IMG/VR virus record: IMGVR_UViG_3300027712_000018
Strand: one strand, 5' to 3'
Length of the DNA stretch: 64,000 nucleotides
DNA from: a virus
Part shown: piece by piece, positions 1 to 64,000 of the stretch
How positions within the stretch are numbered: position 1 is the stretch's first letter
Layout: each line of letters opens with the position of its first letter
Notes under the pieces: generated by a model
Database searches by the model: none
What the model was told of the DNA's origin: nothing
The model's input: the letters and a program-made list of their open reading frames with translations, nothing else
Made by a program: the position numbers and the translations under genes

Positions 1-70
1 GTTCAATTTGTCGGCTCTAGGTTTAATCTCATTGAGTACAAACTTGGCGTATTTGCTATTAGTTTCTGCG

Positions 71-289
71 TCAATCAACGACATCTTTTATTCCTAATAC
101 TTCTTTGATTGCTTTTTGATTATCAGCGACACCATTCAAATAGGCTCCTTGAATGATTTCTGCAATTCGTATTCCTGCAGGTTTACTTGGAACCTCAACA
201 GTCCAGTATTTAGATGAAATACGGAATCGACCCGTATCTTCATTCTTTTCAACTGTGCAATCCCTATACGGATTATATTCTCTAGTCAT
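71..289 (-). CDS. hypothetical protein
   Basis: 72 aa ORF on the main coding strand. Confidence 0.55.
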   Translation of the reverse strand: MTREYNPYRDCTVEKNEDTGRFRISSKYWTVEVPSKPAGIRIAEIIQGAYLNGVADNQKAIKEVLGIKDVVD

Positions 290-352
290 TTCACATCTTT
301 CATTTTATATTGAAATTGGTGGCCCAACTTTCACTGAGCCACCACTGAGAGA

Positions 353-1348
353 TTATCCGATCTTGATAAGATCCGTCTCGTTTGCTTTACGGTCTTGCGG
401 CAAAAACCCGTTAACGTGCCAAGGCAAGTCACCGTTGTTTGCATTGACAAAGGCTACCACATCAAGAATAGCTTTGTCAATCTCTTTTTGGTTCTTGATC
501 ATCTCTTCCCGCTTTTTGTTGAGACTAGACGACTTAGTAGGAGCCATAGTGTGATACAAGAAATAAGATTGCTTCTTTGTCTCAGAGTAGTTCATGAGTG
601 CAATCATCGTATACTTTGGCTGATAACGAGTATCCAAAACGGACCAACCATGTTCGTCACGTTCAGCATCATAACCACCAGCAACGTAACCGTTTTCCTC
701 AGCCCAAAGTTTTGCGTCATCACCAGTATATGTAACCACATCAACCCACGTGCCACAAGCTGTGATAACTTTATCAACCACACCACTTTTAAAAGAAGCT
801 GATCGGTTTTTGCAAACACGATTTACGTATTCACGAATGCTGAATTCGGTATTAACTACATCCGAATCGGGAAGGCTCATACGTTTTACAATGCTGTTGA
901 CAAGGTCGTCCGAACTCGCTTGCAATTGTGGAGGGTGATCGTTTTCCATCAGTTGGAACTCTTGGACAGAGAGTTCATCTGAAACACCATCAACTCCAAA
1001 CTCGTACAACGAGAAAATCCACTCTTTGTAGTTATTATCCCGCAAAGCTTCCCAACGGTGATTGCCAGCGACTAATTCGTAATTGTAAGATTTACCATTA
1101 ACGAATTGGGGGTTTTTACGTACAACGGGAGGTAGTAAATTATACTTGATGCCTTTTTCGAGAGCTTGTTTCAGATTGTTAACGTTCTCGAAATTTTTCC
1201 CATCTTTACGAACGGGGTTATTTGCCATAGACGGAACATAGATTTCATCAAACGAAATCTTCAAGTGCTTTAGGAACTTAGCACCTTTAGATACGATTGG
1301 TTCAGCCGTTACTTTTGCGGGGTCTAGTCTTTTGGTATTCACGGTCAT
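353..1348 (-). CDS. ParB/Srx-like N-terminal domain protein
   Basis: PPVV...YELVAGNHRWEA motif; start placed at MTVNTK (ORF track extends to 1408). Confidence 0.6.
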   Translation of the reverse strand: MTVNTKRLDPAKVTAEPIVSKGAKFLKHLKISFDEIYVPSMANNPVRKDGKNFENVNNLKQALEKGIKYNLLPPVVRKNPQFVNGKSYNYELVAGNHRWEALRDNNYKEWIFSLYEFGVDGVSDELSVQEFQLMENDHPPQLQASSDDLVNSIVKRMSLPDSDVVNTEFSIREYVNRVCKNRSASFKSGVVDKVITACGTWVDVVTYTGDDAKLWAEENGYVAGGYDAERDEHGWSVLDTRYQPKYTMIALMNYSETKKQSYFLYHTMAPTKSSSLNKKREEMIKNQKEIDKAILDVVAFVNANNGDLPWHVNGFLPQDRKANETDLIKIG

Positions 1349-1414
1349 TGTGTATTTTCTTTCTGCATAAGCGCAACAAAGGGTTTCAAGATTTTCAGCA
1401 TATACCACTTGGCA

Positions 1415-1720
1415 TTACACTGTTGGTTTATAGAACCTGACGTATAGATCTGCAATCTTGTCAAGTTCAGGGTGTTTGCGAATCCATTGGCCTGTCGAGG
1501 CATCAAACTGTTCCGCAAAGTAAGTATCGCATACTTTGTTTCCTGTGTCAAGTGATTTGTTTACCATCAAACACATTTTGTCAAACTCAGCATCCGACAT
1601 GATAGACTCGTCTTCGAACTCGTAGGCATATGCGGCGACAGATAGTTTGATTCGTCGCCGCACTTCTTGTTCTACTTCAGAACCCCAAACATCTTTTTGA
1701 AAGAATTGCTCAAGACTCAA
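1415..1720 (-). CDS. stand-alone NAD-dependent DNA ligase subdomain Ia-like protein
   Basis: AYAYEFEDESIMSDAEFD resembles the LigA Ia motif YY...ISDAEYD. Confidence 0.6.
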   Translation of the reverse strand: MSLEQFFQKDVWGSEVEQEVRRRIKLSVAAYAYEFEDESIMSDAEFDKMCLMVNKSLDTGNKVCDTYFAEQFDASTGQWIRKHPELDKIADLYVRFYKPTV

Positions 1721-2189
1721 TGGTTACTCCACCTACTTCTGTGGTGCCAATGACTTTATATTCCCTGCTTTCCAGAAACTTGCCGTCTTTGACTTTCATG
1801 ACCTTAACCTTAGCGTGAATATCGCCGATCAGTCTGACATAAGAACGACCACCATCAATGGCGGTACTACCCACATTCCGATAATCATGACGATGTTGTG
1901 AGTATTCCCAACCAGCCATACCTTCAATCATACTAAAGGAAAGATCCTCAATCATGTCGCAGTTGGTGATCATGATTTTCTTGTCCATATCCATTTCACT
2001 CATGTAGAGACCAAAGTATCGGTTGCCAAACTCAGGGTGAGGTGTCTCACGATAGAAGATGTCTGCAGCATATGTTGCTTCTTTGTTAGGTGCAGAAGTG
2101 CAGACATAAGTTACAGGAACCCCATCTTTCTCAGAATAGAACTTTGCAACAGCTTCGGTGTCAAATAGTGGACGGTGTTTGATGTTCAT
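1710..2189 (-). CDS. hypothetical phage protein
   Basis: 159 aa ORF; SQHRHDY...AIDGGRSY motif recalled from phage hypothetical proteins. Confidence 0.6.
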   Translation of the reverse strand: MNIKHRPLFDTEAVAKFYSEKDGVPVTYVCTSAPNKEATYAADIFYRETPHPEFGNRYFGLYMSEMDMDKKIMITNCDMIEDLSFSMIEGMAGWEYSQHRHDYRNVGSTAIDGGRSYVRLIGDIHAKVKVMKVKDGKFLESREYKVIGTTEVGGVTIES

Positions 2190-2425
2190 CGCTTCCTCAA
2201 CTTTTCATAGATATCATAACCAAGTGTTCCGGGGATTGACCAAGAATACTTCTCAAGAATATCATCCATCTCTTCCCGTGTCAAGTCTTCTTGTGGCGGC
2301 GACCAATCTTTATCCTCACCAACAAACCATCCTCTACTAGATAGTTCATCAGCTAAGTCTTGATCATCAACCTCATCAAGATAGTCTTGAATATCAACGT
2401 CTACAGTTACATCAATACTAGCCAT
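2186..2425 (-). CDS. hypothetical acidic protein
   Basis: AAGGAG RBS; overlaps the start of the next gene. Confidence 0.65.
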   Translation of the reverse strand: MASIDVTVDVDIQDYLDEVDDQDLADELSSRGWFVGEDKDWSPPQEDLTREEMDDILEKYSWSIPGTLGYDIYEKLRKR

Positions 2426-2508
2426 ATTGTATCTCCTTTATTATCAGCTTCATATAGCGATTATACACCTACCGAAAAAAATGTCAAGAATATTCTTCGG
2501 TACAAATA

Positions 2509-2538
2509 AAAAAAGGCCACCATTTCTGGCGGCCTTTT
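2509..2538. terminator. intrinsic terminator, probably bidirectional
   Basis: AAAAGGCCAC...GCGGCCTTTT hairpin flanked by A and T runs. Confidence 0.6.
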
Positions 2539-2552
2539 GAAGTGTTTTGTTA

Positions 2553-3038
2553 TTAAACTAAGTCTTTGGTTCCACGGCCGTGTACAACGCCATCAGCACC
2601 GAATGAAGCTGCCCAAGACTCTGGTTTGAGTTTTGGTTCAATGCCAGTCATACCTAAGACATAACCAGCGGCTTCAGATGCAGCACAGTTCGAACCGTGC
2701 TTTGGGTCTAGGTTGATGTCAAGGTGGATCTCTACATCGTATTCGTCAATGAAAGGAATCAGCTGGTTGTAGAGTTCACAGACCTTCGACACTTCATTCA
2801 TCATACGAATCTTAGGACGATTCTTCTTCACGTCATAATCTGGTTCATGGGAGACGTTAGAAAAGATTCGACAACCATTCTTACCGTTCATGTGAACAAT
2901 AGCGACAGTCGCATATCTTGCCCAGTTGCGGTTATCTCTACGGTATCGAACTGAGTCACAACCTAGATAGACTTTAGTTGATGTATCAAGCTTGATCAAA
3001 AGATTTACGATATCTTCAATTTGTGCTTGAGTAAACAT
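2553..3038 (-). CDS. RNase H-like (YkuK/DUF458-type) protein
   Basis: VYLGCDS...EIHLDIN...GS...KP.SWAASFGAD pattern. Confidence 0.7.
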   Translation of the reverse strand: MFTQAQIEDIVNLLIKLDTSTKVYLGCDSVRYRRDNRNWARYATVAIVHMNGKNGCRIFSNVSHEPDYDVKKNRPKIRMMNEVSKVCELYNQLIPFIDEYDVEIHLDINLDPKHGSNCAASEAAGYVLGMTGIEPKLKPESWAASFGADGVVHGRGTKDLV

Positions 3039-3040
3039 TG

Positions 3041-3880
3041 TTATGTTTCCTTTTGTTTGATTGAAAGGTACTTAGTGCCGCCGTCCCAATTCATAAAGGA
3101 TATATCAAAGAAATCAATATCATGATTGGGGAAGTTCTTAACGAAGTCTTTGATATACGTTTCGTTGTCAATACCAAAGATATGTTTTGAATAGATAATC
3201 AGCCAGTTCTTGGTCTGAGTCATACGTTCGACGATCTTCGCTCTCTCTTCCAAAGGCATCTCAGTGAAAGAGAAACAGGCTATGCCAAGATCGGCCACGG
3301 GGAAACTGTCTAGGTCAACGTACTCTACGTTAGGAATGCCGATTGTGTCATGTAAGTGTTTTTGCAGAACATGGACTTCGGGAAAATCTAGGATAGAGTA
3401 CTTACCTTTGAATCCTAGTTTATGGATGATGTCTGTCATCTCACCGATACCAGCACCAATCTCTACGATGGAATCTAGTTTAGATAGGGATTCGATATCC
3501 CAACCACAAACGATCAGATGAGCCAAGAGTTGAACTCGATTGGCTGAGTAGTCTTTACCTTCGACGATTCGGAAATGTTTGTCGAAGTCTTCTTTGGTAC
3601 ATCCTACGAAAGGCTCTGTAAGAGCGTCATCATACATAGGATCTTCTGCCAACACGTCAGATACGATATCAAAGAACTCTCTGATAGGATTGAACGACCA
3701 TAGTGGAATGATGGCGGTTGACGCCCAAAGTTTGAACTTGTTTAGGTCTAGGGTGGCTGCATCATGAGCGAACACTTCCCGCATCTGAGTCCAAAAGGTT
3801 GAGTCGTTAACTCTCTTGGCCTCCCGCATCTTTAGGGAATATGGACTGTTCTCGTCGTTATCGCTCCAAATGATCATCAA
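3041..3880 (-). CDS. SAM-dependent methyltransferase (putative sugar O-methyltransferase-like)
   Basis: IVEIGAGIG motif I, ILDFPEV, FSFTEMP. Confidence 0.65.
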   Translation of the reverse strand: MMIIWSDNDENSPYSLKMREAKRVNDSTFWTQMREVFAHDAATLDLNKFKLWASTAIIPLWSFNPIREFFDIVSDVLAEDPMYDDALTEPFVGCTKEDFDKHFRIVEGKDYSANRVQLLAHLIVCGWDIESLSKLDSIVEIGAGIGEMTDIIHKLGFKGKYSILDFPEVHVLQKHLHDTIGIPNVEYVDLDSFPVADLGIACFSFTEMPLEERAKIVERMTQTKNWLIIYSKHIFGIDNETYIKDFVKNFPNHDIDFFDISFMNWDGGTKYLSIKQKET

Positions 3881-3897
3881 TCACTCCTATAATAAAA

Positions 3898-3973
3898 TGG
3901 TGCTGCCACGAGGACTTGAACCCCGCACCTGATGCTTACAAGGCAACTGCTCTACCAGATGAGCTATGACAGC
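3898..3973 (-). tRNA. tRNA-Thr(UGU)
   Basis: cloverleaf, loop CT-TGT-AA, encoded CCA. Confidence 0.93.
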
Positions 3974-3982
3974 AAGAATTCT

Positions 3983-4056
3983 TGGAGCGGGTGAGGGGAA
4001 TCGAACCCCTATCTTTAGATTGGAAATCTAAGGTCTTACCTTTACACAACACCCGC
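3983..4056 (-). tRNA. tRNA-Gly(UCC)
   Basis: TTAGA-TTTCCAA-TCTAA arm, CCA end. Confidence 0.93.
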
Positions 4057-4103
4057 ATGAATATGGTCCAGTTATTAAGGGAACTGGCAAACCTTATTGT
4101 TTA

Positions 4104-4184
4104 TTACTTCAAAGCAGCCTTAGCATACATATTGATTTCCATGCCGCAAGCAACTTCTGCAACTTTAGGTGTGTTCCAAGCCAT
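4104..4184 (-). CDS. pqqA: pyrroloquinoline quinone precursor peptide PqqA (26 aa, MAWNTPKVAEVACGMEINMYAKAALK)
   Basis: hand-translated; W-x-x-P N-terminus and E-x-x-x-Y core; AAGGAG RBS; TATAAATA at 4253-4260. Confidence 0.88.
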   Translation of the reverse strand: MAWNTPKVAEVACGMEINMYAKAALK

Positions 4185-4255
4185 ATTATAGTCTCCTTGT
4201 TAGTGTTGGACCAGTTATTTAAATTATTAAGGGAACTGACAACCCTTCGTTTTAT

Positions 4256-4717
4256 TTATACAGGTAATTCTGCCCACTGTTGAATTTTTTGTTTCAAAAC
4301 AGCAGTTGCTTCGTGTTTGTTTTTTTCACGATCCCAAACCCAATCGCCGGATGGAAGGGGTTGACCATACTTGACAACCATAGCAATTACACGAGGTAAG
4401 ACCATTAGATTGAAAGTTCTTTCATTATCCGGATTACGCTTTTGTTCGACTGTTTCATAAGGTACGCCAGCAATGAAGGCACGAGCAAGAAACGTAGCAC
4501 GATTCTCATTGCGAACATCCCACTTACGGTGGTGATTCAGTGAATGATACGCATTGAACGCTTTATCATCCCAACGAGGATACATACCATTGTTTCCAGC
4601 AGCATGCCATTGTTTCAATCCCCACTGATATTGTTTAAGTTGCTTACGCTCCTCAAAACGAATGATACGAGCTTCTTCAGAAAGGTGTTTAGATTTTACT
4701 TTAAGTTCTACAGACAT
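4256..4717 (-). CDS. hypothetical phage protein downstream of an amber-containing uORF
   Basis: 153 aa ORF; its TAGGAG RBS lies in a hairpin arm. Confidence 0.75.
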   Translation of the reverse strand: MSVELKVKSKHLSEEARIIRFEERKQLKQYQWGLKQWHAAGNNGMYPRWDDKAFNAYHSLNHHRKWDVRNENRATFLARAFIAGVPYETVEQKRNPDNERTFNLMVLPRVIAMVVKYGQPLPSGDWVWDREKNKHEATAVLKQKIQQWAELPV

Positions 4718-4812
4718 TTTATTCTCCTAAATTGATTTCAAATTGTTTATATTGAAAGTTCAATTTAGGGTGGACCAGTAATCTACGAGTTATCGCTCAT
4801 TGTAGTTCTCCA
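4715..4812 (-). promoter_or_regulatory. amber read-through leader: uORF MSDNS(TAG)ITGPP(TAA) at 4765-4800 plus anti-RBS hairpin
   Basis: GGAG RBS before the uORF; CCTAAATTGA pairs with TCAATTTAGG, covering the downstream SD. Confidence 0.6.
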
Positions 4813-4823
4813 TGTTGTTGTAG

Positions 4824-4956
4824 TGGTATCCAGCCTTGACATCTGCACATCCTGAGAAGGAATTTATCGGTTTTACCAGCAGATACAATGTCACAAATAT
4901 AAGATGCTCAAGTTGTCTCGTTTACTGTGCTTGAGTATAGCTTATAAAGGCTGAAT
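4824..4956 (-). ncRNA. orphan structured RNA ending in CCA (about 133 nt)
   Basis: terminal stem ATTCAGCCTT/AAGGCTGGAT followed by ACCA; two internal arms. Confidence 0.5.
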
Positions 4957-4959
4957 TAG

Positions 4960-5034
4960 TGGTGGTCCTAGTGGGGTTCGAACCCACGTCCAAGCGTTTT
5001 AGGGACGCCCGCATTACCTTTATGCTATAGAACC
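4960..5034 (-). tRNA. tRNA-Sup(CUA), amber suppressor
   Basis: GGCGT-CC CTA AA-ACGCT anticodon arm (C33), canonical T arm, CCA end. Confidence 0.85.
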
Positions 5035-5042
5035 GTATTTAA

Positions 5043-5111
5043 CAGGATCGTTTTTGTCCGCTAAGACATCCATTGCATTGATTTAGCGTTTTTGTTTGCT
5101 GAACCGATCCT
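5043..5111 (-). ncRNA. Y-RNA-like small RNA, copy 1
   Basis: AGGATCGGTTCAGCAA...CGATCCTG terminal stem; near-identical copy at 8559-8625. Confidence 0.6.
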
Positions 5112-5117
5112 AAATTT

Positions 5118-5192
5118 TGGTCAGGGTGACAAGGATTGAACTTGCGGCTTCTTCATTCCAAGTGAAGCACTCTACCACTGAGCTACACCCTG
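5118..5192 (-). tRNA. tRNA-Pro(UGG)
   Basis: CTTCA-CTTGGAA-TGAAG arm. Confidence 0.93.
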
Positions 5193-5198
5193 ATGGTG

Positions 5199-5288
5199 TT
5201 ATTGTGGAATGTTGGACACCGCAATATAATAAGCGAAAGGAACAGCGATAGTGCCGAACCAGCAGATTGCGATGATGAACTTTTCCAT
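5199..5288 (-). CDS. small membrane peptide (29 aa, MEKFIIAICWFG...)
   Basis: GGAGAG RBS; sigma70-type promoter directly upstream. Confidence 0.5.
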   Translation of the reverse strand: MEKFIIAICWFGTIAVPFAYYIAVSNIPQ

Positions 5289-5315
5289 GTCATTCTCTCC
5301 TTGACTTACTCTTAT

Positions 5316-5354
5316 GTTGTAACATAGATATTTTAGAATGTCAAGAACTATTTT
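5316..5354 (-). promoter_or_regulatory. sigma70-type phage promoter (AAAATAGTTCTTGACA family)
   Basis: TTGACA-17 nt-TACAAC; same upstream motif near 9082, 13291, 13619 and 13997. Confidence 0.6.
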
Positions 5355-5427
5355 GGCGAGGGTGCAGAGAGTCGAACTCTGGCTCTCAGTTTTGGAGACT
5401 GATGTGCTACCGTAACACTTCACCGAC
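5354..5427 (-). tRNA. tRNA-Trp(CCA)
   Basis: TCAGT-CTCCAAA-ACTGA arm; two acceptor-stem mismatches. Confidence 0.85.
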
Positions 5428-5429
5428 AT

Positions 5430-5505
5430 TGGCTCCCTAGTGTGGGATCGAACCACAGACAGGCGAGTTAACAGCTCGCTGCTCTACCATCTGAGCTACT
5501 AGGAA
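5430..5505 (-). tRNA. tRNA-Asn(GUU)
   Basis: GCGAG-CTGTTAA-CTCGC arm. Confidence 0.93.
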
Positions 5506-5511
5506 ACATTC

Positions 5512-6027
5512 TTAAGATACTTTAACCAAGGTTCTCATATGAACCCTTTGGATGTTATAACCACCCGCCACGATTGTGCGAATGTTAACCCGATGTTCTC
5601 CGACTTTGAAACTGCCTTCAAAACCATCACTGACATGTTTCAGTTCAAAGTCTGGAATCTCTTCAATGTTCTTCTTACGCAGGGCCGCAATGATCTGATT
5701 GTCACGCTTGTCAATCAACGACAGAGTATTCTTCATCATGTTATCAAGACCACCTTGAAGGCCACGACTAGCGATCAACTTCATCATCGCTTCGCTGCCC
5801 CAATACTTGATCACTTCAGCACCACGAATTTTATAGTCTTCGTATTTGGTGTGTTCCGCATCCCACTTTTTCATGTGGTCTTGGAAACCTTCGATTTTGG
5901 CCTTAGCCCAAGCCTGATCTTTCTTAATCACATCGGCGTCCAACTCTGCAAACGCTTTACTAATTTTTTCTTTCATCTCTTTCTCAGGGGAGACGGCTTC
6001 GGAGAGGTAGTTTTTGAAAGACAACAT
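5512..6027 (-). CDS. hypothetical protein, possible internal head protein
   Basis: N-terminus MLSFKNYLSEA resembles a T4 capsid-targeting sequence. Confidence 0.6.
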   Translation of the reverse strand: MLSFKNYLSEAVSPEKEMKEKISKAFAELDADVIKKDQAWAKAKIEGFQDHMKKWDAEHTKYEDYKIRGAEVIKYWGSEAMMKLIASRGLQGGLDNMMKNTLSLIDKRDNQIIAALRKKNIEEIPDFELKHVSDGFEGSFKVGEHRVNIRTIVAGGYNIQRVHMRTLVKVS

Positions 6028-6092
6028 TGGTTTGGTCCTCGACGTTACTTGTATACATTACTATATATACAAACGCTTGTCAAGCATTATTT

Positions 6093-6180
6093 TGGCGGAT
6101 CGTGTGGGAATCGAACCCACTCTACCCTTACAGGTAGTACGGTTTAGCAAACCGCTGCCTTACCAGCCGGCCCACGATCC
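6093..6180 (-). tRNA. tRNA-Ser(GCU)
   Basis: long variable arm, loop TT-GCT-AA, G73. Confidence 0.92.
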
Positions 6181-7253
6181 AAATCTTTACCTACATATTC
6201 GTGACTGTAACACACTCTGTCAGCGTGTTTAGCCAGATATTCTTGCGGCATCTTACGACTATAACCACTATCGTTTGGGTGTTTGTAGTCGCTTCTTGAG
6301 ATGCCGTTCTTACTTGTAGGAACCCAAAGATTAGACGCATTACGATACTCGCCTAGTCTTGGGTGAGCAGTCTTCGTAAAGAACCTCTTGCCCTCTCTAA
6401 GGTGGAGTTCTCCTAGTGCTTCTGTCATCCTTGCACCTATACCTAAGCCCTGAAACTCAGGTAGTACAACCGTTCTGTGACCCCGCCACGCCTTGTTTAG
6501 AGTGCCACTAGGCATCGCTAGACTTGAAAGAAATCCGACAGGTCTGTTGTTCCATGTGACAATCCAGCATCGTGAACCTTTATTGATGTTCCCGTCAAGA
6601 TAGTGATGGTCGCCGAACAATGACCAAGCTTCGGTTGAACAAGGTAGGAGTTCCAAAACGATGGCTGGCCTTTCTAACCTCCTTGTGGACATCTTACCAG
6701 TTTGAGTATCGAATACCCAATCTGGACGCAGCCACTCAATGATGTCATAGTGACAGGATGAAAAGACGATCTTCTTAAGACCCTTGGCGTGAATGTAACG
6801 GTGGACCGCATTCGAACAAGACTTGGCGACATCACGGTCAATAACAGAAGTGAACTCATCCACCACCACATCATTGTCTAGTTGTCTAGCCAAACGAGCA
6901 CGAAACTGTTCACCATTAGATAACACGTGGTAAGGACGAAGCCAACTTGGAATACTGTTGAACCCTACCGCACCAAGACGTTCTTGCGCTTGTTTGGCGT
7001 TTTCAAAATGAGATGCAACGCACTGATCAGGATTCCACTCTGGTTCCTTTTCAAAACCAAATTCCTTGAGCAGAGTACTCTTGCCAGATCCCGAAGGACC
7101 GACGATCAAGCCAATGCTGAAGTCTTTGAGAGTGGTTTCTCTATCAATTGGACTGATAGTAGGTGGAACAAACTCAGTAGTGCCATCAAACTTGTAGTCG
7201 AACATCTTACTGATTTCAGCAGTGATATCGTCTTGTCTAACGGTTGACTTCAT
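6144..7253 (-). CDS. ABC-type ATPase fused to a GNAT acetyltransferase
   Basis: GPSGSGKST Walker A, LSNGEQ signature, VVVDEF Walker B, VVLPEFQGLGIG acetyl-CoA motif. Confidence 0.85.
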   Translation of the reverse strand: MKSTVRQDDITAEISKMFDYKFDGTTEFVPPTISPIDRETTLKDFSIGLIVGPSGSGKSTLLKEFGFEKEPEWNPDQCVASHFENAKQAQERLGAVGFNSIPSWLRPYHVLSNGEQFRARLARQLDNDVVVDEFTSVIDRDVAKSCSNAVHRYIHAKGLKKIVFSSCHYDIIEWLRPDWVFDTQTGKMSTRRLERPAIVLELLPCSTEAWSLFGDHHYLDGNINKGSRCWIVTWNNRPVGFLSSLAMPSGTLNKAWRGHRTVVLPEFQGLGIGARMTEALGELHLREGKRFFTKTAHPRLGEYRNASNLWVPTSKNGISRSDYKHPNDSGYSRKMPQEYLAKHADRVCYSHEYVGKDLDRGPAGKAAVC

Positions 7254-7266
7254 GATCTATCCAGTG

Positions 7267-7539
7267 TTACAACAAACTTAAAGCATAATACATATGATCT
7301 TCAAGTTCTAGGGGGAAATCGTTAGCAGAACTTTTATTGACAAATCTTCCCGTACCATAGAAATATTCAATTAAAATGGTGCAAGCTTTGACATAACGTT
7401 GGCATTCTTTGCGATTAAGTTTAGACAACAAAGGATTGCCTTCTTGCTGTGCATTTATTTTACGCAAATCACGAATCAAATTAAGTTGTTCATCAGTCCA
7501 CGACGACCTCATAAGAGGATCATAGTATATACTTTGCAT
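7267..7539 (-). CDS. hypothetical protein
   Basis: 90 aa ORF with AAGGA RBS. Confidence 0.55.
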   Translation of the reverse strand: MQSIYYDPLMRSSWTDEQLNLIRDLRKINAQQEGNPLLSKLNRKECQRYVKACTILIEYFYGTGRFVNKSSANDFPLELEDHMYYALSLL

Positions 7540-7553
7540 AATCAGTTCCTTAT

Positions 7554-7648
7554 TGGTATTGCTAGGGGTTTCGGACGCTCCCTATTACGCAGCACTACGC
7601 TACTCGACTTACGCCTAAGTCTGGGTCTGTTAGTTCCGTTCTAGCAAT
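7554..7648 (-). ncRNA. orphan tRNA-like RNA ending in CCA (about 95 nt)
   Basis: ATTGCTAG/CTAGCAAT acceptor-like stem followed by ACCA; interior is not a cloverleaf. Confidence 0.5.
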
Positions 7649-7651
7649 TTT

Positions 7652-7728
7652 TGGTGCCTTTGGTGGGATTCGAACCCACACTGAACGGCTTCTAAGACCG
7701 TTATCTCTACCAGTTGGACTACAAAGGC
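7652..7728 (-). tRNA. tRNA-Leu(UAG), short variable loop
   Basis: loop CT-TAG-AA. Confidence 0.9.
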
Positions 7729-7734
7729 ATTATT

Positions 7735-7808
7735 TGGTAGTTCGTGAGGGAATCGAACCCCCGTAGTCGCCGTGTAAAGACGAAGTTCTACCATTGAACT
7801 AACGAACC
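7735..7808 (-). tRNA. tRNA-Val(UAC)
   Basis: loop TT-TAC-AC. Confidence 0.92.
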
Positions 7809-7814
7809 ATAATT

Positions 7815-7888
7815 TGGCGATCTATACGGGACTCGAACCCGTCTTCCTAGATAGACAGTCTAGGGCCTTCCCTGACGGCAAATAGACC
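7815..7888 (-). tRNA. tRNA-Asp(GUC)
   Basis: CTAGA-CTGTCTA-TCTAG arm, G73. Confidence 0.88.
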
Positions 7889-7893
7889 AATTT

Positions 7894-8451
7894 TTATTTC
7901 TTAAACGTTGCAGTTACAGTCTTACCGCCAGCGATGTCGTTGATCGTTGACATGAAACCGCCAAGCGCACTTGTAGAGTTATTCAGACTACTCACAAGGC
8001 TGTCTGCAGCATTCTTAGCAGAAGTCAAAGATGCAATCGTTTCCGCTGCCGCACCACCCGCCACCGCCGCAGCAAGATCACTCGCCGCTGTCGCCGCATC
8101 CGTAACCGCATTAGTTATCGCCGATGTTAAAGTGGACTCGATATTAGATGCCAGCCCAGCGAGTTTACTAGAGATGCCACCCAACAGATCCGCAGTTCCG
8201 ATATGTTGCAACTTCTTAAAGGTATCATACCCAGGAATTAAATTCAACATCTTTTTCACCAAAGTCTGACCCGCCGCACTCATATTGTATGATACAAGAG
8301 AAGGTGCAGCAGATCCCGCCGTGTATGGGTTTGCAGCTAGTGCAATAACCAATCGTGAGATGCCAGCATAATGTGCTACTAGATCGTCGTCAACTCTATC
8401 CAATCTTGCATGGAGAGCTTGCAGTTGCGTATTTAAATTATTATCAGCCAT
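7894..8451 (-). CDS. hypothetical Ala/Ser-rich helical protein
   Basis: 185 aa ORF with AAGGAG RBS. Confidence 0.65.
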   Translation of the reverse strand: MADNNLNTQLQALHARLDRVDDDLVAHYAGISRLVIALAANPYTAGSAAPSLVSYNMSAAGQTLVKKMLNLIPGYDTFKKLQHIGTADLLGGISSKLAGLASNIESTLTSAITNAVTDAATAASDLAAAVAGGAAAETIASLTSAKNAADSLVSSLNNSTSALGGFMSTINDIAGGKTVTATFKK

Positions 8452-8476
8452 AATATATCACTCCTTTAAACACGTT

Positions 8477-8550
8477 TGGTGGACCGTATGGGAATCGAAC
8501 CCATTGACAGCGATCTTGCAAGGATCACCCGTAACCCCATTACACAGCCC
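8477..8550 (-). tRNA. tRNA-Ala(UGC)
   Basis: loop CT-TGC-AA and G3:U70 pair. Confidence 0.88.
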
Positions 8551-8558
8551 GTATTAGA

Positions 8559-8625
8559 CAGGATCGTTTTGTCCGCTAAGACATCATTGCATTGATTTAG
8601 CGTTTTGGTTTGCTGAACCGATCCT
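8559..8625 (-). ncRNA. Y-RNA-like small RNA, copy 2
   Basis: near-identical to 5043-5111. Confidence 0.6.
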
Positions 8626-8631
8626 TTAACT

Positions 8632-8721
8632 TGGCGGAGAGCGTGAGATTCGAACTCACGGAACGTTTCACCGTTCGGCAGTTTTCAAGACTGCAGGCAT
8701 AAACCACTCGCCCAGCTCTCC
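8632..8721 (-). tRNA. tRNA-Ser(UGA)
   Basis: long variable arm, loop CT-TGA-AA. Confidence 0.93.
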
Positions 8722-8727
8722 GTATTT

Positions 8728-8805
8728 TGGTTGCGGTGGGTAGGAATCGAACCTACGTATTCGGCTTATGAGACCGTGCTGGAACCACCTCCAGTCTACC
8801 CCGCA
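8728..8805 (-). tRNA. tRNA-Met(CAU), initiator-like
   Basis: GCGGGG...CCGCAACCA ends as in fMet tRNA; CAT anticodon. Confidence 0.85.
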
Positions 8806-8808
8806 AAA

Positions 8809-8900
8809 CTCTGTTTTTATCTACACTGGCTAACTTCGGATCCTTGGCCAAGGCGTTCTAGTAGTTAGCAACTCACCCGTCAGTGTAGATAAAAACAGAG
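8809..8900 (-). ncRNA. structured RNA closed by a 20-bp perfect inverted repeat
   Basis: CTCTGTTTTTATCTACACTG / CAGTGTAGATAAAAACAGAG. Confidence 0.45.
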
Positions 8901-9017
8901 ACAATCAACTCTGCTTACACACGCACCCCATCTAGTGGACTAATCTCAGCAAAGTGTTTTGGGCGGCCTACCCTCATTTGCGGGGCGCATGTGTAAACAG
9001 AATCGCTTCTGTTTATC

Positions 9018-9097
9018 TTTTCAAAGAACACGAAGGTCTTTTCGTTCCCTTCATATACTATATATACGTTCTGTAACCGAATGTCAAGAACTATTTT
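9018..9097 (-). promoter_or_regulatory. sigma70 promoter followed by a hairpin and a boxA-like antitermination site
   Basis: TTGACA-17 nt-TATAGT, GAAGG...CCTTC hairpin, TGTTCTTTGAAAA. Confidence 0.55.
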
Positions 9098-9101
9098 GTG
9101 T

Positions 9102-9221
9102 CAGGATCAACTTTTTGCTACGTGTGCTACCATTACACTAATGCCTCTTACGAGAGCACCTAGGATTCGAACCTAGACTTCGATCTTTCAAGGATATGCA
9201 ATTTGTTGCTGTAATGATCCT
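9102..9221 (-). ncRNA. YrlA-like Y RNA with a permuted tRNA-like domain
   Basis: AGGATCA...TGATCCTG stem enclosing T arm (CTAGG-TTCGAAT-CCTAG), closed acceptor-like stem and D arm (GTGTAATGGTAGCAC); directly downstream of the TROVE-like gene. Confidence 0.7.
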
Positions 9222-9241
9222 ATATTAGTAGCCACGACCCA

Positions 9242-10672
9242 TTACAGGTCGTAGCGAGAGTTCATCAGAGTCTTCAACATGACGTTGTAAGGAGTGTAAT
9301 CCTCAAGGTCATTTGCAAGAACACTCTTCATCACTGAAGGAGAGAAACCAGAAACAAGCGCAGTACCGTTCTTGTCGAACTTAACAGGAGTGTTACCGTT
9401 TTCCTTACCTTGCATTGACAAGTTCCAGAAGACGATCTTAGGAACATTGTAACCCGCTTCCTTGTACTTACGCTTGATCATCTGCACTGCAGTGTCATCG
9501 TACTTGGTGCAAGAGTCAAATTGCATGTCCGAAAGGATCAGAAGCATGTCTGGCATATCTTCCTGAGAAACTTTACCCTTGACAGCAACTTTGAGTATTT
9601 CATCAAATGCTGCATGAAGGTTAGTACCCATCTGCCAGTCTGCCTTTGACATCTGTTCCATCTTCTGAGACAGAGTGCCTTTCACGTATTCCATCTTTGG
9701 CTTCGAAGAGAAGGTCAGGAATACATCCTTGAAGACGCCAGTGTTCTTATCGGCACAGTAAAGACCAAGGGAAACAGCAATGTCGATTGGTTGCAATTGG
9801 CTGGCTGAGGTGTACCACAACGAACCCATAGAAGCTGAAACGTCTACCATAGGCAGAACCTTCGCATCACCGATATAGTTAGGCAGAGCCTTCCATTGTT
9901 CATCGGCGACCGCTTTGTTACCCTTGACTACAGACTTCACGACATCATACGGATATACCGCACCAGCGTTGATCTTAACCTTTGGGTCACGTTCTGCTTG
10001 AGGCTTCTTCAGTTCCGCAATGTAGGCAGAGTAGGACTCTTTTGCATTACGACCGAAAGCCTTTTGGTAACGAGCAGATGCAACAGAAGGAACATGCGAG
10101 AAGTTGATGGCATCCCATTCCTTTGCACACATCTGAGTTTCAACGACATTGGTCAAACCGACAATCAACTTACGGTATGCCTTTGGAGACAAACCAAGGT
10201 AGCGAGTCAGTTCAACGGCGACAGGGCCCTTACGTGGCATCCACTTTGCTGCCAGACCATTCTTCGCCTGTAGAGCCTCTGCGATCAAGGCGAACGCCTG
10301 ATTGCGGTTGATAGGATCTTTGTAGGTAAAGAGGTCATCCCAACGACCAAGTGCAGGGATTTTGTGCATCAACTTACCAGCCAGAGTTGGGTCGGTGGAC
10401 TCTAGTGCTGATAGCAGATTACGGAAGGTAGCACGTTCGCCCGCACCCTCACGAATGTCACGAGCCCACTGCAGCATACGCAGAGTGAGGTCGGCATTCT
10501 CAACGAAAGAGGTTACGAATTGTTTAGTGATATCGGTGCCACGGGCAGAACCAATAAGACCGAAGAGATCCAAAACAGGAGATGCCGAAGTGGCACGAGC
10601 CTTCATACCATTTTCGGTTCTTTTAATAACTTTCCCAGATTGATTTTTCACCGCTTCAACGAATGAAGTCAT
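9242..10672 (-). CDS. TROVE/Ro60-like RNA-binding protein with C-terminal vWA domain (DUF2828 type)
   Basis: TENG, RDIREGAGER, GRWDD, AAKWMPR, MIDAS DVSASM, SDMQFD, IVFWNL, SGFS motifs. Confidence 0.85.
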   Translation of the reverse strand: MTSFVEAVKNQSGKVIKRTENGMKARATSASPVLDLFGLIGSARGTDITKQFVTSFVENADLTLRMLQWARDIREGAGERATFRNLLSALESTDPTLAGKLMHKIPALGRWDDLFTYKDPINRNQAFALIAEALQAKNGLAAKWMPRKGPVAVELTRYLGLSPKAYRKLIVGLTNVVETQMCAKEWDAINFSHVPSVASARYQKAFGRNAKESYSAYIAELKKPQAERDPKVKINAGAVYPYDVVKSVVKGNKAVADEQWKALPNYIGDAKVLPMVDVSASMGSLWYTSASQLQPIDIAVSLGLYCADKNTGVFKDVFLTFSSKPKMEYVKGTLSQKMEQMSKADWQMGTNLHAAFDEILKVAVKGKVSQEDMPDMLLILSDMQFDSCTKYDDTAVQMIKRKYKEAGYNVPKIVFWNLSMQGKENGNTPVKFDKNGTALVSGFSPSVMKSVLANDLEDYTPYNVMLKTLMNSRYDL

Positions 10673-10673
10673 T

Positions 10674-11345
10674 TTATGTATCCTTTGCTGTTTTCAATCT
10701 TATCTTTGCTTCGCTAGAAGTATGTTGCACATACTCCCAATCTTTTTTGTCGCCTTCTTGACTCCAAAACTTTTCTTTAGATATTGTAACACGTTTACCA
10801 AATTTGTCAACAACTATTACGCTACCAACAAAATTATGAGTTCCCTTTTCAATTTTATTTCTATTGTTCTCAGAAGCCATTTTTGAACCCGCTTCTCCAG
10901 AGAATAGATTAGTTCCATTTTCAACTTGCTTCCGACTTCTTATTTTGGAAGACTCAGACATTTTTCTTCTTGTTTGGTCGTCAAAGTCGTTATAACATTT
11001 GCCATATCTGCTTTGACGTATTTTTTCTTTGTGTTCTTCACAAAATTTTATACCTTTAGGACTACCATCTAACCCATTTTCTTCTTTTAAGTTTGCCCAT
11101 TCTTCTGAATTTGCAATGTTGTTTTTTATTGAAAATTCTATCGCAAAAGATGAACACAAAATTTCATTGTCAAACAAACCTAAAATTTCTGTAGTGAAGT
11201 CATTACCGTGTTTTTTAAGGTGTTTTTTCCAGTAAACACCAGACCCTTTATATTTGAATGGATCTTTCCGTGTTGTTTTACCAAAGTATTTTAAACCAGT
11301 TTTGTTATGAGTTTTTACATAAAGATAGATCATTATTACCTCCAC
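10674..11345 (-). CDS. GIY-YIG (Seg-like) homing endonuclease
   Basis: IYLYVKTH..TGLKYFGKT, YKGSG, NUMOD3-like HKEKIRQS; AT-rich relative to flanks. Confidence 0.8.
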   Translation of the reverse strand: MEVIMIYLYVKTHNKTGLKYFGKTTRKDPFKYKGSGVYWKKHLKKHGNDFTTEILGLFDNEILCSSFAIEFSIKNNIANSEEWANLKEENGLDGSPKGIKFCEEHKEKIRQSRYGKCYNDFDDQTRRKMSESSKIRSRKQVENGTNLFSGEAGSKMASENNRNKIEKGTHNFVGSVIVVDKFGKRVTISKEKFWSQEGDKKDWEYVQHTSSEAKIRLKTAKDT

Positions 11346-11389
11346 AATCTATTTTTATTTATTATATTATTGTTTTCAGTACGTGTATT

Positions 11390-11465
11390 CAGGATCGTGC
11401 CTTTCGGCTTTGTTTTCATTACAAGTGAAATGCTCTATGAGCTGTTTTGTTGCAGTAACGATCCT
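11390..11465 (-). ncRNA. Y-RNA-like small RNA, copy 4
   Basis: AGGATCGTTACTGCAA...CGATCCTG; internal anticodon-like hairpin TTTCA-CTTGTAA-TGAAA. Confidence 0.6.
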
Positions 11466-11513
11466 TGATAGATTAATAGTAACACCTTCATTCGTAGATG
11501 TCAACTATTATTT

Positions 11514-11588
11514 TGGAGCGGGTGGTGGGATTTGAACCCACGACAGCTTCGTTGGCAACGAAGTACTCTACCCCTGAGTTACACCCGC
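11514..11588 (-). tRNA. tRNA-Gly(GCC)
   Basis: CTTCG-TTGCCAA-CGAAG arm. Confidence 0.93.
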
Positions 11589-11597
11589 AATTCTGAT

Positions 11598-11673
11598 TGG
11601 CACCGTGCATGGGCTTCGATCCCATCCCATATCAGTCACAGTGAGATATGCTTCCATTTACACTTGTCACGGC
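11598..11673 (-). tRNA. atypical tRNA-His(GUG), possibly degenerate
   Basis: loop CT-GTG-AC; bulged acceptor stem; T loop ATCGAAG. Confidence 0.6.
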
Positions 11674-11676
11674 ATT

Positions 11677-11865
11677 CTAGTTTTGCTTACCAACTACAAG
11701 TGAATCATCTACTACATTGAGACTATCCAAATATACCCATACTCCAGGACCTGGGTATGTCGGATCCCATTTTACTAATGCACCAGTATCTTCTATTCGG
11801 ATGATCTGACCCACCCAACCAGTATACTCGTTGCCATACCTCGTTACTTTATCGCCGACTTTCAT
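11677..11865 (-). CDS. small SH3/KOW-like hypothetical protein
   Basis: MKVGDKV...G.I......VKW pattern; GGAG RBS. Confidence 0.6.
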   Translation of the reverse strand: MKVGDKVTRYGNEYTGWVGQIIRIEDTGALVKWDPTYPGPGVWVYLDSLNVVDDSLVVGKQN

Positions 11866-11886
11866 ATGTATCTCCACATTAAGAAT

Positions 11887-11961
11887 TGGTACTGGATAGT
11901 GGGATCGAACCACGTCCACCTCAGTCACAGTGAGGGATGCAACCATTACACCTTATCCAGC
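11887..11961 (-). tRNA. tRNA-His(GUG), alphaproteobacterial type
   Basis: CCTCA-CTGTGAC-TGAGG arm; A73 and no encoded G-1. Confidence 0.88.
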
Positions 11962-12067
11962 ATTATAGCGCCACCAAGTTATCGTCTATTAATAAAAAGT
12001 CTGGGTAGCTACTCCCGCTTTATTACATACCATCACAGTATTTGTCTCGAATAACTCAGTTACTACT

Positions 12068-12148
12068 TGGAGCCCCAGGAGGGATTCGAACCCGCATCTT
12101 CCATCCATTATCCTGCTCTTCGTTCGTAGCGAAGGGGAATACTGAGGC
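12068..12148 (-). tRNA. non-canonical tRNA-Arg(ACG) lacking a D arm
   Basis: acceptor GCCTCAG/CTGGGGC, CTTCG-CTACGAA-CGAAG arm, T arm, long variable region. Confidence 0.65.
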
Positions 12149-12152
12149 GTAT

Positions 12153-12226
12153 TGGTGCTGCTAGGAAGAATCGAACTTCCGTCTCATCCTTACCAAAGAT
12201 GAATAATACCTTTATACTATAGCAGC
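12153..12226 (-). tRNA. tRNA-Thr(GGU)
   Basis: loop TT-GGT-AA. Confidence 0.9.
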
Positions 12227-12233
12227 GTTGTTT

Positions 12234-12307
12234 TGGTACTCTCAAGAGGATTCGAGCCTCTTCTTCCTCCATGTCGGGGAGGCGTCCTACCATTAGACGA
12301 TGAGAGT
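12234..12307 (-). tRNA. tRNA-Val(GAC)
   Basis: CCTCC-CCGACAT-GGAGG arm (C33). Confidence 0.8.
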
Positions 12308-12312
12308 ATAAT

Positions 12313-12386
12313 TGGTGCTCCCAACGGGACTCGAACCCGTTTCAACTGATTGAAAGTCAGCTATCCTACCCGTAGACGATGGGAGC
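12313..12386 (-). tRNA. tRNA-Glu(UUC)
   Basis: loop CT-TTC-AA. Confidence 0.92.
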
Positions 12387-12392
12387 ATGATA

Positions 12393-12483
12393 TGGTGGGG
12401 AATGGACGGATTCGAACCTCTTGCCGTTTCCGGGACAGGGTTACAGCCTGCCGCTAGGACCACCTAGCCTTATTGCACTCCCC
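12393..12483 (-). tRNA. tRNA-Tyr(GUA)
   Basis: loop CT-GTA-AC, variable arm; extra nucleotides before the D arm. Confidence 0.8.
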
Positions 12484-12488
12484 AAACT

Positions 12489-12563
12489 TGGTAGTCCTAG
12501 GGTGAATTGAACACCCGACCTAAGAGTTATCAGCTCTTCGCTCTACCACTGAGCTATAGGACC
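12489..12563 (-). tRNA. tRNA-Ile(GAU)
   Basis: AAGAG-CTGATAA-CTCTT arm. Confidence 0.93.
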
Positions 12564-12652
12564 AAACTCTATTGTTGCGCTTCTACGAGAGGCGTTAAGA
12601 GAAAATTTCAGCCAGAAATTCTTTTAATGTGCAGCTGGATCTGACACAGTTC

Positions 12653-12727
12653 TGGTGTCGAGGGGCAGAATCGAACTGCCTACGCCTTGCTCTTCAGGCA
12701 AGCGCTCTACCATTGAGCTACCAAGAC
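12653..12727 (-). tRNA. tRNA-Phe(GAA)
   Basis: CTTGC-CTGAAGA-GCAAG arm. Confidence 0.9.
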
Positions 12728-12733
12728 ATCATT

Positions 12734-12810
12734 TGGTGTGCCGAGTGGGAGTCGAACCCACGACCTTGAGATTAAGAGTCCCCTGCTCTAGACCACTGAG
12801 CTACCGGCGC
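12734..12810 (-). tRNA. tRNA-Lys(CUU)
   Basis: loop CT-CTT-AA. Confidence 0.92.
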
Positions 12811-12904
12811 ATTACTTAGAAGATACACTACATGTTGCAGAGGTTTATGCTGCTCCACAACTACTTACCAACAGCGTCTGGGCGGTAGTGTATCATCAAA
12901 GTAA

Positions 12905-12981
12905 TGGTGAATCGGGTGGGGTTCGAACCCACGTTGACACGGATTAAAAGTCCATCGCTAAACCAACTCAGCTACCGATCC
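12905..12981 (-). tRNA. tRNA-Lys(UUU)
   Basis: loop CT-TTT-AA. Confidence 0.92.
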
Positions 12982-13113
12982 ATTCTTCAAAGCCATCTTA
13001 TCGTCACGGCGTTGAACCTTCTTTGGCTTCCCGTGAGCACCACAAACCTTGAAGCGCATATGCTCCACGAAAGGATTGCGTTGTTTGGGAAGTTCCTTAT
13101 GTTTTCGTTTCAT
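12958..13113 (-). CDS. small basic protein (51 aa, MKRKHKELPKQRNPFVEHMRFKVCGAHGKPKKVQRR...) with its stop inside tRNA-Lys
   Basis: hand-translated; AAGGAG RBS; TAG lies in the tRNA D arm. Confidence 0.6.
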   Translation of the reverse strand: MKRKHKELPKQRNPFVEHMRFKVCGAHGKPKKVQRRDDKMALKNGSVAELV

Positions 13114-13306
13114 TTTCCTTCTCCTTGAAGATCACGGTCATCTTACCGTTAGACCACTGTTTCAACACGAACATATTGTATTTCCAAACACCATACTTAC
13201 GATGTACACTGTTTAGGTAACTTAGATTTCCTGAGTGGATCATGTCATTTCCTCTTCCGACATTGTTTTTATAACACAAACAAAACACAATGTCAAGAAC
13301 TATTTT

Positions 13307-13381
13307 TGGATGGGGAGGTAGGATTCGAACCTACGGTACACGCATTCAAAGTGCGATGCCTTACCACTTGGCCACTCCCCA
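13307..13381 (-). tRNA. tRNA-Gln(UUG)
   Basis: U1-A72 pair, loop CT-TTG-AA. Confidence 0.93.
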
Positions 13382-13386
13382 ACAAC

Positions 13387-13492
13387 TCTGTTTACAACTG
13401 TTATGTACGTTCATCAACCAACTGAGCTGCTCGGGGATTTTCCCCCAAGGATGGACTCGAACCACCGACCTCACATAACATGTGAAAACAGA
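13387..13492 (-). ncRNA. circularly permuted tRNA-like RNA (YrlA-like architecture)
   Basis: T arm GGTGG-TTCGAGT-CCATC, closed acceptor CTTGGGGG/TCCCCGAG, D-arm-like GCTCAGTTGG, long closing stem. Confidence 0.6.
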
Positions 13493-13544
13493 ATCATCTG
13501 TTTCCAGTTCCGTCATCGGGTAACCCCTAGGAACAGTTTCTAAA

Positions 13545-13634
13545 TTTTGAAAGAGCAAGGGGAGATTGATGTCATCTCTTCGTCCCCACATCCTCACCAT
13601 ACATCAAACAAAAACGTATGTCAAGAACTATTTT
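13545..13634 (-). promoter_or_regulatory. sigma70 promoter followed by a hairpin and a boxA-like site
   Basis: TTGACA-17 nt-TATGGT, then TGCTCTTTCAAAA. Confidence 0.55.
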
Positions 13635-13706
13635 TGGTGGTGCCAGATGGACTCGAACCATCTCAACGGGCTTATGAGACCCATGTCCGCCCCATGCGGT
13701 GTCACC
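13635..13706 (-). tRNA. tRNA(CAU), Met or Ile2, short D arm
   Basis: loop CT-CAT-AA, canonical T arm. Confidence 0.75.
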
Positions 13707-13712
13707 ATAACT

Positions 13713-13790
13713 TGGAGGTTGAGGAGAGATTCGAACTCTCGGCTTTACGGATTTGCAATCCGCCCCCTTGGACCACTCGAGCACTCAACC
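13713..13790 (-). tRNA. tRNA-Cys(GCA)
   Basis: loop TT-GCA-AA, U73. Confidence 0.92.
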
Positions 13791-13795
13791 GTATT

Positions 13796-13826
13796 AAAAA
13801 ACCCTCCTAGACTTTCGTCTGGAGGG
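13796..13826 (-). terminator. attenuator terminator upstream of the tRNA array
   Basis: CCCTCCAGAC-GAAA-GTCTAGGAGGG followed by TTTTTT. Confidence 0.8.
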
Positions 13827-13855
13827 CTCTTTGATAAGGTATTTTAGAAATATCC

Positions 13856-13942
13856 CTATATAGAACCCCCACGCATACGAATATACTCGCCGGTAAAGAC
13901 CGAGCGCTTCGCATTCATTGGTGACTGTAGATGGCAGAGCAT
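13856..13942 (-). CDS. attenuator leader peptide MLCHLQSPMNAKRSVFTGEYIRMRGGSI
   Basis: hand-translated; AAAGGA RBS; 18 different amino acids; overlaps antiterminator arm GGGGGTTCT. Confidence 0.7.
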   Translation of the reverse strand: MLCHLQSPMNAKRSVFTGEYIRMRGGSI

Positions 13943-14011
13943 TTAGGGGAGTTCCTTTGTTCGTTGTTACTTATATTTATACTAGTTTGGTCGTGATGTC
14001 AAGAACTATTT

Positions 14012-14458
14012 TCAAGAAATGAAACTTTTTAGTTGCCAGTGCATTTTCTCATGAAAATCAATGCGGTCTTCTAGGAAGTTCACGATGCCGTACTTCTTTG
14101 CAGCAGCGGCGATGTCGTGGGCTACGTAGAGTTCCTTGATCATGATTTCGTTGTCAGCATATAGTTTTGAGAACATTCCACTTGCTGATGGCACGTTAGT
14201 CTCGTCAGCGATCTTGGTTAGGTCTGCGAACCGTGCCAACGATCCTGGAACGAACGTGTCTAGGGTGCGATTGTGTTCTGCATACGAATCGACTGATTCC
14301 CACACAGCTTCATAGAAGTCACCAAAGAAGTCATGGTATTCGGAGAAGTTTGGGCCAGTTACGTTCCAGTGAAAGTTGTGGGTCTTCAGATACAACGAGA
14401 ACGCTGTAGCTTGAAGCACCTTGAGTTGTTCAATAAGTTTTTCCATAATAGTCCTCAT
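14012..14458 (-). CDS. dps: Dps / ferritin-like DNA protection protein
   Basis: KTHNFHWNVTGPNF..YH..F, D..AE, HEKMHWQL motifs. Confidence 0.92.
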   Translation of the reverse strand: MRTIMEKLIEQLKVLQATAFSLYLKTHNFHWNVTGPNFSEYHDFFGDFYEAVWESVDSYAEHNRTLDTFVPGSLARFADLTKIADETNVPSASGMFSKLYADNEIMIKELYVAHDIAAAAKKYGIVNFLEDRIDFHEKMHWQLKSFIS

Positions 14459-14482
14459 GTTTCTATATGGTTATTTATAAAA

Positions 14483-14623
14483 TGGTACTCCCGATAGGAC
14501 TCGAACCCCTGACCTAGGCGTTATGTAACAATGGTAGTTCCCCAGAGACTCGAACTCTGACCTGAAGCGTTATGAGCGCTTTGTGCTGACCTTTACACCA
14601 GAGAACCACTGAGCTACAGGAGC
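14483..14623 (-). pseudogene. disrupted tRNA(CAU) whose two halves flank the nested tRNA at 14532-14607
   Basis: 5' part GCTCCTGTAGCTCAGTGG and 3' part CATAACGCCTAGGTC...CGGGAGTACCA form a matching acceptor stem. Confidence 0.65.
14532..14607 (-). tRNA. tRNA(CAU), Ile2 or Met
   Basis: AAGCG-CTCATAA-CGCTT arm. Confidence 0.88.
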
Positions 14624-14624
14624 A

Positions 14625-14822
14625 TTAAGCTGCTATCGAAACATCCCTAAACGTGTATTGGTGATAATCAACCACAATACCATCAAGTACATCTGATACT
14701 TCTTTTGCTTGTTTGACGTTACTAAAGGTAAGTGGTATTATGTCCACTGACTTGTACAAACCTTTTCCGATAAAAACAATTTGGTTCACCAGTTCGTTGT
14801 TACGTTCAATAGCATAAGTCAT
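14625..14822 (-). CDS. hypothetical protein
   Basis: 65 aa ORF with AAGGAG RBS. Confidence 0.6.
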   Translation of the reverse strand: MTYAIERNNELVNQIVFIGKGLYKSVDIIPLTFSNVKQAKEVSDVLDGIVVDYHQYTFRDVSIAA

Positions 14823-14865
14823 ATCGTCACTCCTTGTTGGGGGCTCGATAGTATTTATGGTAGAA

Positions 14866-14959
14866 TGGTAGTCCCATCCGGATTCGAACCGGAGACGCTC
14901 TCTAATCTGGAGACGATGCGAGGTATAAGCTCGGTGTTTTACCGCTAAACTATGGGACT
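14866..14959 (-). tRNA. tRNA-Ile(UAU) with a long variable arm
   Basis: loop CT-TAT-AC; extra arm of about 24 nt. Confidence 0.78.
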
Positions 14960-15139
14960 AAAATATTATTGTCTCTTTTTGTTGTTTAGTTCCGTAATGC
15001 GATTAGAGATCCACTCAGTGGTGGCAACCCAGCTCGCATCTTGTTGGTCAATTTTGGTAAGATTTAACTTACTCAATGCGATAGTCAATCCTGCAAGTTC
15101 GGCGTACTCTGTACTAGTCATTTAAACCTCTTTGAAGAT

Positions 15140-15215
15140 TGGTGCCCATGGTCGGACTCGAACCGACACTGTGAAGATTTTAAGTCTCCTGACTCTACCT
15201 TTGGCCTACATGGGC
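15140..15215 (-). tRNA. tRNA-Leu(UAA), short variable loop
   Basis: loop CT-TAA-AA. Confidence 0.9.
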
Positions 15216-15221
15216 GATGTT

Positions 15222-15298
15222 TGGTGCTCCCAGAAGGACTCGAACCCTCAACCTGCGGAGTAGAAATCCGTTGCTCTGTCCAGTTGAGCTATGGAAGC
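15222..15298 (-). tRNA. tRNA-Arg(UCU)
   Basis: loop TT-TCT-AC, A20. Confidence 0.93.
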
Positions 15299-15335
15299 AT
15301 TATGACTTATTTATAGAAGTCTACGGTGTAGGTTT

Positions 15336-15539
15336 TCATTTGAACAACCCTACGATATTTGCTATAAGCAGAAAGATGACGACTATCATCAAGAACAAGA
15401 CAGCACCACCCCACAGTGGTGAAAGAACCCACCACCATGACCACGTGATGTATCCTGTCAACTTCAACGTGACGAACACGATAGTCAACAGACCAAAGAA
15501 GTTAGGTCCGACTTGGACGGATACGTTTTTATCAGCCAT
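15336..15539 (-). CDS. small two-helix membrane protein
   Basis: LLTIVFVTLKLTGYITWSWWWVLSPLW, a pattern typical of a phage membrane family. Confidence 0.75.
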   Translation of the reverse strand: MADKNVSVQVGPNFFGLLTIVFVTLKLTGYITWSWWWVLSPLWGGAVLFLMIVVIFLLIANIVGLFK

Positions 15540-15733
15540 CAGTTTAGCCTTTCATTCCAAAACATTTCAATTGCGTCTTCCATTACTGTATCTTTGGTAA
15601 ACCTGTTTGGGGGTGAAGAGAAGACCCATTCGATAATGGTTTTACGAATGTCCTTCTCGAACTCACTCTGAACATCGTATGCGTTGATACGAGCAATTTC
15701 ATCTACGACCATTTTATTCATTCTTCCACTCAC
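15539..15733 (-). CDS. hypothetical protein
   Basis: short ORF abutting its neighbours. Confidence 0.5.
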   Translation of the reverse strand: MSGRMNKMVVDEIARINAYDVQSEFEKDIRKTIIEWVFSSPPNRFTKDTVMEDAIEMFWNERLN

Positions 15734-15923
15734 GTCCTTCTTTCATTGCATCGGTTACGGCATGGATATAGTCTTTGTCTTCGTCATCCATGTGTGCCCA
15801 ATAGATATTCACTTGACTCAATAACATTTGCATAGCAGCAGGATCGTAGACGTGATCCTGCACCTCGACCAACGACTGAATTCTATTCATCAAACCTTCA
15901 ATGCGTTCCGCAATTATACTCAT
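15714..15923 (-). CDS. hypothetical protein
   Basis: 69 aa ORF in the gene run. Confidence 0.55.
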   Translation of the reverse strand: MSIIAERIEGLMNRIQSLVEVQDHVYDPAAMQMLLSQVNIYWAHMDDEDKDYIHAVTDAMKEGREWKNE

Positions 15924-16273
15924 GACATCATCTCGGCCTCCATTTGTTTTTCAATCTGACAGGCCAAGTCGTTATAACTCGCCGCTGTCATCTCAAGTTC
16001 TTTCATAATACGTTCCACCGATTGGTGAAACTTGACTCGATTAATCAAAGAGTCTAAGGTATGTTTGATTTCGAAAACACTCATCAGATCCATCATCATC
16101 TCCTAGCTTGGTTGACCTTCACCGATACCATCTTCTAGTTGACGATACAACTCTTCGATCATAAAGTCAAGATCTTTTTCTGCAAGGATTTCAAGAATCG
16201 TTTCAATCGACGGAGAAAACTCTACTTCCATGGTCACATCCTCTTGGGGGGTTACCTATCATATATAGTACGT

Positions 16274-16516
16274 TTACTCAGGAATGTCAAGATCTTTCGG
16301 AGCGAATTTTTCATGATTTTCTATCAACCACTCTTTCGACAAGATCATGACAACTGATTCGCCGACGACTTTGTCGTTTTCTATCTTACCAGCAATGAAA
16401 GCCAGACTGTAATGTTCAACGTCACCGCTGTCTACTCCATACACAACGTGATCTGGTTCATGGGGACGATAAGCCCTATAGATGGCAGTGAATGTGGGGT
16501 AGTGAGATTCAATCAT
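16274..16516 (-). CDS. hypothetical protein
   Basis: ATGA overlap with the upstream gene. Confidence 0.55.
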   Translation of the reverse strand: MIESHYPTFTAIYRAYRPHEPDHVVYGVDSGDVEHYSLAFIAGKIENDKVVGESVVMILSKEWLIENHEKFAPKDLDIPE

Positions 16517-16950
16517 AGAATATGACTACTTTCTTTTACAAACAAATGTTTCAGGTGGTTACGGTGGATCTTCCCACCCACGAAGGCGTTGTAATACTCA
16601 TCAGGCTTGAGTAGAACATCGTTGACTACCTGTTCCCGCATCTCGTAATAACTCATCTCAGCAGTGGTTTTACATAGTCTGATGATTCTACGTCTGAACC
16701 CAGATGGCCCATTCTCGACGACTAGTCTCTTGACTTCTTCGCTTGACCCGTAGTAGTCCATCCAATCTGATTCGGATATGACTTTGCGGTTGCGTTTCTG
16801 ACCTTTGAGGGGTTTGAGTGTACGAGTCGAACTCAGTTTCTTCTTACCGATATATTTCTTACCATTCGATAAGTCGGTAATCTCATAAACGAAGCCAGCA
16901 TGGCCTTCGATCATCTCACTCGTAAACTCGTTGTCTTCATAGTACCACAT
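16513..16950 (-). CDS. GIY-YIG family nuclease
   Basis: GFVYEIT...KKYIGKK...YYGSS...E...YYN pattern. Confidence 0.8.
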   Translation of the reverse strand: MWYYEDNEFTSEMIEGHAGFVYEITDLSNGKKYIGKKKLSSTRTLKPLKGQKRNRKVISESDWMDYYGSSEEVKRLVVENGPSGFRRRIIRLCKTTAEMSYYEMREQVVNDVLLKPDEYYNAFVGGKIHRNHLKHLFVKESSHIL

Positions 16951-16984
16951 AGAACATCTCCAATAGTTCTATGTATTTATTGAC

Positions 16985-17152
16985 TCAATAATCTTCGCCT
17001 AAGTAATCTTCGTCGTCTACGGTGATCATATCATCTAGATCGTCATCCGATAACAGTTCTGAACCACAGTGGGCGCAGAAGTACACAGGTTGATCTGATT
17101 CGATATAGAATTCGGCCTCACAAGAAGCGCAAGCAATTTCTTCTTTATTCAT
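16985..17152 (-). CDS. small zinc-ribbon protein with an acidic tail (55 aa)
   Basis: hand-translated: CASC...FCAHCG. Confidence 0.6.
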   Translation of the reverse strand: MNKEEIACASCEAEFYIESDQPVYFCAHCGSELLSDDDLDDMITVDDEDYLGEDY

Positions 17153-17336
17153 CGTTCTTTACTTTCTTTGTGGATACCTTCTTTACTGCTTTCTTGATGT
17201 TAACTTCCGCAGCTTTTATATCAGTTGCAATATGGTTTAGTTCAACCAAAACTTCTTCAGCCGCAATCTCAACTTTGACGGCGATGCCCAATAAGTCTTT
17301 GATCCAATCAATAATTTTCTTCATGAATACCTCCAA
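17145..17336 (-). CDS. hypothetical protein
   Basis: 63 aa ORF; GGAGG RBS near the probable start. Confidence 0.55.
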   Translation of the reverse strand: MEVFMKKIIDWIKDLLGIAVKVEIAAEEVLVELNHIATDIKAAEVNIKKAVKKVSTKKVKNDE

Positions 17337-17376
17337 TAAAATAAGCAGGAAAGCGGTTGCCTTCCTGCTCTATTTA

Positions 17377-17583
17377 TCAGATTTGATCTACTTGGTTTCG
17401 ATCTAGTGATACGTTCTTCTGAGCTCTTATGTTGGGGTTTGACCATGTCCAACACTGTCCGTCACCATCATTAAAGCATACCCAATACAGGTGCGACTCA
17501 GGTCCGTAGTCGATCAGGAAATGAGCCAACGCCGATCCTTTAGGAGTTTCCAAAGGGATAGGTGGATTGAGTTGCGTTATCAT
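17377..17583 (-). CDS. hypothetical phage protein
   Basis: QLNPPIPLETPKG...IDYG...CWTW.N pattern; ATGA overlap with nrdA. Confidence 0.7.
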   Translation of the reverse strand: MITQLNPPIPLETPKGSALAHFLIDYGPESHLYWVCFNDGDGQCWTWSNPNIRAQKNVSLDRNQVDQI

Positions 17584-19241
17584 GCTTCACACACAGCACA
17601 GTTCAAAATATCTCTAACGAGTTGTTGAGCAGGATTTGATGACCGCTGGTAGTAGAACGTCTTTACACCTAGACGCCAACCTTCGATAATCAACGCATTC
17701 ACGTCTTTGATAGACACATCAGGTGCGATCAACAGATTGAGTGATTGTGCTTGATCAACATACTTCTGTCGTGCTGCAGCTTGTTGGACGATACTCATAG
17801 GTGCAATCTCAGAGAATGTTTTGAATACATCTTTTTCGTCTTTACTTAGGAACTCAAGATGTTGGACTGACCCACCATGTTGTAGGACCGACATCCACAC
17901 TTCATCATGACTCATAGTCGTATCACCATGACTTACCTTGTCTTGAATGATGGCCTCTAGGTATGGGTTTTTGTATGTGAACTTTCCTTTCGCAAGGTCT
18001 TTCGTAAAATAGTTTGACGCAAGTGGTTCGATAGATGGTGAAACTTGACCCAAAATAAAACTGCTAGAAGTAGTAGGAGCGATTGCACAACGAGTAACAT
18101 TGCGGATACCATAACCTAATAGTCCTTCTGGTTCGCCGTATTCTTCGGCCAGTTCTTTAGTTGCAATAAGAGAACGGTCATCAATGAACTTCGAAATCTT
18201 TATGGCCAACATGTGAGCGCCAAACGATTCGAACGGAATCATCTTTGACTGTAGATACGAATGCCAACCTAGTTGACCTAGACCAAGAGCTCTCCAACGA
18301 ACCGCAAAGTTATACGCTGGTTCCATGAACTTCATGTTCTTGATCTTCTCAATGTACTCTTCCATGACGGCGTCAAGGAACCAGATCATGACTTCGACCG
18401 CATCAGTGTTGATCCATTCATCAAACGTCAGACAGTTCATAGAGGCGAGGTTACAGACAAATGACTCATCTGCAGACGATGCCAACGCAATCTCAGAACA
18501 AAGATTAGACGAGTGGATCTTGCGCTTCTTGTCCTTGTAGGCCTGAGGTGCGTTGTTGTTCACAGTGTCAGTGAAGAACAGATACGGATATCCCGACTCT
18601 TTACGCTTACGCAGAACTCTGGCCCAAATGTCACGTTTGTCTTTGTCACCAGCTATCATGGATTCCATCCACGCATCACCAATACAAATACCTAGTGACA
18701 AGTTCTGAATCGAAGATCCGATTTCACGGGCATCTAAAAACTCATAAATGTCAGAATGCTCAATATCAAGATAAACAGCACATGAACCTCTTCTAACGTT
18801 GCCTTGACTAATGACATCTACCGCTGTCTCAAATAGTGCGGCGTAGTGTACGGGACCGTCTGCCTTACCCCCCGATTTGATTTCAGTGCCTCGCCCTCGT
18901 AATCCACCAAGATATGCAGAAGTACCAGCACCATGCTTGGTTTGCATACCGACTTCAGCCAGTTTACTTAGAATACTCTCAACTGAGTCTTCCACATAAA
19001 CGTTGTTACACGATATGGGAAGGCCTTTCTTTGTTCCGAAATTCGACCACACAGGCGAGGATAGAGAATAGAACCCCCTACTCATGTAGTCATAAAACTT
19101 GTCTGCGAACCCCTCTTTGTCAAGGATACGCTCTGCCGTCTTAGCAATCTCTCTTACTCGTTCTTCAACGGTCATATTACCGTCAATATATCCCCTTGAT
19201 AGGAAGGTGCGGCTATCCGCATTCGCCCATTCAAAACCCAT
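17580..19241 (-). CDS. nrdA: ribonucleotide reductase class I, alpha subunit
   Basis: PISC, SNLCSEI, IAPTTSSS, VKTFYY, C-terminal CAVC. Confidence 0.95.
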   Translation of the reverse strand: MGFEWANADSRTFLSRGYIDGNMTVEERVREIAKTAERILDKEGFADKFYDYMSRGFYSLSSPVWSNFGTKKGLPISCNNVYVEDSVESILSKLAEVGMQTKHGAGTSAYLGGLRGRGTEIKSGGKADGPVHYAALFETAVDVISQGNVRRGSCAVYLDIEHSDIYEFLDAREIGSSIQNLSLGICIGDAWMESMIAGDKDKRDIWARVLRKRKESGYPYLFFTDTVNNNAPQAYKDKKRKIHSSNLCSEIALASSADESFVCNLASMNCLTFDEWINTDAVEVMIWFLDAVMEEYIEKIKNMKFMEPAYNFAVRWRALGLGQLGWHSYLQSKMIPFESFGAHMLAIKISKFIDDRSLIATKELAEEYGEPEGLLGYGIRNVTRCAIAPTTSSSFILGQVSPSIEPLASNYFTKDLAKGKFTYKNPYLEAIIQDKVSHGDTTMSHDEVWMSVLQHGGSVQHLEFLSKDEKDVFKTFSEIAPMSIVQQAAARQKYVDQAQSLNLLIAPDVSIKDVNALIIEGWRLGVKTFYYQRSSNPAQQLVRDILNCAVCEA

Positions 19242-19251
19242 TTGGTACTCC

Positions 19252-20226
19252 TTAAAATAAATCGTCTGATGTGATAGATGATCCCTTTGAATATTCAACG
19301 GGACGTTTTTGGAAGAAATCTGTCATATTAGCACCAAGTAGTTCTTCATCAAACCAAAACGTTTTATCAATTAGAGCTTTGTCGTATACAATAGCAGAGC
19401 TATCGAACCCAATTTGGTCAATAGAATCCTTCATACGCTTAGCGATAAAGGATTTAAGAATAGAAGCATCAAGGCCTTCAATAGCGTAATCACCCATGAT
19501 CCAATCAATAACCTTCGACTCTGCCTTAAGAGAGTCGATGCATTCAAGTTCAATACGCTTCTGAAGCTCTTCGTCAAACAGTTCAGGATACTCTTCACGA
19601 AGTGTGTTGATGATCTTGATGCCGACTTGAGAATGAAGCATCTCTTCATTACGAGTGTATTGGACTTGTTGAGCGCAGTCCTTCAACACCGAACGATTAC
19701 GATTGAAGTGCATGATGATATAGAATTGTGAGAACAATGACACGTTCTCTACAAATATGGTGAACAAAGTTATGGCGTAGATGTACTGTTTTTTGTTATC
19801 ACCTTTATAAACTTTTTTCAAATACTTACGTAGGTAATCAACACGGCCTTTGATAACTGGCTCGTTCATATTCTTTTCGAACACGTGACTTAGTTGCAGA
19901 ACCTCAAGCAGTTTCTCATAAGCTAGGTTGTGAATGACTTCTGAGTTCGCCATAGCAAACCCCAAATCACGAAGTGATGGGTGAGGAAGATTTTCCCCAA
20001 GATTGGCCCAGAACGTTTTGACGGCGACTTCGATCTGACCAATGGCAGACAGAGTTCTGACAATCACCTCACGTTCTTGATCGTTCAGTTCTGTCTTGAA
20101 CTGACCGTAGTCTGATCTAAAATTGAACTCATCGGGAGTCCAAAAACCTTGCCAGATAGCATCAATGAACTGTTTGGTCCAAGGATACAGATCAGGCTTT
20201 CGTGATATTTGTTCTTCGAATAACAT
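19252..20226 (-). CDS. nrdB: ribonucleotide reductase class I, beta subunit
   Basis: FWTPDE, EVIHNLAY, EEMLH, DFFQKRPVEY. Confidence 0.95.
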   Translation of the reverse strand: MLFEEQISRKPDLYPWTKQFIDAIWQGFWTPDEFNFRSDYGQFKTELNDQEREVIVRTLSAIGQIEVAVKTFWANLGENLPHPSLRDLGFAMANSEVIHNLAYEKLLEVLQLSHVFEKNMNEPVIKGRVDYLRKYLKKVYKGDNKKQYIYAITLFTIFVENVSLFSQFYIIMHFNRNRSVLKDCAQQVQYTRNEEMLHSQVGIKIINTLREEYPELFDEELQKRIELECIDSLKAESKVIDWIMGDYAIEGLDASILKSFIAKRMKDSIDQIGFDSSAIVYDKALIDKTFWFDEELLGANMTDFFQKRPVEYSKGSSITSDDLF

Positions 20227-20235
20227 CTTTGCCTC

Positions 20236-20922
20236 TTATTTACTGATGAAATCGGTTACTAATGGGAAGATCTTATGAATTGCTTTGGCCACTTCAAGTG
20301 CAATTTCCATATGTTCTTTCTGCGTCCCATTCGCAGACCGTAATACTATATAGTGTATCCATGATCTGATGCTGCCCTGCATATAGAGTCTTGACACAGT
20401 GTTACCTTCTGGCAAAACCACTCTTGCACACTCTTTGGCGATACCTTTACTTAAGGCCCAATGGTAGGCCTCTTTTGCGTTGTGGATAATTTCGTCCTGA
20501 TAAAAAGCCCACTCAAGCATAAGTGATACGTGTTCTGCGTTTTCCATATCAAGGGCGATAGAGTCTTGGCGATTGGTTGGGTGTTGTAGTCGTGCATCAC
20601 GAATGACAAAAGCATCACCTAGTGCATCAACTTCTTTATATCGTTGACTGAACTCTTGAAATGAAAACGATCTGTGACGCAACATCTGACGTGCGATATC
20701 ACGTGTCGTCTCAATCTCAAGTGTGGCGTTGACCATCTCGAACGGTGACCAATGTGAGTGGTCCGCTAGATACTTCAGAAGCCGACTAGAATTCTCAAAG
20801 TTATTCTGAAATTGTGGATTTGAAACCTTAGCACAATACGCAATGAGGTCTTGAATGTCGTCAAGGCCTTCCACATCTAAATCATCCTCTGGTGTGGTGT
20901 GTCCAAACAGTCTGACCTTCAT
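20236..20922 (-). CDS. thyX: flavin-dependent thymidylate synthase
   Basis: HWSPFE, RHRSFSFQEFSQRY, ECARVVLP. Confidence 0.95.
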   Translation of the reverse strand: MKVRLFGHTTPEDDLDVEGLDDIQDLIAYCAKVSNPQFQNNFENSSRLLKYLADHSHWSPFEMVNATLEIETTRDIARQMLRHRSFSFQEFSQRYKEVDALGDAFVIRDARLQHPTNRQDSIALDMENAEHVSLMLEWAFYQDEIIHNAKEAYHWALSKGIAKECARVVLPEGNTVSRLYMQGSIRSWIHYIVLRSANGTQKEHMEIALEVAKAIHKIFPLVTDFISK

Positions 20923-21932
20923 TAACATTTTCTCCAATAACTAAGTTGCAGTTTACCCGTCAGGCCACTGTATGTGTTCTGATCTATGATAGTTTGTGGG
21001 TCCAAACTTGACATTACCATATCATTAATGTCTTTGTCAAGTAGTTTCTCAGGCCAGATACACAATTTATACCCCTTATCAAGTATCTTTTCCATCCTAC
21101 CACAAATCTCTTTGTTCCTAGGTTCGTTGTCAAACACGTATACCGCATTCTCTATGTTAGTTAGTCCGTCTACACTAACGTCAGCGCCAGACATAGCAAC
21201 AGCATTATCCAAAAATAGACTGTCAATTGGCCCCTCTGTGATATAATATTTCTTGTCAAAGTTCACGTCATTCAAACCAAAGATTTTAGATTGACTATCA
21301 TCAATCATAATAGTAAGATATCTGAGTCCATCCTTCTTGAAGGAACGACCAGTGAAGCCAAAGAAGGCCCCGTTCTTATCAATGAACGGTAGAACGAGTC
21401 TAGGTTCATCCATAGTGGCATTTAGCTTATCAGGCAGAATAGTGTTGACCCAAGAATTGAACTTGGGTGCATAGTATAATTTATAGTGTTTTGCAGTGGG
21501 TATCTTACGGTTTAGAATATACTGTTTAGCGGGATGATTAGGTTCTAGTTGACTAACCTTTTTGATCTTCAATAGAGGAGAGTTCCCCTTTTTGAACTGA
21601 GGAATTCTATGGACTAGTGTATCAATCGGTGATAGGATCTCTTGCTTAACGCCTGATTCCATCTTGGTGTCAATGATGTAGTCATTGTATAGGTTAACAT
21701 CCACAGTCTTGAGGAAGTTACGTAGACCATAGCTAGCACTACAATTGAAGCAGTGAAACAGAGCCTTGTTGTCTTTCTCAACGATCCATCCACGTGCTTT
21801 TGACCTCGAAGTCTGACTGTCACCACAGATAGGGCATCTGAAGTTTACTTTGTATGGATTAGTAGACTTTACTGCGAATCTATCTAATCTCACTGATAGC
21901 ATATTAGTATACTTTAGATCAAGGTAATTCAT
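20922..21932 (-). CDS. 61: DNA primase (T4 gp61-like)
   Basis: CPICGDS...HCFNC zinc finger, EGPIDSLF, FDNEPRN, KDIND. Confidence 0.93.
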   Translation of the reverse strand: MNYLDLKYTNMLSVRLDRFAVKSTNPYKVNFRCPICGDSQTSRSKARGWIVEKDNKALFHCFNCSASYGLRNFLKTVDVNLYNDYIIDTKMESGVKQEILSPIDTLVHRIPQFKKGNSPLLKIKKVSQLEPNHPAKQYILNRKIPTAKHYKLYYAPKFNSWVNTILPDKLNATMDEPRLVLPFIDKNGAFFGFTGRSFKKDGLRYLTIMIDDSQSKIFGLNDVNFDKKYYITEGPIDSLFLDNAVAMSGADVSVDGLTNIENAVYVFDNEPRNKEICGRMEKILDKGYKLCIWPEKLLDKDINDMVMSSLDPQTIIDQNTYSGLTGKLQLSYWRKC

Positions 21933-22006
21933 AGATTCTCCAATATTATATTCAGCCGATAGTTGATTATACCATCGGGGAAAAACTTGTCAAGGAGAAA
22001 ATGTGT

Positions 22007-22294
22007 TTATAGGCCGTGATAATACTGAGCTGCGACGGCACCGACCACGGCAGTCACAAGGATCCAAAAGAACGTGCCTAGGTTACGAATGACCTGAGAG
22101 TTCTCTGTGAGTTGCTTATCTATGTCATCCAACTTCTGAGAGAACCGATTCATACGATCATACTGTGCAGCGTACTTCTGCTCCATAGATACAAGCTTTT
22201 CATCAGTGCGGGCGATCAATACCATCGCCTCTGAGAGTTTGTCTAGCTTTTCCTCAATACGGTCAAAGCGTTTTTCGTGCTGGTCTTCTGACAT
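22007..22294 (-). CDS. coiled-coil protein with C-terminal TM helix (possible holin or XhlA-like)
   Basis: heptad pattern plus TM segment; adjacent to spanins. Confidence 0.5.
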   Translation of the reverse strand: MSEDQHEKRFDRIEEKLDKLSEAMVLIARTDEKLVSMEQKYAAQYDRMNRFSQKLDDIDKQLTENSQVIRNLGTFFWILVTAVVGAVAAQYYHGL

Positions 22295-22758
22295 TAGAAT
22301 AATCCCATGAATTTTTTATGTGGTTGTTCAGCGATTACCTTTTTTGCGGCATCACCAGTGGCTTGTATCTGGGCATTTGCTGCATCAAGAGCACTATTTG
22401 AATTCTTATAGTATCCCTCATATGCAAGTAAAATAGCCTGAAGTTGAGTTATATATGTTCTTAAATCATTTATATTCAAAGACAAATTCTCATAACCTTT
22501 ATCGGTAAGGGCAAACAGTGCTACCTTACCACCGCTGGGTGATAGTTTAGTCATAACATCGTTAATGTTCTCAGGAGTGATAACAATCCATTGTACATTG
22601 TGAAGATTTAATTTATCTGCTGTCGGTAGGATTAACTGAGGTTTGTCTATCGGCTTTGCAGATATCTCAATTACTTTTGGTTGGGAAGAAGCACAAGCAC
22701 TAAGGAGTAGTATTAGACCACAACCAAGGACATTCACTATTGAACGATTTGCCATCTT
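22294..22758 (-). CDS. o-spanin (Rz1-like lipoprotein)
   Basis: lipobox LLSAC, Pro-rich; overlaps the i-spanin gene. Confidence 0.65.
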   Translation of the reverse strand, partial: KMANRSIVNVLGCGLILLLSACASSQPKVIEISAKPIDKPQLILPTADKLNLHNVQWIVITPENINDVMTKLSPSGGKVALFALTDKGYENLSLNINDLRTYITQLQAILLAYEGYYKNSNSALDAANAQIQATGDAAKKVIAEQPHKKFMGLF

Positions 22759-23161
22759 TTGCTCCTTTCTCTTTATCTGTGAGGGCAGCGCCACTCATAA
22801 TGTCAAAGCATCTTAGGGATTTAGACGATGCTTCGTTAATAATGTTCTCTACTAGTTTCGGTTTAATTGCAGCCAATGTACCAATATCATGTTTCGAAAG
22901 TTTATCTAATAGTAGTCTGTTCTGTTCACGTGACGATGAAAAGGCGTTGTTTATTCGTGTCAACTCGGCATTTGAAGAGGCGATACTGCTATTTAGACTT
23001 GCGATAGTTTCCTCATTTGTTTTAATACCGACTTCCAACTTGGCATTGTTCTCGACCAAGATGACCATTCTTTTTTGCGTATCGTTGTAATACCAATAGA
23101 AAGATCCAGAAACAAACATCAGTAGTATTGCCATTACGGCAGTAAGTCTCATACCCATCAT
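22700..23161 (-). CDS. i-spanin (Rz-like)
   Basis: N-terminal TM helix, coiled coil, C-terminal cysteines. Confidence 0.65.
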   Translation of the reverse strand: MMGMRLTAVMAILLMFVSGSFYWYYNDTQKRMVILVENNAKLEVGIKTNEETIASLNSSIASSNAELTRINNAFSSSREQNRLLLDKLSKHDIGTLAAIKPKLVENIINEASSKSLRCFDIMSGAALTDKEKGAKDGKSFNSECPWLWSNTTP

Positions 23162-23685
23162 GGCACCATAGTTTTAAGTGGAATTCTGTAAGGCGCACCA
23201 GCTTGGTTGCCTTTCTTATACTTGTTCATCTGTTTTGGATTAAGCCTCGGTTCGCCTTTTGGTCCTACACCAATACCTTGGATATTACCTGATCCAGCCG
23301 AATTGACGATACCGTCTTCAAACAGCAGATCAAATTTGGTGTTGACATCTGCGGTTTCTGTAATATAATTCATGTATGATATCAGTTGTTCTTCCATCAA
23401 AGATTCGTCGGCGTTCTCGTTACCCTCTTTGATCAACCACAGTGCAGCAGCATATGTTGCCAACTTGGTTTGACCACCCGGAATCTTGGCCAACAGTTTC
23501 TTTAACTTCAGAAGCATCAAATCAAACTTACCGAAGGCCTGCTTGTCTCTAGATGATCTGTCACGGGGTTTCTTAATGATGTTACCTTTATCGTCAATGA
23601 TACCAGCCTTAAATGCCGCCCATTGGTTAAATGGTGTCACCAATCTCTTGATGAATTGGTATACAAGATAAAGGTCTACTATCAT
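23158..23685 (-). CDS. T4-like hypothetical protein
   Basis: FIKRLVTPF..W.AFK.GIID.KG motif recalled from T4-like phages. Confidence 0.7.
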   Translation of the reverse strand: MIVDLYLVYQFIKRLVTPFNQWAAFKAGIIDDKGNIIKKPRDRSSRDKQAFGKFDLMLLKLKKLLAKIPGGQTKLATYAAALWLIKEGNENADESLMEEQLISYMNYITETADVNTKFDLLFEDGIVNSAGSGNIQGIGVGPKGEPRLNPKQMNKYKKGNQAGAPYRIPLKTMVP

Positions 23686-24056
23686 ATTTTTCGAAGCTCT
23701 TCTATTATTTGAGGATCCAATGGGATATCACTATCTAGAATTCTGATGTTCTCATATTCTACAAAGTCTGGCATGTAATTTAAAAACACCACAAATGGTT
23801 TAAGATATTTATGGTGCTCTTTAAGTCTATAGAATAACATGTTGGTTGCAGTACTGCCAAAACAATTATACAACACTACAATATGGTTTAGAATAAGTCT
23901 AATCCTAAGATCTTTATCGTCTTCATAACGTTTGAATAGTCTCTTCAAATATTGAAACCGCTTAAGGTCATCATAAAACTCTTCAACGCCTGACGATCTT
24001 TTCATATCGTAGTTTTTAGCGGCAATAATTAAAAAGGACTTTTCATCTAAAATCAT
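23682..24056 (-). CDS. T4-like hypothetical protein
   Basis: EFYDDLKRF.YLKRL...RLILNHIVVLYN motif recalled from T4-like phages. Confidence 0.75.
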   Translation of the reverse strand: MILDEKSFLIIAAKNYDMKRSSGVEEFYDDLKRFQYLKRLFKRYEDDKDLRIRLILNHIVVLYNCFGSTATNMLFYRLKEHHKYLKPFVVFLNYMPDFVEYENIRILDSDIPLDPQIIEELRKI

Positions 24057-24101
24057 ATTTTACTCTTCTTTAAATAAAAGAGGGGCTTGCGCCCCTCTCA
24101 A

Positions 24102-24629
24102 TTAGGAATCAGCTACTACTGAGTCGTCAGCCGCATCGCCTGCAACAGCAGCGGTGACATCCATGGCAACGAGTAACTCAGTCTTATAACGTGTGACACT
24201 CTGAGCGTCAGTGTAAGTTCTAATTCTCCACCAGCCCGAACCATTGATACCAATCGCTTTGTTAGCAGCAACATTTGCCTCTGTCTCGTCAACAAAGTAT
24301 ACCTGTTCAAGAGCAGCTTTACCCGATGGTTGGTTCGAATCCCAATACACATACTTTGGTGTCTTTTGGACTCTGACAGTCGTTGAAGAAACTGTAAGAG
24401 ATGTGTTGGTAGTTCCACTGAATACGTCACCCAAAGTGATTTGGGTTGTGTTAGCGATTGCTGCAACGTAGTTCTTGGTGGTGGTTCCTGACGTAATGAT
24501 GATTGTGTCGCCGACTTTGAAATCGGTGTCAAATGTTGTACCAGTTCCAGTTACAGTAGCGCTGCTGTTAGTAACACTGATAGACGTACCAGTGATGTTA
24601 GCGGCGTCGATATTTCCCCATAGTGCCAT
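24102..24629 (-). CDS. probable virion structural or decoration protein
   Basis: MALWG start, Thr-rich beta segment, GWW...RYKTELLVAM. Confidence 0.6.
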   Translation of the reverse strand: MALWGNIDAANITGTSISVTNSSATVTGTGTTFDTDFKVGDTIIITSGTTTKNYVAAIANTTQITLGDVFSGTTNTSLTVSSTTVRVQKTPKYVYWDSNQPSGKAALEQVYFVDETEANVAANKAIGINGSGWWRIRTYTDAQSVTRYKTELLVAMDVTAAVAGDAADDSVVADS

Positions 24630-24653
24630 TTGTTGTTCTCCTTATGCTTTGGG

Positions 24654-26525
24654 TTAGTTAAATAGTTTGTTGAATTCGGCAGACTTGACACGTTGTGGCT
24701 TAACATCATATGGAGTAGTCGTGTTTGTGTTTGCGGTGACGTTTGACTTGGTTGACTTGACTGTAGCATCCTTAGCGACAGAACTGGTCTCTTCATTTTG
24801 ATACAACCACGATTCGGAAACTTCAACATAATACTTTCCACTAAGAGGACTGTGCTTTACAGTACCACCGTTCTTAGCAGCAAAGTTTGTCGCCTGTGTT
24901 TTGTTTGCAAAGACTTTATTGAATTTCTTCGAATTGTCCTTGGCATCAGATTCGGTCTCTTCTTTCATCTTCTTCTTCGCAATCGCTATAGCAGCTTGTT
25001 GTGCAGGATTTGCGGCTTCCTCTTTCATCTTTCTCTTCATCATGTCATCATAGATCTTTTGCTTTTCTGGATCTTTCATGTTGCCAGTCTTTGGATCAAT
25101 CAACTTAGCAAGGTGTGGAGGTAATGAAGATTCTTCTTTAGCATGAACTTTTACGTTAGAATTGCCTCGTATTTTGTCGATTGCCATGTCAGCACCTGTT
25201 TCACGCTTGTTAGCACGTGTGATAAGTGGGCGAGCTGTGGATCGGTCTGTTGATCCAATAATTTTTCTCAAACTGGTGCTGCCATCCTTTGTAGCTCTGT
25301 TAGCATAACGACCAAGAAGTTCTGGTGACAATTCGTTAAGTGCTTCTAGTTCTTCTTTGATGCTATGTTCGCCTTTTGGAAGACGACCAACAACTTTACC
25401 ATTGTTATGAACAACGAAATCACCATTGTTAGCAACCGCAGAAGTATATGGGTGATCCTTTGGTAGTCTTGTCTTACCAAGTGCCTTCAACATATGCTGA
25501 TGATAGATGTCAGTCTTGGCTTCATCAAGATCGACTTCCTCTTTCATCTTCTTCTTTGGAACTTTACTAGAGTAGGTATTCAATTCGAAAGGCTTGTTAC
25601 CACCCTTGTTGTAGACTTGAATGTGAATCATATGTGGATTTCCTGATTTATCGGTAGCAGGAATGTTATGACTTACGGTGTTACCTTCACTTGGTTTGCG
25701 AGGGCCAGATGCGATGTGAGTGTCACGATCTTCATCACTTACCGACAGATGTCCATGGTGGTCAAGAGCGGTGTTAATCGCACTGGTGTAAGATGGGTGG
25801 TAAGTCTCATACGATTCGTCTAGTTCGAAAGATTCGGTCATCTTTTTAAGTTCACGCTGTGCGTCCTGCATCATAGACTTGGCGTATGTTTTGTAACTTG
25901 CGGGATTTTCGCCCATATCTTCGATTTCTTTGTTCGAAGCCATACCTACGTAGTGCCAGTAGTTTACGTTACCCTGCGCCTCTTTTTTATTAGTAGGCTT
26001 TTTTGTATATTTGAATGGGTTATTGCTGTGACTTGGATCATCTTTAAGTGAAACTGCTTCGTTGTAGTGATTGCCAATTTCAACTCGTCTTGAAACGGCG
26101 TTGACTTTAGCACCACCGTGTCCAGTTGCCTTTTTGACAGCCAGTTGCATAGCAGATGAAGCTTGCTTTCTTTTTTCAATTGGGAGTTTGGTGTTGTCTG
26201 CTTTATTAGCAAAACCGTGTGCCGCTCTGGTCGCCAAATCCTTAGAGATTTCGTCTAGGTGTTCGGTTTCTTCGTTGTGAGGTGTGTATGTATGTGGCAT
26301 ACCTTTGTTCTTATCGTGTTTAACGTAGACACCACCGTTGTCAGAATGAAGGACGCTATGTCCCTTGTTTTTTTCCATAAAGTCGTTTGCAGTTTCTTTA
26401 CTGTCAAAACGTTTTACTTTCTTATACTTTTTACCATCATGGATGATACTGACGCTAGCACCATTACCACCTGACATCTCAGTCAAGTTGTCTAGTGCTC
26501 TGAATAGGGATTCTCTAAGGTTCAT
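24654..26525 (-). CDS. probable internal head polyprotein
   Basis: modules separated by L/M-x-E motifs (LDEI, LDES, LDEA, LNEL, MKEE). Confidence 0.6.
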   Translation of the reverse strand: MNLRESLFRALDNLTEMSGGNGASVSIIHDGKKYKKVKRFDSKETANDFMEKNKGHSVLHSDNGGVYVKHDKNKGMPHTYTPHNEETEHLDEISKDLATRAAHGFANKADNTKLPIEKRKQASSAMQLAVKKATGHGGAKVNAVSRRVEIGNHYNEAVSLKDDPSHSNNPFKYTKKPTNKKEAQGNVNYWHYVGMASNKEIEDMGENPASYKTYAKSMMQDAQRELKKMTESFELDESYETYHPSYTSAINTALDHHGHLSVSDEDRDTHIASGPRKPSEGNTVSHNIPATDKSGNPHMIHIQVYNKGGNKPFELNTYSSKVPKKKMKEEVDLDEAKTDIYHQHMLKALGKTRLPKDHPYTSAVANNGDFVVHNNGKVVGRLPKGEHSIKEELEALNELSPELLGRYANRATKDGSTSLRKIIGSTDRSTARPLITRANKRETGADMAIDKIRGNSNVKVHAKEESSLPPHLAKLIDPKTGNMKDPEKQKIYDDMMKRKMKEEAANPAQQAAIAIAKKKMKEETESDAKDNSKKFNKVFANKTQATNFAAKNGGTVKHSPLSGKYYVEVSESWLYQNEETSSVAKDATVKSTKSNVTANTNTTTPYDVKPQRVKSAEFNKLFN

Positions 26526-26557
26526 GGGGTTCCTCCAATGTTTCTTTAATGTATTTA

Positions 26558-26926
26558 TTAGTTATCTACTTTGGCCCCAGCACGCCATTGTCTGCACGAC
26601 CAATAGTTTGCTTTCCATTTTGGACCGGGATTGTCGCAGTTATGACGTGCTCTGTATGAAGCTCTTCTGTCAGGATCATCACGTTTGATTTCCATATTCG
26701 GATCTCCGAATCGAACCACTACAATGTTACCTTGATCGTTCTTGACATAGACCTTGAACTTGTGAGTTGGACTCTCCGAAGTTCTCATAGGGTCATTAAG
26801 CTTTACACTCTTCCCTTCGAACTCAGCGTTCTCAATTACAAGTTCCTCGTTGATGTCGTCACATTGGCCGCAGCAGTTTGGACTGCCGCAGTTCGGATGT
26901 TCGAGAAACATTTTAAAGTTTTTCAT
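26558..26926 (-). CDS. hypothetical virion protein
   Basis: KFKVYV...VRFGDPNM...RASYRARHNC...ANYWSC motif. Confidence 0.7.
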   Translation of the reverse strand: MKNFKMFLEHPNCGSPNCCGQCDDINEELVIENAEFEGKSVKLNDPMRTSESPTHKFKVYVKNDQGNIVVVRFGDPNMEIKRDDPDRRASYRARHNCDNPGPKWKANYWSCRQWRAGAKVDN

Positions 26927-27327
26927 TCGTCGTCTTCCTCATCTTCTGCGTCTTCACCAGTTAGGTAGTCGGAAACTGTTGAGATGTAATCCGCAGCAAG
27001 AGTGATCTTGGTTTGAAGCCATTCAGGAAGGTTGGTGTCGTCTTCCATCATAGAGATAACATACTTAGCGTCTTCAATCATTGCATAGAGTTGTGACTTG
27101 GCCATTTCACCTTCGAAGTCGTACTCTCTTTCATCATCCTCGGCCGACTCTTTGACTGACTTTGAGTTGATGAAGTCTTGCTTGGTTGGAGCGCCTTCTG
27201 ATCCCGGTTTACGCATACGCTCTTTAGAACCATTCTTGATTCTCTCTTGCTTGGCGTGAATGTTATCCCATAGACCTCTTTTCTCTTCAAGATATGTTTC
27301 TTTAATGATTTGTGATAAAGTTTTCAT
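26923..27327 (-). CDS. probable internal head protein
   Basis: GLWDNIHAK..RIK.GS.E.MRKPGS.GAP; EGEMAKSQL; LPEW.Q.KIT.A.DY motifs. Confidence 0.65.
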   Translation of the reverse strand: MKTLSQIIKETYLEEKRGLWDNIHAKQERIKNGSKERMRKPGSEGAPTKQDFINSKSVKESAEDDEREYDFEGEMAKSQLYAMIEDAKYVISMMEDDTNLPEWLQTKITLAADYISTVSDYLTGEDAEDEEDDE

Positions 27328-27339
27328 CTGATTATCCTA

Positions 27340-27963
27340 TTAGTTTTTTAAAGTTGCAAGGTTATGTTCATAATGTGACTTACGATCTTCTAAACCAATT
27401 GTACCACCGTTGATAAGCTTAGTCATTTTGGTAATATCGTTTGCATCACAAGTTTCGTTCAGTTTACGGGTTGCCCAATACCAGCAGGCCGACTCTAAAG
27501 CGCCATCAATGGTCGTAACATATGCAACGGTCTCGTCAGCAGTTTTATTGATAGACTTACCAAACTTAGTGTAGTTTTCTTTGCCTGTTAACTGAATGAT
27601 ACCACGACCACGAAACTTGTAACCATCACCCGAAGCCGTATCACCGTTACCCATACGTGAAGCGTAGATCACGTTAGCAATCTTCTCAGGTTGGTTGGCA
27701 TAGTCTGCCGCATTCCGACCCGCCTTTGAAAAGTATTTTGAAAACAACTTTTCCAAAGTCTCTGCTTTGTAGTGTAGGTTCTCTTCTAGCACGGTGAAGT
27801 TTAACGACTCATGGCCACACTGAGCAACAAAACCCGCAATACGGTTTGGTGTGTCGATTCCATACTTAGGAAGGATCTTGACCATAGCCGTATACCAAGC
27901 ATCTACGTTCTTGTTACCTTTTAGCATCTCTGCTACGTGTTCTTTTTTCAGTTCAAATCCCAT
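27340..27963 (-). CDS. GH19 (chitinase-like) endolysin
   Basis: AQCGHES, EENL, GDGYKFRGRGIIQLTG..NY, INGG..GL.DR. Confidence 0.9.
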   Translation of the reverse strand: MGFELKKEHVAEMLKGNKNVDAWYTAMVKILPKYGIDTPNRIAGFVAQCGHESLNFTVLEENLHYKAETLEKLFSKYFSKAGRNAADYANQPEKIANVIYASRMGNGDTASGDGYKFRGRGIIQLTGKENYTKFGKSINKTADETVAYVTTIDGALESACWYWATRKLNETCDANDITKMTKLINGGTIGLEDRKSHYEHNLATLKN

Positions 27964-27972
27964 TTTGTTTCC

Positions 27973-30945
27973 TCAGTACTGAATGACTTTGTTTGGTGTA
28001 GTGAAGTTTTTCTTACGCATGATTGTCTTAAACGTCACTTCCACCTCACCATTCTTATAGTCAATAATTACAGGCATGTTCAAAGCTTTCTGTGCGTCTT
28101 TAATAACCGCTTCGATTCCTCTGTTACCCTTGATCTTAGCGCCTTGGTTAGCATAGACTTTGCGGAAAAACTCTTTCAATTCTTTGGTAGTGATACATGG
28201 AACGTTACGATCATCCGACATACGATCCCCGAAGTGTTTTGTAAATTCAACATCTATCTTATACTTAGACAACAGATCGTCAGCAAACTTCTCAAGTTCA
28301 CGTATGTCGGCCTTTGAGATAAGAGCGCAGTGAGCATCCTCATCATCCTCTTCTTCGTTGAGGAAGTTCTCAAACGCCTCGTTTACTTTATATCCGGGAG
28401 TTTTTTTTTTCAAATTCTTGGTTAGTTCAGGAGTTCCCCAAAAGCCAGCGCCGTGTTCTTCTTTAACTGACTTCTGCGACTTGATCCACTCTTGTGCAAT
28501 ATGTGATGATGGTGCAGATTTTGACCAAGCACTAACCTTACGATAGACTGATAGGACTTGAGATTCGTAATCGGATCCTTCAGAGTTATCAATGATGAAC
28601 ATGTTCTTGCCAAAGAAGCTTTGGAATTTGCCAATGTTTTGTTGGACACCGTTCCACATCTTTTCAACTTCAGATGCGGCAAGAGTTCTTGCTCTCATCT
28701 TGTTACGGGTTTGTGAAGTCTCAATAGAAGAGTTCACGAAGATCATTGCCACATCGTACCCCAATGCACGAAGTTTGGCAGACTGTTTTTCGATCTTATT
28801 GTAGTCTTTACCTGTACCGTCGATCACCAAACCTAGGCGACCGTTGATAGCTTGTTGCATCTTCTTGTCGGTGAGTAGTTTTGCACCTTCACGGGTTGAC
28901 TGACCTAGTTCTGAATAAATGTCTTCAGGAGTTGCTTTAAGACCCACTTTACCCAACGCTATCTCAAAGATGTCATCTGAGTTAATCGTTTTGAAACCAA
29001 GTGCAGATAGAGCAGTCTTACCGACGATAAATGACTTACCTGATCCTGGACCACCCGCAAGGAACACCACTTTAAAAATAGCAGGGTCATTGACACCTTC
29101 TTCGATATACTGTTTAAAGCTTTTAAAACCTTCAATGTTAAGTGCCACAGGATGTTCCTTGTATTTTTTTGTTTCCGTTACTGATTTATCTTGTTTTCTA
29201 GTTAACTCATAAACTACGAAATCATTGAATGGTTTCTCTTTAGACTCGTAACCTGAACTGTTTGCAAATCGTTTGACCATAGCGCTGTAGAGTTTTGTCC
29301 TACTACTCGTAGTTTCAGTTTCTTCTTTACGAGCAGAAAATTGTATAAATTTTGGTCGCATTAGATTAATAAAATCTTTTGCGATGTCAATTACGGTTGC
29401 GAATATTTTAAATTGATCGCCCTTACCAGTAACTGATTGTTTACCGTTTCTGGCGAATGACAATTCCCATTTTCCGGCACTTTTGGCACCATCAACAGAG
29501 AAAACCACATCAACATCAGCAAAATTTGCTGCCCACATCCGACCCTCAATGCGATAGCCCCATCTCCAAGGATATGGTTGATCAAACGCTTCGGCGATAT
29601 AGTTATTTACTTTGTTAAATGCGTTTTGTTGTGGGCTTAGATTACCATACGACTCGTCAAGTCCTTCACTGTAGACCTGACGCAGTTCGTCAAAGTCGAT
29701 ACCGGATTCTTCTGATTTCTTGTGAAGTGACTTGAGATCTTTGCTCTCTTGTAGTTTGTATGATTCAAATGTCTCGTCGATAAGTTCCAACAGACCTTCG
29801 TCGTTGTCAAGCATCTCTGCCACTTTTTTGTTGATCTTAAAACGACGATCAAACTTGACACGATGGTCTTTGGTATATAAGGTGTGTGGTCTTGTGCCTT
29901 CTAAGAACGTTTCGAACTCTTCGTTGACCTTCTTCGTCGCCTTTACGGGAACCGCCGTGGCCGCACCAGAATTAACGTGTTGGAATCGAACCATTTCGGC
30001 TTTACGAACCGATGGAAGTAATCTCATTGCAATCTTGGTGATTGACTTTTTTCTTTTCTCTACAAGCTTATCAATCTGAATCTTCTCAGATGGTGACAGG
30101 TCATGATAGTTCACACCCTTGTCACCAGCAACTCTTTTACGAATAGACATGATTGCTTTTTTGCGAGCACGAGCGATCAATTTCTGATTACCCGCCATAC
30201 GCTTCATTGCTCTTGCACGAGCGGCAGCGATTCTTGGTTCGTTACGGCGCAAGCTTGCGGCACGTTTAAGTCTCTGTGCGATGGACAAAACGCCTTCTTC
30301 AAGCTCAAGACCCTCTGATACACGCATACCCGCACGAACGAGTTTGTAAACATCGTCGGCGTGTGCCTGTAGTTTGGTTGGAAGTCCCTTCTTGAATGTT
30401 GCTTCGTCACCAGATAAAGCCAGCGCTCTCATCTTGGAAGCAGACATGCCTGTCACGTCTTCGGCATCAGGATCACGTTCTCCTGCCGATACGACTTGAA
30501 TAGAATCAAAGTGGTAGTCCTTACCGTTGTACTTGTTCAAAAGAGTTTCGAACTCAGTGATACGGTCTTGACCAGCAACTAGGACAATGTTTTTATAATG
30601 GGATTGTAGTTCTTTCATCACTTCAATGATGGTCTTAGCACCAGATTTGAAGATGATATTACCAAAGGCCAAATGAGCCAACTCGACCTTATCGTCGTAA
30701 GAGAGTGGATTCTTCTTGGGATCTTGGGAGTGGGTTAGGAAAATCTTTGGGTCAGCTTTTGACTTACGAGATACCTCTAACACCTTATTGACAAGTTTTT
30801 CATGTCCAGTAGTAATTGGGTTCATTCTACCCCAAGCGATTACAGCAGTCTTGCCTACCGCTTCTTTAATCACGGGATTAATTTCAACTCTATTTTTCAC
30901 GAGTTCTTTTTCAGCCTTGGGATCAGGCTTCTTCTTGATTTCCAT
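27973..30945 (-). CDS. multidomain protein: cytidylyltransferase-like NTase, zeta-toxin-like P-loop kinase and extra modules
   Basis: GRMNPITTGHEKL, SASKMR; FLAGGPGSGKS, INSDD, VIDGTG. Confidence 0.75.
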   Translation of the reverse strand: MEIKKKPDPKAEKELVKNRVEINPVIKEAVGKTAVIAWGRMNPITTGHEKLVNKVLEVSRKSKADPKIFLTHSQDPKKNPLSYDDKVELAHLAFGNIIFKSGAKTIIEVMKELQSHYKNIVLVAGQDRITEFETLLNKYNGKDYHFDSIQVVSAGERDPDAEDVTGMSASKMRALALSGDEATFKKGLPTKLQAHADDVYKLVRAGMRVSEGLELEEGVLSIAQRLKRAASLRRNEPRIAAARARAMKRMAGNQKLIARARKKAIMSIRKRVAGDKGVNYHDLSPSEKIQIDKLVEKRKKSITKIAMRLLPSVRKAEMVRFQHVNSGAATAVPVKATKKVNEEFETFLEGTRPHTLYTKDHRVKFDRRFKINKKVAEMLDNDEGLLELIDETFESYKLQESKDLKSLHKKSEESGIDFDELRQVYSEGLDESYGNLSPQQNAFNKVNNYIAEAFDQPYPWRWGYRIEGRMWAANFADVDVVFSVDGAKSAGKWELSFARNGKQSVTGKGDQFKIFATVIDIAKDFINLMRPKFIQFSARKEETETTSSRTKLYSAMVKRFANSSGYESKEKPFNDFVVYELTRKQDKSVTETKKYKEHPVALNIEGFKSFKQYIEEGVNDPAIFKVVFLAGGPGSGKSFIVGKTALSALGFKTINSDDIFEIALGKVGLKATPEDIYSELGQSTREGAKLLTDKKMQQAINGRLGLVIDGTGKDYNKIEKQSAKLRALGYDVAMIFVNSSIETSQTRNKMRARTLAASEVEKMWNGVQQNIGKFQSFFGKNMFIIDNSEGSDYESQVLSVYRKVSAWSKSAPSSHIAQEWIKSQKSVKEEHGAGFWGTPELTKNLKKKTPGYKVNEAFENFLNEEEDDEDAHCALISKADIRELEKFADDLLSKYKIDVEFTKHFGDRMSDDRNVPCITTKELKEFFRKVYANQGAKIKGNRGIEAVIKDAQKALNMPVIIDYKNGEVEVTFKTIMRKKNFTTPNKVIQY

Positions 30946-31049
30946 ATTATCTCCTATTGTAGGTTTACCTTAGCCTCACTACATTAGTAGTATTTATAAA
31001 AAAGAAAAGCGGGCATTAAGCCCGCCTTTTAACAAAATCTGTATATGGA

Positions 31050-31256
31050 TTATGCAGACATCTTTGCGTTTTGTTCTGCGATTTCGTAAATATCTGCACG
31101 ACTAAGTCCGATGTCAGATAGTTCACGGTCAGTCAACGCATCAAGTTCTCTAATGGTTGATCTAATCTCGGCCATTTTGGCATTGTATTTCATAAGACCT
31201 TCGACAAAGTTATAGACCTTGGCGAAAAATGATTGTGGTTGGACGAACGTATTCAT
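31050..31256 (-). CDS. DUF1127 (YjiS-like) small protein
   Basis: RELDALTDRELSDIGLSRADI. Confidence 0.85.
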   Translation of the reverse strand: MNTFVQPQSFFAKVYNFVEGLMKYNAKMAEIRSTIRELDALTDRELSDIGLSRADIYEIAEQNAKMSA

Positions 31257-31354
31257 TTTTACCTCTGTGATATGTGTGAGTTACTGTTGTAACTACTCAT
31301 ATTTATCACAAGATTAGGTAAACAGTGTTGACATTATTGCATACCCGATATTAC

Positions 31355-31963
31355 TTAAGAGTAGACCGCCATGTCTACTGCAATCCAAAGATCTAGCTTT
31401 GTCGCACTATCTAACCTCATAACACAAAGTGTCATTGTACGTCCATTGGCTACTAAACTCAAATCTGCAATATCGCTTTCGGCAGATGAGTTTTTACCAA
31501 TAATGATACCAGCATGACGATTGGTGCCACCAGTAAAACCATTTGGTGTATTTGAACCATACGCATCTGTATAAAACAGATATTCTACGTCCGAATTCAA
31601 ACTAGTCCAAGATGGAACAGTTCCGGTTATAGTGGCATTTTCGACCCAAACATAACCAACGGTGCTCGCACTTGCATTGTTATTACCAAGATCGTAATTA
31701 AGTATTTTTGAGGTTTTGGTTGATGTAGTTTTTGATCTGACACTAAACATAGGAATGAGTGTATCACTCATTGTCCATCCACGATGTGAGAATGTTCCGA
31801 AATTGCTAAAACTGTATAGGTCTGGCAACGTTTCCGAAAGAGTGACAGGAAGGGGGTGTGTAGCATCAACAATTTGTCCGTTAGCAGATGCTAACATCTG
31901 AACTTCAAATAATGTCTTACTGTCGCCTAAAAATTGTTGAGTATTCTTATTAAATTGGGCCAT
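31355..31963 (-). CDS. hypothetical protein, possibly structural
   Basis: ORF in a late-gene run; start placed at MAQFN. Confidence 0.55.
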   Translation of the reverse strand: MAQFNKNTQQFLGDSKTLFEVQMLASANGQIVDATHPLPVTLSETLPDLYSFSNFGTFSHRGWTMSDTLIPMFSVRSKTTSTKTSKILNYDLGNNNASASTVGYVWVENATITGTVPSWTSLNSDVEYLFYTDAYGSNTPNGFTGGTNRHAGIIIGKNSSAESDIADLSLVANGRTMTLCVMRLDSATKLDLWIAVDMAVYS

Positions 31964-33192
31964 TAGCGTTGCCATCCTTTAATTGTATCTGGTGAAAAGT
32001 TTGCGTGAGAGAATTGAAGTCTATCAATCAGTTTCACGGCGTTCTTACCTATGTGATCAATAGCAACAAAGCCTTCTTGTTCGGTCACCTTGTAACCGTC
32101 CGCAGTTCGAAGGAAGGTTCCAATCTGTTTAGCTTTATCTAGCTTCCGTACAATGATAAGTTTCGCATCAACGATAAGGTTGTACATATCAAACATAGCC
32201 ACGATTTGGGCCTTATCAGTGTTAGCGAAATACTTCATTGCTTCTTTTGCTTTGGTTTCTGCCTTAGACTTACCCGCATCAGTTTTAAGTTTGTCAACTT
32301 CTTTTCTATAATAACCAGTGAGATTAGTGACAAGATCGTCAACAAATTTATGAGCATCGCCAATTCTTTGTCCTTCTCTTACTTTACTATTGATGAATAC
32401 GTTTACACGGTTTAACAAGTCTTCGTTGTGGGAGATACCGTCTATCGTAGCTCTGTGTAGTCCAGAGAAGATCTTACCAGCTTTGGATAGGATTTCAGTT
32501 ACCTGTGCCGTCTCAACTTCAGTCATGGTTGCTGAACCAGTGACATCACGATAGACAGCATCTACCGACCAGACGTTTCTTGACTTGGGGAACTTGCTTG
32601 CAATCTCCTCTCCAAAAGTCGCTGACATTGTTTCAAAAGATTCTCCTCTGTATGTAGTGTGCCAGACCACACCGATTCGGGAGGCAAGGATCTGTTTAGC
32701 AAGTCCGCTGTTCTTTGGTATCGCATAAACAATCGTATTAGGATGGAAAGTAATATACTGTTCTCCATCAATTGTAACTTCTTTGATATCCTCTTTAGCA
32801 TATAAAAAATCACCCTGTACAACGCCCGTGATACCAAGTTCAGGTAGGTAGTCAAGAGCCAATTTCAATTTCACAGATAGATCACCTGAAGTGTCGGCGT
32901 CAACATCTGCATGTGTCTTATACACCTTGGGGTCTTTGTTAAAGATGCCCTTCTTGGCGACAAAGAACTTGCCGTCAGTGGGGTCAGTACCCGCAAAGAT
33001 GGCAGGAGCGCCATCCCATTTGACGGTCACGTTCACTTTGTTTGTGGCCTTACCAGCCAACATATCACGAAGAGCTCGAAGGAAGTTAATGGCATCACGT
33101 GCGCCTTCGACTCCACCCAACAGGATAGAATCCTCAATGTGGGTCATATGAGTGTTCTTAGCTTCTTCTAGATACGTTGTGAATTTTTTCAT
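31963..33192 (-). CDS. T4-like protein with nucleotidyltransferase-like motifs
   Basis: HMTHIED, TVKWDGAPA, QGDFLY, EGFVA, KLIDR. Confidence 0.7.
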   Translation of the reverse strand: MKKFTTYLEEAKNTHMTHIEDSILLGGVEGARDAINFLRALRDMLAGKATNKVNVTVKWDGAPAIFAGTDPTDGKFFVAKKGIFNKDPKVYKTHADVDADTSGDLSVKLKLALDYLPELGITGVVQGDFLYAKEDIKEVTIDGEQYITFHPNTIVYAIPKNSGLAKQILASRIGVVWHTTYRGESFETMSATFGEEIASKFPKSRNVWSVDAVYRDVTGSATMTEVETAQVTEILSKAGKIFSGLHRATIDGISHNEDLLNRVNVFINSKVREGQRIGDAHKFVDDLVTNLTGYYRKEVDKLKTDAGKSKAETKAKEAMKYFANTDKAQIVAMFDMYNLIVDAKLIIVRKLDKAKQIGTFLRTADGYKVTEQEGFVAIDHIGKNAVKLIDRLQFSHANFSPDTIKGWQR

Positions 33193-33929
33193 TCGAATGG
33201 GTTCTTTTTGTTGGTTCCAGATTTCACTGAGTATGTGCTATCAGGCATAGATTTGATTTTGATTTCTGCTTGAACTTCGTAAAATTGTGATCTAGTGGAA
33301 ACTCTAACTTTAAAGTCACCATTTCCTTTTAGTATTGGAATATTACTAGGCAATTTTAGGGGGTTCTTACTAGATATCATATAGAAATCGTTGTTAGCTT
33401 GCATATAATATGCGGGCTCTTTTTTACCCATAGTATAGTGTTTTGTTACCAACTCGCCGATTGGGTAATTCTCTCTGTTATGTATATACCTATTGACACC
33501 AGATTGACTAAAGTATGATTTCATAATGTGCAGTGGAACCGCACCTGATTCTTTCAGTCCTGATATGGTGGTTGGAATCTTTATGACATCTTCAGGTATG
33601 CCCGAAAACTTGGAAATGGCAGTGATGAACTTTGCAGCATCTGGCGAATCGTTCAACATTTTTACAGCTTCTTGAGCAGCGGGTGTTTCGTATGTCGTCT
33701 GCCATTTTTTATCTTTGTAAAACACTCTAGGGTTTGCTAGGTTATCGGTATGATTCATTTTCACTTCAACCCAAACCCTATTCGTAAGTTTGCTGTTATT
33801 GTGTTCGACTATTGCTACATCCGATAATTGAGTAGCAGCAGGAGGTCTCTCCGCTTTCATGCCAGAAATTAGATTGATAGAATCCATAATGGCCTTTTCA
33901 AATTTATCTGAAGCTACACTCATATTCAT
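33189..33929 (-). CDS. putative PD-(D/E)xK nuclease-like protein
   Basis: FE...SDV...WVEVK pattern. Confidence 0.45.
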   Translation of the reverse strand: MNMSVASDKFEKAIMDSINLISGMKAERPPAATQLSDVAIVEHNNSKLTNRVWVEVKMNHTDNLANPRVFYKDKKWQTTYETPAAQEAVKMLNDSPDAAKFITAISKFSGIPEDVIKIPTTISGLKESGAVPLHIMKSYFSQSGVNRYIHNRENYPIGELVTKHYTMGKKEPAYYMQANNDFYMISSKNPLKLPSNIPILKGNGDFKVRVSTRSQFYEVQAEIKIKSMPDSTYSVKSGTNKKNPFE

Positions 33930-34191
33930 TTCCTTTATCTATTATAGTATTTATAAACAAAAAAGACGCCGAAGCGCCTTTAAAGTCCTAGGATGCGGGA
34001 GGTTTCTTTTCGGTCGTCTATCAGTTCACCACCACCAGCGAAGTACTCTGACAGTTGTTCAAAGTAGAATGCCGACTCAGTGTGACCCTCACCCTCAAGA
34101 AGCTTCTGGCACGTTTCCATGAAGTTCTTGAGCCGCATCATCGTGTTACTGTCACCTAGTGCAGCACGATGTGTTTTGCCAGCTCGTTGGT

Positions 34192-34461
34192 TCATTTTGC
34201 ACTCACTTTCCGAAGAGCGAAGTCTTGCGTCTTGTGACACATCACATCAGTGTAAAACTCGACGATACCATGGTTGTAGACACCGTTCTTGGCGAGATAG
34301 AAGTTGAATTCATCTTTCAACAGATCCGCACCCATTCCTCGAATGTCGAAGTCAAACGCTTCGAAGTCCCATTCAAGGGCCTCTTTCATAGTGCAGCTGT
34401 TGTCTTCCATCATATCTAGGATACGATCAGCGAACACCTTTTCAGTCTTGGACATATTCAT
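34192..34461 (-). CDS. hypothetical protein
   Basis: ATGA overlap with the upstream gene. Confidence 0.55.
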   Translation of the reverse strand: MNMSKTEKVFADRILDMMEDNSCTMKEALEWDFEAFDFDIRGMGADLLKDEFNFYLAKNGVYNHGIVEFYTDVMCHKTQDFALRKVSAK

Positions 34462-34703
34462 GCGAACACCTTATTGATTACGATTTCACCATACTCACCA
34501 TAGTGGAAGTCACCAGCCTCGAACAAAGCGGCGACTAGAGTAGCCGTTACTTCTTCTTTGTACCAATGACGGTCAATGTAGTAATTTAGGTCAATCTGTT
34601 CGGGTGCATCGTAGAACGATACAGACCACGACCAATCCTCAACCTTACCACGGCCATCACGGCGAACCTCGGCCCATTCTTTATCGACGACAGCTTTAAG
34701 CAT
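34458..34703 (-). CDS. hypothetical protein
   Basis: GAGGA RBS; TTGACA promoter upstream. Confidence 0.6.
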   Translation of the reverse strand: MLKAVVDKEWAEVRRDGRGKVEDWSWSVSFYDAPEQIDLNYYIDRHWYKEEVTATLVAALFEAGDFHYGEYGEIVINKVFA

Positions 34704-34759
34704 CTCTATCTTCCTCTTCGCTTCCTACATACTTAATATAGTGCTTCTGTTGGAGGATG

Positions 34760-34948
34760 TCAAGCCCCTTTCTGATAAACTTGTTCAATAAATGAATAGG
34801 GAGCGCCTGACAGACGCATAGCAGTCAACAGCATGTGATCTTCGTCTGGTTCGGATACCCCCATCTCAAGCATCTTTGCTTCTTCAAGCGCTTCAACGAT
34901 CAGTTCATATAGAGTCTTTTCAACCATGTTCATCTCCTTGTGTATCAT
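34760..34948 (-). CDS. hypothetical protein
   Basis: AAGGAG RBS near the probable start. Confidence 0.5.
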   Translation of the reverse strand: MIHKEMNMVEKTLYELIVEALEEAKMLEMGVSEPDEDHMLLTAMRLSGAPYSFIEQVYQKGA

Positions 34949-34999
34949 AAATATTTATCACAAAACACGCACTTTGTCAAGCACTAAAGAAAAAAATCA

Positions 35000-35165
35000 T
35001 ATAAATAAGTTTGTGGGTGCGTGAAAAGTACGTCAAACAACGTAAGAGGCAAGTGTGCAGTATATCACAACAGGAAAAGCAGAGGTCGCATCAAGTATGC
35101 CATTGGGGTTATGCTCTGCCACGTATCAGACTTAGAAAGGTCGTCAGGAATGGCGGCCTTTTTTA
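35000..35165 (+). ncRNA. candidate late-expressed structured RNA on the plus strand
   Basis: TATAAATA at 35000-35007, no ORF in the track, GCAGAG/CTCTGC stem, ends in a terminator hairpin. Confidence 0.45.
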
Positions 35166-35363
35166 GTTTGATAGAGTCTCTTTGATTTCTGGATACTTGA
35201 CGCAGAAGAACTCAGGAGTGAATCCATTAAATCCACCCCCAAGGTTTAAGTGCCGTTGACGAGCACGAGCCTTGTCTTTATCCACAAACTCTTGTACCAC
35301 AAGTTCAGTACCCTTCTCGACGATCTGATACTTGGCATCTTGTTGTTTGATGTAGTATGACAT
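35163..35363 (-). CDS. T4-like hypothetical protein
   Basis: HLNLGGGFNGFTP.FF motif. Confidence 0.7.
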   Translation of the reverse strand: MSYYIKQQDAKYQIVEKGTELVVQEFVDKDKARARQRHLNLGGGFNGFTPEFFCVKYPEIKETLSN

Positions 35364-36794
35364 TTACTTAAATCCCTTAAAGCTTGGTTTCTTTTTGCTG
35401 ATGGTGAAGACTTCGCCTGTCTCTTGATCTATGCGTTCCACATCGTCGTAACCTTGGTTATCCATGATAGGTTTGTCTACGTGCTTACTGTCATTCATCA
35501 GTTCCTTCTGAGCAGACTCTTCTACGTTATACAAACGCATCTTTGATCTGTCAACCCCAACAACGAATCGCTTATACATGTTCAGATCACCCCAGCGATT
35601 CTTGAGCTGTTTGATCATGATCTGGCCTAGTTGTTCCAGTTCCTCAGTTGAGATAAGACCAAACATAAAGTCGGCGGTTGCTGGTAGACCAAACGATTCG
35701 GATGTATCTGTCAGATCCATGTCAGAGTTGCCATAACCCGAACGAGTCGTTTGAGTGGCGGATACGACAGGCACGTTGAACTCGACAGCCAATCCCCGCA
35801 GTTCTTCAGCGATAGACTTGATCATTGTATAGGAGTTGACGTTAGCGCCATGACGCAGTCTTGAGCTGGTGCAGATGTTCAGGTAGTCGATATAGATGAT
35901 ATCAGGTTTGAAGTTCTTTTTCAAACGAAGTTCGTTGAGCAAGTGCCGAAAGTGGTTGGCTCCCGCTGACGCTGTTGGATATTCTTTGATGATCAGTTTG
36001 CCGTTGGTCTTATCTTTGACACGGTCAATCTTCTTGATATAAACATCTTTTGGAATGTCACGAAGGTCGTCTAGTGTGATGTCAAGCAAGTTGGCATCAA
36101 TACGTTCTGCGATCTTCTCTTCAGCCATCTCTAGGGTGATGTATAGGACGTTAAGACCCGCCATCAGATTAGCAGAAGCGCAGTGACACATGAACAACGA
36201 CTTACCCACACCCGTGCCAGCCAGTGCAATGATCAATGCCTTTCTCGACACGCCACCTTTGGTGATCTTATTCAGTAGGTCAATGTCGAAGGCGATCTTG
36301 TCTTCCTTGGCATGGTAGAAGTCAAAGCGAGAGTCTGAGTTCTCAATGAAGTCGTGACCGATGTTGCTATCAAAAGAAACGCCTAGAGCGGTTGATAAAA
36401 GTTCAGGAATAGATCCCTTCTCTGCAGACTTGTGCTGACCATCAAGGATCAGGATAGACTCACGAACCGCATTGTAGATGGCCTTGTCTTGGCAGAACTT
36501 CTCAGTCTTGTCAACCAGCCACTGAGTGTCGGTTTTCTCATCATAGTATAGAGAGTTTACGAGCTTGCTAACATCACTGAATTGTTGTTGGTTAAGGTCG
36601 TCTCTCTCACTGATAGAAATGTTAAGGGCCTCCTTGGTAGGAAGCCCATTGTACAAGTTCACATAGTCCACGACCGACTTGTATACTACTTGTTCACTCT
36701 TGTCCTGAAAGTATTCAGGTTTAAGGAACGGTAGCGTCTTTCTAGTATAATCCTCGTTGGTGATAAGACCCGCTAGAATTGTTTGTTCAATCAT
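35364..36794 (-). CDS. 41: replicative helicase (T4 gp41)
   Basis: AGTGVGKS, ITLEMAEE, IDYLNI, SATQTTR. Confidence 0.95.
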   Translation of the reverse strand: MIEQTILAGLITNEDYTRKTLPFLKPEYFQDKSEQVVYKSVVDYVNLYNGLPTKEALNISISERDDLNQQQFSDVSKLVNSLYYDEKTDTQWLVDKTEKFCQDKAIYNAVRESILILDGQHKSAEKGSIPELLSTALGVSFDSNIGHDFIENSDSRFDFYHAKEDKIAFDIDLLNKITKGGVSRKALIIALAGTGVGKSLFMCHCASANLMAGLNVLYITLEMAEEKIAERIDANLLDITLDDLRDIPKDVYIKKIDRVKDKTNGKLIIKEYPTASAGANHFRHLLNELRLKKNFKPDIIYIDYLNICTSSRLRHGANVNSYTMIKSIAEELRGLAVEFNVPVVSATQTTRSGYGNSDMDLTDTSESFGLPATADFMFGLISTEELEQLGQIMIKQLKNRWGDLNMYKRFVVGVDRSKMRLYNVEESAQKELMNDSKHVDKPIMDNQGYDDVERIDQETGEVFTISKKKPSFKGFK

Positions 36795-37869
36795 CTAGTT
36801 CTTCCTCTAAATCGCTTACAATGGGGGCCGACTCTGCAAAGTGCGTCTTGGTCGCCATGGTGTAACGATCTTTGATGTGGGTTGCAAAATCAGTCTTAGT
36901 AAACATCATAGTCCAAAACGCAGGATTGTCAACGATTTCTTTTGCTCGTAGGAGTTTCTCCGACAAGACTTCACCCGTCTTAGGATCGACGGCTTCGTAC
37001 CAACCAACCTTGGGTTTACGTAGGTATCCACCTTCTTCTGCAACGTCCATAAGACCAGACCATCTGGAGATACCACCCTCGAAGGTAACAGTAATCGGAA
37101 TCTTAGACTTCTCACGAACGTAACGTGACTTCTCAATATTGATCACGAAGTGGTAACCCGAAACCTCGTTGCCATCTTTCTCTTGTTGGCGGCCAATAAT
37201 CCAAATAGCATCAGACGAATAGTATGCACCAGTACCACCCGATACGATGTCTTTAGGATACAGAGCGATTTCCTTGTAGGTATGGTTTACGACGATCATA
37301 GGAATATCTTTTAAATTCAAATGTGGCGTGATCATACGGAACAGAGACTTCATCTGCTTGGCACGTGACATATCCGCCACCGACTTCTCGTTCATGGCAT
37401 CGTCAACTTCTTTCTTCGAAGCCAAGTTACCGATAGAGTCAATGATGACACAGACCTTATCTTTCTTGTCGATACCGTCTAGTTGTTTCATGATATCAAA
37501 CTTCAGTTCTTCGACATCAGTGATAGGTGTGTGAATGACACGGGACATGTCGATACCAAACGATTCAAAGTATGCCTGAGGTGTGCCAAATTCTGAGTCA
37601 TAGAACAGGATGACGGCATCGTCATATTTCTTTAGGTATGCTGCAGCCAAGAGTAGAGCGAAGGCAGACTTGAAGTGTTTAGACGGTCCTGCCAACATCA
37701 ACATACCGGGAACTAGACCACCATCAACACGACCTGACAGGGCCACGTTGATCATTGGAACTTGAGTGTGAATCATTTCCTTCTTACCGTACACTTTGGA
37801 TTCGGTGATGATGGCGGTTTGTTTCACGGTGCTATTTTTCAACAGTTTTGAGATTAACGATTCGGACAT
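36787..37869 (-). CDS. uvsX: RecA-like recombinase UvsX
   Basis: AGPSKHFKS, YDSEFG, DSIGNLASKKE. Confidence 0.95.
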   Translation of the reverse strand: MSESLISKLLKNSTVKQTAIITESKVYGKKEMIHTQVPMINVALSGRVDGGLVPGMLMLAGPSKHFKSAFALLLAAAYLKKYDDAVILFYDSEFGTPQAYFESFGIDMSRVIHTPITDVEELKFDIMKQLDGIDKKDKVCVIIDSIGNLASKKEVDDAMNEKSVADMSRAKQMKSLFRMITPHLNLKDIPMIVVNHTYKEIALYPKDIVSGGTGAYYSSDAIWIIGRQQEKDGNEVSGYHFVINIEKSRYVREKSKIPITVTFEGGISRWSGLMDVAEEGGYLRKPKVGWYEAVDPKTGEVLSEKLLRAKEIVDNPAFWTMMFTKTDFATHIKDRYTMATKTHFAESAPIVSDLEEELDD

Positions 37870-37881
37870 TATTCTTTTCCT

Positions 37882-40398
37882 TTATACAAAAAAGTCTTCT
37901 AGTGTTGAGATGTATTCGACTTTCCACTTGATGGCGTCTGATACGATCTTTAGGGGGTCTTTGAACGTCTTGCTGAATTGCAAATCGTAGTCGATATACT
38001 CATGTAGACCCAATTCCTTTGGTAGGAAGTTGGGGAATGCAATGACGTTCTCAGAGATGGGATTGGGCATCTTGAGGTAACAGAACTTAACCTTGTTACC
38101 ATCTTGGATCAGTTCATACTGTTTGTCAAGTCCATTCTTCTTGATGAAGTGATTAAAGAGGATGGCACCACGAACGTGGATTGGTGTGCCTTTAAGGTAA
38201 GTACCACCCGCACCCGTCCATTTCTTGATGTCACTTACACCACGGGGAAACGATGCATCCTCAGGCTTGAGATTGACGAAGTCTTTATAGAAGTCTTCGA
38301 CGAACTTAATAAGATCCGACTCAGTACCACTCAGCATGATCTTGTAAGCCTGTTTGAACTTGTCACGCACGACTTGAGGTGTCGAAGACTTGACGGCTTC
38401 AATGCCCATGATCTTGATTTTGGGTTCAGCGTATTGAACACCTTCGTTGTTATGGACGTTTAGGATGTAACGCTTCTTTGCAGTCCAGATGGCTTTGTCA
38501 GCGATGGCTTCTCGTTTCATAACCATACGGTTTTCAAACGCATTCATCATGGTGAACAGTTTGGCATATGCGGCATCAATGATAGGTTCGATCTTGGTGG
38601 CACATGCCTTGTCAAGGAAGGCGACAGGATCTTTGGGATTGACCTCTTTGACCAAAGGCCCCATGTTAACATAGACGGAGTCAGTGTCCATGGCGACCAC
38701 ATAGTCTTTGTCAGTCTTGAGTATCTTATTTATGCTGTCGTTGACGGCCTTCTCTGCCCACCGAATGGCCAACTGACCCGACAACGTAACACCCTCTGAG
38801 ATACGTAGATCATAGTAACGGAAGTGTTCGTTACCCAACGCACCATACAAAGAGTTCAGAAGGATCTTGACCGCCTGTTGGGAGTTGTCGAGCTGGTTCA
38901 TCTGACGTTTGAGTTCAGGCGACTTGTTCAGTTCATACTCTTTCTTGAGTTTGAGTGCCTCGCCTTTGATCTTCTTACGGTCATTGTAATACATCACAAT
39001 GATTTCAGGAATCATCCCTTGTTTATCTTTGCGATACATTGACCCATTGGCCGCCACCGCTACATCACGGTCACGAGCGCTTTGGGGAATAGGGTCGTGT
39101 TTTGCCTCAAGGTAGTAGTCAACACCATGCGGGCCGAAGTCTCCTGAACCAGTTAGAAGAGTTTCGGGGCTCATGTTGTACTGAACGATTAGATTTGGAT
39201 ACAGAGAGTTCAAGTCAAAACTCACCACCCAATCGTGCATTCCGCAGATAGGATCTTTCACGTAACCGCCAGGATAGTCGCCACGTTCTTTGTGGGCTGA
39301 CTGAGGAATGATGATGTTTTTCTTGTTCAGATGGCGATAGATGATGCTATCCCAAATGGCGGTTGTTCCAAGTGTATCGCCGTAGTTCACACCACCTCTG
39401 TAGGCCATGATGATAGCGAGTTCGATCAATCGCATCTCTTGATCAATACGATCAACTAGATCAACGTCTCGAATGTTGTAGTCAATGAACTTTTGGTAAT
39501 CCTCTTTGTAGAGACCATTCAGAGTGCCGTGTTCTGCATAGGATAACTTGCGCTCACCCAAGACGGTGAAAGCAATATGGTTTAGAGCATAGGACTCTTG
39601 AGTGCCATAGGTATACGCAAACTTCTGGAACAAGTCATAGTAGTCTAACTGTGCAACCCCATAGATTTCATAGGCATCAAGCGATTTACCTTTGACACCA
39701 ACCTGACGGTATTGCACCACACGCCACGGTGACAGGCGCTTCATGTTCTCCTCACCCATGACCTTCTTGATACGGTTGGCCATGTATGGAATGTCGAACA
39801 GTCTTAGGTTCCAACCCGTGATGATGTCGGGGTAGTGATTCTCCCAATACGTTAGGAAGGCCTGCAACAGTTCAATCTCATCCGCACATTTGCGGTATTG
39901 GATCAGAGTGTCCTTGGGCAATACTTCGCACTTCTTGTAGTCGTAATCATTCAAACCCCAAACGTGATATACACCACTCTTGGAAGACTTGTAGGCGATG
40001 GAGATGACGGGGTGGTTGGCCTGATCAGGATGGGGGAAACCATCGTCTGATGCGACTTCAATGTCGATATTGCCGACAGCGATATGATTCATGTCGAACT
40101 TTACATCGTCGGGAAAACGTTTGGCAATGAACTGTGCTACGTAGTTGGTGTTACCATACACCTTGAAGTTCTTTACGTCATCATACATCTTGATGAAGTC
40201 TGACGCTTCACTCATGCTATCAAACTTCACGGCCTCGACAGGCGTGCCATCCAAGGCGTATGTTGATGTTTTGTTCGAACTACGAACGTGGAGTGTGGGT
40301 TCAAACTTGACTCGTTCGTGAACGTGTGTACCGTTGTCAGTGTATCCACGATACAAGATCTGATTGCCGTAACGGTGGCATGAAGTATAAAAACTCAT
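37882..40398 (-). CDS. 43: family B DNA polymerase (T4 gp43)
   Basis: DIEV exonuclease motif, SFDLNSLYP, KILLNSLYGA, DTDS. Confidence 0.96.
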   Translation of the reverse strand: MSFYTSCHRYGNQILYRGYTDNGTHVHERVKFEPTLHVRSSNKTSTYALDGTPVEAVKFDSMSEASDFIKMYDDVKNFKVYGNTNYVAQFIAKRFPDDVKFDMNHIAVGNIDIEVASDDGFPHPDQANHPVISIAYKSSKSGVYHVWGLNDYDYKKCEVLPKDTLIQYRKCADEIELLQAFLTYWENHYPDIITGWNLRLFDIPYMANRIKKVMGEENMKRLSPWRVVQYRQVGVKGKSLDAYEIYGVAQLDYYDLFQKFAYTYGTQESYALNHIAFTVLGERKLSYAEHGTLNGLYKEDYQKFIDYNIRDVDLVDRIDQEMRLIELAIIMAYRGGVNYGDTLGTTAIWDSIIYRHLNKKNIIIPQSAHKERGDYPGGYVKDPICGMHDWVVSFDLNSLYPNLIVQYNMSPETLLTGSGDFGPHGVDYYLEAKHDPIPQSARDRDVAVAANGSMYRKDKQGMIPEIIVMYYNDRKKIKGEALKLKKEYELNKSPELKRQMNQLDNSQQAVKILLNSLYGALGNEHFRYYDLRISEGVTLSGQLAIRWAEKAVNDSINKILKTDKDYVVAMDTDSVYVNMGPLVKEVNPKDPVAFLDKACATKIEPIIDAAYAKLFTMMNAFENRMVMKREAIADKAIWTAKKRYILNVHNNEGVQYAEPKIKIMGIEAVKSSTPQVVRDKFKQAYKIMLSGTESDLIKFVEDFYKDFVNLKPEDASFPRGVSDIKKWTGAGGTYLKGTPIHVRGAILFNHFIKKNGLDKQYELIQDGNKVKFCYLKMPNPISENVIAFPNFLPKELGLHEYIDYDLQFSKTFKDPLKIVSDAIKWKVEYISTLEDFFV

Positions 40399-40547
40399 AA
40401 AGTATCCTTGTGCATTAGACTTGGTTAAATGTAACACAAATGATGATCAATGTCAATAGAAAAGGGGGCCGAAGCCCCCAAGTCTATTTTACTTACCGCC
40501 TTTTTTCTTTTCATAAGGGGTTCGAAATACTGTGTGATCTGGATCTA

Positions 40548-40784
40548 TCATAGGTGATCTCTTGGATCTCTTTTTGAAACAAAACTATACATTTCGTTTG
40601 CTTTGTCGATCAGATCTTGAGCGGAATATGGGGTTAAAGCAGCCTGCATTTCTTCCGCAGTCTTTTTACCTTGCTCGAACATTGTTTGGACGAAATTGAC
40701 GTTCATGTGATACGCTTGGTCCATGTACTCTTTAGCCATGGCGAGAACTTCTGTGCGAAGTTCGAAGGGGTTCTTATTAGTCAT
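40548..40784 (-). CDS. hypothetical phage protein
   Basis: KNPFELR.EVL.MAK motif; AGGAG RBS. Confidence 0.7.
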   Translation of the reverse strand: MTNKNPFELRTEVLAMAKEYMDQAYHMNVNFVQTMFEQGKKTAEEMQAALTPYSAQDLIDKANEMYSFVSKRDPRDHL

Positions 40785-40869
40785 TGTACTTCTCCTGTGT
40801 TTGTTTGTGTGTATTTGGGAGACTAACCTTGGCCTCCCACGGGTCTATTACGTGACCACCCGATTCATA

Positions 40870-41313
40870 CTATTCTTTAAGCAATTGAGGTTCTATCACA
40901 TTCCCAATAAGGATCTTGCGTTCCTTCTTGGCTTCGGGAAGGATGTTCTCTAGGAATACGTGTAACATACCCGAATTTAAATCAGCACCTTTCACTTCAA
41001 CAGTATCCGCCAAGGTGAACACACGGCTGAAAGCCCGTGATGCGATTCCTTTATGGACATATTTTCTGTCTTCTTTTTTAGGTTGTCCCACAATAGTTAA
41101 AGTGCTCTCCTTAAACGAGATGTCCAACTCATCAGAACTAAATCCCGCCACGGCAAGTTCAATAACATATTTGTCTTCATCGGTTTTTACGATGTTATAT
41201 GGGGGATAAGTTGATTGCGTAGTCTCAAGACCTGAGACTAACTTTTCAAATAGACGATCAAATCCGACAGTGGATGGTGAAAGTGCGTTATAAGATAGAT
41301 GGCTAGTATTCAT
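40870..41313 (-). CDS. small heat-shock protein Hsp20 (IbpA-like)
   Basis: VGFDRLF, YPPYNI, IELAVAGF, HKGIASRAF. Confidence 0.93.
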   Translation of the reverse strand: MNTSHLSYNALSPSTVGFDRLFEKLVSGLETTQSTYPPYNIVKTDEDKYVIELAVAGFSSDELDISFKESTLTIVGQPKKEDRKYVHKGIASRAFSRVFTLADTVEVKGADLNSGMLHVFLENILPEAKKERKILIGNVIEPQLLKE

Positions 41314-41370
41314 TTGTTTCTCCTGTTAAGCGAGTTATAAATTACGAGTCCTCATATGAGCAACTCAAAA
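41311..41370 (-). promoter_or_regulatory. ROSE-like RNA thermometer in the hsp20 leader
   Basis: CTCGCT-TAAC-AGGAG hairpin over the SD, with a second hairpin upstream. Confidence 0.55.
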
Positions 41371-41400
41371 TTATTTATATCACACAAGGGAAAATGTCAA

Positions 41401-41793
41401 CTATTTTTTCTTGCCAATCGAATATTTTGCTACCAATTCCCACTCAGTTTTTTCCGAATGTGGAAGGACTTTGATCTGAGAGAGAGTCGCAATTGGGTCT
41501 TGAGTCTTCGACGTATCTATCACTCTAATCAAACCCCACTCTTCTAGTAGGTTGGCGATGGTATTACGGCGAGCTCTATCGTCTTCGCCAAAGTTATTGA
41601 TCTTGCCGTCTAGCATGAACAACTCTTTGAAATGGACAATATAATACTTGCCTTGTTTATGTAGGATATGGCAGGACTGATATAACTTCTTGTCCTTGCG
41701 AGATGCTATGCCAATACGTGTCAGAGTTTCTTTTACCTTTAAGAAGTTCTCTTCATTAGTCAATTCAATTTGAACTAAATCGTCTATTAACAT
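41401..41793 (-). CDS. regA: translational repressor RegA
   Basis: FLKVKETLTRIGIAS, QSCHILHKQG.YYIVHFKELF. Confidence 0.96.
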   Translation of the reverse strand: MLIDDLVQIELTNEENFLKVKETLTRIGIASRKDKKLYQSCHILHKQGKYYIVHFKELFMLDGKINNFGEDDRARRNTIANLLEEWGLIRVIDTSKTQDPIATLSQIKVLPHSEKTEWELVAKYSIGKKK

Positions 41794-41858
41794 GGCACAT
41801 ACCTTTTATTATTTCATATTACAATAGCCGCAGGGCTTTGAAATATTTATAATAAAAA

Positions 41859-42254
41859 CTACTTGGCAGGGCCACCAATGGTTGTGGTGGATCTGATCTG
41901 ATCCAATTGATCTTTAGTCAATAATGTAAGATATCCTTGTGCGACAGTTGGGCTGCAATTATACGTTTTCATGACCATGATCAAGTCGTCAGATTTTTTA
42001 TTTTTAACCCATTCAGAATATCGTTTACCTCGACGAATCGCATTAAGTAAGTATTCGTATTGAGGACGGTTGTCTATATCTGAGTTCATATTCATATCAT
42101 TAGCGTATAGAATAGTGTCAGGAAAATACGACAAGGCCAGATTGGTTAACCACGGACTATAGTCTTTCTCTGCAAAAGAGTCGTTCTCAGTGTCCCGCAT
42201 CATATTCTTCTTGCCATAATTGATGCTGTTCACATAATCAAATGGAGTCGTCAT
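41859..42254 (-). CDS. 62: clamp loader small subunit (gp62)
   Basis: PFDYVNSIN, LSYFPDTI..AN.MN; synteny with gp44 and regA. Confidence 0.88.
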   Translation of the reverse strand: MTTPFDYVNSINYGKKNMMRDTENDSFAEKDYSPWLTNLALSYFPDTILYANDMNMNSDIDNRPQYEYLLNAIRRGKRYSEWVKNKKSDDLIMVMKTYNCSPTVAQGYLTLLTKDQLDQIRSTTTIGGPAK

Positions 42255-42465
42255 AATCATATCCCATATTTTTCTTGTCCAACTCATCAGCACACTTTAG
42301 ACAAATGATCGCCTTGCCTAATTGATGTTTACCCTTTTCGGTATATGAATATTGTATCTCTGCGCCATCACCCACGATCTTAACACCGCAGATGAAGCAT
42401 GTCAACGTTTTCAGGTCTCCGCCTAGGATTTTCCTTACATATTCAGATAACCAACTCATTTCCAA
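42238..42465 (-). CDS. small zinc-finger protein
   Basis: CFIC...CLKC. Confidence 0.55.
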   Translation of the reverse strand: MEMSWLSEYVRKILGGDLKTLTCFICGVKIVGDGAEIQYSYTEKGKHQLGKAIICLKCADELDKKNMGYDYDDSI

Positions 42466-43400
42466 TCACACTCCGCCATAAGAGTTGCCAGTGCGGCAAC
42501 ACGGTTGATTTCGGCGTTGGCAACGAATGCTTCTTTGTATTGATACTCGGCCAATACGATAATAGCGCCCGCTACACTAGTCGTCGATTTGAGTTTTGTT
42601 GGCAGGACATCGTACAGATGGCGATATAGAAGACCCGAATCAATATCAGCATTCTCAGCCACCCACTTACGCATCTCAGTAAACTTCTTGTCTTTGAGGT
42701 AGGAGATAAGAGTGTTGATGTTCTCATCAGACAAGTTTGTTAGTACGCCAGCATCAATGCATCCAGTAGCAGAATAACGCTGTAACTCATTAAGGGCTCG
42801 ACGCCAGTCTGGGAAATGGACATTAATAAGTTCTGCAACGCTTGCTTTTTCATATTTGATGCCTTCACCATTAAGAATATCGCATATACGCTTATAGAAC
42901 TGTGCGGCAATCTTAGGCTTTTCAGTTTTGGGAATACCGAACTCAATGATAGAACAACGAGACTGAAGGGGTTCAATGATCTTGTTTTTAAAATTGCAAG
43001 TAAGAATGAAACCACAATTAGATGAATATTCCTCCATAAAATTCCGCAGCGCAGGCTGAACCGATTGTGCATTTAAATAATCTGCCTCATCAAGGATTAC
43101 ATACTTACGACCACCAGTAAACGATACTGTAGATGCAAAGTTATTGATTTCAACACGTAGAGTGTCGATCAAACGACCTTCATTAGATCCGTTGATCATC
43201 ATATAGTCAGCGCCAAGTTCGTTCAACATGGCCTTAGCGATGGTGGTCTTACCTACACCAGCACCACCCGATAACAGAAGGTTAGGTACATTCTTCTGAT
43301 CAACGAACTGTTGGAAAGTCTTCTTCAATTCAACAGGAAGGATCGTTTCCGCAATAGTCTTAGGACGGTATTTCTCTACCCACAAAAAATCTTCGTTCAT
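42456..43400 (-). CDS. 44: clamp loader AAA+ subunit (gp44)
   Basis: WVEKYRP, GAGVGKTT, ILDEAD, SRC. Confidence 0.95.
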   Translation of the reverse strand: MNEDFLWVEKYRPKTIAETILPVELKKTFQQFVDQKNVPNLLLSGGAGVGKTTIAKAMLNELGADYMMINGSNEGRLIDTLRVEINNFASTVSFTGGRKYVILDEADYLNAQSVQPALRNFMEEYSSNCGFILTCNFKNKIIEPLQSRCSIIEFGIPKTEKPKIAAQFYKRICDILNGEGIKYEKASVAELINVHFPDWRRALNELQRYSATGCIDAGVLTNLSDENINTLISYLKDKKFTEMRKWVAENADIDSGLLYRHLYDVLPTKLKSTTSVAGAIIVLAEYQYKEAFVANAEINRVAALATLMAECDWK

Positions 43401-43471
43401 ATTCTCACCCTTGGTTTCCATCATCACATCATATATGAAAAAGGCGGTCCTGTCAACCGCCTTTTCTAGTC

Positions 43472-43654
43472 TTAGCTAATTACTTCTGCTTCCGCAGGAG
43501 TCGCTTCAGTTGGTTCAAGTGACTGTAGATAAGCAGCCATCTTGTTACGAAGAGTGCCTACACCAGCAAGTTCCTCTCCTCGAAACGCACCACGTGCAGA
43601 ACACACGTCAATGATCTTGATCATATCACCGATATCGTTATTAGTTACTTCCAT
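43472..43654 (-). CDS. hypothetical phage protein
   Basis: IIDVCS.RGAFRGEEL motif; GGAGG RBS. Confidence 0.7.
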   Translation of the reverse strand: MEVTNNDIGDMIKIIDVCSARGAFRGEELAGVGTLRNKMAAYLQSLEPTEATPAEAEVIS

Positions 43655-43655
43655 A

Positions 43656-44315
43656 TTATCCTCCAAATTTACTATGTTTTTCAAGAGCGATCCAGTATTG
43701 GATCTTGTCAGATTTAAAATGAGCCATTCCCTTTGACGATAGAGTCACGTCATAGTTCTTTGGCATAAGCTTCAAGTTTTCAACCTTGATAATCATCTCA
43801 AAATGAGATTCTGATTCCCCAACAACAACATCAAAGGCATCTGCTGTAGGGTTTTTGCTGTCAATCGCAGCAAGACTTACGTTCTGACCATCACCCCGAA
43901 AGGCGATTTCAGATAGTTGAAGTACTGATGCTGCCCGAATAACCTTCTGAATGTCATCCCAATCAACCTTAACCTCGACATCAGGATTAGGAATAGGAAT
44001 GTCCTTATCGGGAGGCGAGATAATCATAGACTCAGCCGCATATGTATAGTTGACACGGGTGCGGTTTGATGAGATGGCAAACTTGTTTGCGTTGAACTCC
44101 ACCTCTGGACTATCAAACAGAGACAGAGTCGCCAAGAAACGAGATAGATCGTACACCGCCGCATTAGATGGAACAGTCTCATCAATGACTGCGGCCGACA
44201 TAACAGTTCTTAGAGGGGAGATGGTTCTCAGAATATTACCGGGTTTAAAGATTACGCTTGGGTTAATCCCCGAAAAGTTCTTGAGAACTGAAAGCGTATT
44301 TTCACTAAATTTCAT
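43656..44315 (-). CDS. 45: sliding clamp (gp45)
   Basis: LKNFSGIN, VYDLSRFL, ENLK, YWIALE. Confidence 0.93.
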   Translation of the reverse strand: MKFSENTLSVLKNFSGINPSVIFKPGNILRTISPLRTVMSAAVIDETVPSNAAVYDLSRFLATLSLFDSPEVEFNANKFAISSNRTRVNYTYAAESMIISPPDKDIPIPNPDVEVKVDWDDIQKVIRAASVLQLSEIAFRGDGQNVSLAAIDSKNPTADAFDVVVGESESHFEMIIKVENLKLMPKNYDVTLSSKGMAHFKSDKIQYWIALEKHSKFGG

Positions 44316-45259
44316 TATTTCATCCTTTTAAGTTTTTCAACCGCACGGCGTTGATTGCGGTTCATCGTAGATGCTGCAGTATCATTTACTGTATCACCTT
44401 CTTTGCCTTTTGTCAACCAACTTTTTTCATTCGATTCTGCCGATGCAGTAGGTGATGCTTGAATAGCAGCCATTGCTGCCAAACTACCACCGAACACATA
44501 TGATCCAACGTGTTCTAGTTGCATCCATGGACACATCCAAACTTTCAGTCCAGCTTTACGTGCATAGTAACTAAACATATAGTCTTCTGATAAGTAACGG
44601 CGGGTTTCGGGTTCAATGACGCAGTCAAAGAACGCTGTAATCTCACGTGTACCATCAAAGTGTTCTGTACGCACATGGTCGGGAAGATACTTGAGTTCAG
44701 GATAGGCGTCTGAGTACTTCAGTAGTGTCTCACGGTGGATCATCATGAAACCAGTACCGCCTTCACGAATCTCTACGGGTTCATCAATTCGGAATTCACT
44801 AACGTCACCAGCTGGGTTGAACACATAGTCACCAACGAAGTTCTGTAGGTTGAATGGGTTCTCTCTAGCGAAACCCTTCTCGACGGCCATCTTGATCTTT
44901 TCCCAAGAAATGGTTTTCTTTGGATATGGTCCTGTGACAACGTCCATACCCTTTGACGGCTCAGTAAGATGCATCAGAGTGAACACGTCTTTGTAATCAA
45001 AACCGATGTCTGAGTCAATGAACAACATATGACTGAAACCTGAACGAAGGAATTCGTCGGCGCAATAGTTACGAGCTCTAGTGATCAGCGATTCGTTGAA
45101 TAGATAGTAGAAACGAATTTCAATGCCATACTTGGTGCAAGCCATGGCTAGGTCGTTGGTTGACTTGGTATACATACCCGCACATTGTCCACCATACATT
45201 GGCGTAGCGACGAATAGTCTCTTACCTTTTAGGTCATCAACAGTAATATTAAGTTCCAT
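44315..45259 (-). CDS. GT-A fold glycosyltransferase-like protein
   Basis: ATPMYGG, ESLITRARN, FIDSD (DxD), GTGFM, LSEDY. Confidence 0.75.
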   Translation of the reverse strand: MELNITVDDLKGKRLFVATPMYGGQCAGMYTKSTNDLAMACTKYGIEIRFYYLFNESLITRARNYCADEFLRSGFSHMLFIDSDIGFDYKDVFTLMHLTEPSKGMDVVTGPYPKKTISWEKIKMAVEKGFARENPFNLQNFVGDYVFNPAGDVSEFRIDEPVEIREGGTGFMMIHRETLLKYSDAYPELKYLPDHVRTEHFDGTREITAFFDCVIEPETRRYLSEDYMFSYYARKAGLKVWMCPWMQLEHVGSYVFGGSLAAMAAIQASPTASAESNEKSWLTKGKEGDTVNDTAASTMNRNQRRAVEKLKRMK

Positions 45260-45680
45260 TATTTCTCTCTTTCACATTCTCAAGTTGTTGTTTCATCCAT
45301 TTAGCGCATTCTTTAGCTGTGAGAGCGTCTCCCAATGGTGTTCGAAGTCTATCGTCTTCACCAATGTTCCTAACGACTGAGGCAGCCAACATCATAGCAG
45401 AAGCCATGATCATACACATCTGATGCAAACCTGAACCATCTTCACCATCATCATAATCGTGTCTTCGTTCAAAATCATCAATGTGTCTTTTCAGACTGTC
45501 AATCATCTGTTGCCATGGTAGACCTTTTTCCCAATTCCTTGGGGCATACTTCATGGCTCCATACTCAAGTGCGGTTGCACCAGCAGCAAGTGCCTCTAAC
45601 GGCAGTTGTCTGAAATATGGAACGCCTAAGGCCTCACGCATAGCGCCAGTCTTAGAGGCATCATATTTTTGTTCTGTCAT
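45249..45680 (-). CDS. dATP/dGTP diphosphohydrolase-like (DUF5664) protein
   Basis: YGAMKYAPRNWEKG, SLKRH, D.SGLH. Confidence 0.75.
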   Translation of the reverse strand: MTEQKYDASKTGAMREALGVPYFRQLPLEALAAGATALEYGAMKYAPRNWEKGLPWQQMIDSLKRHIDDFERRHDYDDGEDGSGLHQMCMIMASAMMLAASVVRNIGEDDRLRTPLGDALTAKECAKWMKQQLENVKERNNGT

Positions 45681-45698
45681 CTATTTATATCTCCAAAA

Positions 45699-46070
45699 TC
45701 AAGGTTTGGTAAGAAATGGTGCAAGTTGTGGCGGTTGCCAACCTTCTGGCTTGAGGATCTTGCCATCTTCACGCTTACGAACAGCCCCTGTTTCAGGATC
45801 AATCTTAGCGAAGTTTGTTTTCATAACCTCATTCCACGCACCTTCGGCATCATAACCCATAGCATTAGCAGCACCGATAGTAACCACTAAGATGTCAATG
45901 ATTGCATCCAAGGTTTCGACTTCATCTTTTGCCTTTACGGCATCACGAAGTTCTTTATACTCTTCTTTAATTAAAGATAGGTACATCTTGAAAAGATTTG
46001 AGTTCTTTGTATCGACTGATTGACCACAAGCAGTCATAAATGTCAAAGAGTCTTTAAATGGGTTAGTCAT
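45699..46070 (-). CDS. MazG-like NTP pyrophosphohydrolase
   Basis: LIKEEYKE, DAIID, N..K, REDGKILKP. Confidence 0.85.
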   Translation of the reverse strand: MTNPFKDSLTFMTACGQSVDTKNSNLFKMYLSLIKEEYKELRDAVKAKDEVETLDAIIDILVVTIGAANAMGYDAEGAWNEVMKTNFAKIDPETGAVRKREDGKILKPEGWQPPQLAPFLTKP

Positions 46071-46104
46071 TGTCTATCCTTGGTTAGAGTTAACGTTTTA
46101 ATAA

Positions 46105-47814
46105 TCAAGCAGATCTTCTACTGAAGTTTTTGTATTTCTCAAACTTAATTACGTTCTCGAATTTGTCATACAGTTGATCGCCCTTATGACTGATAATAAA
46201 CACATTTGAGTCAGTTGTCAACTCATTAATGATTTTAAGGAACTCTTCTGTCCCCGCATTGTCCAAAGAACTGTCCATGATTTCATCCATGATCAACAGG
46301 TTGGTGGTAACAGAGTTACGCAGTTTTGACACCGCACGCCATGTGAACAACAGAGCCAAGTCGATACGTAGTTTCTCGCCTTCTGAAAACGATCCATAGG
46401 AGAACACATCACGGAAGCGTGACTTAATCGTCTCTTCGAAGTTGTCGTCTAGTTCGAACTGAACAAAGAAGTCCATGGCCGACAGATACTTGTTGATCAG
46501 TTTGTTCATAACTGGCACATACTGACGAATGATACGGGTCTTGATACCACCATCCTTAAGCATAGACCCTACAACACCCAACGTCTCACGGTCTTGGTGT
46601 AGTTGTTCTTGTTTTGTGTGATGAGCTCGTAAATCTTCCTCAAGTTTACCAATCTTAGTGATGTCAATAGTTTCGACTTCTTTCTCAGCATTCTGTAGTT
46701 CGGATTTCATACTGTTTAGAACGTTTTTTGTCAGAGTGATATTGGCTCTGTGACCAGACGCAGTTAGGTTGAGTGCAGAGATTTCATCCTCAACATCCGA
46801 TATCGCCGACAGTCTTACTTCGCATTCGGAAATTTTGTTTGCAATCTCATCTCTTCCATCTGTGATTTGCTTAGACTTGACTTGGTGACCATCAACTGTA
46901 CTGTGCTTAAAGTCGTGTTCAATTCCTTGTTTACAGGTTGGGCAGTTGTCGTGGCTTTCATAGAAACTAATCTCCTTGTTGAGTTGTGACAGTTTGGTCA
47001 CGAGTTTCTGATCAATCGACTGAAGCTCTTGCAGTTTCTTCTTGTATGTCGGTTTGTCGGTGATGCTGGCCGCCAGTACGTCAATCTGTTCACCGATCAC
47101 TTCAAGCTTATTATTCTCTTCTTCAATGAACGATATCTGTTCTTTCATTTTGTCTTTGATGCGGGAAACCTCAGTCTCTTTCATTTTACGAATGGATTCG
47201 TTATGGGTCTTGGCTAGGTCAATGTTGTTCTTGACCATGTCAATCTCATACTTGATGTCGGTAATCTCACTCTTGTTGGTAGACAGTTTGTCTTTTAACA
47301 ACACATTCATAGTGCTGAAGATCTGAATGTCCAACAGGTCTTCAATGATTTCACGACGATGTTGAGCTGGTAATTGCATGAAAGGCACGAAGGTAGAACT
47401 ACCCAGCACCACAATCTGACCAAACGATTTGAAGTTCATTTTGAGAATGTTCTGTTCAAGGTATGCTTGATAGTCCCTTGCAGCAGCATCTTGGTTAAGT
47501 AACTCACCATTCTTCCAAATCTCGAAGAGGTTCGGCTTCATACCCCGCTTGACAACATACTTATTGGCCGCAATGTCAAACGACACTTCGACTTCAAGAC
47601 CTTTTTGGTTGATGGAGTTTATGAGCTGGGGTTTGTTGATCTTGCGGAATGGCTTGCCATATAAGGCAAAGCAGATGGCGTCCAACATTGTGGACTTACC
47701 AGCACCATTCTCGCCAACAATCAGGGTGGACTTGTTGGTATTAAGATCAATCTGAGTCCACGTATTACCAGTTGATAGGATGTTCTTAAAACGCACATAG
47801 TTAAAAGTAATCAC
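46105..47814 (-). CDS. 46: recombination endonuclease ATPase subunit (gp46)
   Basis: GENGAGKST, CPTC hook, FSEGEK, IMDE. Confidence 0.95.
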   Translation of the reverse strand: MITFNYVRFKNILSTGNTWTQIDLNTNKSTLIVGENGAGKSTMLDAICFALYGKPFRKINKPQLINSINQKGLEVEVSFDIAANKYVVKRGMKPNLFEIWKNGELLNQDAAARDYQAYLEQNILKMNFKSFGQIVVLGSSTFVPFMQLPAQHRREIIEDLLDIQIFSTMNVLLKDKLSTNKSEITDIKYEIDMVKNNIDLAKTHNESIRKMKETEVSRIKDKMKEQISFIEEENNKLEVIGEQIDVLAASITDKPTYKKKLQELQSIDQKLVTKLSQLNKEISFYESHDNCPTCKQGIEHDFKHSTVDGHQVKSKQITDGRDEIANKISECEVRLSAISDVEDEISALNLTASGHRANITLTKNVLNSMKSELQNAEKEVETIDITKIGKLEEDLRAHHTKQEQLHQDRETLGVVGSMLKDGGIKTRIIRQYVPVMNKLINKYLSAMDFFVQFELDDNFEETIKSRFRDVFSYGSFSEGEKLRIDLALLFTWRAVSKLRNSVTTNLLIMDEIMDSSLDNAGTEEFLKIINELTTDSNVFIISHKGDQLYDKFENVIKFEKYKNFSRRSA

Positions 47815-48875
47815 AGGTTAACAGCCTCTTGATATAACTCACGAATGAAATGTTCGACACGCTTCTTGTCGCCTCTGAACTCAATAGTCTCAATATACTT
47901 GTTCATGATAGTCAACGTATCCTGTGCTTCGTCAACGATAGAATCGTCAGCCAAGTCTAGGTTCAGGTGATCGTCAACGACCTTGATGTCCGCCGCACCC
48001 GACTGTTGCAGTTTGTCAATGAATAGGTCAAACAGATATGGGTTGGTTTTCTCTTTGACTATAACCTTGATGTACGTGCCTGTCAAGCCATTTGTTTCCA
48101 AATGACCGATATCTTCAATCGTCATGTCGGCGTCTGAGTATTCGATCTTGTGGAAGATGGAGTATGGGTTACGGACGAAGGTGATTGCCCTCGTCTCAGT
48201 GTCGAAGATATGGAAGCCACGGGGGTCTCCGTAGTCGTTCCACGTCATCTCATACGGTGATCCTAGGTAGGCGATGTTACCATGTGTTGACTTGTGATGG
48301 AAGTGACCAGAACAAACCAAGTCGAACTTGGCGAACGTATCCGCAGTCTGACCATGGTCGCAGATAGATCCCCGATGCATCTCGAATCCTTGGAGTTCTA
48401 AGTGACCCATCAGAACACGGGCATCTGTCTCTTCAATGGCCTTCATGGTGTCTGCGTAATTGTCTTCGCAAATCCATGGACATAGGAGAATCTTTAGGCC
48501 ATCATATGCGACCTCAATAGGTTTATCCCACCAAATTTGAAACGATGTTGGGTCAATGTTGGAGAACAACTCGTTGATACCGTTGACGTTGTTCGTGTTT
48601 TTATAGTAAGTGTCATGGTTGCCAACGATGATGTTGACAGCAATACGTTCGTTTAGTAACGGAAGGATGAAGTTATCCTTAACGTTCTTCAGCGTCACGT
48701 AGTTGACATATTTACGACGATCCATCAAGTCGCCAAGATGGATCACCTCTGTGATTCGATTCTCTTTCAGATAAGGTAGAAAGACCTCATAAAAGAACTT
48801 GTTTTGGAAGCCGGCAAACGTCACACTATCATTTCTGACACCATAGTGAGTGTCAGTGATCAAAGCAATCTTCAT
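47811..48875 (-). CDS. 47: recombination endonuclease nuclease subunit (gp47)
   Basis: TDTH, GD..DRR, GNHD, SGHFH. Confidence 0.95.
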   Translation of the reverse strand: MKIALITDTHYGVRNDSVTFAGFQNKFFYEVFLPYLKENRITEVIHLGDLMDRRKYVNYVTLKNVKDNFILPLLNERIAVNIIVGNHDTYYKNTNNVNGINELFSNIDPTSFQIWWDKPIEVAYDGLKILLCPWICEDNYADTMKAIEETDARVLMGHLELQGFEMHRGSICDHGQTADTFAKFDLVCSGHFHHKSTHGNIAYLGSPYEMTWNDYGDPRGFHIFDTETRAITFVRNPYSIFHKIEYSDADMTIEDIGHLETNGLTGTYIKVIVKEKTNPYLFDLFIDKLQQSGAADIKVVDDHLNLDLADDSIVDEAQDTLTIMNKYIETIEFRGDKKRVEHFIRELYQEAVNL

Positions 48876-48881
48876 ATTATA

Positions 48882-49442
48882 TCATTCCTCGTAGAACTGT
48901 TCAAGCCCCTGATCTTTTTTCTTTTCTTTTAGAATCTTCTTCTTCTCTAAGGTGTTCTCATAGTTTCTAACGAAGTCTGACATATAGTCATTCGATAGGT
49001 CTACGTATCCAGCTTCACCCGAATCACCATCATTCTTCTCGAACATAGTGCCAGTAAGCATGGAATTCTCCACAACCTTGTGCTTAATATACATCTGTTT
49101 CTTCTCTTTGTCAATCCTTCTCAGGAAGGCAAACCAAATGATTTGAGTGAAGTATGCGAAGGGGTTACTTCCTTTGTCGGGGTCAAAGTTCCCTAGAGCC
49201 TGAATGGCATTCTCTAAACCATCAGATATCATGTCGTCTTTGTATGTGTAACCTGAAAAGTTGGGTCTTGACGCACATCTTGTGGCAATCTTATAGATGC
49301 ATTCACCGATGAAATTTGGAATCTTTGGGTTGGGTTCTCCACTGTTCTCTGCTTCCATACAGAGTTTTTTGTAATCTGAAATAGCTTTCAGAAAGTCTTG
49401 ATTGTTAACATAATGTACTTTTTCACGGGGTGATATCGCCAT
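48882..49442 (-). CDS. 55: late transcription sigma factor (gp55)
   Basis: HYVNN, NF.GYTY.DDMISDG, NPFAYFTQI. Confidence 0.95.
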   Translation of the reverse strand: MAISPREKVHYVNNQDFLKAISDYKKLCMEAENSGEPNPKIPNFIGECIYKIATRCASRPNFSGYTYKDDMISDGLENAIQALGNFDPDKGSNPFAYFTQIIWFAFLRRIDKEKKQMYIKHKVVENSMLTGTMFEKNDGDSGEAGYVDLSNDYMSDFVRNYENTLEKKKILKEKKKDQGLEQFYEE

Positions 49443-49557
49443 AATAAATTCCTTCTATTAGTTTCAATATATCATAATCATTTACCTTTGTCAACACTAT
49501 TTTTTACTTGACAACACCCAAAAGTATGTGTATAATAAGCTTATGGTAATGAATATA

Positions 49558-49890
49558 TTAGTGCTTTATATTAGATCTAGATTCTAACATAGCATCTAAG
49601 ACAGTCTTAAGATCATGATGACTATCCTCTTTAGAACTATGTTTACCCATGAACTGATTATAGAACTCTGTAGCCTTAGAAGAGCTCTTCTGAATGAAGA
49701 AGATGTCTGATTGACATAGTTCAATCTTAGTACTGTCTGATAGTAACAACCAATCAATCCCGTATATACCATGATTAGGATCAAATCCAAATTGGACAGG
49801 ATCTTTAATGGTGACATATCCTAAATCATTCTTAACTATAAAAGCAATCAGATCAGTCCCGTTCTTAAGTTTGACATGCATTAGTTCCAT
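49558..49890 (-). CDS. Sm-like hypothetical protein
   Basis: HVKLKNG.DLI pattern; lies between uvsW and gp55. Confidence 0.6.
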   Translation of the reverse strand: MELMHVKLKNGTDLIAFIVKNDLGYVTIKDPVQFGFDPNHGIYGIDWLLLSDSTKIELCQSDIFFIQKSSSKATEFYNQFMGKHSSKEDSHHDLKTVLDAMLESRSNIKH

Positions 49891-49891
49891 G

Positions 49892-51349
49892 TTATTCCTT
49901 TAAATCTACGTTGAAGATCTTGAATTCAAATCCCTCATCATTATAAGTTTTGACTCGTTCCATGAAGTGTTGGATAGCGAAGTTCTTGTAGTTCTTGTAT
50001 TGCAGATCGTCTACAATATCGTAAAGAGTTGCTTTATCTTTTCCGTTACCTCTTCTAAGGACTCTTCCGATGCTTTGAAGATTGCGAATCTTAGATTTAG
50101 AAGGTGACGCAAAGATGATATTATCAAGACGCTTGATATTAACACCAGTACTAAAGGTGCCATAGCTAGCAAGAATAATGTTATTACCAGAAGACTCAAC
50201 GAGAGCTCTAACAGACTCACGGTTTTCTGCACTAACTCCACCATGTATGAAATGTATAGTTTTATCAGGGGACTGAAGGAGTGGTTCAAGCGCTTTACCA
50301 TGCTTCTCAACGAACTGGTATAGTACAAGTGTATTACCCTTAAGACTCCATGCCAGATTGCGGATAAACTTGTTTCTGGCTTCATTTCTAACTATCCAAT
50401 CAATTTCATCTTGGTAATCCTTATTCTTATTTATCTTGCGTGTAGAATCCGAATATCCAAGGACGATTGCCTTGATGTCGAACTCAGCAAGTGTATTGTC
50501 CTCAATCAGTTTCTTGGTCTGAGTGACTTGATAGACTTGACCGAAGATTCCTTCTAGGACAAGTTTGTGCGTCTGACTGTCGTCTAGAGTACCCGTGAAC
50601 CCGTAACGATACTTAATATCAGGCGCCTTCTCCATGATACCAGTGAGTGACTTAGCCTTTGCAAGGTGAGCTTCGTCAACGATGATGGCGTCAAACTGTT
50701 CAAACCATTTCTTTTGCATCTTGTAGATTGACTGCCAAGTTGTCACAGTGTATGGCGACTTCGAAGACTTGTCAACACCACCCGTGATTCTATGAATGTC
50801 AAGTGGTTTGTTTTTGTTATAATCTATGAAGTCGGTGGCCATTTGATGGACTAAGGATGTGGTCGGAACTACGATAAGGACTCGACGATCCTGTTCAGTG
50901 TGATATCGTGACAGTAAGTATATGATCAACGACTTACCAGAGGCCGTAGGTGATAGTAGCAGTCCACGATTGTTTCGAAGTGCGTGAACCACTGCAGTGT
51001 TCTGATAGTCTCTTGGTTCATATTTAGAGTCGAACTCTTTGGCGAGTGTGTAACCGTAGTTGTCGTCTATCTTGTTTAGGGGCCACACGTCTTTAGATGC
51101 TAGTTCGATATCGTATTCACGGTTGCGACAGAACTTGGCGATGTTTGGAATCAGACCCGCATAGATCAGCCCCGTCATGGGGTTGAGTAGTCGAATCTTA
51201 CCATCCCATATCTTGTTACGAACCGCCGGCATGAACTTAGCCCCAGGAACATCAAAGGTGAAGTATACCGACATCTCCATTTTGATGTCGGGGTCAGCGA
51301 CTACCCTAACATATACTTCGTTCACCTTTTCAATTGTGACTTTGTCCAT
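49892..51349 (-). CDS. uvsW: DNA helicase UvsW
   Basis: SPTASGKS, VDEAH, TGT, QSIGRVLR. Confidence 0.95.
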   Translation of the reverse strand: MDKVTIEKVNEVYVRVVADPDIKMEMSVYFTFDVPGAKFMPAVRNKIWDGKIRLLNPMTGLIYAGLIPNIAKFCRNREYDIELASKDVWPLNKIDDNYGYTLAKEFDSKYEPRDYQNTAVVHALRNNRGLLLSPTASGKSLIIYLLSRYHTEQDRRVLIVVPTTSLVHQMATDFIDYNKNKPLDIHRITGGVDKSSKSPYTVTTWQSIYKMQKKWFEQFDAIIVDEAHLAKAKSLTGIMEKAPDIKYRYGFTGTLDDSQTHKLVLEGIFGQVYQVTQTKKLIEDNTLAEFDIKAIVLGYSDSTRKINKNKDYQDEIDWIVRNEARNKFIRNLAWSLKGNTLVLYQFVEKHGKALEPLLQSPDKTIHFIHGGVSAENRESVRALVESSGNNIILASYGTFSTGVNIKRLDNIIFASPSKSKIRNLQSIGRVLRRGNGKDKATLYDIVDDLQYKNYKNFAIQHFMERVKTYNDEGFEFKIFNVDLKE

Positions 51350-51783
51350 TATGCACCAGTTCTAAATTTCTCATAATCAATAATGTTTTTAAGTATGAAG
51401 TTACGGTTGTTGATTTGTTTGATGATCGACTCTAGATACTCTACGACAGCTTCTTGTAGACCTATCTTGAGTGAGAGTGTGACGATATCGTTGTCTGATT
51501 CTATGTATAGGGGAATGTCTGACCGAAGAATCTTAAGGGGTTGGGGTTTCCAACCGTGATGTCTAAGTTCTTCTGAGTCCATACGACCGTCATAGTATTC
51601 GGTCTTGTTCTTCACCAAGATCTTGTAGTCGGATTTAAGTTTCTTGAGTCTTAGTCCTTCTTCGACATACCAACGGAAATACTTGTTGTGGATCTTGGGT
51701 ATGTCGGCAGAGTTGCGGGAGATGTTGTCTACGTTAATCTCGCCGTCTTTGGCCCATTCGGTGTAGATGTCTTCAATCTTCAT
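51349..51783 (-). CDS. uvsY: recombination mediator UvsY
   Basis: synteny; IPKIHNKY, EYYDG, IKQINNRNF. Confidence 0.88.
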   Translation of the reverse strand: MKIEDIYTEWAKDGEINVDNISRNSADIPKIHNKYFRWYVEEGLRLKKLKSDYKILVKNKTEYYDGRMDSEELRHHGWKPQPLKILRSDIPLYIESDNDIVTLSLKIGLQEAVVEYLESIIKQINNRNFILKNIIDYEKFRTGA

Positions 51784-51826
51784 AATATAACTCCATAGTA
51801 TTCAAATAACTATACACTATGTCAGA

Positions 51827-52309
51827 TCAAATGTCAATCATATCAAACGTTGTATATTTAAAATTAATTGTCGTTGTGGCATATTGAGTAGTGGTTTCAA
51901 TAGTGCTTAATTGAATAGCTCCTATTCCAATTGGAAATAGATCAACAAACCTGAATTCTTTTATTGGGTTGCCTTTACTATTGAGTAGGATCAATGAGGC
52001 GTCAGAGAACACGCCATCACCAGCAATAAGGTTGGCGTACTCAGAGAAGGCCGTTGGACTAACCATACCAACCATCCAATTGTAAATTTCTTTATAACAT
52101 AATAGGTTTTCGTCTAGTCTTACCGTAACCGTAAGTTCATCGTATTGTAGTTTATTTCCCGGTCTATGGATGGGAGTAAACGGAGTATATTGTTCGGTAA
52201 TGGGTATATTCAAACCGGGGATGTTGACGGCTTGAACAAAGAACTCCACATTAGGCAGACGCTTAATAGTGAAGTCAAAATTCTTAGATGAGAAAAAATT
52301 CTGTATCAT
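51827..52309 (-). CDS. 3: tail tube terminator (gp3-like)
   Basis: FFVQ.VNIPG, DENL..Y.EIYNWM, F.DLFP. Confidence 0.85.
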   Translation of the reverse strand: MIQNFFSSKNFDFTIKRLPNVEFFVQAVNIPGLNIPITEQYTPFTPIHRPGNKLQYDELTVTVRLDENLLCYKEIYNWMVGMVSPTAFSEYANLIAGDGVFSDASLILLNSKGNPIKEFRFVDLFPIGIGAIQLSTIETTTQYATTTINFKYTTFDMIDI

Positions 52310-52361
52310 AAATGGAACCTTATAGTGCATTACGGGGGATTACGTACTATTTATGGGTCAT

Positions 52362-52392
52362 AAAAAAAGGGGCGCCGAAGCGCCCCAGTTTT
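52362..52392 (-). terminator. intrinsic terminator after gp23
   Basis: GGGGCGC-TTCG-GCGCCCC followed by TTTTTTT. Confidence 0.85.
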
Positions 52393-52413
52393 TCAGTTTT
52401 ACCTGAAACGTTA

Positions 52414-53694
52414 TTACATAATATTTGTAACCAAAGTACGACGATAGTACTGGTTGCTGTTTGCAGTAAGCGCACCTTGAGTTGTTGCAGCAGAACCGTC
52501 AGCGAATGGGTTTGATACCATGCCGTAACGAGTCTTGAAGCCGATCTTTGGTTGGAAGTTGTCTTGTCCAACGGCACGAACCATTTGTAGAGGAACGTAA
52601 GGGCAGTAGAATAGACCAGCGTCGAATGCTGATGTACCTTTGTATCCAACAACCATGTAGTTACCACCTGAGTATGGGTCGATATAGACTTTATACTTAC
52701 CATTCAAGATACCAGCAAAGGTGTTGCCAGTGTCGTCAATTTGTAGGCTGTTGGTAAGTGCAGGAGTGTAGTCAAGAACACCAGCCATCTGTAGTGCAGA
52801 CGCAACGTCTGAAGAACACATGATGATGTTACCACGTCCACGACGAGTAGACTTGGCGATTTGGTTAGCTTCACGTTCAACTTGGAACATAAGACCCTTG
52901 AACTTTTCAACTGACCAACGACCATTTGAGTCAACGTCAAGGTCGAAAGTACCAGCAGTTGCAGTACCAGTGTTAGCACCACGAACAGCGGTGTTGTAGA
53001 TGGTACGAATAACTTCACGGTTGATTTCTGCAAGCACTTCAGTTTGAAGAATGTTTGCAAGTTCTGTCTCAGCGTCAAGACCATGAATTGCCTTCAAGTC
53101 TTGTGCAAGTTCAGTGGTGTATTCTGCCTTTAGAGCACGTGACTTAGCGGTCACGGACACTTTTTCAAGTGAGAAGCCCATTTGTGCGAACGGAGTACCA
53201 CCACTGTCACCAAGTGCTTCAGCAGATGAGGTTGACATTCCAGTACCAGTGTTTGCAGTCGCAGCAGTACCAGTTGAACTGGCCATTGTGCCTGTACCAG
53301 AGAACGCATCGTTAACTTCGCTGTAGAAAGATTCACCAGTGAAGGCAGAAGTGTTTGCGTATTGTGGACGCATAGCGAAGATCAAACCAGTTGGGCCAGT
53401 CATTGGCTGAACACCAGCAACGTCATAAGCAATTAGGTTAGGCATCGCACGGCGAACTAGAGAGATAAGAACTGGATCGTATCCCTTTACAGAACCACCA
53501 AGGTCGGCCGAACCGTTAAGTGGTGATTCGTTTAGTAGTGATGTGGTGTTCCAAGAATTATTATCTTGAAGTGCCTTTTCTGTGTTTTCTAGAAGCTGAG
53601 CAATGATAGCACGCTTGGTGTGGCTTTCGATCTTTGGAAGATCAGCGTGCTCCAGAATTGGCTTCCACTTTTCGTTTAATGATTCAATAGACAT
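52414..53694 (-). CDS. 23: major capsid protein (gp23)
   Basis: GVQPMTGPTGLIFAMR, AKSRALKAEY, DAGLFYCPYVPL, GFKTRYG. Confidence 0.97.
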   Translation of the reverse strand: MSIESLNEKWKPILEHADLPKIESHTKRAIIAQLLENTEKALQDNNSWNTTSLLNESPLNGSADLGGSVKGYDPVLISLVRRAMPNLIAYDVAGVQPMTGPTGLIFAMRPQYANTSAFTGESFYSEVNDAFSGTGTMASSTGTAATANTGTGMSTSSAEALGDSGGTPFAQMGFSLEKVSVTAKSRALKAEYTTELAQDLKAIHGLDAETELANILQTEVLAEINREVIRTIYNTAVRGANTGTATAGTFDLDVDSNGRWSVEKFKGLMFQVEREANQIAKSTRRGRGNIIMCSSDVASALQMAGVLDYTPALTNSLQIDDTGNTFAGILNGKYKVYIDPYSGGNYMVVGYKGTSAFDAGLFYCPYVPLQMVRAVGQDNFQPKIGFKTRYGMVSNPFADGSAATTQGALTANSNQYYRRTLVTNIM

Positions 53695-53738
53695 TGGATT
53701 TTTCTCCTTTGGGGTTTCTTATAATCTTATTTATAAAA

Positions 53739-54728
53739 TTATGATTTTCTAAGGGTTTTAGAAAGTGCTTGAGCGTATAAAGCGATTTGAGGATCTGTCA
53801 CTACAGTTTCTTCATCAAGACCAATTGGATCAAGATTGTCACCACGTGATTCTCTTAGAACAGACTTGCCACCAAAGTATTGTTCTTTGATGATCTGAAC
53901 TTTACGCTCGAATTCTTTTGAATCGTTAAATTCAACACCCTCTGCAAGTGTGTGCAACTTTTCTGCTTGAGTATCAGTTAGACCCTTTGAATAACTTTCA
54001 AGGATATCTTTAGCCTTATAAGCTTCTAGTTGTTTACGAAGTTCAATGGTTTCGTTAATAGCTTCATTAAGAGACTCATCTTTGAATTCAAGTTCTTCGG
54101 CCATTTCAGCAACAACATCAACTTCATCTTCAGGAACATTGATAGTATGTTCAATGAATAGATCACGTAGGCCATCAATGAACGCTTCTGCGACTTCCGC
54201 ACGAATACCACGATCAATAGCAACTTGATTTTCTTCCATCCACTGCTCAACCACATAGTCGAGATATGCGTCTACCTTTTCGGTTAGTTCTGCAGCAATT
54301 GACGCAACTTCTTCATCAAGCTTAGCAGCGTATTCTTCTTCAAGTGCAGCAACTTCTTCTTGGATCTTAGCGTTCACGACTGTTTCAAAAATGACCGAAG
54401 CCTTTTCTTTGAAGTCTTCTGATAGGTCTGAACCAGCGAAGATTTCACTTACCGACTCACCAACAGTCTTGTCTCCACGACGAGCTGGGGTCTTTTTGAT
54501 TGATGATACTGGATTGTCGATAAGGTCAGTAGGTGTTCCGTCTTGTCCCGGTGTTGACACTTTATTTCCCATATCTTTTTCGCCGTTTCCAGTTTTGTCT
54601 GCTGAACGCTTCTTATCAGTTCCACCAGCTGGTGTGACGGGATCGTAAACTTCTGAGTCTTGCTTGTCAATGTCATTTTGACCAGACGCTCTGAACTCAT
54701 CAAGCTGCTTAATGTCTTTAATATTCAT
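53739..54728 (-). CDS. 22: prohead core scaffold (gp22)
   Basis: acidic coiled coil, LSEDFKEKA..IFE, YLDYVVEQW. Confidence 0.92.
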   Translation of the reverse strand: MNIKDIKQLDEFRASGQNDIDKQDSEVYDPVTPAGGTDKKRSADKTGNGEKDMGNKVSTPGQDGTPTDLIDNPVSSIKKTPARRGDKTVGESVSEIFAGSDLSEDFKEKASVIFETVVNAKIQEEVAALEEEYAAKLDEEVASIAAELTEKVDAYLDYVVEQWMEENQVAIDRGIRAEVAEAFIDGLRDLFIEHTINVPEDEVDVVAEMAEELEFKDESLNEAINETIELRKQLEAYKAKDILESYSKGLTDTQAEKLHTLAEGVEFNDSKEFERKVQIIKEQYFGGKSVLRESRGDNLDPIGLDEETVVTDPQIALYAQALSKTLRKS

Positions 54729-54778
54729 AGATTTTACTCCTTTGGATGGATTATGCTTTTATTTATATTTTTGTATTA

Positions 54779-55441
54779 TTAAGTAAGAGACTTTAAGAAT
54801 GAATCAAATAGACGTATCGCATTCTCTTCTAATTGACGGGTTGACATGCCCTTGGTCTCTTCATGAATACGATCAAGGTTGTTTTGAGCCTGCCATGAAC
54901 CAGATGCAACATCATAGATCCATTCAACGCCTTCCATAATTCCACGAACAAAAGCGCCAGGAGCTGATGGGTCAGCGACGATATCGCCTGCTGTTGCCAA
55001 CATAAAGTCTTCTTGGACTTCCATGATACCTTGTTTGTTTGGCTTCAGTGATCCCATTCCACGAGAAGAGACACCAAGCTGTGCGCCTTCGTCCATAAGA
55101 TTTTTTACCACTTTACCCATAGGGGTGTCCATGATCTTTGCTTTACCCACAAAGTTAGAACCTTCTTGTTTTAAATCGGTGATCATATGTGATACACGAT
55201 CAAGGTTGATGGTTGGGCCATCAGGATGACCTAGTTCACCAAATGCTCTTTTCTTTTGAACATATTGTTCGTTGTAACGACCAACTTCTTTAGCGAGCAC
55301 TGATGCGGGATACATACGACCATTACGATTCTTAAGATCGCCTTGCATGAAGATGCCTTCAATGAAGTGATGCTTTTGACCGTTCTCAGAAGCTTCTGAA
55401 AGATAAGAAACAGATTCGTTTACTTCGCAGATGAGTATCAT
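54779..55441 (-). CDS. 21: prohead protease (gp21)
   Basis: KNRNGR.Y, GELGHP, GVSSRGMGS, DIVADPS. Confidence 0.95.
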   Translation of the reverse strand: MILICEVNESVSYLSEASENGQKHHFIEGIFMQGDLKNRNGRMYPASVLAKEVGRYNEQYVQKKRAFGELGHPDGPTINLDRVSHMITDLKQEGSNFVGKAKIMDTPMGKVVKNLMDEGAQLGVSSRGMGSLKPNKQGIMEVQEDFMLATAGDIVADPSAPGAFVRGIMEGVEWIYDVASGSWQAQNNLDRIHEETKGMSTRQLEENAIRLFDSFLKSLT

Positions 55442-55444
55442 TTG

Positions 55445-55693
55445 TTATCTCCAAGCCAACGGGGTACATAGAAGGGCCACATTGGCGCTAACTGTTTCGT
55501 CGTAGTTTTTAACAAGAGTTTCTACACCGCCTGCAGCCATGGTCATAGTACCAATTGTAGTACCATTAGCATAGGCTGTCGTAACCAAAGTGACGTTTGG
55601 AGCGTAGACTCTAATAAGATTAGCATTTGATACGGTGTTAGCGGTCGTAACCGATATCTGTGAACCAATCATTTTTAATGGAATATCAGCCAT
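55445..55693 (-). CDS. hypothetical virion protein
   Basis: coupled ORF inside the head module. Confidence 0.6.
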   Translation of the reverse strand: MADIPLKMIGSQISVTTANTVSNANLIRVYAPNVTLVTTAYANGTTIGTMTMAAGGVETLVKNYDETVSANVALLCTPLAWR

Positions 55694-57006
55694 TATACTT
55701 CCTTTGCGAATGCTAGAATCTCATCAAAACTATCTGAGTCAGACATTAACTTTTCTTCCATCTTAGACTTGTTTGACGAGTTTAGTTGATTGAATAGGGA
55801 GTTAAGTGATTCGGCAGATTCTTTGGTAAGAGTGACTGTGGATCCGTCATGTAGTTTCATTGCGCCGGCTTTGAAAGCTTCGTCAAGATCGACTGATTCT
55901 TTGATCTTTGCGGAAATCGTTTTACGGCGCTTCAATAGATACTGATCTGACTTAGTGTTCTTCTTACCGTCATTGTCAATGTCACCATCTTCTCTACCAA
56001 CAGGATCAAGAGCTTCTTTCATCGCATTCTTAGTTGCAGTCGCATACATAACAGACTTCCAACGATCACCGTAACGATCCTTGAATCCCTGTGTATTCTT
56101 CTTCATGCTCTTGACGATGTTCTCACGCTTTGCAGTCTCGGCGTCAGACATAGTCTCTTCTGGAAGATTCGGTCTTTTAGATTCTAGATTGCCAATAGAA
56201 ACCTCACGTCTGACGTTTCCAGTTTTATCACCTCTATCGTCTCTAATGTCACCTTTATGAAGAATTTTCATATTAACTGTATGACCATTATCATTTTTAT
56301 ATTTTACATTATGTCCATTAACCGATTTATCTTTTGCGACATTCGGATTGCTCAAATGATCCATTGTTCCACTTTTCATGCCGCCAACACCATCTCTTGT
56401 CTGGAATTGTGGCTTATAACCTGCTTTAGTCAATGTGCGATGAAGATCACCTACAGCACTTTTGTGTTCTGAATCTGTAGTAGTGACTCTTTTGTCAGTC
56501 AATGCTTCATCAAGTTCATACGATTCTTTCATCTTATCCCAAGGAGCCTTAGGTAGAGTGACTTTCTTCTTTGGTGATTTGTCTAATTCGGCAGAAATTC
56601 TGCCAGCCTTATCACCGTATTCTCTTTCGTCATTACTTGCGACAGCCGAAATCTTACCAGCGTGTTTAGTGGCTTCTTTTACGGTTGGAATGTTCTTGAT
56701 ACCATGCTTTTCCCAATCTGGATGTCCAGACTTTGTGAAATGCTTGACATTTGGGAATGTCTTCATGGTTTCTTTTTTGGTCTTCTCAGCGTCAGTCTCT
56801 TCATAAACAGAATTGTCTTCGCCTTCTTTGTACGAAGCACCTTTGCTGTGATCTTTTTTAATCTTCTTGGCAGTAAACTGATCTTCAGCGTCAACTGGAT
56901 AGTCGATCTTCTGTACTGTATGTTTATCAATGAAGTTCTTAGTTCTGCCCGGCAGAGGATTAACATCTGACGTAGCTTCTTTGATGATATCCTTAAGTGT
57001 TTTCAT
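55693..57006 (-). CDS. prohead core or internal protein (gp68 position)
   Basis: L-x-E separated modules, LDPVGREDGDIDNDG, VMYATATK. Confidence 0.65.
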   Translation of the reverse strand: MKTLKDIIKEATSDVNPLPGRTKNFIDKHTVQKIDYPVDAEDQFTAKKIKKDHSKGASYKEGEDNSVYEETDAEKTKKETMKTFPNVKHFTKSGHPDWEKHGIKNIPTVKEATKHAGKISAVASNDEREYGDKAGRISAELDKSPKKKVTLPKAPWDKMKESYELDEALTDKRVTTTDSEHKSAVGDLHRTLTKAGYKPQFQTRDGVGGMKSGTMDHLSNPNVAKDKSVNGHNVKYKNDNGHTVNMKILHKGDIRDDRGDKTGNVRREVSIGNLESKRPNLPEETMSDAETAKRENIVKSMKKNTQGFKDRYGDRWKSVMYATATKNAMKEALDPVGREDGDIDNDGKKNTKSDQYLLKRRKTISAKIKESVDLDEAFKAGAMKLHDGSTVTLTKESAESLNSLFNQLNSSNKSKMEEKLMSDSDSFDEILAFAKEV

Positions 57007-57211
57007 CGTCGTATTCCTCTGTATCTGAGTTGTCTAAATCTTCATCAGGCTCAACGTCTTCTTCGGCGGAACCATATATACCTTGCGCTATTTGGTCTCT
57101 ACGAGATTCAAGAGCTGCCATTAACTTATCCTTGATAGCATTATTGAAAGCGCCTGCAACCGCAGTTGGCTCTTGATCAAACGATGCTTTGATGATATCT
57201 TCTACTGACAT
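56993..57211 (-). CDS. 67: prohead core protein (gp67-like)
   Basis: small acidic protein directly after the portal gene. Confidence 0.7.
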   Translation of the reverse strand: MSVEDIIKASFDQEPTAVAGAFNNAIKDKLMAALESRRDQIAQGIYGSAEEDVEPDEDLDNSDTEEYDDENT

Positions 57212-57235
57212 TTTAAATTCCTTTTCAATATTTAT

Positions 57236-58777
57236 TTATTTAACTATTTTAATGGGGGTTGCCTGTTGTGGTTCAGGTTCAGGTGGTGGCTCATTCTTTG
57301 CTTCTTCTTCGATTTCTTTATCAATTTCTTCAATGTCTTCATCTGACTGTTGAAGAATGTTCTTTCTGACCCACGTCTTAGAATAGTATTGTCCAACATA
57401 GTCGTTAATAGCTTGAAGAGTTTGCATTCTTTGACTTAGAATCTCTTGCTCTTTTAGTTCTTCAAAGTGGTTATCTTCTTGGTAGTCGTATTTGATATTG
57501 TCTTTAAGGTCTTGCCATTCTTCAATAGTCATGATATTCTTTAAGACTACTTGCTTCTCAAGAATCTCATCAAATAACATAGAGAAACGAGCACGAAGTC
57601 TACGAATGAATTTGTTGAACTTGACCTCATCACGACTGATTTCATTCGATCTGCCAAGTGAAAACCCCGTCTCAGTTTCCATACGACTGATAGGAACATT
57701 CAAGGCCTTGAACAAACTCTTTTGGAAATAAATAACGTCATCCATTTCACCTAAGTTTTGCCCGCCAGGAAGTGTGGTAATCTCAGTTCCACGTTCACCA
57801 TTTCTACGAGCCATCCAAAAGTCTTCAAGCATCGTCATGTGTTTACGGTCGTCACGTACCTCACCTGTAGTAGCATCATACACCAAACGATTCTTGTGTT
57901 TCGTCATCATCTCACGAAGATACTGTTCAGCCTTGATCTTTGGTAGATTACCAACATCCACATAAAAAATACGGCGTTCAGGCGCACGAGCCAAACGATA
58001 TATCACAGATGCATCTTCAAGCATTCTAAGTTGGTTCAAAGGCTTGATAGCCTTGTGTAGGTTCGATAATACCAATGTGTTCGTCTCATTCACAAGACCA
58101 GAGGTAATTTCAATAATAGAGTCTTTGGCAATACGAACACCTTTGGCACTATCGTTTGCAGTAAGACCACTATTCTTTGCAACAAATCCTTTATCGTTGA
58201 AGATATAGTATTCGTTCTTAGTGCGAATCAAAGTAGTATCAGCGTTTTGGTCTCTGTCCTTAACAATCTCACGAATTTTTCTAAGTTTGCGAGGATCAAT
58301 GTAACGAAGTTCTTGAATTCCGGCTTTGATATCTTTCTCATCAATAACAGCGTGAAACTTCAAACGACCGTCAACATAAAATCGTTGAAATATGTCATAA
58401 CCTCTATTAGAGAAGTCAAGTAGTTTTAATACTTCGGCAAACTCATCAACCAATCTCTTTTTGATGTTAGCGGATAGTTTAGTATTATCAAGATTGAGTT
58501 CAATTACTTTTTCGTCTTTTGAAACAACAATAGCTTCATTAACAATATCGGCAATGGCCAAAGCGACTTCAGGGTGCAATTCCATTTGACGGTATTTGGT
58601 AATGATTTCAGCTTCGTTCTTAGCTGTACCTTCAACATCAAGAAAAGTGCCATAAGCACCACCAGTAACACCAGCGGACGAAACAGTGGTAGCACCATCG
58701 TCCTCATCTTTTTCGACGAAAGATTTTAGATCCCTATCATCTTTTTTCTTGATTTCAAAACCAAATAACTGCATCAC
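57236..58777 (-). CDS. 20: portal protein (gp20)
   Basis: YRLARAPERRIFYVDVGNLP, EDFW, TEITTLPGG. Confidence 0.96.
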   Translation of the reverse strand: MMQLFGFEIKKKDDRDLKSFVEKDEDDGATTVSSAGVTGGAYGTFLDVEGTAKNEAEIITKYRQMELHPEVALAIADIVNEAIVVSKDEKVIELNLDNTKLSANIKKRLVDEFAEVLKLLDFSNRGYDIFQRFYVDGRLKFHAVIDEKDIKAGIQELRYIDPRKLRKIREIVKDRDQNADTTLIRTKNEYYIFNDKGFVAKNSGLTANDSAKGVRIAKDSIIEITSGLVNETNTLVLSNLHKAIKPLNQLRMLEDASVIYRLARAPERRIFYVDVGNLPKIKAEQYLREMMTKHKNRLVYDATTGEVRDDRKHMTMLEDFWMARRNGERGTEITTLPGGQNLGEMDDVIYFQKSLFKALNVPISRMETETGFSLGRSNEISRDEVKFNKFIRRLRARFSMLFDEILEKQVVLKNIMTIEEWQDLKDNIKYDYQEDNHFEELKEQEILSQRMQTLQAINDYVGQYYSKTWVRKNILQQSDEDIEEIDKEIEEEAKNEPPPEPEPQQATPIKIVK

Positions 58778-58838
58778 AACTCCTGAGTATTAAACAAATG
58801 GGGAAAGAAGCGAATCTCTCCCCACCATATGTTTATAT

Positions 58839-59390
58839 TTATGCGCCTGTTGGCACACTATTTGTGATACCATCTACAGTCCATAAATCATATTTCCAAG
58901 TAACAGTATAAGTTTCAATACTGTCTGTTGAGTTCCAATCCATTTGGATGTCACTCAATAGTGTTGGGAAAAGACCCTCGAACTTATACTCACGAATTGG
59001 AACACCAGTTTTAGAATACTGAGTTACAGTTGCTTGTGACTTATATTCGGCTGGTGAAGAAGTGGCAGTCAGTCTTAAATTACCTGTATGACTGTTGATC
59101 GTATTCATCCAATTTTCTATACTATTACGAATGCTAAAATCTTCGTCGTTAAACACCGAAACAGACCATTCTGAAAATGTTCTATCGCCAGCAAGTTGGA
59201 TCTTTCTGCCCATGTACGGAACTTCAAAGAATCCTAGTTGCGATGGTGGTAGAGTTGTCGCATGAACCATGAACGGGACTTTGAAATCCGCATTTGAGTT
59301 GATTGGGTTTGTGATCACTACTTGGAATAGTGTAGGCTTAGCGCCTCCACCAACTAATTGAGATTTCATCTCGTTTATATTAAAAACCAT
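58839..59390 (-). CDS. 19: tail tube protein (gp19)
   Basis: GRKIQLAGDRTF..W...NDEDF. Confidence 0.93.
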   Translation of the reverse strand: MVFNINEMKSQLVGGGAKPTLFQVVITNPINSNADFKVPFMVHATTLPPSQLGFFEVPYMGRKIQLAGDRTFSEWSVSVFNDEDFSIRNSIENWMNTINSHTGNLRLTATSSPAEYKSQATVTQYSKTGVPIREYKFEGLFPTLLSDIQMDWNSTDSIETYTVTWKYDLWTVDGITNSVPTGA

Positions 59391-59412
59391 TTATTTTCTC
59401 CTTTACTATCTA

Positions 59413-61257
59413 TTACACTTGGCCGATGATTTCATTGAATGATACGCCAGTGCCAACTGCAACAAAATTAAGTTGGATATAATTGATGGAACGTGCAGGC
59501 TTAATATAGATGTCGCCGACGAATTGATTTGAGTCGATTACTTGCGGAGTGTTGTTGGTATCGTCACACACGACTTTGAAGTCATAGATGCCACGACGAC
59601 CTTGAACGTCACGAAGGTATGGCTCGATCATGTTTCTGAACTGAGCACGGGTGAACGCATCATTGAACTCGAATAGAGTTGATCTTGATGCCATCGCAAT
59701 CGCTTTTTCAAGAACAATGAATAGACGACGAACGTTGATACGATCAAATGCACTACCATCACCGATCAAAGTTTTATCACCGAATAGAAGAGTTCCTTCT
59801 CCCGGTTGGGTGATCACTGGATTGATATCGGCTGGATATAGAACGTCACGTTGCGCTTTGTTTGGGTTGAAAGCAAGTTTGACAACGTTCTTGATCTTAC
59901 CACGATTGTATCCAGCAGGCGACCACCATGGGTCTCTGTCTTGTGCAGTACGAGCAACTAGACCAGCCATGTCACCATTTAGCGGTGTCCAACGATACAC
60001 GTCATTGTATCGGTCGTAACGATACTTGTAACCAGAATCCATTACAGCGAATGAACTTGAAGTCAAAGCGTTTCTAAAGTTCTTGATATCGTCGGTTTCA
60101 CCACCAACAGTCCACGCTTGTGGGCTTGCAACTGTAGTAGCTGATGGAGAGATGAATACCATACAGTCTTTACGAACTTCGCAGATATTGTTGATGATAT
60201 AATCGCCTAGTAGGGTTTGGTAAGAACCATCTCTTGGTTTGCCCGCAAGGATGAACGAAATGTCAACGTCTTGTGGTGACACAAACTTATCGTATGCAGA
60301 AGCCAAAACACCAAATGCGATGGCTTGTTCAGTTCCAGATGCACCGTTTGCCATTGTGGTGTAAGATACAGTATTACTGTCAGCAGTTAAAACAGTAGCA
60401 CCAGTAGCCCAAATCCATTTACTTGAAGCGTTAATAACGTTCTTGTAATAATCTGTTGTCCCATCCGTGTTTTTAGCAGTTGAGTTGACAGATGTTTGTT
60501 CATAGACCTCTAGAATAGATCCAGCAGTTCCAGTAATGCCACCATCTGCGTCCGCAACAACAATGTGAATTGTGTTAGCGTTTACCGGAGACTTTTGAAC
60601 ACTCTTGTAATATCCCCACTTACGTGTAGCAGCAGAAGTGCTTAAGTTTGCAGATAGAGTATACTTGTTACTAAAACCAACCGAAGATGAAGCGTTGCTG
60701 CTAACAACCAATTCTTGGTAGCCAATACTACTATTACCAACTACCAAGATATCGCCGACTGATAGTTTAGCGTAATCTGCAACAGATACAGCTGTGTTGC
60801 TACCTTGGTTAATTGTAACACCAGTGATAGCACCACTGAATGCGTTAGCATTAGGGCAGATTGAAACTTTAATACTGTTACCTAGAACACCTGGATATCT
60901 AGCAATCAGTGTCCCAACTGTAGTGTTGGCCAAAGCAGATGCCGCAGTAAGGAATTGACCCGCAGTGTTTCCTGTTCCGACCGCATTATTGGTTGAGGTG
61001 TTTGCTGCACGAACTACGTAAAGCTTATTTGCATAAGCCAAGAAGTCAGCCGCAGTATAGAATGTTTCGTAGTTGTTGTCAGTTGGTTTACCAAACTTAT
61101 TAACCAAGTCAGTTTCAGAATTAACCAATACTCTTTCGTTCACTGGCCCCCACGAAAAAACGCCAGCAATAGCGCCTTCTGTTGTAGGTACGGCAGGCAC
61201 AATAGTAGTTAAGTTATACTCACTTACATTAATGCCTGGACTTATTTGAATCGCCAT
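59413..61257 (-). CDS. 18: tail sheath protein (gp18)
   Basis: SPGINVSE, WWSPAGYNRG, FDRINVRRLF, YIKPARSIN. Confidence 0.95.
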   Translation of the reverse strand: MAIQISPGINVSEYNLTTIVPAVPTTEGAIAGVFSWGPVNERVLVNSETDLVNKFGKPTDNNYETFYTAADFLAYANKLYVVRAANTSTNNAVGTGNTAGQFLTAASALANTTVGTLIARYPGVLGNSIKVSICPNANAFSGAITGVTINQGSNTAVSVADYAKLSVGDILVVGNSSIGYQELVVSSNASSSVGFSNKYTLSANLSTSAATRKWGYYKSVQKSPVNANTIHIVVADADGGITGTAGSILEVYEQTSVNSTAKNTDGTTDYYKNVINASSKWIWATGATVLTADSNTVSYTTMANGASGTEQAIAFGVLASAYDKFVSPQDVDISFILAGKPRDGSYQTLLGDYIINNICEVRKDCMVFISPSATTVASPQAWTVGGETDDIKNFRNALTSSSFAVMDSGYKYRYDRYNDVYRWTPLNGDMAGLVARTAQDRDPWWSPAGYNRGKIKNVVKLAFNPNKAQRDVLYPADINPVITQPGEGTLLFGDKTLIGDGSAFDRINVRRLFIVLEKAIAMASRSTLFEFNDAFTRAQFRNMIEPYLRDVQGRRGIYDFKVVCDDTNNTPQVIDSNQFVGDIYIKPARSINYIQLNFVAVGTGVSFNEIIGQV

Positions 61258-61325
61258 GTCATATCTCCTTATGAATTGTTAAGACTTCGAATTTATCTTC
61301 TTATCATATTTATAAAATTACAAAA

Positions 61326-62927
61326 TCAAAAATTCATCCAGTTATCTTGGACGATATCAATCACGGTAGGTTCGTCATGGCCACTTTCAATAAATCCAAA
61401 TGGAAGCATATCTGAGTCGATATCATCTTCCGATTTTTCTCGAAGTCGAGCTAATGTGTTAATGTCAGTTATTTCCCTAAAATACTTCTGATCCGATAGC
61501 CAAGCAAACAGAACCAGACCCATGACCATGTCGTCATTACATCCAGATTCGGCTTCGAAACTATTACCCTTTTTAGAAAAGGTCGACAACTCATTGATGG
61601 TGTTGAAGTCGTGAAGGATCATTTGATTCTGTTCAATCAACATCTTAAGGACAGAACACCCAACAGACTTAACTGTTTTCGTTGTTCGTATTCCTATCTC
61701 TTGACCTTTACCGCCAGTAGAAATCATCTTACCAGATCTACCGTTATTTATGGTGTACAAAACGTTCTCATAATCAAAGTCGTAAAGCAACGATTCGGCT
61801 ACCTGTTGTCCGATATCGTTTATTTCCACAAGGACAGAGGCCTCGTTGTACCCCTTAGCCGTTCTATAAACAATGTCTGCATAGTCTAACGGTGTGACAT
61901 AATTGTCTCTAAATGCGGCGACCTGTTTATATGGCATAGAGGTGACATCAATCATTTGGAATGCAGAGTAGTCTAGGCCTTTACCTCTTGACACGTCAAC
62001 GATACAAGCGTATGTTCTACCCACTACAGGCGCTTCATACATTGATAGGTTGTTCTTTTGGGTTATAGGCTCTTTGATGACCAGTTCTTTTAACTTGGCA
62101 CCTGAGATAAGAGTGCCCGATGAACCTTGGAATTCACATTCAAATTCTTGAGAGAACTTTTGTAGGTCGTGATCCATGGCCTCAAGAGTTTCTTTTCTCC
62201 AATTCTCATCACGACCGGGAACTCTTTGCCAAGGAACTTCAATATACTCGTAACCGTTTGTGCCTTCTTTAGCACCCATACAAGTCTTGTAGAAGTGGTT
62301 CAAACCATTCGGCGTAGAGGTGAACAACATTCTTGTAGTGTTACCAGATGAAATAGTGGGTAGAACCGATGCAAAAAAGTCATCCCAACCTTCAACGAAT
62401 GCAGTCTCGTCAATGTATAGGAACGATACCGACCGACCACGAATGGCAGACGATGAAGTTGCAGCAGCGATTACCTTACTGCCGTTCTCAAATTCGGCAG
62501 AACCCTTATTGAATTCTATAACACCTTGCTGCAACCATTCAGGTAAAGCTTCGTATGCAATCTTGATACGATCAAGGATTTCTCGGGCCGCATCACCTTT
62601 GTTCGCCAGTAGAGCTACTGTTTTGTGTTCGTTGAATAGGACGTAGTGTAGGATGATGGCGACAGCAGTGGTCGTCTTACCCGCCTGTCTTGAAGTGTTG
62701 ACAGTGACTCGGCGACTCTTGTTAATCGCTTCCATGATTTCTTTTTGATAATCATAAAGTATAATAGGAATCAAACCACGGTCAACGTGAACGATCTGAA
62801 TGTATTTTTCAGCGAAGTAGATAGGGTCTTGAGCACATTTAATATACTCTTGAAGTCTTTCCTGCGTCCATTCAATTTGAAGGCCTTTAGATTTTAACTT
62901 CCTATTACCACGATATCCGTCATTCAT
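61326..62927 (-). CDS. 17: terminase large subunit (gp17)
   Basis: SRQAGKTT, YIDE, STPNG, DVSRG, DDMVM. Confidence 0.96.
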   Translation of the reverse strand: MNDGYRGNRKLKSKGLQIEWTQERLQEYIKCAQDPIYFAEKYIQIVHVDRGLIPIILYDYQKEIMEAINKSRRVTVNTSRQAGKTTTAVAIILHYVLFNEHKTVALLANKGDAAREILDRIKIAYEALPEWLQQGVIEFNKGSAEFENGSKVIAAATSSSAIRGRSVSFLYIDETAFVEGWDDFFASVLPTISSGNTTRMLFTSTPNGLNHFYKTCMGAKEGTNGYEYIEVPWQRVPGRDENWRKETLEAMDHDLQKFSQEFECEFQGSSGTLISGAKLKELVIKEPITQKNNLSMYEAPVVGRTYACIVDVSRGKGLDYSAFQMIDVTSMPYKQVAAFRDNYVTPLDYADIVYRTAKGYNEASVLVEINDIGQQVAESLLYDFDYENVLYTINNGRSGKMISTGGKGQEIGIRTTKTVKSVGCSVLKMLIEQNQMILHDFNTINELSTFSKKGNSFEAESGCNDDMVMGLVLFAWLSDQKYFREITDINTLARLREKSEDDIDSDMLPFGFIESGHDEPTVIDIVQDNWMNF

Positions 62928-63330
62928 TTCTTAGTTCCTTTAGAACCTTCTGTAGATCAGCAGTCGATCCCACGAATAGGTTGTTGGTAACTTTGCTATC
63001 GGGTTGTTTTGGAGTGTCCATCTCTTTTTGCTTTCGAGACAGTTCAACAAGATCCTTGTTGGCATCAATCAGAGTCTTCATTGTCGCCGCCAACACTTCA
63101 TAAGCCCTAGGGTGTTGTGACTGAGTGGCAACGTCTAGAAGGTCTTCCAAAGCCCGTGTTCCATTTTCAATAATTGATATGAAGTTCTCACGGGCATATT
63201 TATAGTCTCTATCGACATTAGAAGTTTCTTGTACTATCTCTTGTTTTTTAGGTTTTGATTCGATTATCTCAGCGTCAACAACATCTCTAAGTGGTGCTAA
63301 CCCCAAATGTTTAGCAATATCATCGTTCAT
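62920..63330 (-). CDS. 16: terminase small subunit (gp16)
   Basis: DYKYAR, HPRAYEV, NNLFVGSTADLQ. Confidence 0.92.
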   Translation of the reverse strand: MNDDIAKHLGLAPLRDVVDAEIIESKPKKQEIVQETSNVDRDYKYARENFISIIENGTRALEDLLDVATQSQHPRAYEVLAATMKTLIDANKDLVELSRKQKEMDTPKQPDSKVTNNLFVGSTADLQKVLKELRNE

Positions 63331-64000
63331 TATGCAGGGTAATCCTTTATTTGAGTAATATAAGCCCAATCATCATCAAAATTAATATTGGTATATGCCA
63401 CAGTTTGATTTATATTTTGAGTCGGAGTATTGTTAGATGTAAGTCCCGGTTGAACTGTGACGTATTCCGCAACCGTATTTGATGTAATATCCGAATACAA
63501 ATTCGCTTTCACAAACTTGATCACTTTCTTCTGAGTCACGGGGCCAAAGAAATAACCCTTCATCGTGAAGGTGAGTGTCCAGATCAGAGCTCTTCTCTGT
63601 TCAAAGTTGCCTTCGTATGAATCTTCAAACGTCACACTGTCGAGGACGATAGGAATGTCTAAATGGATATCTATGTCGTCTATTAACTTCACCGTAGGAG
63701 TGAAGTCTGGTTTGAAATAGGGTAGAATCTGTTCGATAATCTTAGTTCCGTCTTCTTTAAACTTCGTCATAATGTTTAATTGGAATGTCAGATTGTATGG
63801 CGCAGGCGTATATTGTGAATTAAATGAACCATCATTTGTGCTGATTGCCTTGGAATGTCTGCCCATAGGTGTCAGATTACGTTCAGCGTCATATGACATA
63901 CCCGTCAGTTCAAAAGACATACGAGGAAGAGTGATCTGAGGTGCAGTCAAACTAGGATCTTGTTCTAGACGAGCAAGAAACTTCTGCATTGGTCCGTAGT
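63330..64000 (-). CDS. 15: tail sheath stabilizer (gp15), 5' end outside the window
   Basis: LPRMSFE, EQILPYF.P, IWTLTFT.KG..FGP. Confidence 0.92.
   Translation of the reverse strand, partial: YGPMQKFLARLEQDPSLTAPQITLPRMSFELTGMSYDAERNLTPMGRHSKAISTNDGSFNSQYTPAPYNLTFQLNIMTKFKEDGTKIIEQILPYFKPDFTPTVKLIDDIDIHLDIPIVLDSVTFEDSYEGNFEQRRALIWTLTFTMKGYFFGPVTQKKVIKFVKANLYSDITSNTVAEYVTVQPGLTSNNTPTQNINQTVAYTNINFDDDWAYITQIKDYPA

Follow-up and report, generated by a model that had tools for sequence, protein, structure and literature searches.

How does a gene for the PQQ precursor peptide PqqA come to stand in the genome of a tailed phage, and what would it do there? The question is raised by a 64-kb stretch of uncultured viral DNA (IMG/VR record IMGVR_UViG_3300027712_000018; hereafter the window), in which an initial annotation had picked out a 26-aa ORF within a tRNA island as a phage-encoded PqqA. 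Although below the size threshold of the ORF track, the ORF and its translation were reproduced exactly. Its location was likewise confirmed: pqqA lies at the edge of an island of 27 tRNA genes. Coordinates of the locus are collected in Table 1.

Table 1. Features of the pqqA locus and its surroundings in the window
Feature	Position	Strand	Description
pqqA ORF	4104-4184	minus	26 codons, ATG start, TAA stop
Inserted segment	4107-4258	minus	152 nt: one repeat copy, ribosome-site leader, pqqA
Upstream repeat copy	4207-4258	minus	Stop codon of the 153-aa ORF, A-rich stretch, putative hairpin
Downstream repeat copy	4064-4106	minus	pqqA stop codon, A-rich stretch, putative 6-bp hairpin
Shine-Dalgarno sequence AAGGAG	4193-4198	minus	8 nt upstream of the pqqA ATG
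Late-promoter motif TATAAATA, T4-type	4253-4260	minus	69 nt 5′ of the pqqA ATG
Upstream 153-aa ORF	4256-4717	minus	Left neighbour of the insertion; anchor for the empty-site search
tRNA-Gly(UCC)	3983-4056	minus	Directly 3′ of pqqA
tRNA-Thr(UGU)	3898-3973	minus	After tRNA-Gly
tRNA island	3898-15298	all minus	27 tRNA genes (ARAGORN)

The gene sits in a bona fide viral genome, where it is flanked by phage ORFs and phage tRNAs. PHROG matches in the window include a T4-type major head protein, sheath, large terminase, family-B DNA polymerase, helicases and ribonucleotide reductase. Among cultured phages, the capsid protein is closest to that of Methylophilales phage Melnitz (66%), followed by Stenotrophomonas phage DLP_6 (65%), Pelagibacter phage HTVC008M (63%) and cyanomyoviruses (~61%); no cultured phage close to the window in DNA was found.

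Both curated models of the PqqA family recognise the peptide. Pfam PF08042 gave 37.5 bits against a cut-off of 21.1 (E 2e-9, model positions 1-19 of 19), and NCBIfam TIGR02107 gave 39.5 bits against a cut-off of 20 (E 3.5e-10, positions 1-19 of 21), a margin of ~17-20 bits, so the proposed identity passed the family HMM check. In PqqA, the Glu and Tyr of an E-x-x-x-Y core become PQQ, a W-x-x-P leader is the part recognised by the chaperone PqqD, and the tail after the Tyr is cut off during maturation. The phage peptide has the leader motif (Trp3 and Pro6) and the core (Glu16 and Tyr20, preceded by Gly14), and Glu10 is retained as well. When it was set against 64 distinct alphaproteobacterial PqqAs, only Lys22 and Ala24 had no counterpart and the remaining residues fell inside natural variation, a comparison that is partly circular because several columns were preset by the search pattern. 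Both residues belong to the C-terminal tail, and it is in the stretch after the Tyr that natural PqqAs vary most. A PDB sequence search with the peptide matched no solved structure. A chance ORF is rejected by the HMM scores and the conservation described below, and we conclude that the window encodes a genuine member of the PqqA family. Judged by sequence, the phage peptide would be bound by PqqD, cross-linked by PqqE and converted to PQQ.

Linkage to pqqBCDE is typical of primary bacterial pqqA genes but is not required of the family, and orphan copies exist. The window copy has no such linkage. PqqB, PqqC, PqqD and PqqE queries from a Rhodobacterales operon, whose identity was confirmed by NCBIfam, had no tblastn match in either the window or 121 viral loci, while the identical queries found their targets in 96, 80, 71 and 71 of 120 bacterial loci, respectively. 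Profile HMMs of the four proteins, built from 64-87 alphaproteobacterial sequences each and run in six frames, likewise found no match with E ≤ 1, whether in the window, the 36-kb contig carrying locus L241 (see below) or 120 viral loci. The earlier observation that the window lacks pqqBCDE is thus upheld by two methods. Since no pqqB-E adjoins any viral pqqA, bacterial contamination of the viral contigs is also rejected, and the window pqqA is a stand-alone phage gene. No PQQ-dependent dehydrogenase was detected within the 64-kb window either. A 623-aa ORF (24654-26525) considered as a methanol dehydrogenase was rejected: neither Pfam nor PHROG matched it, and tblastn showed no resemblance to the Rhodobacterales PQQ dehydrogenase.

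Further viral copies, which the initial annotation had suggested looking for, are numerous. A tblastn search of 50,697 GenBank phage records with the 26-aa peptide came back blank at E ≤ 10, the query being too short for a database of this size; the blank carries no weight, since a family-HMM search did detect a copy in a cultured phage (see below). A degenerate DNA pattern for the PqqA core, by contrast, matched at least 120 loci in IMG/VR. All 119 ORFs extracted from these loci are intact and stand-alone and have 23-27 codons; the Trp follows the ATG by 1-4 codons, and the stop lies 22-23 codons beyond the Trp. Among the matches listed, the 119 ORFs encode 71 distinct peptides; 99 are of the E-[VI]-T type, as in Melnitz, and 20 of the E-I-N type, the latter being closest to uncultured marine Alphaproteobacteria. 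Phage proteins in common with the window were found at 33 of the 120 viral loci listed.

One more copy was found by a single-record family-HMM search in the cultured phage Melnitz-3 (MZ577098.1), at 76137-76193 on the plus strand (35 bits to PF08042, above the cut-off). It is unannotated; instead, an antisense hypothetical protein on the minus strand, Melnitz3EXVC039M_152, is annotated over it (locus L247, 76100-76195), and this annotated ORF is probably spurious. The paper describing Melnitz does not mention pqqA (PMC9004378). Such genes are smaller than the thresholds used for ORF calling, and even the annotation of cultured phages overlooks them or gets them wrong. Pelagibacter phage HTVC008M and Stenotrophomonas phage DLP_6 have no pqqA.

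The novelty of a phage pqqA, implied by the initial annotation, does not hold. Viral PqqA was reported in 2020 in phages of Lake Baikal methylotrophs and was read there as an auxiliary metabolic gene in support of PQQ-dependent dehydrogenases (Coutinho et al., Microbiome 8:163, PMC7678222), and a 2026 study placed viral pqqA among phosphorus-cycling genes (PMC13188868). With these reports and the IMG/VR loci at hand, a lone phage pqqA is already known, and the window holds a further example of that kind of gene. What is new here is modest but concrete: the alphaproteobacterial peptide type, a candidate host lineage and, above all, the evidence of an insertion and its empty site.

Viral pqqA is under purifying selection. 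Summed diversity at codon positions 1, 2 and 3 was 2.24, 1.66 and 7.68 among 71 distinct viral DNAs of the E-V-T type, and 4.51, 2.72 and 8.65 among 15 distinct viral DNAs of the E-I-N type. The third position is thus 2 to 4.6 times more variable than either of the other two, and none of the 119 viral copies has a broken frame. Across the four variants of the cassette described below (window, L266, L241 and L262), the ORF has accumulated four synonymous changes and one conservative change (A2T).

Two copies of a short direct repeat flank pqqA directly, at a spacing of 152 nt, and occur nowhere else in the window. They align over 35 nt at 80% identity (4224-4258 versus 4072-4106) and over 13 nt at 92% (4207-4219 versus 4064-4076), the upstream copy having a 9-nt insertion relative to the downstream one. 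The downstream copy, which lacks a T-run, stops 7 nt short of tRNA-Gly. Its hairpin folds marginally better than expected (-9.1 kcal/mol, z -1.9), and the fold of the upstream copy is no better than those of shuffled sequences (z -0.24). The hairpins of the flanking repeats are therefore weak, and the RNA structure is putative.

The 153-aa ORF upstream of pqqA, which has no PHROG or Pfam match, has relatives at 60-82% aa identity on six IMG/VR contigs. In the two closest (L253 and L254, 82%), after the stop codon of this ORF come a single element copy and then tRNA-Gly(UCC), with no pqqA. Alignment of the window to this site requires a single, exact insertion of 152 nt in the window, whose borders are uncertain by one repeat length, and the one element copy present at the empty site differs very little from the downstream copy of the window. 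No pqqA was found on the five contigs of these relatives that were searched (fragments of 8-20 kb); any benefit of pqqA must be conditional, since close relatives do without it. A tRNA with a CUA anticodon (an amber suppressor, labelled 'Pyl' by ARAGORN) is conserved 5′ of the 153-aa ORF, at 4960-5034 in the window and, in two of the relatives, at 1687-1760 (L256) and 1733-1807 (L257).

The same segment occurs in other phages at other places. In L266, the ORF is 100% identical in nucleotides and the cassette 98.6% identical over 139 nt, the flanking genes being ~83% identical to the window; there, unlike in the window, the cassette sits between tRNA-Asn and tRNA-Pro. In L241, the ORF is 96% identical in nucleotides, with three differences, all synonymous. 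The cassettes of L241 and L262 are 94% and 91% identical to that of the window, respectively, in phages that have little in common with it: two proteins are common to the window and the 36-kb contig of L241 (41% and 53% aa), and one to the window and the L261/L262 loci (40-42% aa). All four cassettes keep the 3′ hairpin element. In L241 and L262, the cassette also has a promoter-like arrangement upstream (TTGACA, a 17-nt spacer and TATAAATA) and a strong terminator on its 3′ side (-23.5 kcal/mol, z -5.3). The window has just the TATAAATA motif and no terminator. Within the initial 17 kb of the L241 contig (IMGVR_UViG_3300027754_000237, which also includes loci L251 and L252) there are 27 tRNA genes, and the estimated CheckV completeness of 7% for its 36 kb would imply a very large phage.

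The pqqA insertion, its empty site and the presence of the cassette at several sites are direct observations. We propose that pqqA reached the window phage recently as a cassette of ~150 nt in which a ribosome site and the ORF after it are enclosed by two hairpins. More tentatively, and with the odds somewhat against it, such a self-contained cassette may hop between intergenic sites in the tRNA islands of related and unrelated phages, duplicating the hairpin between gene end and tRNA as it inserts. If so, it would be among the smallest mobile metabolic units known in viruses, and the hairpins would be recombination hot-spots that build phage tRNA islands.

The initial annotation had taken the peptide for an alphaproteobacterial form, and a scan of 185,579 species genomes for W-N-T-P ... 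E-I-N-x-Y supports this: it matched at least 120 loci, and the named taxa among the matches listed were all Alphaproteobacteria. The closest bacterial PqqAs among these matches, identical at 21 of 26 residues, come from two uncultured Rhodobacterales/Rhodobacteraceae MAGs (L182 and L147) and a MAG labelled only Pseudomonadota (L239). In these and in metagenome contigs L264, L265 and L267, residues 1-11 and the G-M-E-I-N-M-Y core are the same as in the phage peptide, and the five differences fall at positions 12, 13, 22, 24 and 25. The bacterial gene lies in DNA of 57-59% GC with pqqB, C, D and E downstream, whereas the phage copy stands alone in DNA of 41-43% GC. Identity between the phage gene and the closest bacterial pqqA DNA is 74%, so transfer from bacteria was not recent. 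The L182 gene was confirmed to head a pqqABCDE operon, and a PQQ dehydrogenase of the methanol/ethanol family is encoded ~5.5 kb downstream of it on the same contig (420 bits, below the 480-bit subfamily cut-off).

In a pattern search, the exact 11-residue N-terminus was found in one of 401 sampled alphaproteobacterial genomes, which belongs to the same Rhodobacterales lineage. A metagenome scan for this N-terminal form returned nine contigs, largely with neighbouring sample identifiers: three bacterial ones of 57-59% GC, with pqqB, pqqC and pqqE 96-98% and pqqD 89-90% identical to those of L182, and six phage-type ones of 41-47% GC without pqqB-E. The host of the window phage is probably an alphaproteobacterium, and the Rhodobacterales lineage known from these MAGs would be the best candidate because the closest PqqA is found there. 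The reasoning behind this assignment is that the peptide has to suit the PqqD and PqqE of the host, which holds for Melnitz, the one cultured case checked, where PqqA is of the type of the OM43 host; recognition of the phage peptide by Rhodobacterales PqqD and PqqE is assumed. The type of tmRNA was rejected as a host marker, as Melnitz has an alpha-type tmRNA though its host is OM43 (PMC9004378).

Several signals upstream of pqqA bear on its expression. The AAGGAG ribosome-binding site and the T4 late-type motif that the initial annotation had noted were both found in place. The former belongs to a leader, ACAAGGAGACTA, that does not differ between the four cassette variants. The latter, TATAAATA, occurs 14 times in the window against 2.6 expected from shuffled sequences (5-fold enrichment), 13 of the 14 copies being on the coding strand and several lying 19-50 nt 5′ of the genes for capsid, sheath and other late or large genes. 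From this enrichment and placement, the window phage appears to use T4-type late promoters. The copy nearest to pqqA overlaps the stop codon of the 153-aa ORF. Because relatives without pqqA carry CATAAATA, one base off the TATAAATA consensus, at the same position, this copy belongs to the resident spacer between gene end and tRNA-Gly and is not a dedicated pqqA promoter; for the same reason, late timing of pqqA is uncertain. A search for a sigma-70-like promoter or an intrinsic terminator flanking pqqA in the window found none, no terminator was found between pqqA and tRNA-Gly/tRNA-Thr, and an Rfam search of 3700-5100 returned tRNAs only. Late expression of pqqA and its co-transcription with tRNA-Gly and tRNA-Thr are plausible on this layout.

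The island itself contains other repeated elements. A repeat present in five copies (family D6; 5317-5354, 9060-9097, 11477-11514, 13269-13306 and 13975-14012) reads roughly AAAATAGTTCTTGACAT on the minus strand and lies just 3′ of tRNA genes; its TTGACA might serve early, sigma-70-type promoters of the next unit as a -35 box. A 50-nt direct repeat of 90% identity (family D19; 5071-5120 and 8585-8634) includes the last few bases of tRNA-Pro and tRNA-Ser(UGA) and extends downstream on the coding strand. T-arm-like sequences GGxxTCGAACC at 12065-12100, 13436-13471, 8723-8757, 13629-13663 and 14477-14515 align with the tRNA repeat families yet were not called by ARAGORN, and may be tRNA-like RNAs or degenerate tRNAs. 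The island also encodes a 369-aa protein (6144-7253) with an N-terminal P-loop (ABC/AAA-like) and a C-terminal GNAT acetyltransferase domain (phrog_11143), which is 84% conserved in L266.

These observations are best accounted for by a functional stand-alone phage pqqA that supplies the consumed PQQ precursor to host PqqBCDE, i.e. an auxiliary metabolic gene, a reading to which we assign a probability of about 0.7. The similarity of the cassette (91-100%) between phages whose remaining common genes have identities of ~83% in DNA or 41-53% in protein, the direct repeat bounding the insert, and the empty site of close relatives with no pqqA on their contigs would also be expected if the cassette were a selfish or neutral passenger that spreads by hairpin recombination between tRNA islands, its conservation reflecting recent transfers. 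We regard this as unlikely. Substitutions are biased to synonymous ones by 4 to 1, the ~120 older and far more diverged viral copies vary mainly at the third codon position with the frame always intact, and the peptide type follows the host class in Melnitz.

Two further alternatives concern what the product does. The initial annotation had floated a decoy, that is, a peptide that occupies host PqqD/PqqE and blocks PQQ synthesis, and the atypical tail, with Lys22 and Ala24 unseen among the 64 alphaproteobacterial PqqAs, could be taken to favour it. However, a blocking peptide should have lost one of the residues that become PQQ, and here Glu16 and Tyr20 are both retained, with their spacing, Gly14 and the leader motif; as the tail is also the part in which natural PqqAs vary most, we judge this role very improbable. 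Still less credible is a leader peptide, in which translation of the short ORF and the hairpin would control transcription or processing of the downstream tRNA and the resemblance to PqqA would be secondary. In the window, L266 and Melnitz-3, pqqA does stand immediately before a tRNA (tRNA-Gly, tRNA-Pro and tRNA-Leu, respectively), and a hairpin separates ORF and tRNA. Yet merely 6 of the 120 viral pqqA genes among the matches listed have a tRNA within 1 kb, a strong intrinsic terminator, and not a tRNA, comes directly after the ORF in L241 and L262, and the same hairpin precedes tRNA-Gly in relatives without the ORF. The full-length match to curated family HMMs would also be left unexplained.

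In the favoured reading, precursor supply, phage PqqA would be made in the infected cell from transcripts starting at the late-type TATAAATA motif or reading through the tRNA island. The PqqD chaperone of the host would bind the peptide via its N-terminal Trp/Pro leader, host PqqE would cross-link Glu16 and Tyr20, and a host protease, PqqB and PqqC would complete PQQ. As one peptide is destroyed per PQQ made, shutdown of host transcription would stop the supply of precursor. The phage copy, translated during infection, possibly late, and used by the enzymes of an alphaproteobacterial host, may then benefit the phage by keeping periplasmic PQQ dehydrogenases (of the methanol/ethanol or sugar type) and respiration supplied. 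Some uncultured Alphaproteobacteria (L134, L141 and L160) show two or three matches to the pqqA pattern per locus, ~300-1,100 nt apart; such multiple genes are a bacterial means of making more precursor and parallel the phage strategy.

PQQ-dependent dehydrogenases carry out the periplasmic oxidation of methanol, ethanol and sugars in many aquatic bacteria, and a phage that brings the one consumed component of the pathway can sustain this energy source while host transcription fails. The carriage of psbA by cyanophages is a comparable strategy. Our results extend the published cases, in phages of Methylophilaceae, to a T4-like phage with an alphaproteobacterial-type peptide. In addition, the empty-site comparison traces a route by which a tiny gene is gained, and bears on how tRNA islands and auxiliary genes are assembled.

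Among known systems, population VP_266 of the Lake Baikal study resembles the window in that pqqA stands alone and the tailed phage is uncultured and known from metagenomes (PMC7678222). The viruses of that study differ in that Methylophilaceae hosts were assigned to them and a methanol dehydrogenase gene is also carried, whereas the window phage has an alphaproteobacterial E-I-N peptide, no PQQ dehydrogenase found in its 64 kb, and a pqqA placed on a recently inserted mini-cassette. Melnitz-3 shares with the window a lone pqqA beside a tRNA gene (tRNA-Leu) and, among cultured phages, the closest capsid (66% aa); its PqqA differs in being a 24-aa peptide of the E-V-T type, which matches that of its OM43 host.

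Morons and the T4-type promoter/stem-loop cassettes (PeSL elements) are small extra genes with expression signals of their own and hairpin borders, found at varying sites. The pqqA cassette lacks a terminator in the window and, at ~150 nt with a gene of 26 codons, is much smaller than these; it is like them in its small gene, its expression signals, its hairpin borders and its differing places in related genomes.

What the first reader, a model, noticed from the sequence alone, without database searches (positions are those of the whole stretch)
4256..5034. Amber suppressor tRNA next to an amber read-through uORF that gates a downstream gene
Seen: tRNA(CUA) at 4960-5034. About 160 nt downstream is GGAG-N7-ATG AGC GAT AAC TCG TAG ATT ACT GGT CCA CCC TAA, i.e. 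MSDNS*ITGPP*. The final CCC TAA overlaps the 5' arm (CCUAAAUUGA) of a long hairpin whose 3' arm (UCAAUUUAGG) covers the SD of the 153 aa gene. Established: Pro-Pro-stop contexts slow termination. Inference: only ribosomes that read through the UAG (via the suppressor tRNA or low RF1 activity) reach GPP-stop, open the hairpin and allow translation of the unknown protein. This would be a stop-codon read-through sensor. Core genes here use the standard code (hsp20 and regA end in TAG), so this is local recoding only.
Basis: partly seen in the sequence, partly recalled or inferred. Interest (0 to 1): 0.88.

Follow-up and report, generated by a model that had tools for sequence, protein, structure and literature searches.

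The report
Suppressor-tRNA-gated leader switch in phage
A T4-like phage that otherwise uses the normal genetic code places a 12-codon leader containing a UAG stop in front of an unknown gene, so that gene is probably translated only when the phage's own UAG-reading tRNA overrides the stop; about 77 related phage loci keep this design, which would give these unexplained phage "suppressor" tRNAs a concrete job.

Summary
It comprises tRNA(CUA) at 4960-5034(-), the leader MSDNS-UAG-ITGPP-UAA at 4765-4800(-), a -14.6 kcal/mol hairpin at 4726-4769 hiding the Shine-Dalgarno sequence (SD), and a 153-aa gene.

I fetched relatives by the protein alone. Of 78 distinct upstream regions, 77 have the same design: SD, start, 0-9 further sense codons, in-frame stop, usually 4-5 codons, Pro-Pro, second stop, then an SD-masking hairpin whose arms covary. 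The strict form occurs in 64 of 78 leaders and 0 of 313 control regions.

The leader stop matches the neighbouring tRNA. UAG goes with CUA in 62 leaders. UGA goes with UCA in 2, one of them in a phage whose gated protein is 98% identical to that of a UAG/CUA relative.

The Pro codons vary only at third positions and mostly do not pair with the SD, so the stretch after the stop is translated.

The window and a complete 223-kb relative use the standard code. In that relative the leader is the only such target.

Best reading (about 0.78): read-through-dependent translational coupling. All evidence is comparative.

The gated protein is a helical hairpin with no family or fold match, and its function is unknown.

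This scan had already noted the design in other genomes. I found no publication describing it.

The parts
4960..5034 (-). Amber suppressor tRNA, anticodon CUA, encoded CCA end, non-canonical C33 (loop CCCUAAA)
   Evidence: ARAGORN; Rfam RF00005 62.8 bits; alignment with 11 other window tRNAs shows it alone lacks T33.
4812..4959 (-). Spacer between the tRNA and the leader. No ORF, tRNA or Rfam family was detected. In the closest relative this position holds another tRNA.
   Evidence: Faint similarity of its 3' end to a tRNA 3' end is seen only by eye in alignment A1 and was not tested.
4808..4811 (-). Shine-Dalgarno GGAG of the leader ORF, 7 nt before its ATG
   Evidence: Sequence; conserved in relatives.
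4765..4800 (-). Leader ORF ATG AGC GAT AAC TCG TAG ATT ACT GGT CCA CCC TAA, i.e. MSDNS-UAG-ITGPP-UAA. In-frame TAG at 4783-4785, Pro-Pro at 4768-4773, final TAA at 4765-4767.
   Evidence: The same architecture is found in 77 of 78 distinct homologous leaders and, in its strict form, in 0 of 313 controls.
4726..4769 (-). Hairpin that sequesters the SD. The outer stem is 4760-4769 with 4726-4735, and there is an inner 6-bp helix. The 5' arm starts inside the second Pro codon and contains the leader's TAA.
   Evidence: Folding: -14.6 kcal/mol, z = -5.4. SD is paired in 70 of 77 leaders against 78 of 186 controls. Compensatory changes.
4724..4727 (-). Shine-Dalgarno GGAG of the gated gene. Its two G's and the preceding A are paired in the hairpin.
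4256..4717 (-). Gated gene, 153 aa. Predicted long helical hairpin (residues 3-39 and 52-83) plus a small C-terminal domain. Phage family of unknown function.
   Evidence: ORF. No Pfam, PHROG or NCBIfam match. 845 clusters at 50% identity. AlphaFold2 pLDDT 82. No informative fold match.

Best explanation
The element is a translational gate set by stop-codon read-through.

The leader ORF is translated from its own SD. If release factor 1 terminates at the in-frame UAG, the ribosome leaves about 15 nt before the hairpin. The SD of the 153-aa gene then stays paired and the gene is silent.

If the phage's own tRNA(CUA) decodes the UAG, which sits in the suppression-prone UAG-A context, the ribosome translates five more codons. 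It reaches Pro-Pro-UAA, a sequence that is slow to terminate. Parked there it covers and unwinds the 5' arm (the anti-SD), frees the SD, and the gene is initiated.

Output therefore reports the ratio of charged suppressor tRNA to release factor. Because the tRNA lies just upstream on the same strand (co-transcription is inferred, not shown), the pair would act as a feed-forward AND gate or timer.

Shown by sequence comparison: the architecture, the frame, the hairpin, the tRNA linkage and the anticodon-stop covariation.

Inferred: charging of the tRNA, read-through, the stall, the unmasking, and what the gated protein does. That protein is probably indifferent to which stop codon is suppressed.
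For: 1. Conservation in loci fetched by protein motif, not by leader. 77 of 78 distinct leaders parse as SD-start-(0-9 further sense codons)-stop1-...-CCN CCN-stop2, with 60 distinct leader peptides. The strict form occurs in 64 of 78 leaders and 0 of 313 control regions (p about 4e-60).

2. tRNA linkage. The nearest upstream tRNA has anticodon CUA in 62 leaders, typically ending 105-125 nt before the main ATG. Odd-looped or ARAGORN-missed tRNAs with CUA in the loop account for most of the rest.

3. Covariation. Both loci with tRNA(UCA), L081 and L129, have TGA as the leader stop (Fisher p = 5e-4). L127 (CUA/TAG) and L129 (UCA/TGA) encode gated proteins 98% identical over the 93 residues compared, yet the tRNA and the 5' part of the leader are swapped.

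4. The stretch after the stop is read as codons. The first Pro codon is CCA 51, CCT 14, CCG 9, CCC 3. The second is CCT 23, CCC 22, CCG 16, CCA 16. In 59 of 63 leaders the first Pro codon is not paired with the SD region. Variants point the same way. In some the frame after the stop runs to an ATGA overlap with the main start (L108, L113, L116). In others it is fused in frame to the main ORF (L112, L117). In L082 and L102 it contains a conserved ~83-aa ORF ending in PP-stop.

5. Geometry. The peptide after stop1 is 5 aa in 44 leaders and 4 aa in 13. Stop2 lies -10 to +3 nt from the 5'-most base pairing with the SD in 60 of 64.

6. Context. The base after stop1 is A 55, G 18, C 4, T 0. The window's four Pfam-checked TAG-ending genes are all TAG-T. 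When stop2 is TAG it is followed by C or T in 9 of 10 leaders.

7. Hairpin. The SD has at least 3 nt paired in 70 of 77 leaders against 78 of 186 controls (p = 2e-14). 5 of 10 stem pairs show compensatory changes in a 12-sequence subfamily.

8. Established knowledge. [quoted passage not shown]

9. Standard code. In a complete 222.8-kb relative there is one suppressor tRNA, and the only strict leader in the genome lies directly after it.
Against: - There is no experimental evidence of any kind.
- The window's tRNA has C33 instead of the near-universal U33, which may weaken decoding.
- The window's stall motif T-G-P-P lacks the basic residue present in 63 of 77 relatives.
- The UCA/TGA covariation rests on two lineages.
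- The leaders are phylogenetically related, so the counts are not independent events.
- Control upstream regions also show the SD paired in 42% of cases.
- Stop-codon usage in the two UCA phages does not show the expected TGA avoidance.
- L082 has the leader but no suppressor tRNA within 4 kb.
- The gated protein's function is unknown, so the selective logic of the gate is unexplained.
Confidence: 0.78

Rival explanations
1. The leader senses release-factor activity rather than the phage tRNA. It would report low RF1 (or RF2 for the UGA versions) through near-cognate read-through, in the spirit of prfB autoregulation, and the suppressor tRNA nearby would serve another purpose.
For: UAG is read only by RF1 and UGA only by RF2 (own knowledge), so the stop identity would also fit an RF-specific sensor. 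L082 keeps the leader with no suppressor tRNA within 4 kb.
Against: The stop matches the anticodon of the adjacent tRNA in 64 of 64 clear cases. The tRNA and the 5' leader are exchanged together between near-identical gated genes. A phage has no evident reason to carry RF1 sensors in some lineages and RF2 sensors in others except in step with its tRNA. The two ideas are not exclusive, since read-through depends on the tRNA-to-RF ratio.
Confidence: 0.08
2. The element is a constitutive damper, not a switch. The in-frame stop simply scales expression of the gated gene down to a fixed small fraction, and Pro-Pro-stop with the hairpin is ordinary translational coupling.
For: Coupling through a PP-stop and hairpin also works behind a longer ORF (L082, L102). 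tRNA and mRNA probably come from the same transcript, so their ratio may be fixed.
Against: A weak SD or weak start codon would damp expression far more cheaply. Keeping a dedicated tRNA gene and swapping it together with the stop codon argues that the tRNA is the input. A complete genome holds a single suppressor tRNA with this single strict target.
Confidence: 0.08
3. T4-style temporal control. The hairpin blocks translation of read-through early transcripts, and a late promoter inside the hairpin yields transcripts lacking the 5' arm, as for T4 e, soc and I-TevI (own knowledge). On this reading the leader ORF is incidental.
For: The window's hairpin loop contains TATAAACA, 7 of 8 matches to the late-promoter motif. 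TATAAATA is clearly used by this phage: 14 copies against 2.6 expected, 13 of them on the coding strand.
Against: The loop motif is inexact and is absent from relatives' loops. This model explains neither the in-frame stop, nor the Pro-Pro frame, nor the tRNA covariation.
Confidence: 0.03
4. The conserved leader is a non-translated RNA or DNA element, for example a protein-binding site or a processing signal, and the apparent ORF is a coincidence.
For: GUAGAUUA and CCACC are nearly invariant at nucleotide level within the closest subfamily.
Against: Across the family the nucleotide sequence diverges while SD, start, frame, stop identity, Pro-Pro and stop2 are kept. There are 60 distinct leader peptides and all four Pro codons are used. 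No Rfam family matches.
Confidence: 0.03

Closest known systems
Leader-peptide translational attenuators (ermC, cat; own knowledge)
   Same: A short leader ORF with its own SD. A ribosome held at a defined leader codon melts a hairpin that sequesters the SD of the next gene.
   Different: The input is not an antibiotic. Whether the ribosome reaches the stall site at all is decided by decoding of an in-frame stop codon by a phage tRNA.
RAPP/RAPG-type arrest peptides ApdA, ApdP, ApcA and SecM (PMC7897499, PMC10951233)
   Same: A regulatory uORF ending near an Arg-x-Pro-Pro-like motif. Relatives carry [R/K]PP (48) or [R/K]xPP (15) out of 77, including RGPP forms.
   Different: The window has T-G-P-P with no Arg. 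The nascent chain is only about 11 residues. The motif directly abuts a stop codon. The regulated genes are not protein-localisation genes. Arrest has not been shown.
C-terminal Pro-Pro termination stall (YbeL-PP; PMC3834316)
   Same: Pro-Pro immediately before the stop codon, known to interfere with termination and hold the ribosome there.
   Different: Here the stall would be used productively, to keep a hairpin open.
prfB (RF2) autoregulation by an in-frame UGA (own knowledge)
   Same: An early in-frame stop codon acts as a sensor of how efficiently that stop is read.
   Different: There is no frameshift and no internal SD-stimulated slip. Translation continues in the same frame. The product is not a release factor. 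The competitor is a dedicated tRNA.
Stop-codon recoding in phages as a late-gene regulator (10.1101/2021.08.26.457843)
   Same: A phage-encoded suppressor tRNA makes expression of genes carrying in-frame stops conditional on the tRNA.
   Different: There, many structural and lysis genes are recoded. Here the genome is standard-code and the only strict-form leader found is a 12-codon one acting through RNA structure.
Synthetic suppressor-tRNA AND gates and feed-forward loops (PMC7969014, PMC11669171)
   Same: The logic is the same: output requires both the mRNA and a suppressor tRNA that reads an early amber codon.
   Different: Those are engineered, with the amber codon inside the target ORF. 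This one is natural and acts through a separate leader and hairpin.

Membership tests
Leader-peptide translational attenuator (ermC/cat type) | Short leader ORF with its own SD upstream of the regulated gene | tested here: met
   GGAG-N7-ATG at 4798-4811; conserved in 77 of 78 leaders.
Leader-peptide translational attenuator (ermC/cat type) | Hairpin that sequesters the SD of the regulated gene and overlaps the end of the leader ORF | tested here: met
   -14.6 kcal/mol, z = -5.4. SD paired in 70 of 77 leaders against 78 of 186 controls. Compensatory changes. Stop2 lies within -10 to +3 nt of the anti-SD in 60 of 64.
Leader-peptide translational attenuator (ermC/cat type) | Ribosome stall in the leader that induces downstream translation | not testable with these tools
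   Needs toeprinting, reporters or ribosome profiling.
RAPP/RAPG arrest peptides | The R-A-P-G/P motif is essential for arrest (PMC7897499) | tested here: not met
   The window motif is T-G-P-P. Relatives have [R/K]PP in 48 and [R/K]xPP in 15 of 77, so some relatives may qualify.
RAPP/RAPG arrest peptides | Located upstream of a Sec/YidC pathway gene and monitoring protein localisation | tested here: not met
   The downstream gene is a helical phage protein with no family match.
C-terminal Pro-Pro termination stall | Two Pro codons immediately before the stop codon | tested here: met
   CCA CCC TAA at 4765-4773. Pro-Pro directly precedes stop2 in 66 of 77 leaders.
prfB-type in-frame-stop autoregulation | +1 frameshift at the in-frame stop, and the product is the cognate release factor | tested here: not met
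   The conserved frame after the stop is the zero frame. The product has no RF-like family match.
Stop-codon-recoded phage (code 15 or code 4 type) | Many genes, especially structural and lysis genes, carry in-frame reassigned stops, giving low coding density under code 11 | tested here: not met
   The window has long ORFs under code 11 and none of its ORFs of 70 aa or more that end in TAG extends more than 30 codons or fuses with a following ORF when the TAG is read through. The complete relative G005 has 88% coding density under code 11.
Functional amber suppressor tRNA | Cloverleaf tRNA with anticodon CUA | tested here: met
   ARAGORN; Rfam 62.8 bits.
Functional amber suppressor tRNA | Canonical 7-nt anticodon loop with U33 | tested here: not met
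   The loop is CCCUAAA, with C33. Most relatives have CUCUAAA. Several lineages share CCCUAA-type or 8-9-nt loops.
Functional amber suppressor tRNA | Aminoacylated and active in decoding UAG | not testable with these tools
   Needs acid-gel northern blots, a reporter, or mass spectrometry.
T4 e/soc/I-TevI late-promoter-in-hairpin control | Late promoter TATAAATA inside the SD-sequestering hairpin | tested here: not met
   The loop has TATAAACA only, and it is not conserved in relatives. Exact TATAAATA sites lie elsewhere.

The most novel reading that the evidence does not exclude
The 'orphan' suppressor tRNAs of standard-code phages may be dedicated regulatory RNAs. On this reading each tRNA and the leader carrying its cognate stop form a portable two-part translational AND gate or timer. 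The cassette can be exchanged as a unit (UAG/CUA for UGA/UCA) and controls one effector that does not depend on which stop is used. Such cassettes could be the starting point from which genome-wide stop-codon recoding evolved.
Probability: 0.4. Interest if true: 0.92.

Novelty: new variant of a known kind. Interest (0 to 1): 0.85.

Why it matters
Many phages with a standard genetic code carry suppressor tRNAs whose purpose is unexplained. This element offers a specific, testable target for them. It would be a natural counterpart of the suppressor-tRNA logic gates built in synthetic biology.

It would add a new input, stop-codon decoding by a cis-encoded tRNA, to the family of leader-peptide switches. 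It suggests how a phage can tolerate and use a suppressor before any genome-wide recoding. It also marks a large uncharacterised protein family (845 clusters at 50% identity) as probably connected to translation.

Two cultured phages carry the module, so it can be tested directly: Bacteriophage DSS3_MAL1 (MN602268; the name and the host listings suggest Ruegeria pomeroyi DSS-3, but this record names no host) and Synechococcus phage BUCT-ZZ01 on S. elongatus PCC 7942.

Tried and rejected
- **Function of the 153-aa protein.** Pfam, PHROGs and NCBIfam gave no hit. An HMM search against PDB sequences gave nothing below E = 0.18. Foldseek against PDB gave nothing at E <= 0.001. VIA-align wide gave only generic helical hairpins, Z about 8-9 over residues 1-84, which is within the helical background. 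The ESM Atlas gave no usable hit by features and TM <= 0.42 by shape. The search for longer forms found one 333-aa protein carrying PF00867, probably a gene-call fusion. The function remains open.
- **Bacterial genomes.** No relative was found in one genome per GTDB species by motif scan.
- **Stop-codon avoidance in the two UCA phages.** TGA 5 of 26 and 6 of 26, TAG 6 of 26 and 0 of 26. This is inconclusive.
- **Other amber-gated genes.** I found none convincing in the window. In the complete relative G005 there was one TAG and one TGA candidate, which is no signal.
- **Pth2 gating, suggested by earlier scan notes.** In G003 (the record of L084) the Pth2 gene has no such leader and no tRNA nearby. 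Gating of Pth2 was therefore not confirmed in any of my loci.
- **Repeated motif ACTGGWCCA.** It occurs in the leader and on both sides of pqqA, 3 copies against 0.9 expected, and 9 of 100 shuffles reach 3. Not significant.
- **T-box-like pairing of UGGU with the tRNA 3' end.** Rejected, because relatives have AAA or AGA at that codon.
- **Quadruplet decoding by the 8-nt-loop tRNAs.** The loop CCCCUAAU would read UAGG, but the leaders have UAGA. Rejected.
- **Reinitiation at the AUU after the stop.** 17 leaders have Val codons GUU, GUA or GUC, which are not start codons, and the idea does not explain the anticodon covariation.
- **Literature.** Four full-text searches found no description of this design.
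Full report
**1. The observation**

All genes and all tRNA genes of the window lie on the minus strand: 27 by ARAGORN and 27 by Rfam, which adds one at 8732-8804 that ARAGORN missed; ORFs.

The tRNA at 4960-5034 has anticodon CUA and scores 62.8 bits against the Rfam tRNA model. Downstream, after a 148-nt spacer (159 nt from the tRNA's 3' end to the leader's ATG), the sequence reads GGAG-N7-ATG AGC GAT AAC TCG TAG ATT ACT GGT CCA CCC TAA (4811 down to 4765).

The last C of CCC and the TAA open a 10-bp stem, 4760-4769 with 4726-4735. Its 3' arm runs into the GGAG (4724-4727) of a 153-aa ORF (4256-4717). An inner 6-bp helix extends the hairpin.

Folded alone, the hairpin has -14.6 kcal/mol and z = -5.4, and none of 200 dinucleotide shuffles folds as well. 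In a 131-nt context it is the dominant structure.

That includes C33 in the tRNA and the TAG ends of regA and hsp20.

**2. Conservation in loci chosen without reference to the leader**

The 153-aa protein has no Pfam, PHROG or NCBIfam match. It nevertheless belongs to a large family: 780 proteins in a word-seeded search and 845 clusters at 50% identity in an exhaustive search.

I fetched phage contigs by back-translated protein motifs from the N-terminal helix and the RAT-LAR segment, which select nothing upstream of the start codon. With the window and two GenBank phages this gave 78 distinct 110-nt upstream regions.

Of these, 77 parse into one architecture:
- an SD and a start codon (ATG, TTG or GTG);
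- 0-9 further sense codons of no conserved sequence;
- an in-frame stop (stop1);
- a short stretch beginning with Ile (49) or Val (17);
- Pro-Pro;
- a second stop (stop2), which directly follows Pro-Pro in 66.

There are 60 distinct leader peptides. In seven leaders the start codon is followed at once by the stop (TTG TAG or ATG TAG). So the codons before the stop are dispensable and those after it are not.

Applied to 313 other gene-upstream regions from the same loci, the same parser finds the strict form 0 times, against 64 of 78 for the leaders.

An independent pattern scan had already found the closest subfamily upstream of the same gene in about 20 contigs.

**3. Linkage to a suppressor tRNA and covariation with its anticodon**

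In 62 distinct leaders the nearest upstream tRNA has anticodon CUA. It usually ends 105-125 nt before the main ATG, so it abuts the leader.

Most of the remainder have tRNAs that ARAGORN misreads or misses. Rfam detects most of them (the L061 tRNA is seen by ARAGORN only), and their anticodon loops contain CUA.

Two loci carry tRNA(UCA) instead, and in both the leader stop is TGA: L081 with ML-UGA-VYAPP-stop, and L129 with MIIFS-UGA-...IRGPP.... Fisher p = 5e-4.

L129 is especially telling. Over the 93 residues compared, its gated protein is 98% identical to that of L127, which has tRNA(CUA) and a TAG leader. The tRNA and the 5' half of the leader are unrelated in sequence between the two. The tRNA and its cognate stop were therefore exchanged together in front of an unchanged gene.

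This also implies that the protein does not depend on which stop codon is suppressed. That argues against an RF1-specific or an anticodon-specific role for it.

**4. The stretch after the stop is translated**

The two Pro codons keep CC and vary freely at the third base. The first is CCA 51, CCT 14, CCG 9, CCC 3. The second is CCT 23, CCC 22, CCG 16, CCA 16.

In predicted structures the first Pro codon is unpaired with the SD region in 59 of 63 leaders, and the second in 45 of 63. Base pairing therefore does not explain their conservation.

Three natural variants make the same point:
- In L108, L113 and L116 the frame after the stop passes Pro-Pro, runs through the hairpin and ends in an ATGA overlap with the main start.
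- In L112 and L117 it is fused in frame to the main ORF.
- In L082 and L102 the start and stop (ATG TCG TAG, ATG TCT TTA TAG) are followed by a conserved ~83-aa ORF, 68% identical between the two. In L102 this ORF has no ATG before the TAG-preceding one. It ends in ...PP-stop at the hairpin.

**5. Geometry and codon context**

The peptide after stop1 is 5 residues in 44 leaders and 4 in 13. Stop2 lies between 10 nt upstream and 3 nt downstream of the 5'-most base that pairs with the SD in 60 of 64.

From established knowledge of the ribosome's mRNA channel (my own knowledge), a ribosome with stop1 in the A site reaches only about 10-12 nt further and leaves the anti-SD paired. With stop2 in the A site it must have unwound the anti-SD.

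The base after stop1 is A (55), G (18), C (4) and never T. A purine 3' of UAG favours suppression, according to classical E. coli work (my own knowledge).

The window's four Pfam-checked TAG-ending genes (regA, hsp20, clamp loader and one unknown) all have TAG-T and short extensions. A fifth TAG-ending ORF has TAG-A but overlaps tRNA-His and is probably spurious. TAG ends only 5 of 75 ORFs. Where stop2 is itself TAG, it is followed by C or T in 9 of 10 leaders.

Most relatives also place a basic residue before the prolines: [R/K]PP in 48, [R/K]xPP in 15, including RGPP. This resembles the R-A-P-P/G arrest motif of ApdA, ApdP, ApcA and SecM (PMC7897499, PMC10951233). The window's T-G-P-P lacks the Arg, so I do not file it there.

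**6. The hairpin**

At least 3 nt of the SD are paired to an upstream partner in 70 of 77 leaders, against 78 of 186 control starts (p = 2e-14). The mean z of the leader folds is -2.2.

The arm sequences differ widely between subfamilies. RNAalifold on 12 leaders of the closest subfamily finds compensatory double changes in 5 of the 10 stem pairs.

**7. Genetic code and number of targets**

The window has long ORFs under the standard code. None of its TAG-ending ORFs of 70 aa or more extends more than 30 codons or fuses with a following ORF when the TAG is read through, and there is no other convincing early-TAG gene.

A complete 222.8-kb relative (G005, direct terminal repeats) has 88% coding density under code 11. 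It has 39 tRNAs and exactly one suppressor (CUA, 130-204). Genome-wide it has exactly one strict TAG leader, at position 226 immediately after that tRNA.

In these phages the leader may therefore be the suppressor's main or only target.

**8. Mechanism proposed, and rivals**

The simplest account is read-through-dependent translational coupling.
- Termination at stop1 leaves the SD masked.
- Decoding of stop1 by the phage suppressor takes the ribosome to Pro-Pro-stop2. A slow exit there keeps the anti-SD unwound, and the gated gene is initiated.

The output depends on charged suppressor tRNA relative to the cognate release factor. The tRNA gene lies just upstream on the same strand, with no terminator-like site between in the window. 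The arrangement would then behave as a feed-forward gate or delay.

I put this at about 0.78. The rivals are:
- A pure release-factor sensor (0.08).
- A constitutive damper (0.08).
- T4-type late-promoter-in-hairpin control (0.03). The loop's TATAAACA is inexact and unconserved, although TATAAATA is clearly this phage's late motif.
- A non-translated element (0.03).

**9. Caveats specific to this window**

The tRNA has C33. The leader is 159 nt from the tRNA rather than abutting it. The stall motif lacks the basic residue.

The closest relative (L001/L055) has an identical leader preceded by a tRNA with a 9-nt loop containing CUCUAAA. C-rich or enlarged anticodon loops recur in several lineages, so C33 is probably not simple decay. 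Its effect is unknown.

**10. The gated protein**

AlphaFold2 (21-sequence alignment, mean pLDDT 82) predicts a long antiparallel helical hairpin (residues 3-39 and 52-83), two further helices (87-90, 96-117), a small beta-hairpin and a terminal helix.

No search gave an informative match. No relative was found in bacterial genomes.

I can say only that it is basic, phage-specific, indifferent to which stop is used, and typically embedded in tRNA arrays. A translation-related role is a guess.

**11. Relation to what is known**

The output half of the device, a stalling leader with an SD-masking hairpin, is a known kind. The input, an in-frame stop decoded by a cis-encoded suppressor tRNA, is new as far as I could find in four full-text searches.

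The nearest concepts are:
- prfB autoregulation;
- the proposal that stop-codon recoding regulates late phage genes (10.1101/2021.08.26.457843);
- engineered suppressor-tRNA gates (PMC7969014, PMC11669171).

Earlier notes of this scan describe the same design in other genomes. I treated them as leads. One of their leaders (MKRYHL-UAG-ITRPP) is present in my loci. Their suggestion of Pth2 gating was not borne out in the one Pth2-bearing record I checked.

**12. Cultured phages carrying the module**

- Bacteriophage DSS3_MAL1 (MN602268) has tRNA(CUA) at 13412-13485, the leader MKS-UAG-IRPPP-UGA, and the gene MAL1_00030.
- Synechococcus phage BUCT-ZZ01 (ON615601) has the leader MGGDAS-UAG-INLKPP-UAA, with a tmRNA gene about 0.9 kb downstream.

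Both were checked. They make direct experiments possible.

Noticed in passing
window 4104-4184 (-): A 26-aa PqqA precursor peptide gene (MAWNTPKVAEVACGMEINMYAKAALK, with the E-x-x-x-Y motif). It scores TIGR02107 39.5 bits against a cut-off of 20. It sits between the gated gene and tRNA-Gly, flanked by two similar hairpin plus ACTGGWCCA elements (4064-4072 and 4207-4215). I did not look for pqqB-E.
   Followed up: partly
window 4253-4260 (-) and 13 other sites: The T4-type late-promoter motif TATAAATA occurs 14 times against 2.6 expected, 13 of them on the coding strand. One copy overlaps the stop codon of the gated gene, just upstream of pqqA.
   Followed up: partly
window 4960-5034 (-); L061, L074, L087, L107, L122, L001, L057, L100: Suppressor tRNAs with non-canonical anticodon loops recur in several lineages: C33 (CCCUAAA), 6- or 8-nt CCCUAA-type loops, CCCCUAAU, and a 9-nt loop containing CUCUAAA. 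ARAGORN misreads or misses them. They may tune decoding or evade anticodon nucleases.
   Followed up: partly
L102 3260-3508 (+); L082 3704-3946 (+): A conserved ~83-aa ORF of unknown family is reachable only through an amber codon placed 2-3 codons after its start (ATG TCT TTA TAG, ATG TCG TAG). It ends in Pro-Pro-stop at the hairpin of the gated gene.
   Followed up: partly
L112 and L117, about 3880-4000 (+): The leader frame after the UAG is fused in frame to the gated gene, so read-through would give an N-terminally extended protein.
   Followed up: no
window 6144-7253 (-): A 369-aa protein combines an ABC-type ATPase P-loop with a GNAT acetyltransferase domain (PHROG 11143, function unknown). 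It lies inside the tRNA array.
   Followed up: no
L074 7688-8146 (+): A GOLLD RNA (Rfam RF02032, 168 bits) lies in a related phage contig a few kb from the module.
   Followed up: no
L134 2385-2803 (+) (Synechococcus phage BUCT-ZZ01): A phage-encoded tmRNA (tag ANDETFSMALAA) lies about 0.9 kb downstream of the gated gene.
   Followed up: no
window 8732-8804 (-): A weak tRNA match (Rfam 31.2 bits, gathering score 29) that ARAGORN does not report.
   Followed up: no
window 4780-4785 with 4712-4715 (-): RNAalifold also pairs AGAU (of UAG AUU) with GUCU (of AUG UCU) at the main start. All four pairs are invariant in the subfamily, so the pairing can be neither supported nor excluded.
   Followed up: no

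Follow-up and report, generated by a model that had tools for sequence, protein, structure and literature searches.

A putative leader-peptide attenuator in front of tRNA-Cys within the tRNA island of an uncultured T4-like phage

Within a tRNA island carried by an uncultured T4-like phage, a compact element of about 210 bp with sigma70-type signals is placed directly ahead of a tRNA-Cys gene, and its sequence, together with the folds modelled for it and its relatives, makes us moderately confident that it is a ribosome-mediated (leader-peptide) transcription attenuator. The element occupies positions 13796-14010 of the minus strand of the window (the whole stretch of 64,000 nt of viral DNA that was analysed), where the promoter signals, ribosome-binding site, short ORF, pairing arms and terminator described in an earlier sequence-only reading were all found. 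The geometry of attenuation proposed in that reading is supported by a unit conserved among relatives, by a constraint on frame 0 of the ORF, by compensatory changes in the terminator and by an antiterminator pairing (segments B and C, below) predicted in every lineage. That the ORF is translated, that the terminator works, which way the switch turns and what it senses are inferred from these data.

The source phage is a myovirus whose T4-like character is indicated by a T4-type terminase, a tail sheath, a family-B DNA polymerase and a ribonucleotide reductase. Its DNA polymerase is 53% identical to that of Phage C48C1 and about 47% identical to those of cyanophage S-T4 and Methylophilales phage Melnitz. 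When the region was compared by blastn with 50,697 phage records, it matched only tRNAs and, within the Dps gene, a stretch of 56 nt, and no close relative of the source phage was found among these deposited genomes. The element had been thought to head the tRNA array, which proved incorrect: the genes for tRNA-Arg, tRNA-Leu, tRNA-Ile(UAU) and tRNA-Met (15298-14532, minus strand) are on the same strand and lie upstream of both the element and the Dps/ferritin gene (14458-14012; PF00210) that precedes it, so that the element sits inside the array and not at its head.

The first gene that would be gated by the element is tRNA-Cys(GCA) (13713..13790, minus strand; detected by ARAGORN and Rfam), which starts 5 nt past the U-tract of the terminator. 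Judged from inspection of the sequence, this gap is too short to hold a promoter, so expression of tRNA-Cys should depend on read-through. The second gated gene would be a tRNA(CAU)-like gene (13638..13706, minus strand) that scores 27.4 bits in Rfam against a threshold of 29 and is identified as tRNA-Met(cat) by ARAGORN in three of the loci described below (L055, L057 and L059). The next promoter, TTGACA-N17-TATGGT (13596..13624, minus strand), lies in a further copy of the module found in the leader promoter (13632-13596) and closes the unit served by the leader promoter, so that only these two tRNA genes are found between the leader terminator and the next promoter; the order downstream of the leader is Cys, CAU and then Gln. 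Two other candidates in this part of the island were rejected, namely a TTTAAT inside the terminator as a promoter for tRNA-Cys, because its transcript would begin within the tRNA, and two small ORFs after the promoter at 13291 as a second attenuator, because they reach tRNA-Lys without a terminator.

The leader promoter combines two kinds of signal. The early-type module AATAGTTCTTGACA (13997..14010, minus strand) includes the -35 hexamer TTGACA at 14002-13997, and this 14-mer is present in five to seven copies in the tRNA island, with exact copies at 5339, 9082, 13291, 13619 and 13997. Placed 15 nt past TTGACA is TATAAATA (13974..13981, minus strand), which matches the T4-type late-promoter consensus and is also -10-like. 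It occurs 14 times in the 64-kb window, with 13 of the copies on the coding strand, versus 2.6 expected over both strands, and this excess on the coding strand makes a T4-type late promoter plausible. The composite of TTGACA and TATAAATA is confined to two sites in the window, one of which is the leader promoter. An SD-like AAAGGA (13958-13953) follows, as part of segment A, GGAACUCCC (13947..13958, minus strand), which can pair with the last codons of the ORF to give the helix termed P1. The distance from AAGGA/AAGGG to the AUG is 10-11 nt in all lineages, compared with 6-8 nt in most genes of the phage; this spacing falls in the tail of the phage's own distribution and counts against the attenuator reading.

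Direct searches for relatives were largely unproductive. In IMG/VR, exact patterns for the terminator and for back-translated GEYIRMRGG gave no match, a 17-mer of the terminator arm matched unrelated DNA only, and the element was absent from 54 Dps-anchored loci (Dps at most 61% identical), while the scanning of a single metagenome yielded one near-identical copy (L073) and one chance match. Because nucleotide and pattern searches were nearly empty, relatives were sought outward from the neighbouring Dps gene, whose homologues of 97-66% identity led to contigs in JGI, ENA and Logan assemblies. Seven versions of the leader were obtained in this way, namely the window type (L055, L058, L059 and L073), L057, L074/L088, L075/L076, L077, L079 and L087, together with a far more divergent type (L084-L086, hereafter the L085 type). 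Since the lineages share ancestry, the tests based on them are not independent and all P values given here are optimistic.

The conserved unit of the seven versions comprises TTGACA-N15-TATAAATA, the SD-like motif, the ORF, a hairpin across the stop codon and the terminator. Apart from the L085 type, TTGACA is present in every relative and TATAAATA is invariant; in the L085 type the element follows Dps directly, without a promoter of this kind, and the SD-like motif and its distance from the AUG are retained. Wherever the contig reaches far enough, tRNA-Cys is the first gene past the terminator, the L085 type included, and in L088, where a homing-endonuclease gene is found between Dps and the promoter, the leader and tRNA-Cys remain joined. 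What comes after tRNA-Cys varies, being tRNA(CAU) in most loci, tRNA-Trp followed by tRNA(CAU) in L059 and directly a late promoter in L087. An nhmmer search with the leader alignment, for which the L085 type is too divergent to be reached, showed the element to be present once in the window and once per locus.

The leader ORF (13856..13942, minus strand) consists of 28 codons and a TAG stop codon and encodes the peptide MLCHLQSPMNAKRSVFTGEYIRMRGGSI. It is open in all lineages, in which it ranges from 27 to 29 codons, and the peptides of the seven versions are MLCHLQSPMNAKRSVFTGEYIRMRGGSI, MYSFKSTFMQNTRPLVGEYIRMRGGSV, MYCHKQQQPMNYNRPVFTGEYIRVCEGSE, MCHCTQSVKQNMNPLFSGEYIRTCGGSV, MYCHKQSQTMNTNRPLFGGEYICARGGSE, MYCCKQSQTMNINRPLFGGEYIRVFGGSE and MYCHKQSQTMNTNRPLFGGEYIRARGGSE. 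Indels within the ORF comprise whole codons, as opposed to indels of 1-2 nt in the UTR and hairpin loops, and frame 0 is free of stop codons in every lineage, while stops occur in frame +1 in every lineage and in frame +2 in all except the window. The sequence-only reading had named, as evidence that would speak against it, homologous leaders that keep the terminator having lost the ORF; no such leader was seen, both parts being kept in all lineages.

The coding signal was assessed by an RNAcode-style test, in which BLOSUM similarity was compared with that obtained from an equal number of substitutions at random positions. Similarity in frame 0 exceeded the null in most pairs, with p from <0.002 to 0.09 for the protein-guided alignment; with a frame-blind nucleotide alignment, eight of nine pairs gave p of 0.004-0.10 in frame 0 and the remaining pair 0.26. 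In the control frames +1 and +2, a single test among 36 reached p=0.04. In the 3' half of the ORF, variable sites are distributed over the three codon positions as 9:6:12 (hand count). The residues G-E-Y-I and G-S are invariant, little conservation is seen in the N-terminal half, and no PHROGs family is matched by the peptide. Since the conserved peptide blocks overlap RNA helices, the coding signal could in part reflect constraint at the RNA level. Nevertheless, judged from these sequence patterns, the leader ORF is likely to be translated.

The leader RNA is predicted to fold far more stably than shuffled sequences (z=-4.1), and the folds computed for each lineage share P1, P2/P3, a hairpin H and the terminator T. 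Helices P2 (AUGCGAA:UUCGUAU) and P3 (CGC-U-CGGU / CUUU / ACCG-GCG) lie within the ORF (13875..13914, minus strand) and are predicted in every lineage, with compensatory changes at two pairs of P3 (GC in five rows and CG in four; GC in seven and AU in one). Hairpin H (13834..13859, minus strand), which was obtained from both the per-lineage folds and the alignment, includes the stop codon in AUAGGG, its 5' arm. Pairing of the outer stem is complete (100%) in all 10 sequences, in which the change of TAG to TAA converts a G-U pair to A-U, and its inner stem varies in sequence by lineage and is always there as a stem. P1, which joins segment A in the SD/start region to segment B in the last codons and is part of the window's MFE fold, is more variable. 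Its register differs among lineages, with L075 presenting a perfect 12-bp helix that buries the AUG; in the window register it is 59% paired in the alignment, where column-wise conservation is absent, and pairing of its own 5' and 3' segments gives no consistent gain over mismatched segments, except in L075 and the window. On these grounds P1 is regarded as plausible but variable.

The predicted intrinsic terminator (13796..13832, minus strand) comprises an A-tract, the hairpin CCCUCCAGAC-GAAA-GUCU-A-GGAGGG, whose 5' arm is segment C, and U6; as DNA, CCCTCCAGAC-GAAA-GTCT-A-GGAGGG-T6 spans 13830-13796. Its GC-rich stem of 10 bp is closed by a GAAA loop and has a predicted energy of -20.7 kcal/mol, with values of -18 to -21 in the lineages and compensatory changes at three pairs. 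Across the 64-kb window, four strong canonical terminators are found on the coding strand; the leader terminator is one of these, matches the few gene-end terminators of the phage in strength and is the sole one in the tRNA island. An Rfam scan of positions 3000-17000 with E values up to 1 identified no family in 13796-14010, T-box included.

The pairing on which attenuation would depend was found as originally claimed: the last codons can pair with the 5' arm of the terminator, GGGGGUUCU with AGAGCCCUC, over 9 bp and with -15.0 kcal/mol. Segment B, GGGGGUUCU (DNA GGGGGTTCT; codons 25-27; 13862..13870, minus strand), would form the 5' arm of the antiterminator, with its partner at 13830-13822. 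Among the lineages the last sense codons are GGN GGN UCN, segment B takes the forms GGGGGUUCU, GGAGGCUC and GAGGGUUC, and segment C consists of an A/G-rich run plus CCCUCC. When the 3' arm of the terminator is omitted, the MFE of every lineage folds B onto C around H, and the L085 type arrives at the same fold from different sequences, with a peptide (MHTNMINRCEKFYNYAGGGRVC) that can barely be aligned. The B:C duplex has an energy of -10 to -15 kcal/mol across lineages and is paired in 91% of alignment cells, versus 39-61% when the partner is slid. In each of six lineages it is also stronger than synonymous recodings are on average (fractions 0.01-0.24). On the other hand, changes at B:C in the alignment are one-sided only, compensatory pairs being absent, and the conservation of the pairing could stem from conservation of the sequence together with the G-rich GGS codons. 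Covariation of both arms among related leaders, which had been put forward as a check, is seen in part: the terminator shows compensatory changes at three pairs, and the antiterminator varies on one side only.

The effect of translation was explored by folding the leader with the ribosome modelled as a 28-nt mask. In these folds B:C forms with the A site at codon 3, 12 or 20 and is lost only when the ribosome is at the stop codon (six of six lineages). In four of these six, B:C is already the preferred fold at equilibrium when no ribosome is present. The proposed mechanism can be outlined as follows. The promoter, with its early-type -35 and late-type TATAAATA, would drive a leader of about 175 nt with a weakly placed SD. 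A fast ribosome reaching the stop codon would cover B and hairpin H, so that the two arms of the terminator (C:D) pair and transcription terminates. With a ribosome that lags at any point upstream of about codon 22, or with no ribosome at all, B:C would form around H and block the terminator, and the polymerase would go on to transcribe tRNA-Cys and then the tRNA(CAU)-like gene. The third helix, A:B, would tie B to the SD/start region and may restore termination on untranslated RNA, for which the outcome would hinge on whether A:B forms first.

An alternative that we consider rather unlikely is that the element is a free-standing micro-gene, whose peptide of 27-29 residues is the actual product and whose terminator is constitutively leaky, scaling tRNA-Cys down, with the complementarity between the end of the ORF and the terminator being incidental. 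The frame-specific coding constraint and the invariance of G-E-Y-I and G-S agree with such a gene, as do its own promoter and strong terminator, and a low constitutive output of tRNA-Cys would fit an amino acid that is the rarest residue in the phage proteins (0.7%); the lack of a compensatory pair in B:C may also be counted in its favour. However, the peptide belongs to no PHROG family and is poorly conserved in its N-terminal half, while an SD that is weakly placed and partly sequestered would be odd for a wanted product. Incidental complementarity is also hard to reconcile with its presence between the end of the ORF and the terminator arm in all lineages, including the L085 type, in which both sequences are different, and with a stop codon that is always held in hairpin H, adjoining B.

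Another explanation, which appears decidedly unlikely, is a non-coding structured RNA in which the ORF is incidental, either a stable small RNA released from the tRNA precursor or an RNA-only switch responding to a ligand, a protein or a tRNA. The tRNA region of T4 encodes small stable RNAs. A cut by RNase P at tRNA-Cys would, judging from tRNA processing, free the leader from read-through transcripts, and the great stability of the fold (z=-4.1), the conservation of P2, P3 and H with compensatory changes, the coincidence of the helices with conserved peptide blocks, the long SD spacing and the buried AUG of L075 are all in keeping with a role as RNA. Such a role would nevertheless leave unexplained why frame 0 alone is open, why indels are in frame and why coding-type substitutions are seen in this frame and not in the others; moreover, the SD-like motif and its distance from the AUG are retained even in the L085 type, and the leader is without an Rfam match at E up to 1, T-box included.

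If the element is an attenuator, as we prefer to read it, the switch would answer slow decoding in general. A more specific signal was sought in the composition of the leader peptides. In the window copy, the first 21 codons do encode 18 different residues, as had been pointed out, which has a probability of P=1.4e-4 under the protein composition of the phage (the prefix length of 21 codons being picked post hoc) and is reached by one of 186 short ORFs in the window; the variety of codons noted earlier is likewise confirmed, with 25 of the 28 leader codons distinct. The conclusion drawn from this, that the leader samples nearly the whole tRNA pool, is not supported by the relatives, in which the same 21-codon prefix encodes 14-16 distinct residues (null expectation 12.6 +/- 1.4). 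The suggested comparison of diversity across homologous leaders gave 8-10 distinct residues in the variable N-terminal half, where 8.5-9.5 are expected, and repeats are found in this half in the relatives (QQQ in one of them, N-x-N and T-x-x-T). The excess of diversity is attributable to a single conserved block in which all residues differ, R-P-L-F-x-G-E-Y-I-R. Counted over the whole peptide, the lineages have 15-18 distinct residues versus a null of 14.4, and across the leaders Asp and Trp are never used and Ala occurs twice versus 12 times expected. Extreme amino-acid diversity is not a conserved property of the leader. A comparison with the tRNA block down to 11514 placed 20 of the 28 leader residues in the set served by these tRNAs, with 61% expected, which is not significant (hand count).

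The residue that stands out is Cys, which accounts for 10 of 170 residues versus 0.68% in phage proteins, an 8.7-fold enrichment (P=3e-7). Next come Gln (2.1), Gly (1.9), Arg (1.9) and Met (1.7). Cys is encoded at codons 2-4 in all but one of six lineages, with Cys-Cys at the N-terminus of L079 and Cys-His-Cys at that of L075. With one or two tRNAs in the gated block, the match between leader codons and these tRNAs is confined to Cys and, weakly, Met. Several points weigh against a Cys reading: Cys is missing from the L057 leader, the Cys codons near the C-terminus arise by CGU/UGU changes at G-paired positions, and the enrichment drops to P=0.02 when random ORFs serve as the null. Given that Cys is the most enriched residue and is placed at codons 2-4, the most specific signal that can be proposed is a lack of charged tRNA-Cys. 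We therefore put forward, as a tentative possibility, a self-referential tRNA homeostat in which Cys at codons 2-4 reports on charged tRNA-Cys and the phage transcribes tRNA-Cys only when the decoding of Cys limits. A ribosome stalled at codons 2-4 would hold the SD/start segment off B and leave B uncovered to pair with the terminator arm; it would also cover part of segment A. The broader proposal, in which selection has given the leader almost all amino acids and a shortage or cleavage of any tRNA would switch on the phage tRNAs, seems very improbable. In its favour are the 18 residues in 21 codons and the 25 distinct codons of 28 in the window copy, the mask folds, which leave the antiterminator free for a stall at any codon before about 22, and the total diversity of the relatives, all of which lie somewhat above the null (15-18 vs 14.4). 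Against it, the relatives reach 14-16 of 21, their variable half is at expectation and a single inherited block accounts for the excess. Moreover, the leaders lack Asp and Trp and have Ala twice instead of 12 times, and an element that is not at the head of the array would gate just tRNA-Cys and tRNA(CAU) before the next promoter.

Phage tRNA genes are usually regarded as constitutive passengers of early or late transcription. If the attenuator reading is true, the phage would gauge the decoding capacity of the infected cell and top up tRNA on demand, which bears on the purpose of phage tRNAs, that is, on codon-usage compensation versus a response to host shut-off or tRNA-targeting defences. 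Leader-peptide attenuation would then extend from amino-acid and synthetase genes to tRNA genes. Attenuation of amino-acid and synthetase genes is already known or predicted, while for tRNA genes no published case was found, and specifically the literature search returned no published attenuator in front of phage tRNA genes.

Classical leader-peptide attenuators are those of amino-acid operons of E. coli and Salmonella, such as trpL, hisL, pheL, leuL, thrL and ilvL. As in attenuators of the trp/his type, a short ORF is found here on the same transcript as an intrinsic terminator placed just ahead of the regulated gene, and an upstream segment that competes for the 5' arm of the terminator would be masked once a ribosome has arrived at the last codons, rapid translation thus leading to termination and slow translation to read-through. 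The antiterminator is made first yet is the weaker of the two (B:C -15 vs C:D -20.7 kcal/mol), which is also the case in trp. Unlike in the classical systems, the regulated genes would be phage tRNA genes and not biosynthetic genes, there is no run of a single codon (0-3 Cys codons are present, two in tandem at most), and segment 1 corresponds to the SD/start region and not to the regulatory codons. The additional hairpin across the stop codon and the promoter that mixes early-type and late-type signals are further differences.

T-box leaders bind uncharged tRNA directly, without an ORF, whereas the leader described here has an ORF and no T-box match in Rfam. With T-box leaders and with attenuators of synthetase genes it would share the principle that the decoding or charging of one amino acid determines how much transcription reads through into a translation-related gene; those systems control synthetases, and here the genes are those for tRNAs. 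Leader-peptide attenuators have been predicted upstream of the synthetase genes trpS and leuS in Streptomyces (PMC1262725). In Streptomyces coelicolor, however, the ilvB and leuA leaders, which resemble attenuators, showed no classical attenuator behaviour when mutated (PMC1262725), and their failure indicates that geometry alone is no proof of attenuation. Candidate Cys leader peptides have also been listed (PMC1262725), and in mycobacteria cysteine-responsive polycysteine short ORFs control Cys metabolism (bioRxiv 10.1101/834739). The phage leader resembles the latter in that, as hypothesized here, Cys codons in a short ORF would serve as a ribosome-pausing sensor that reshapes the downstream RNA. 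The mycobacterial ORFs are leaderless, contain runs of Cys and act on translation by unmasking the RBS of the next gene, whereas in the phage element one to three Cys codons are combined with an intrinsic terminator, and the putative target is a tRNA-Cys gene.

The tRNA island of this uncultured T4-like phage is punctuated by a repeated promoter module. The 14-mer AATAGTTCTTGACA, made up of an A/T-rich stretch and the -35 hexamer that follows it, occurs in the window in five exact copies, all on the minus strand (5339-5352, 9082-9095, 13291-13304, 13619-13632 and 13997-14010, the last being the promoter of the 28-codon leader ORF), and in two near copies (10805 and 6078). Since every copy falls within the tRNA island, the array is divided into several promoter-headed units. 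The copy at 13291, downstream of tRNA-Cys, is followed on the same strand by two small ORFs (12958-13288; one of 48-63 aa and a Lys-rich one of 51 aa), which continue directly into tRNA-Lys(UUU), no terminator separating them from that gene. At the matching position in two related contigs, L055 and L057, gene callers report ORFs of approximately 50 aa.

Among the tRNA genes of the array, a tRNA(CAU)-like gene (13638-13706, minus strand) scores 27.4 bits with Rfam, just under the 29-bit threshold, and is not called by ARAGORN in the window. The corresponding genes of L055, L057 and L059 do receive a call, as tRNA-Met(cat), and in the near-identical L073 it differs at two positions, located in the D and anticodon arms. 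The tRNA-Ile(UAU) gene (14866-14959, minus strand) measures 94 nt, a length uncommon among class I tRNAs, and may contain an insertion or intron. The array also includes a tRNA of the amber suppressor type (anticodon CUA, 4960-5034, minus strand). The leader ends with TAG in the window (13856-13858, minus strand), as well as in L057 and L075, and with TAA in L074, L077, L079 and L087. If this TAG were read through in the window, the ORF would extend by three codons (GYF) to a TAA within the hairpin at 13834-13859 (minus strand), the 5' arm of which holds the leader stop codon.

In related phages, homing-endonuclease genes of the NUMOD3 type and SegE-like GIY-YIG genes are scattered through the tRNA islands (L055/L056:588-1025, L057:721-1134 and, on the other strand between Dps and the leader promoter, L088:1915-2574). 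The tRNA content beside tRNA-Cys also varies among these relatives, with a Trp tRNA inserted in L059 and the CAU tRNA missing from L087.

The island further encloses a Dps/ferritin-like gene (14012-14458, minus strand), most homologues of which are 144 aa long; judged by that length, translation probably begins at the Met at 14446 and not at 14458. One copy of TATAAATA precedes Dps, and another lies 10 nt upstream of the first tRNA (Arg-UCU). This motif is the consensus of T4 late promoters; the window contains 14 copies against 2.6 expected, with 13 of the sites on the minus strand (for example, 14472-14479, 15308-15315 and 61307-61314).
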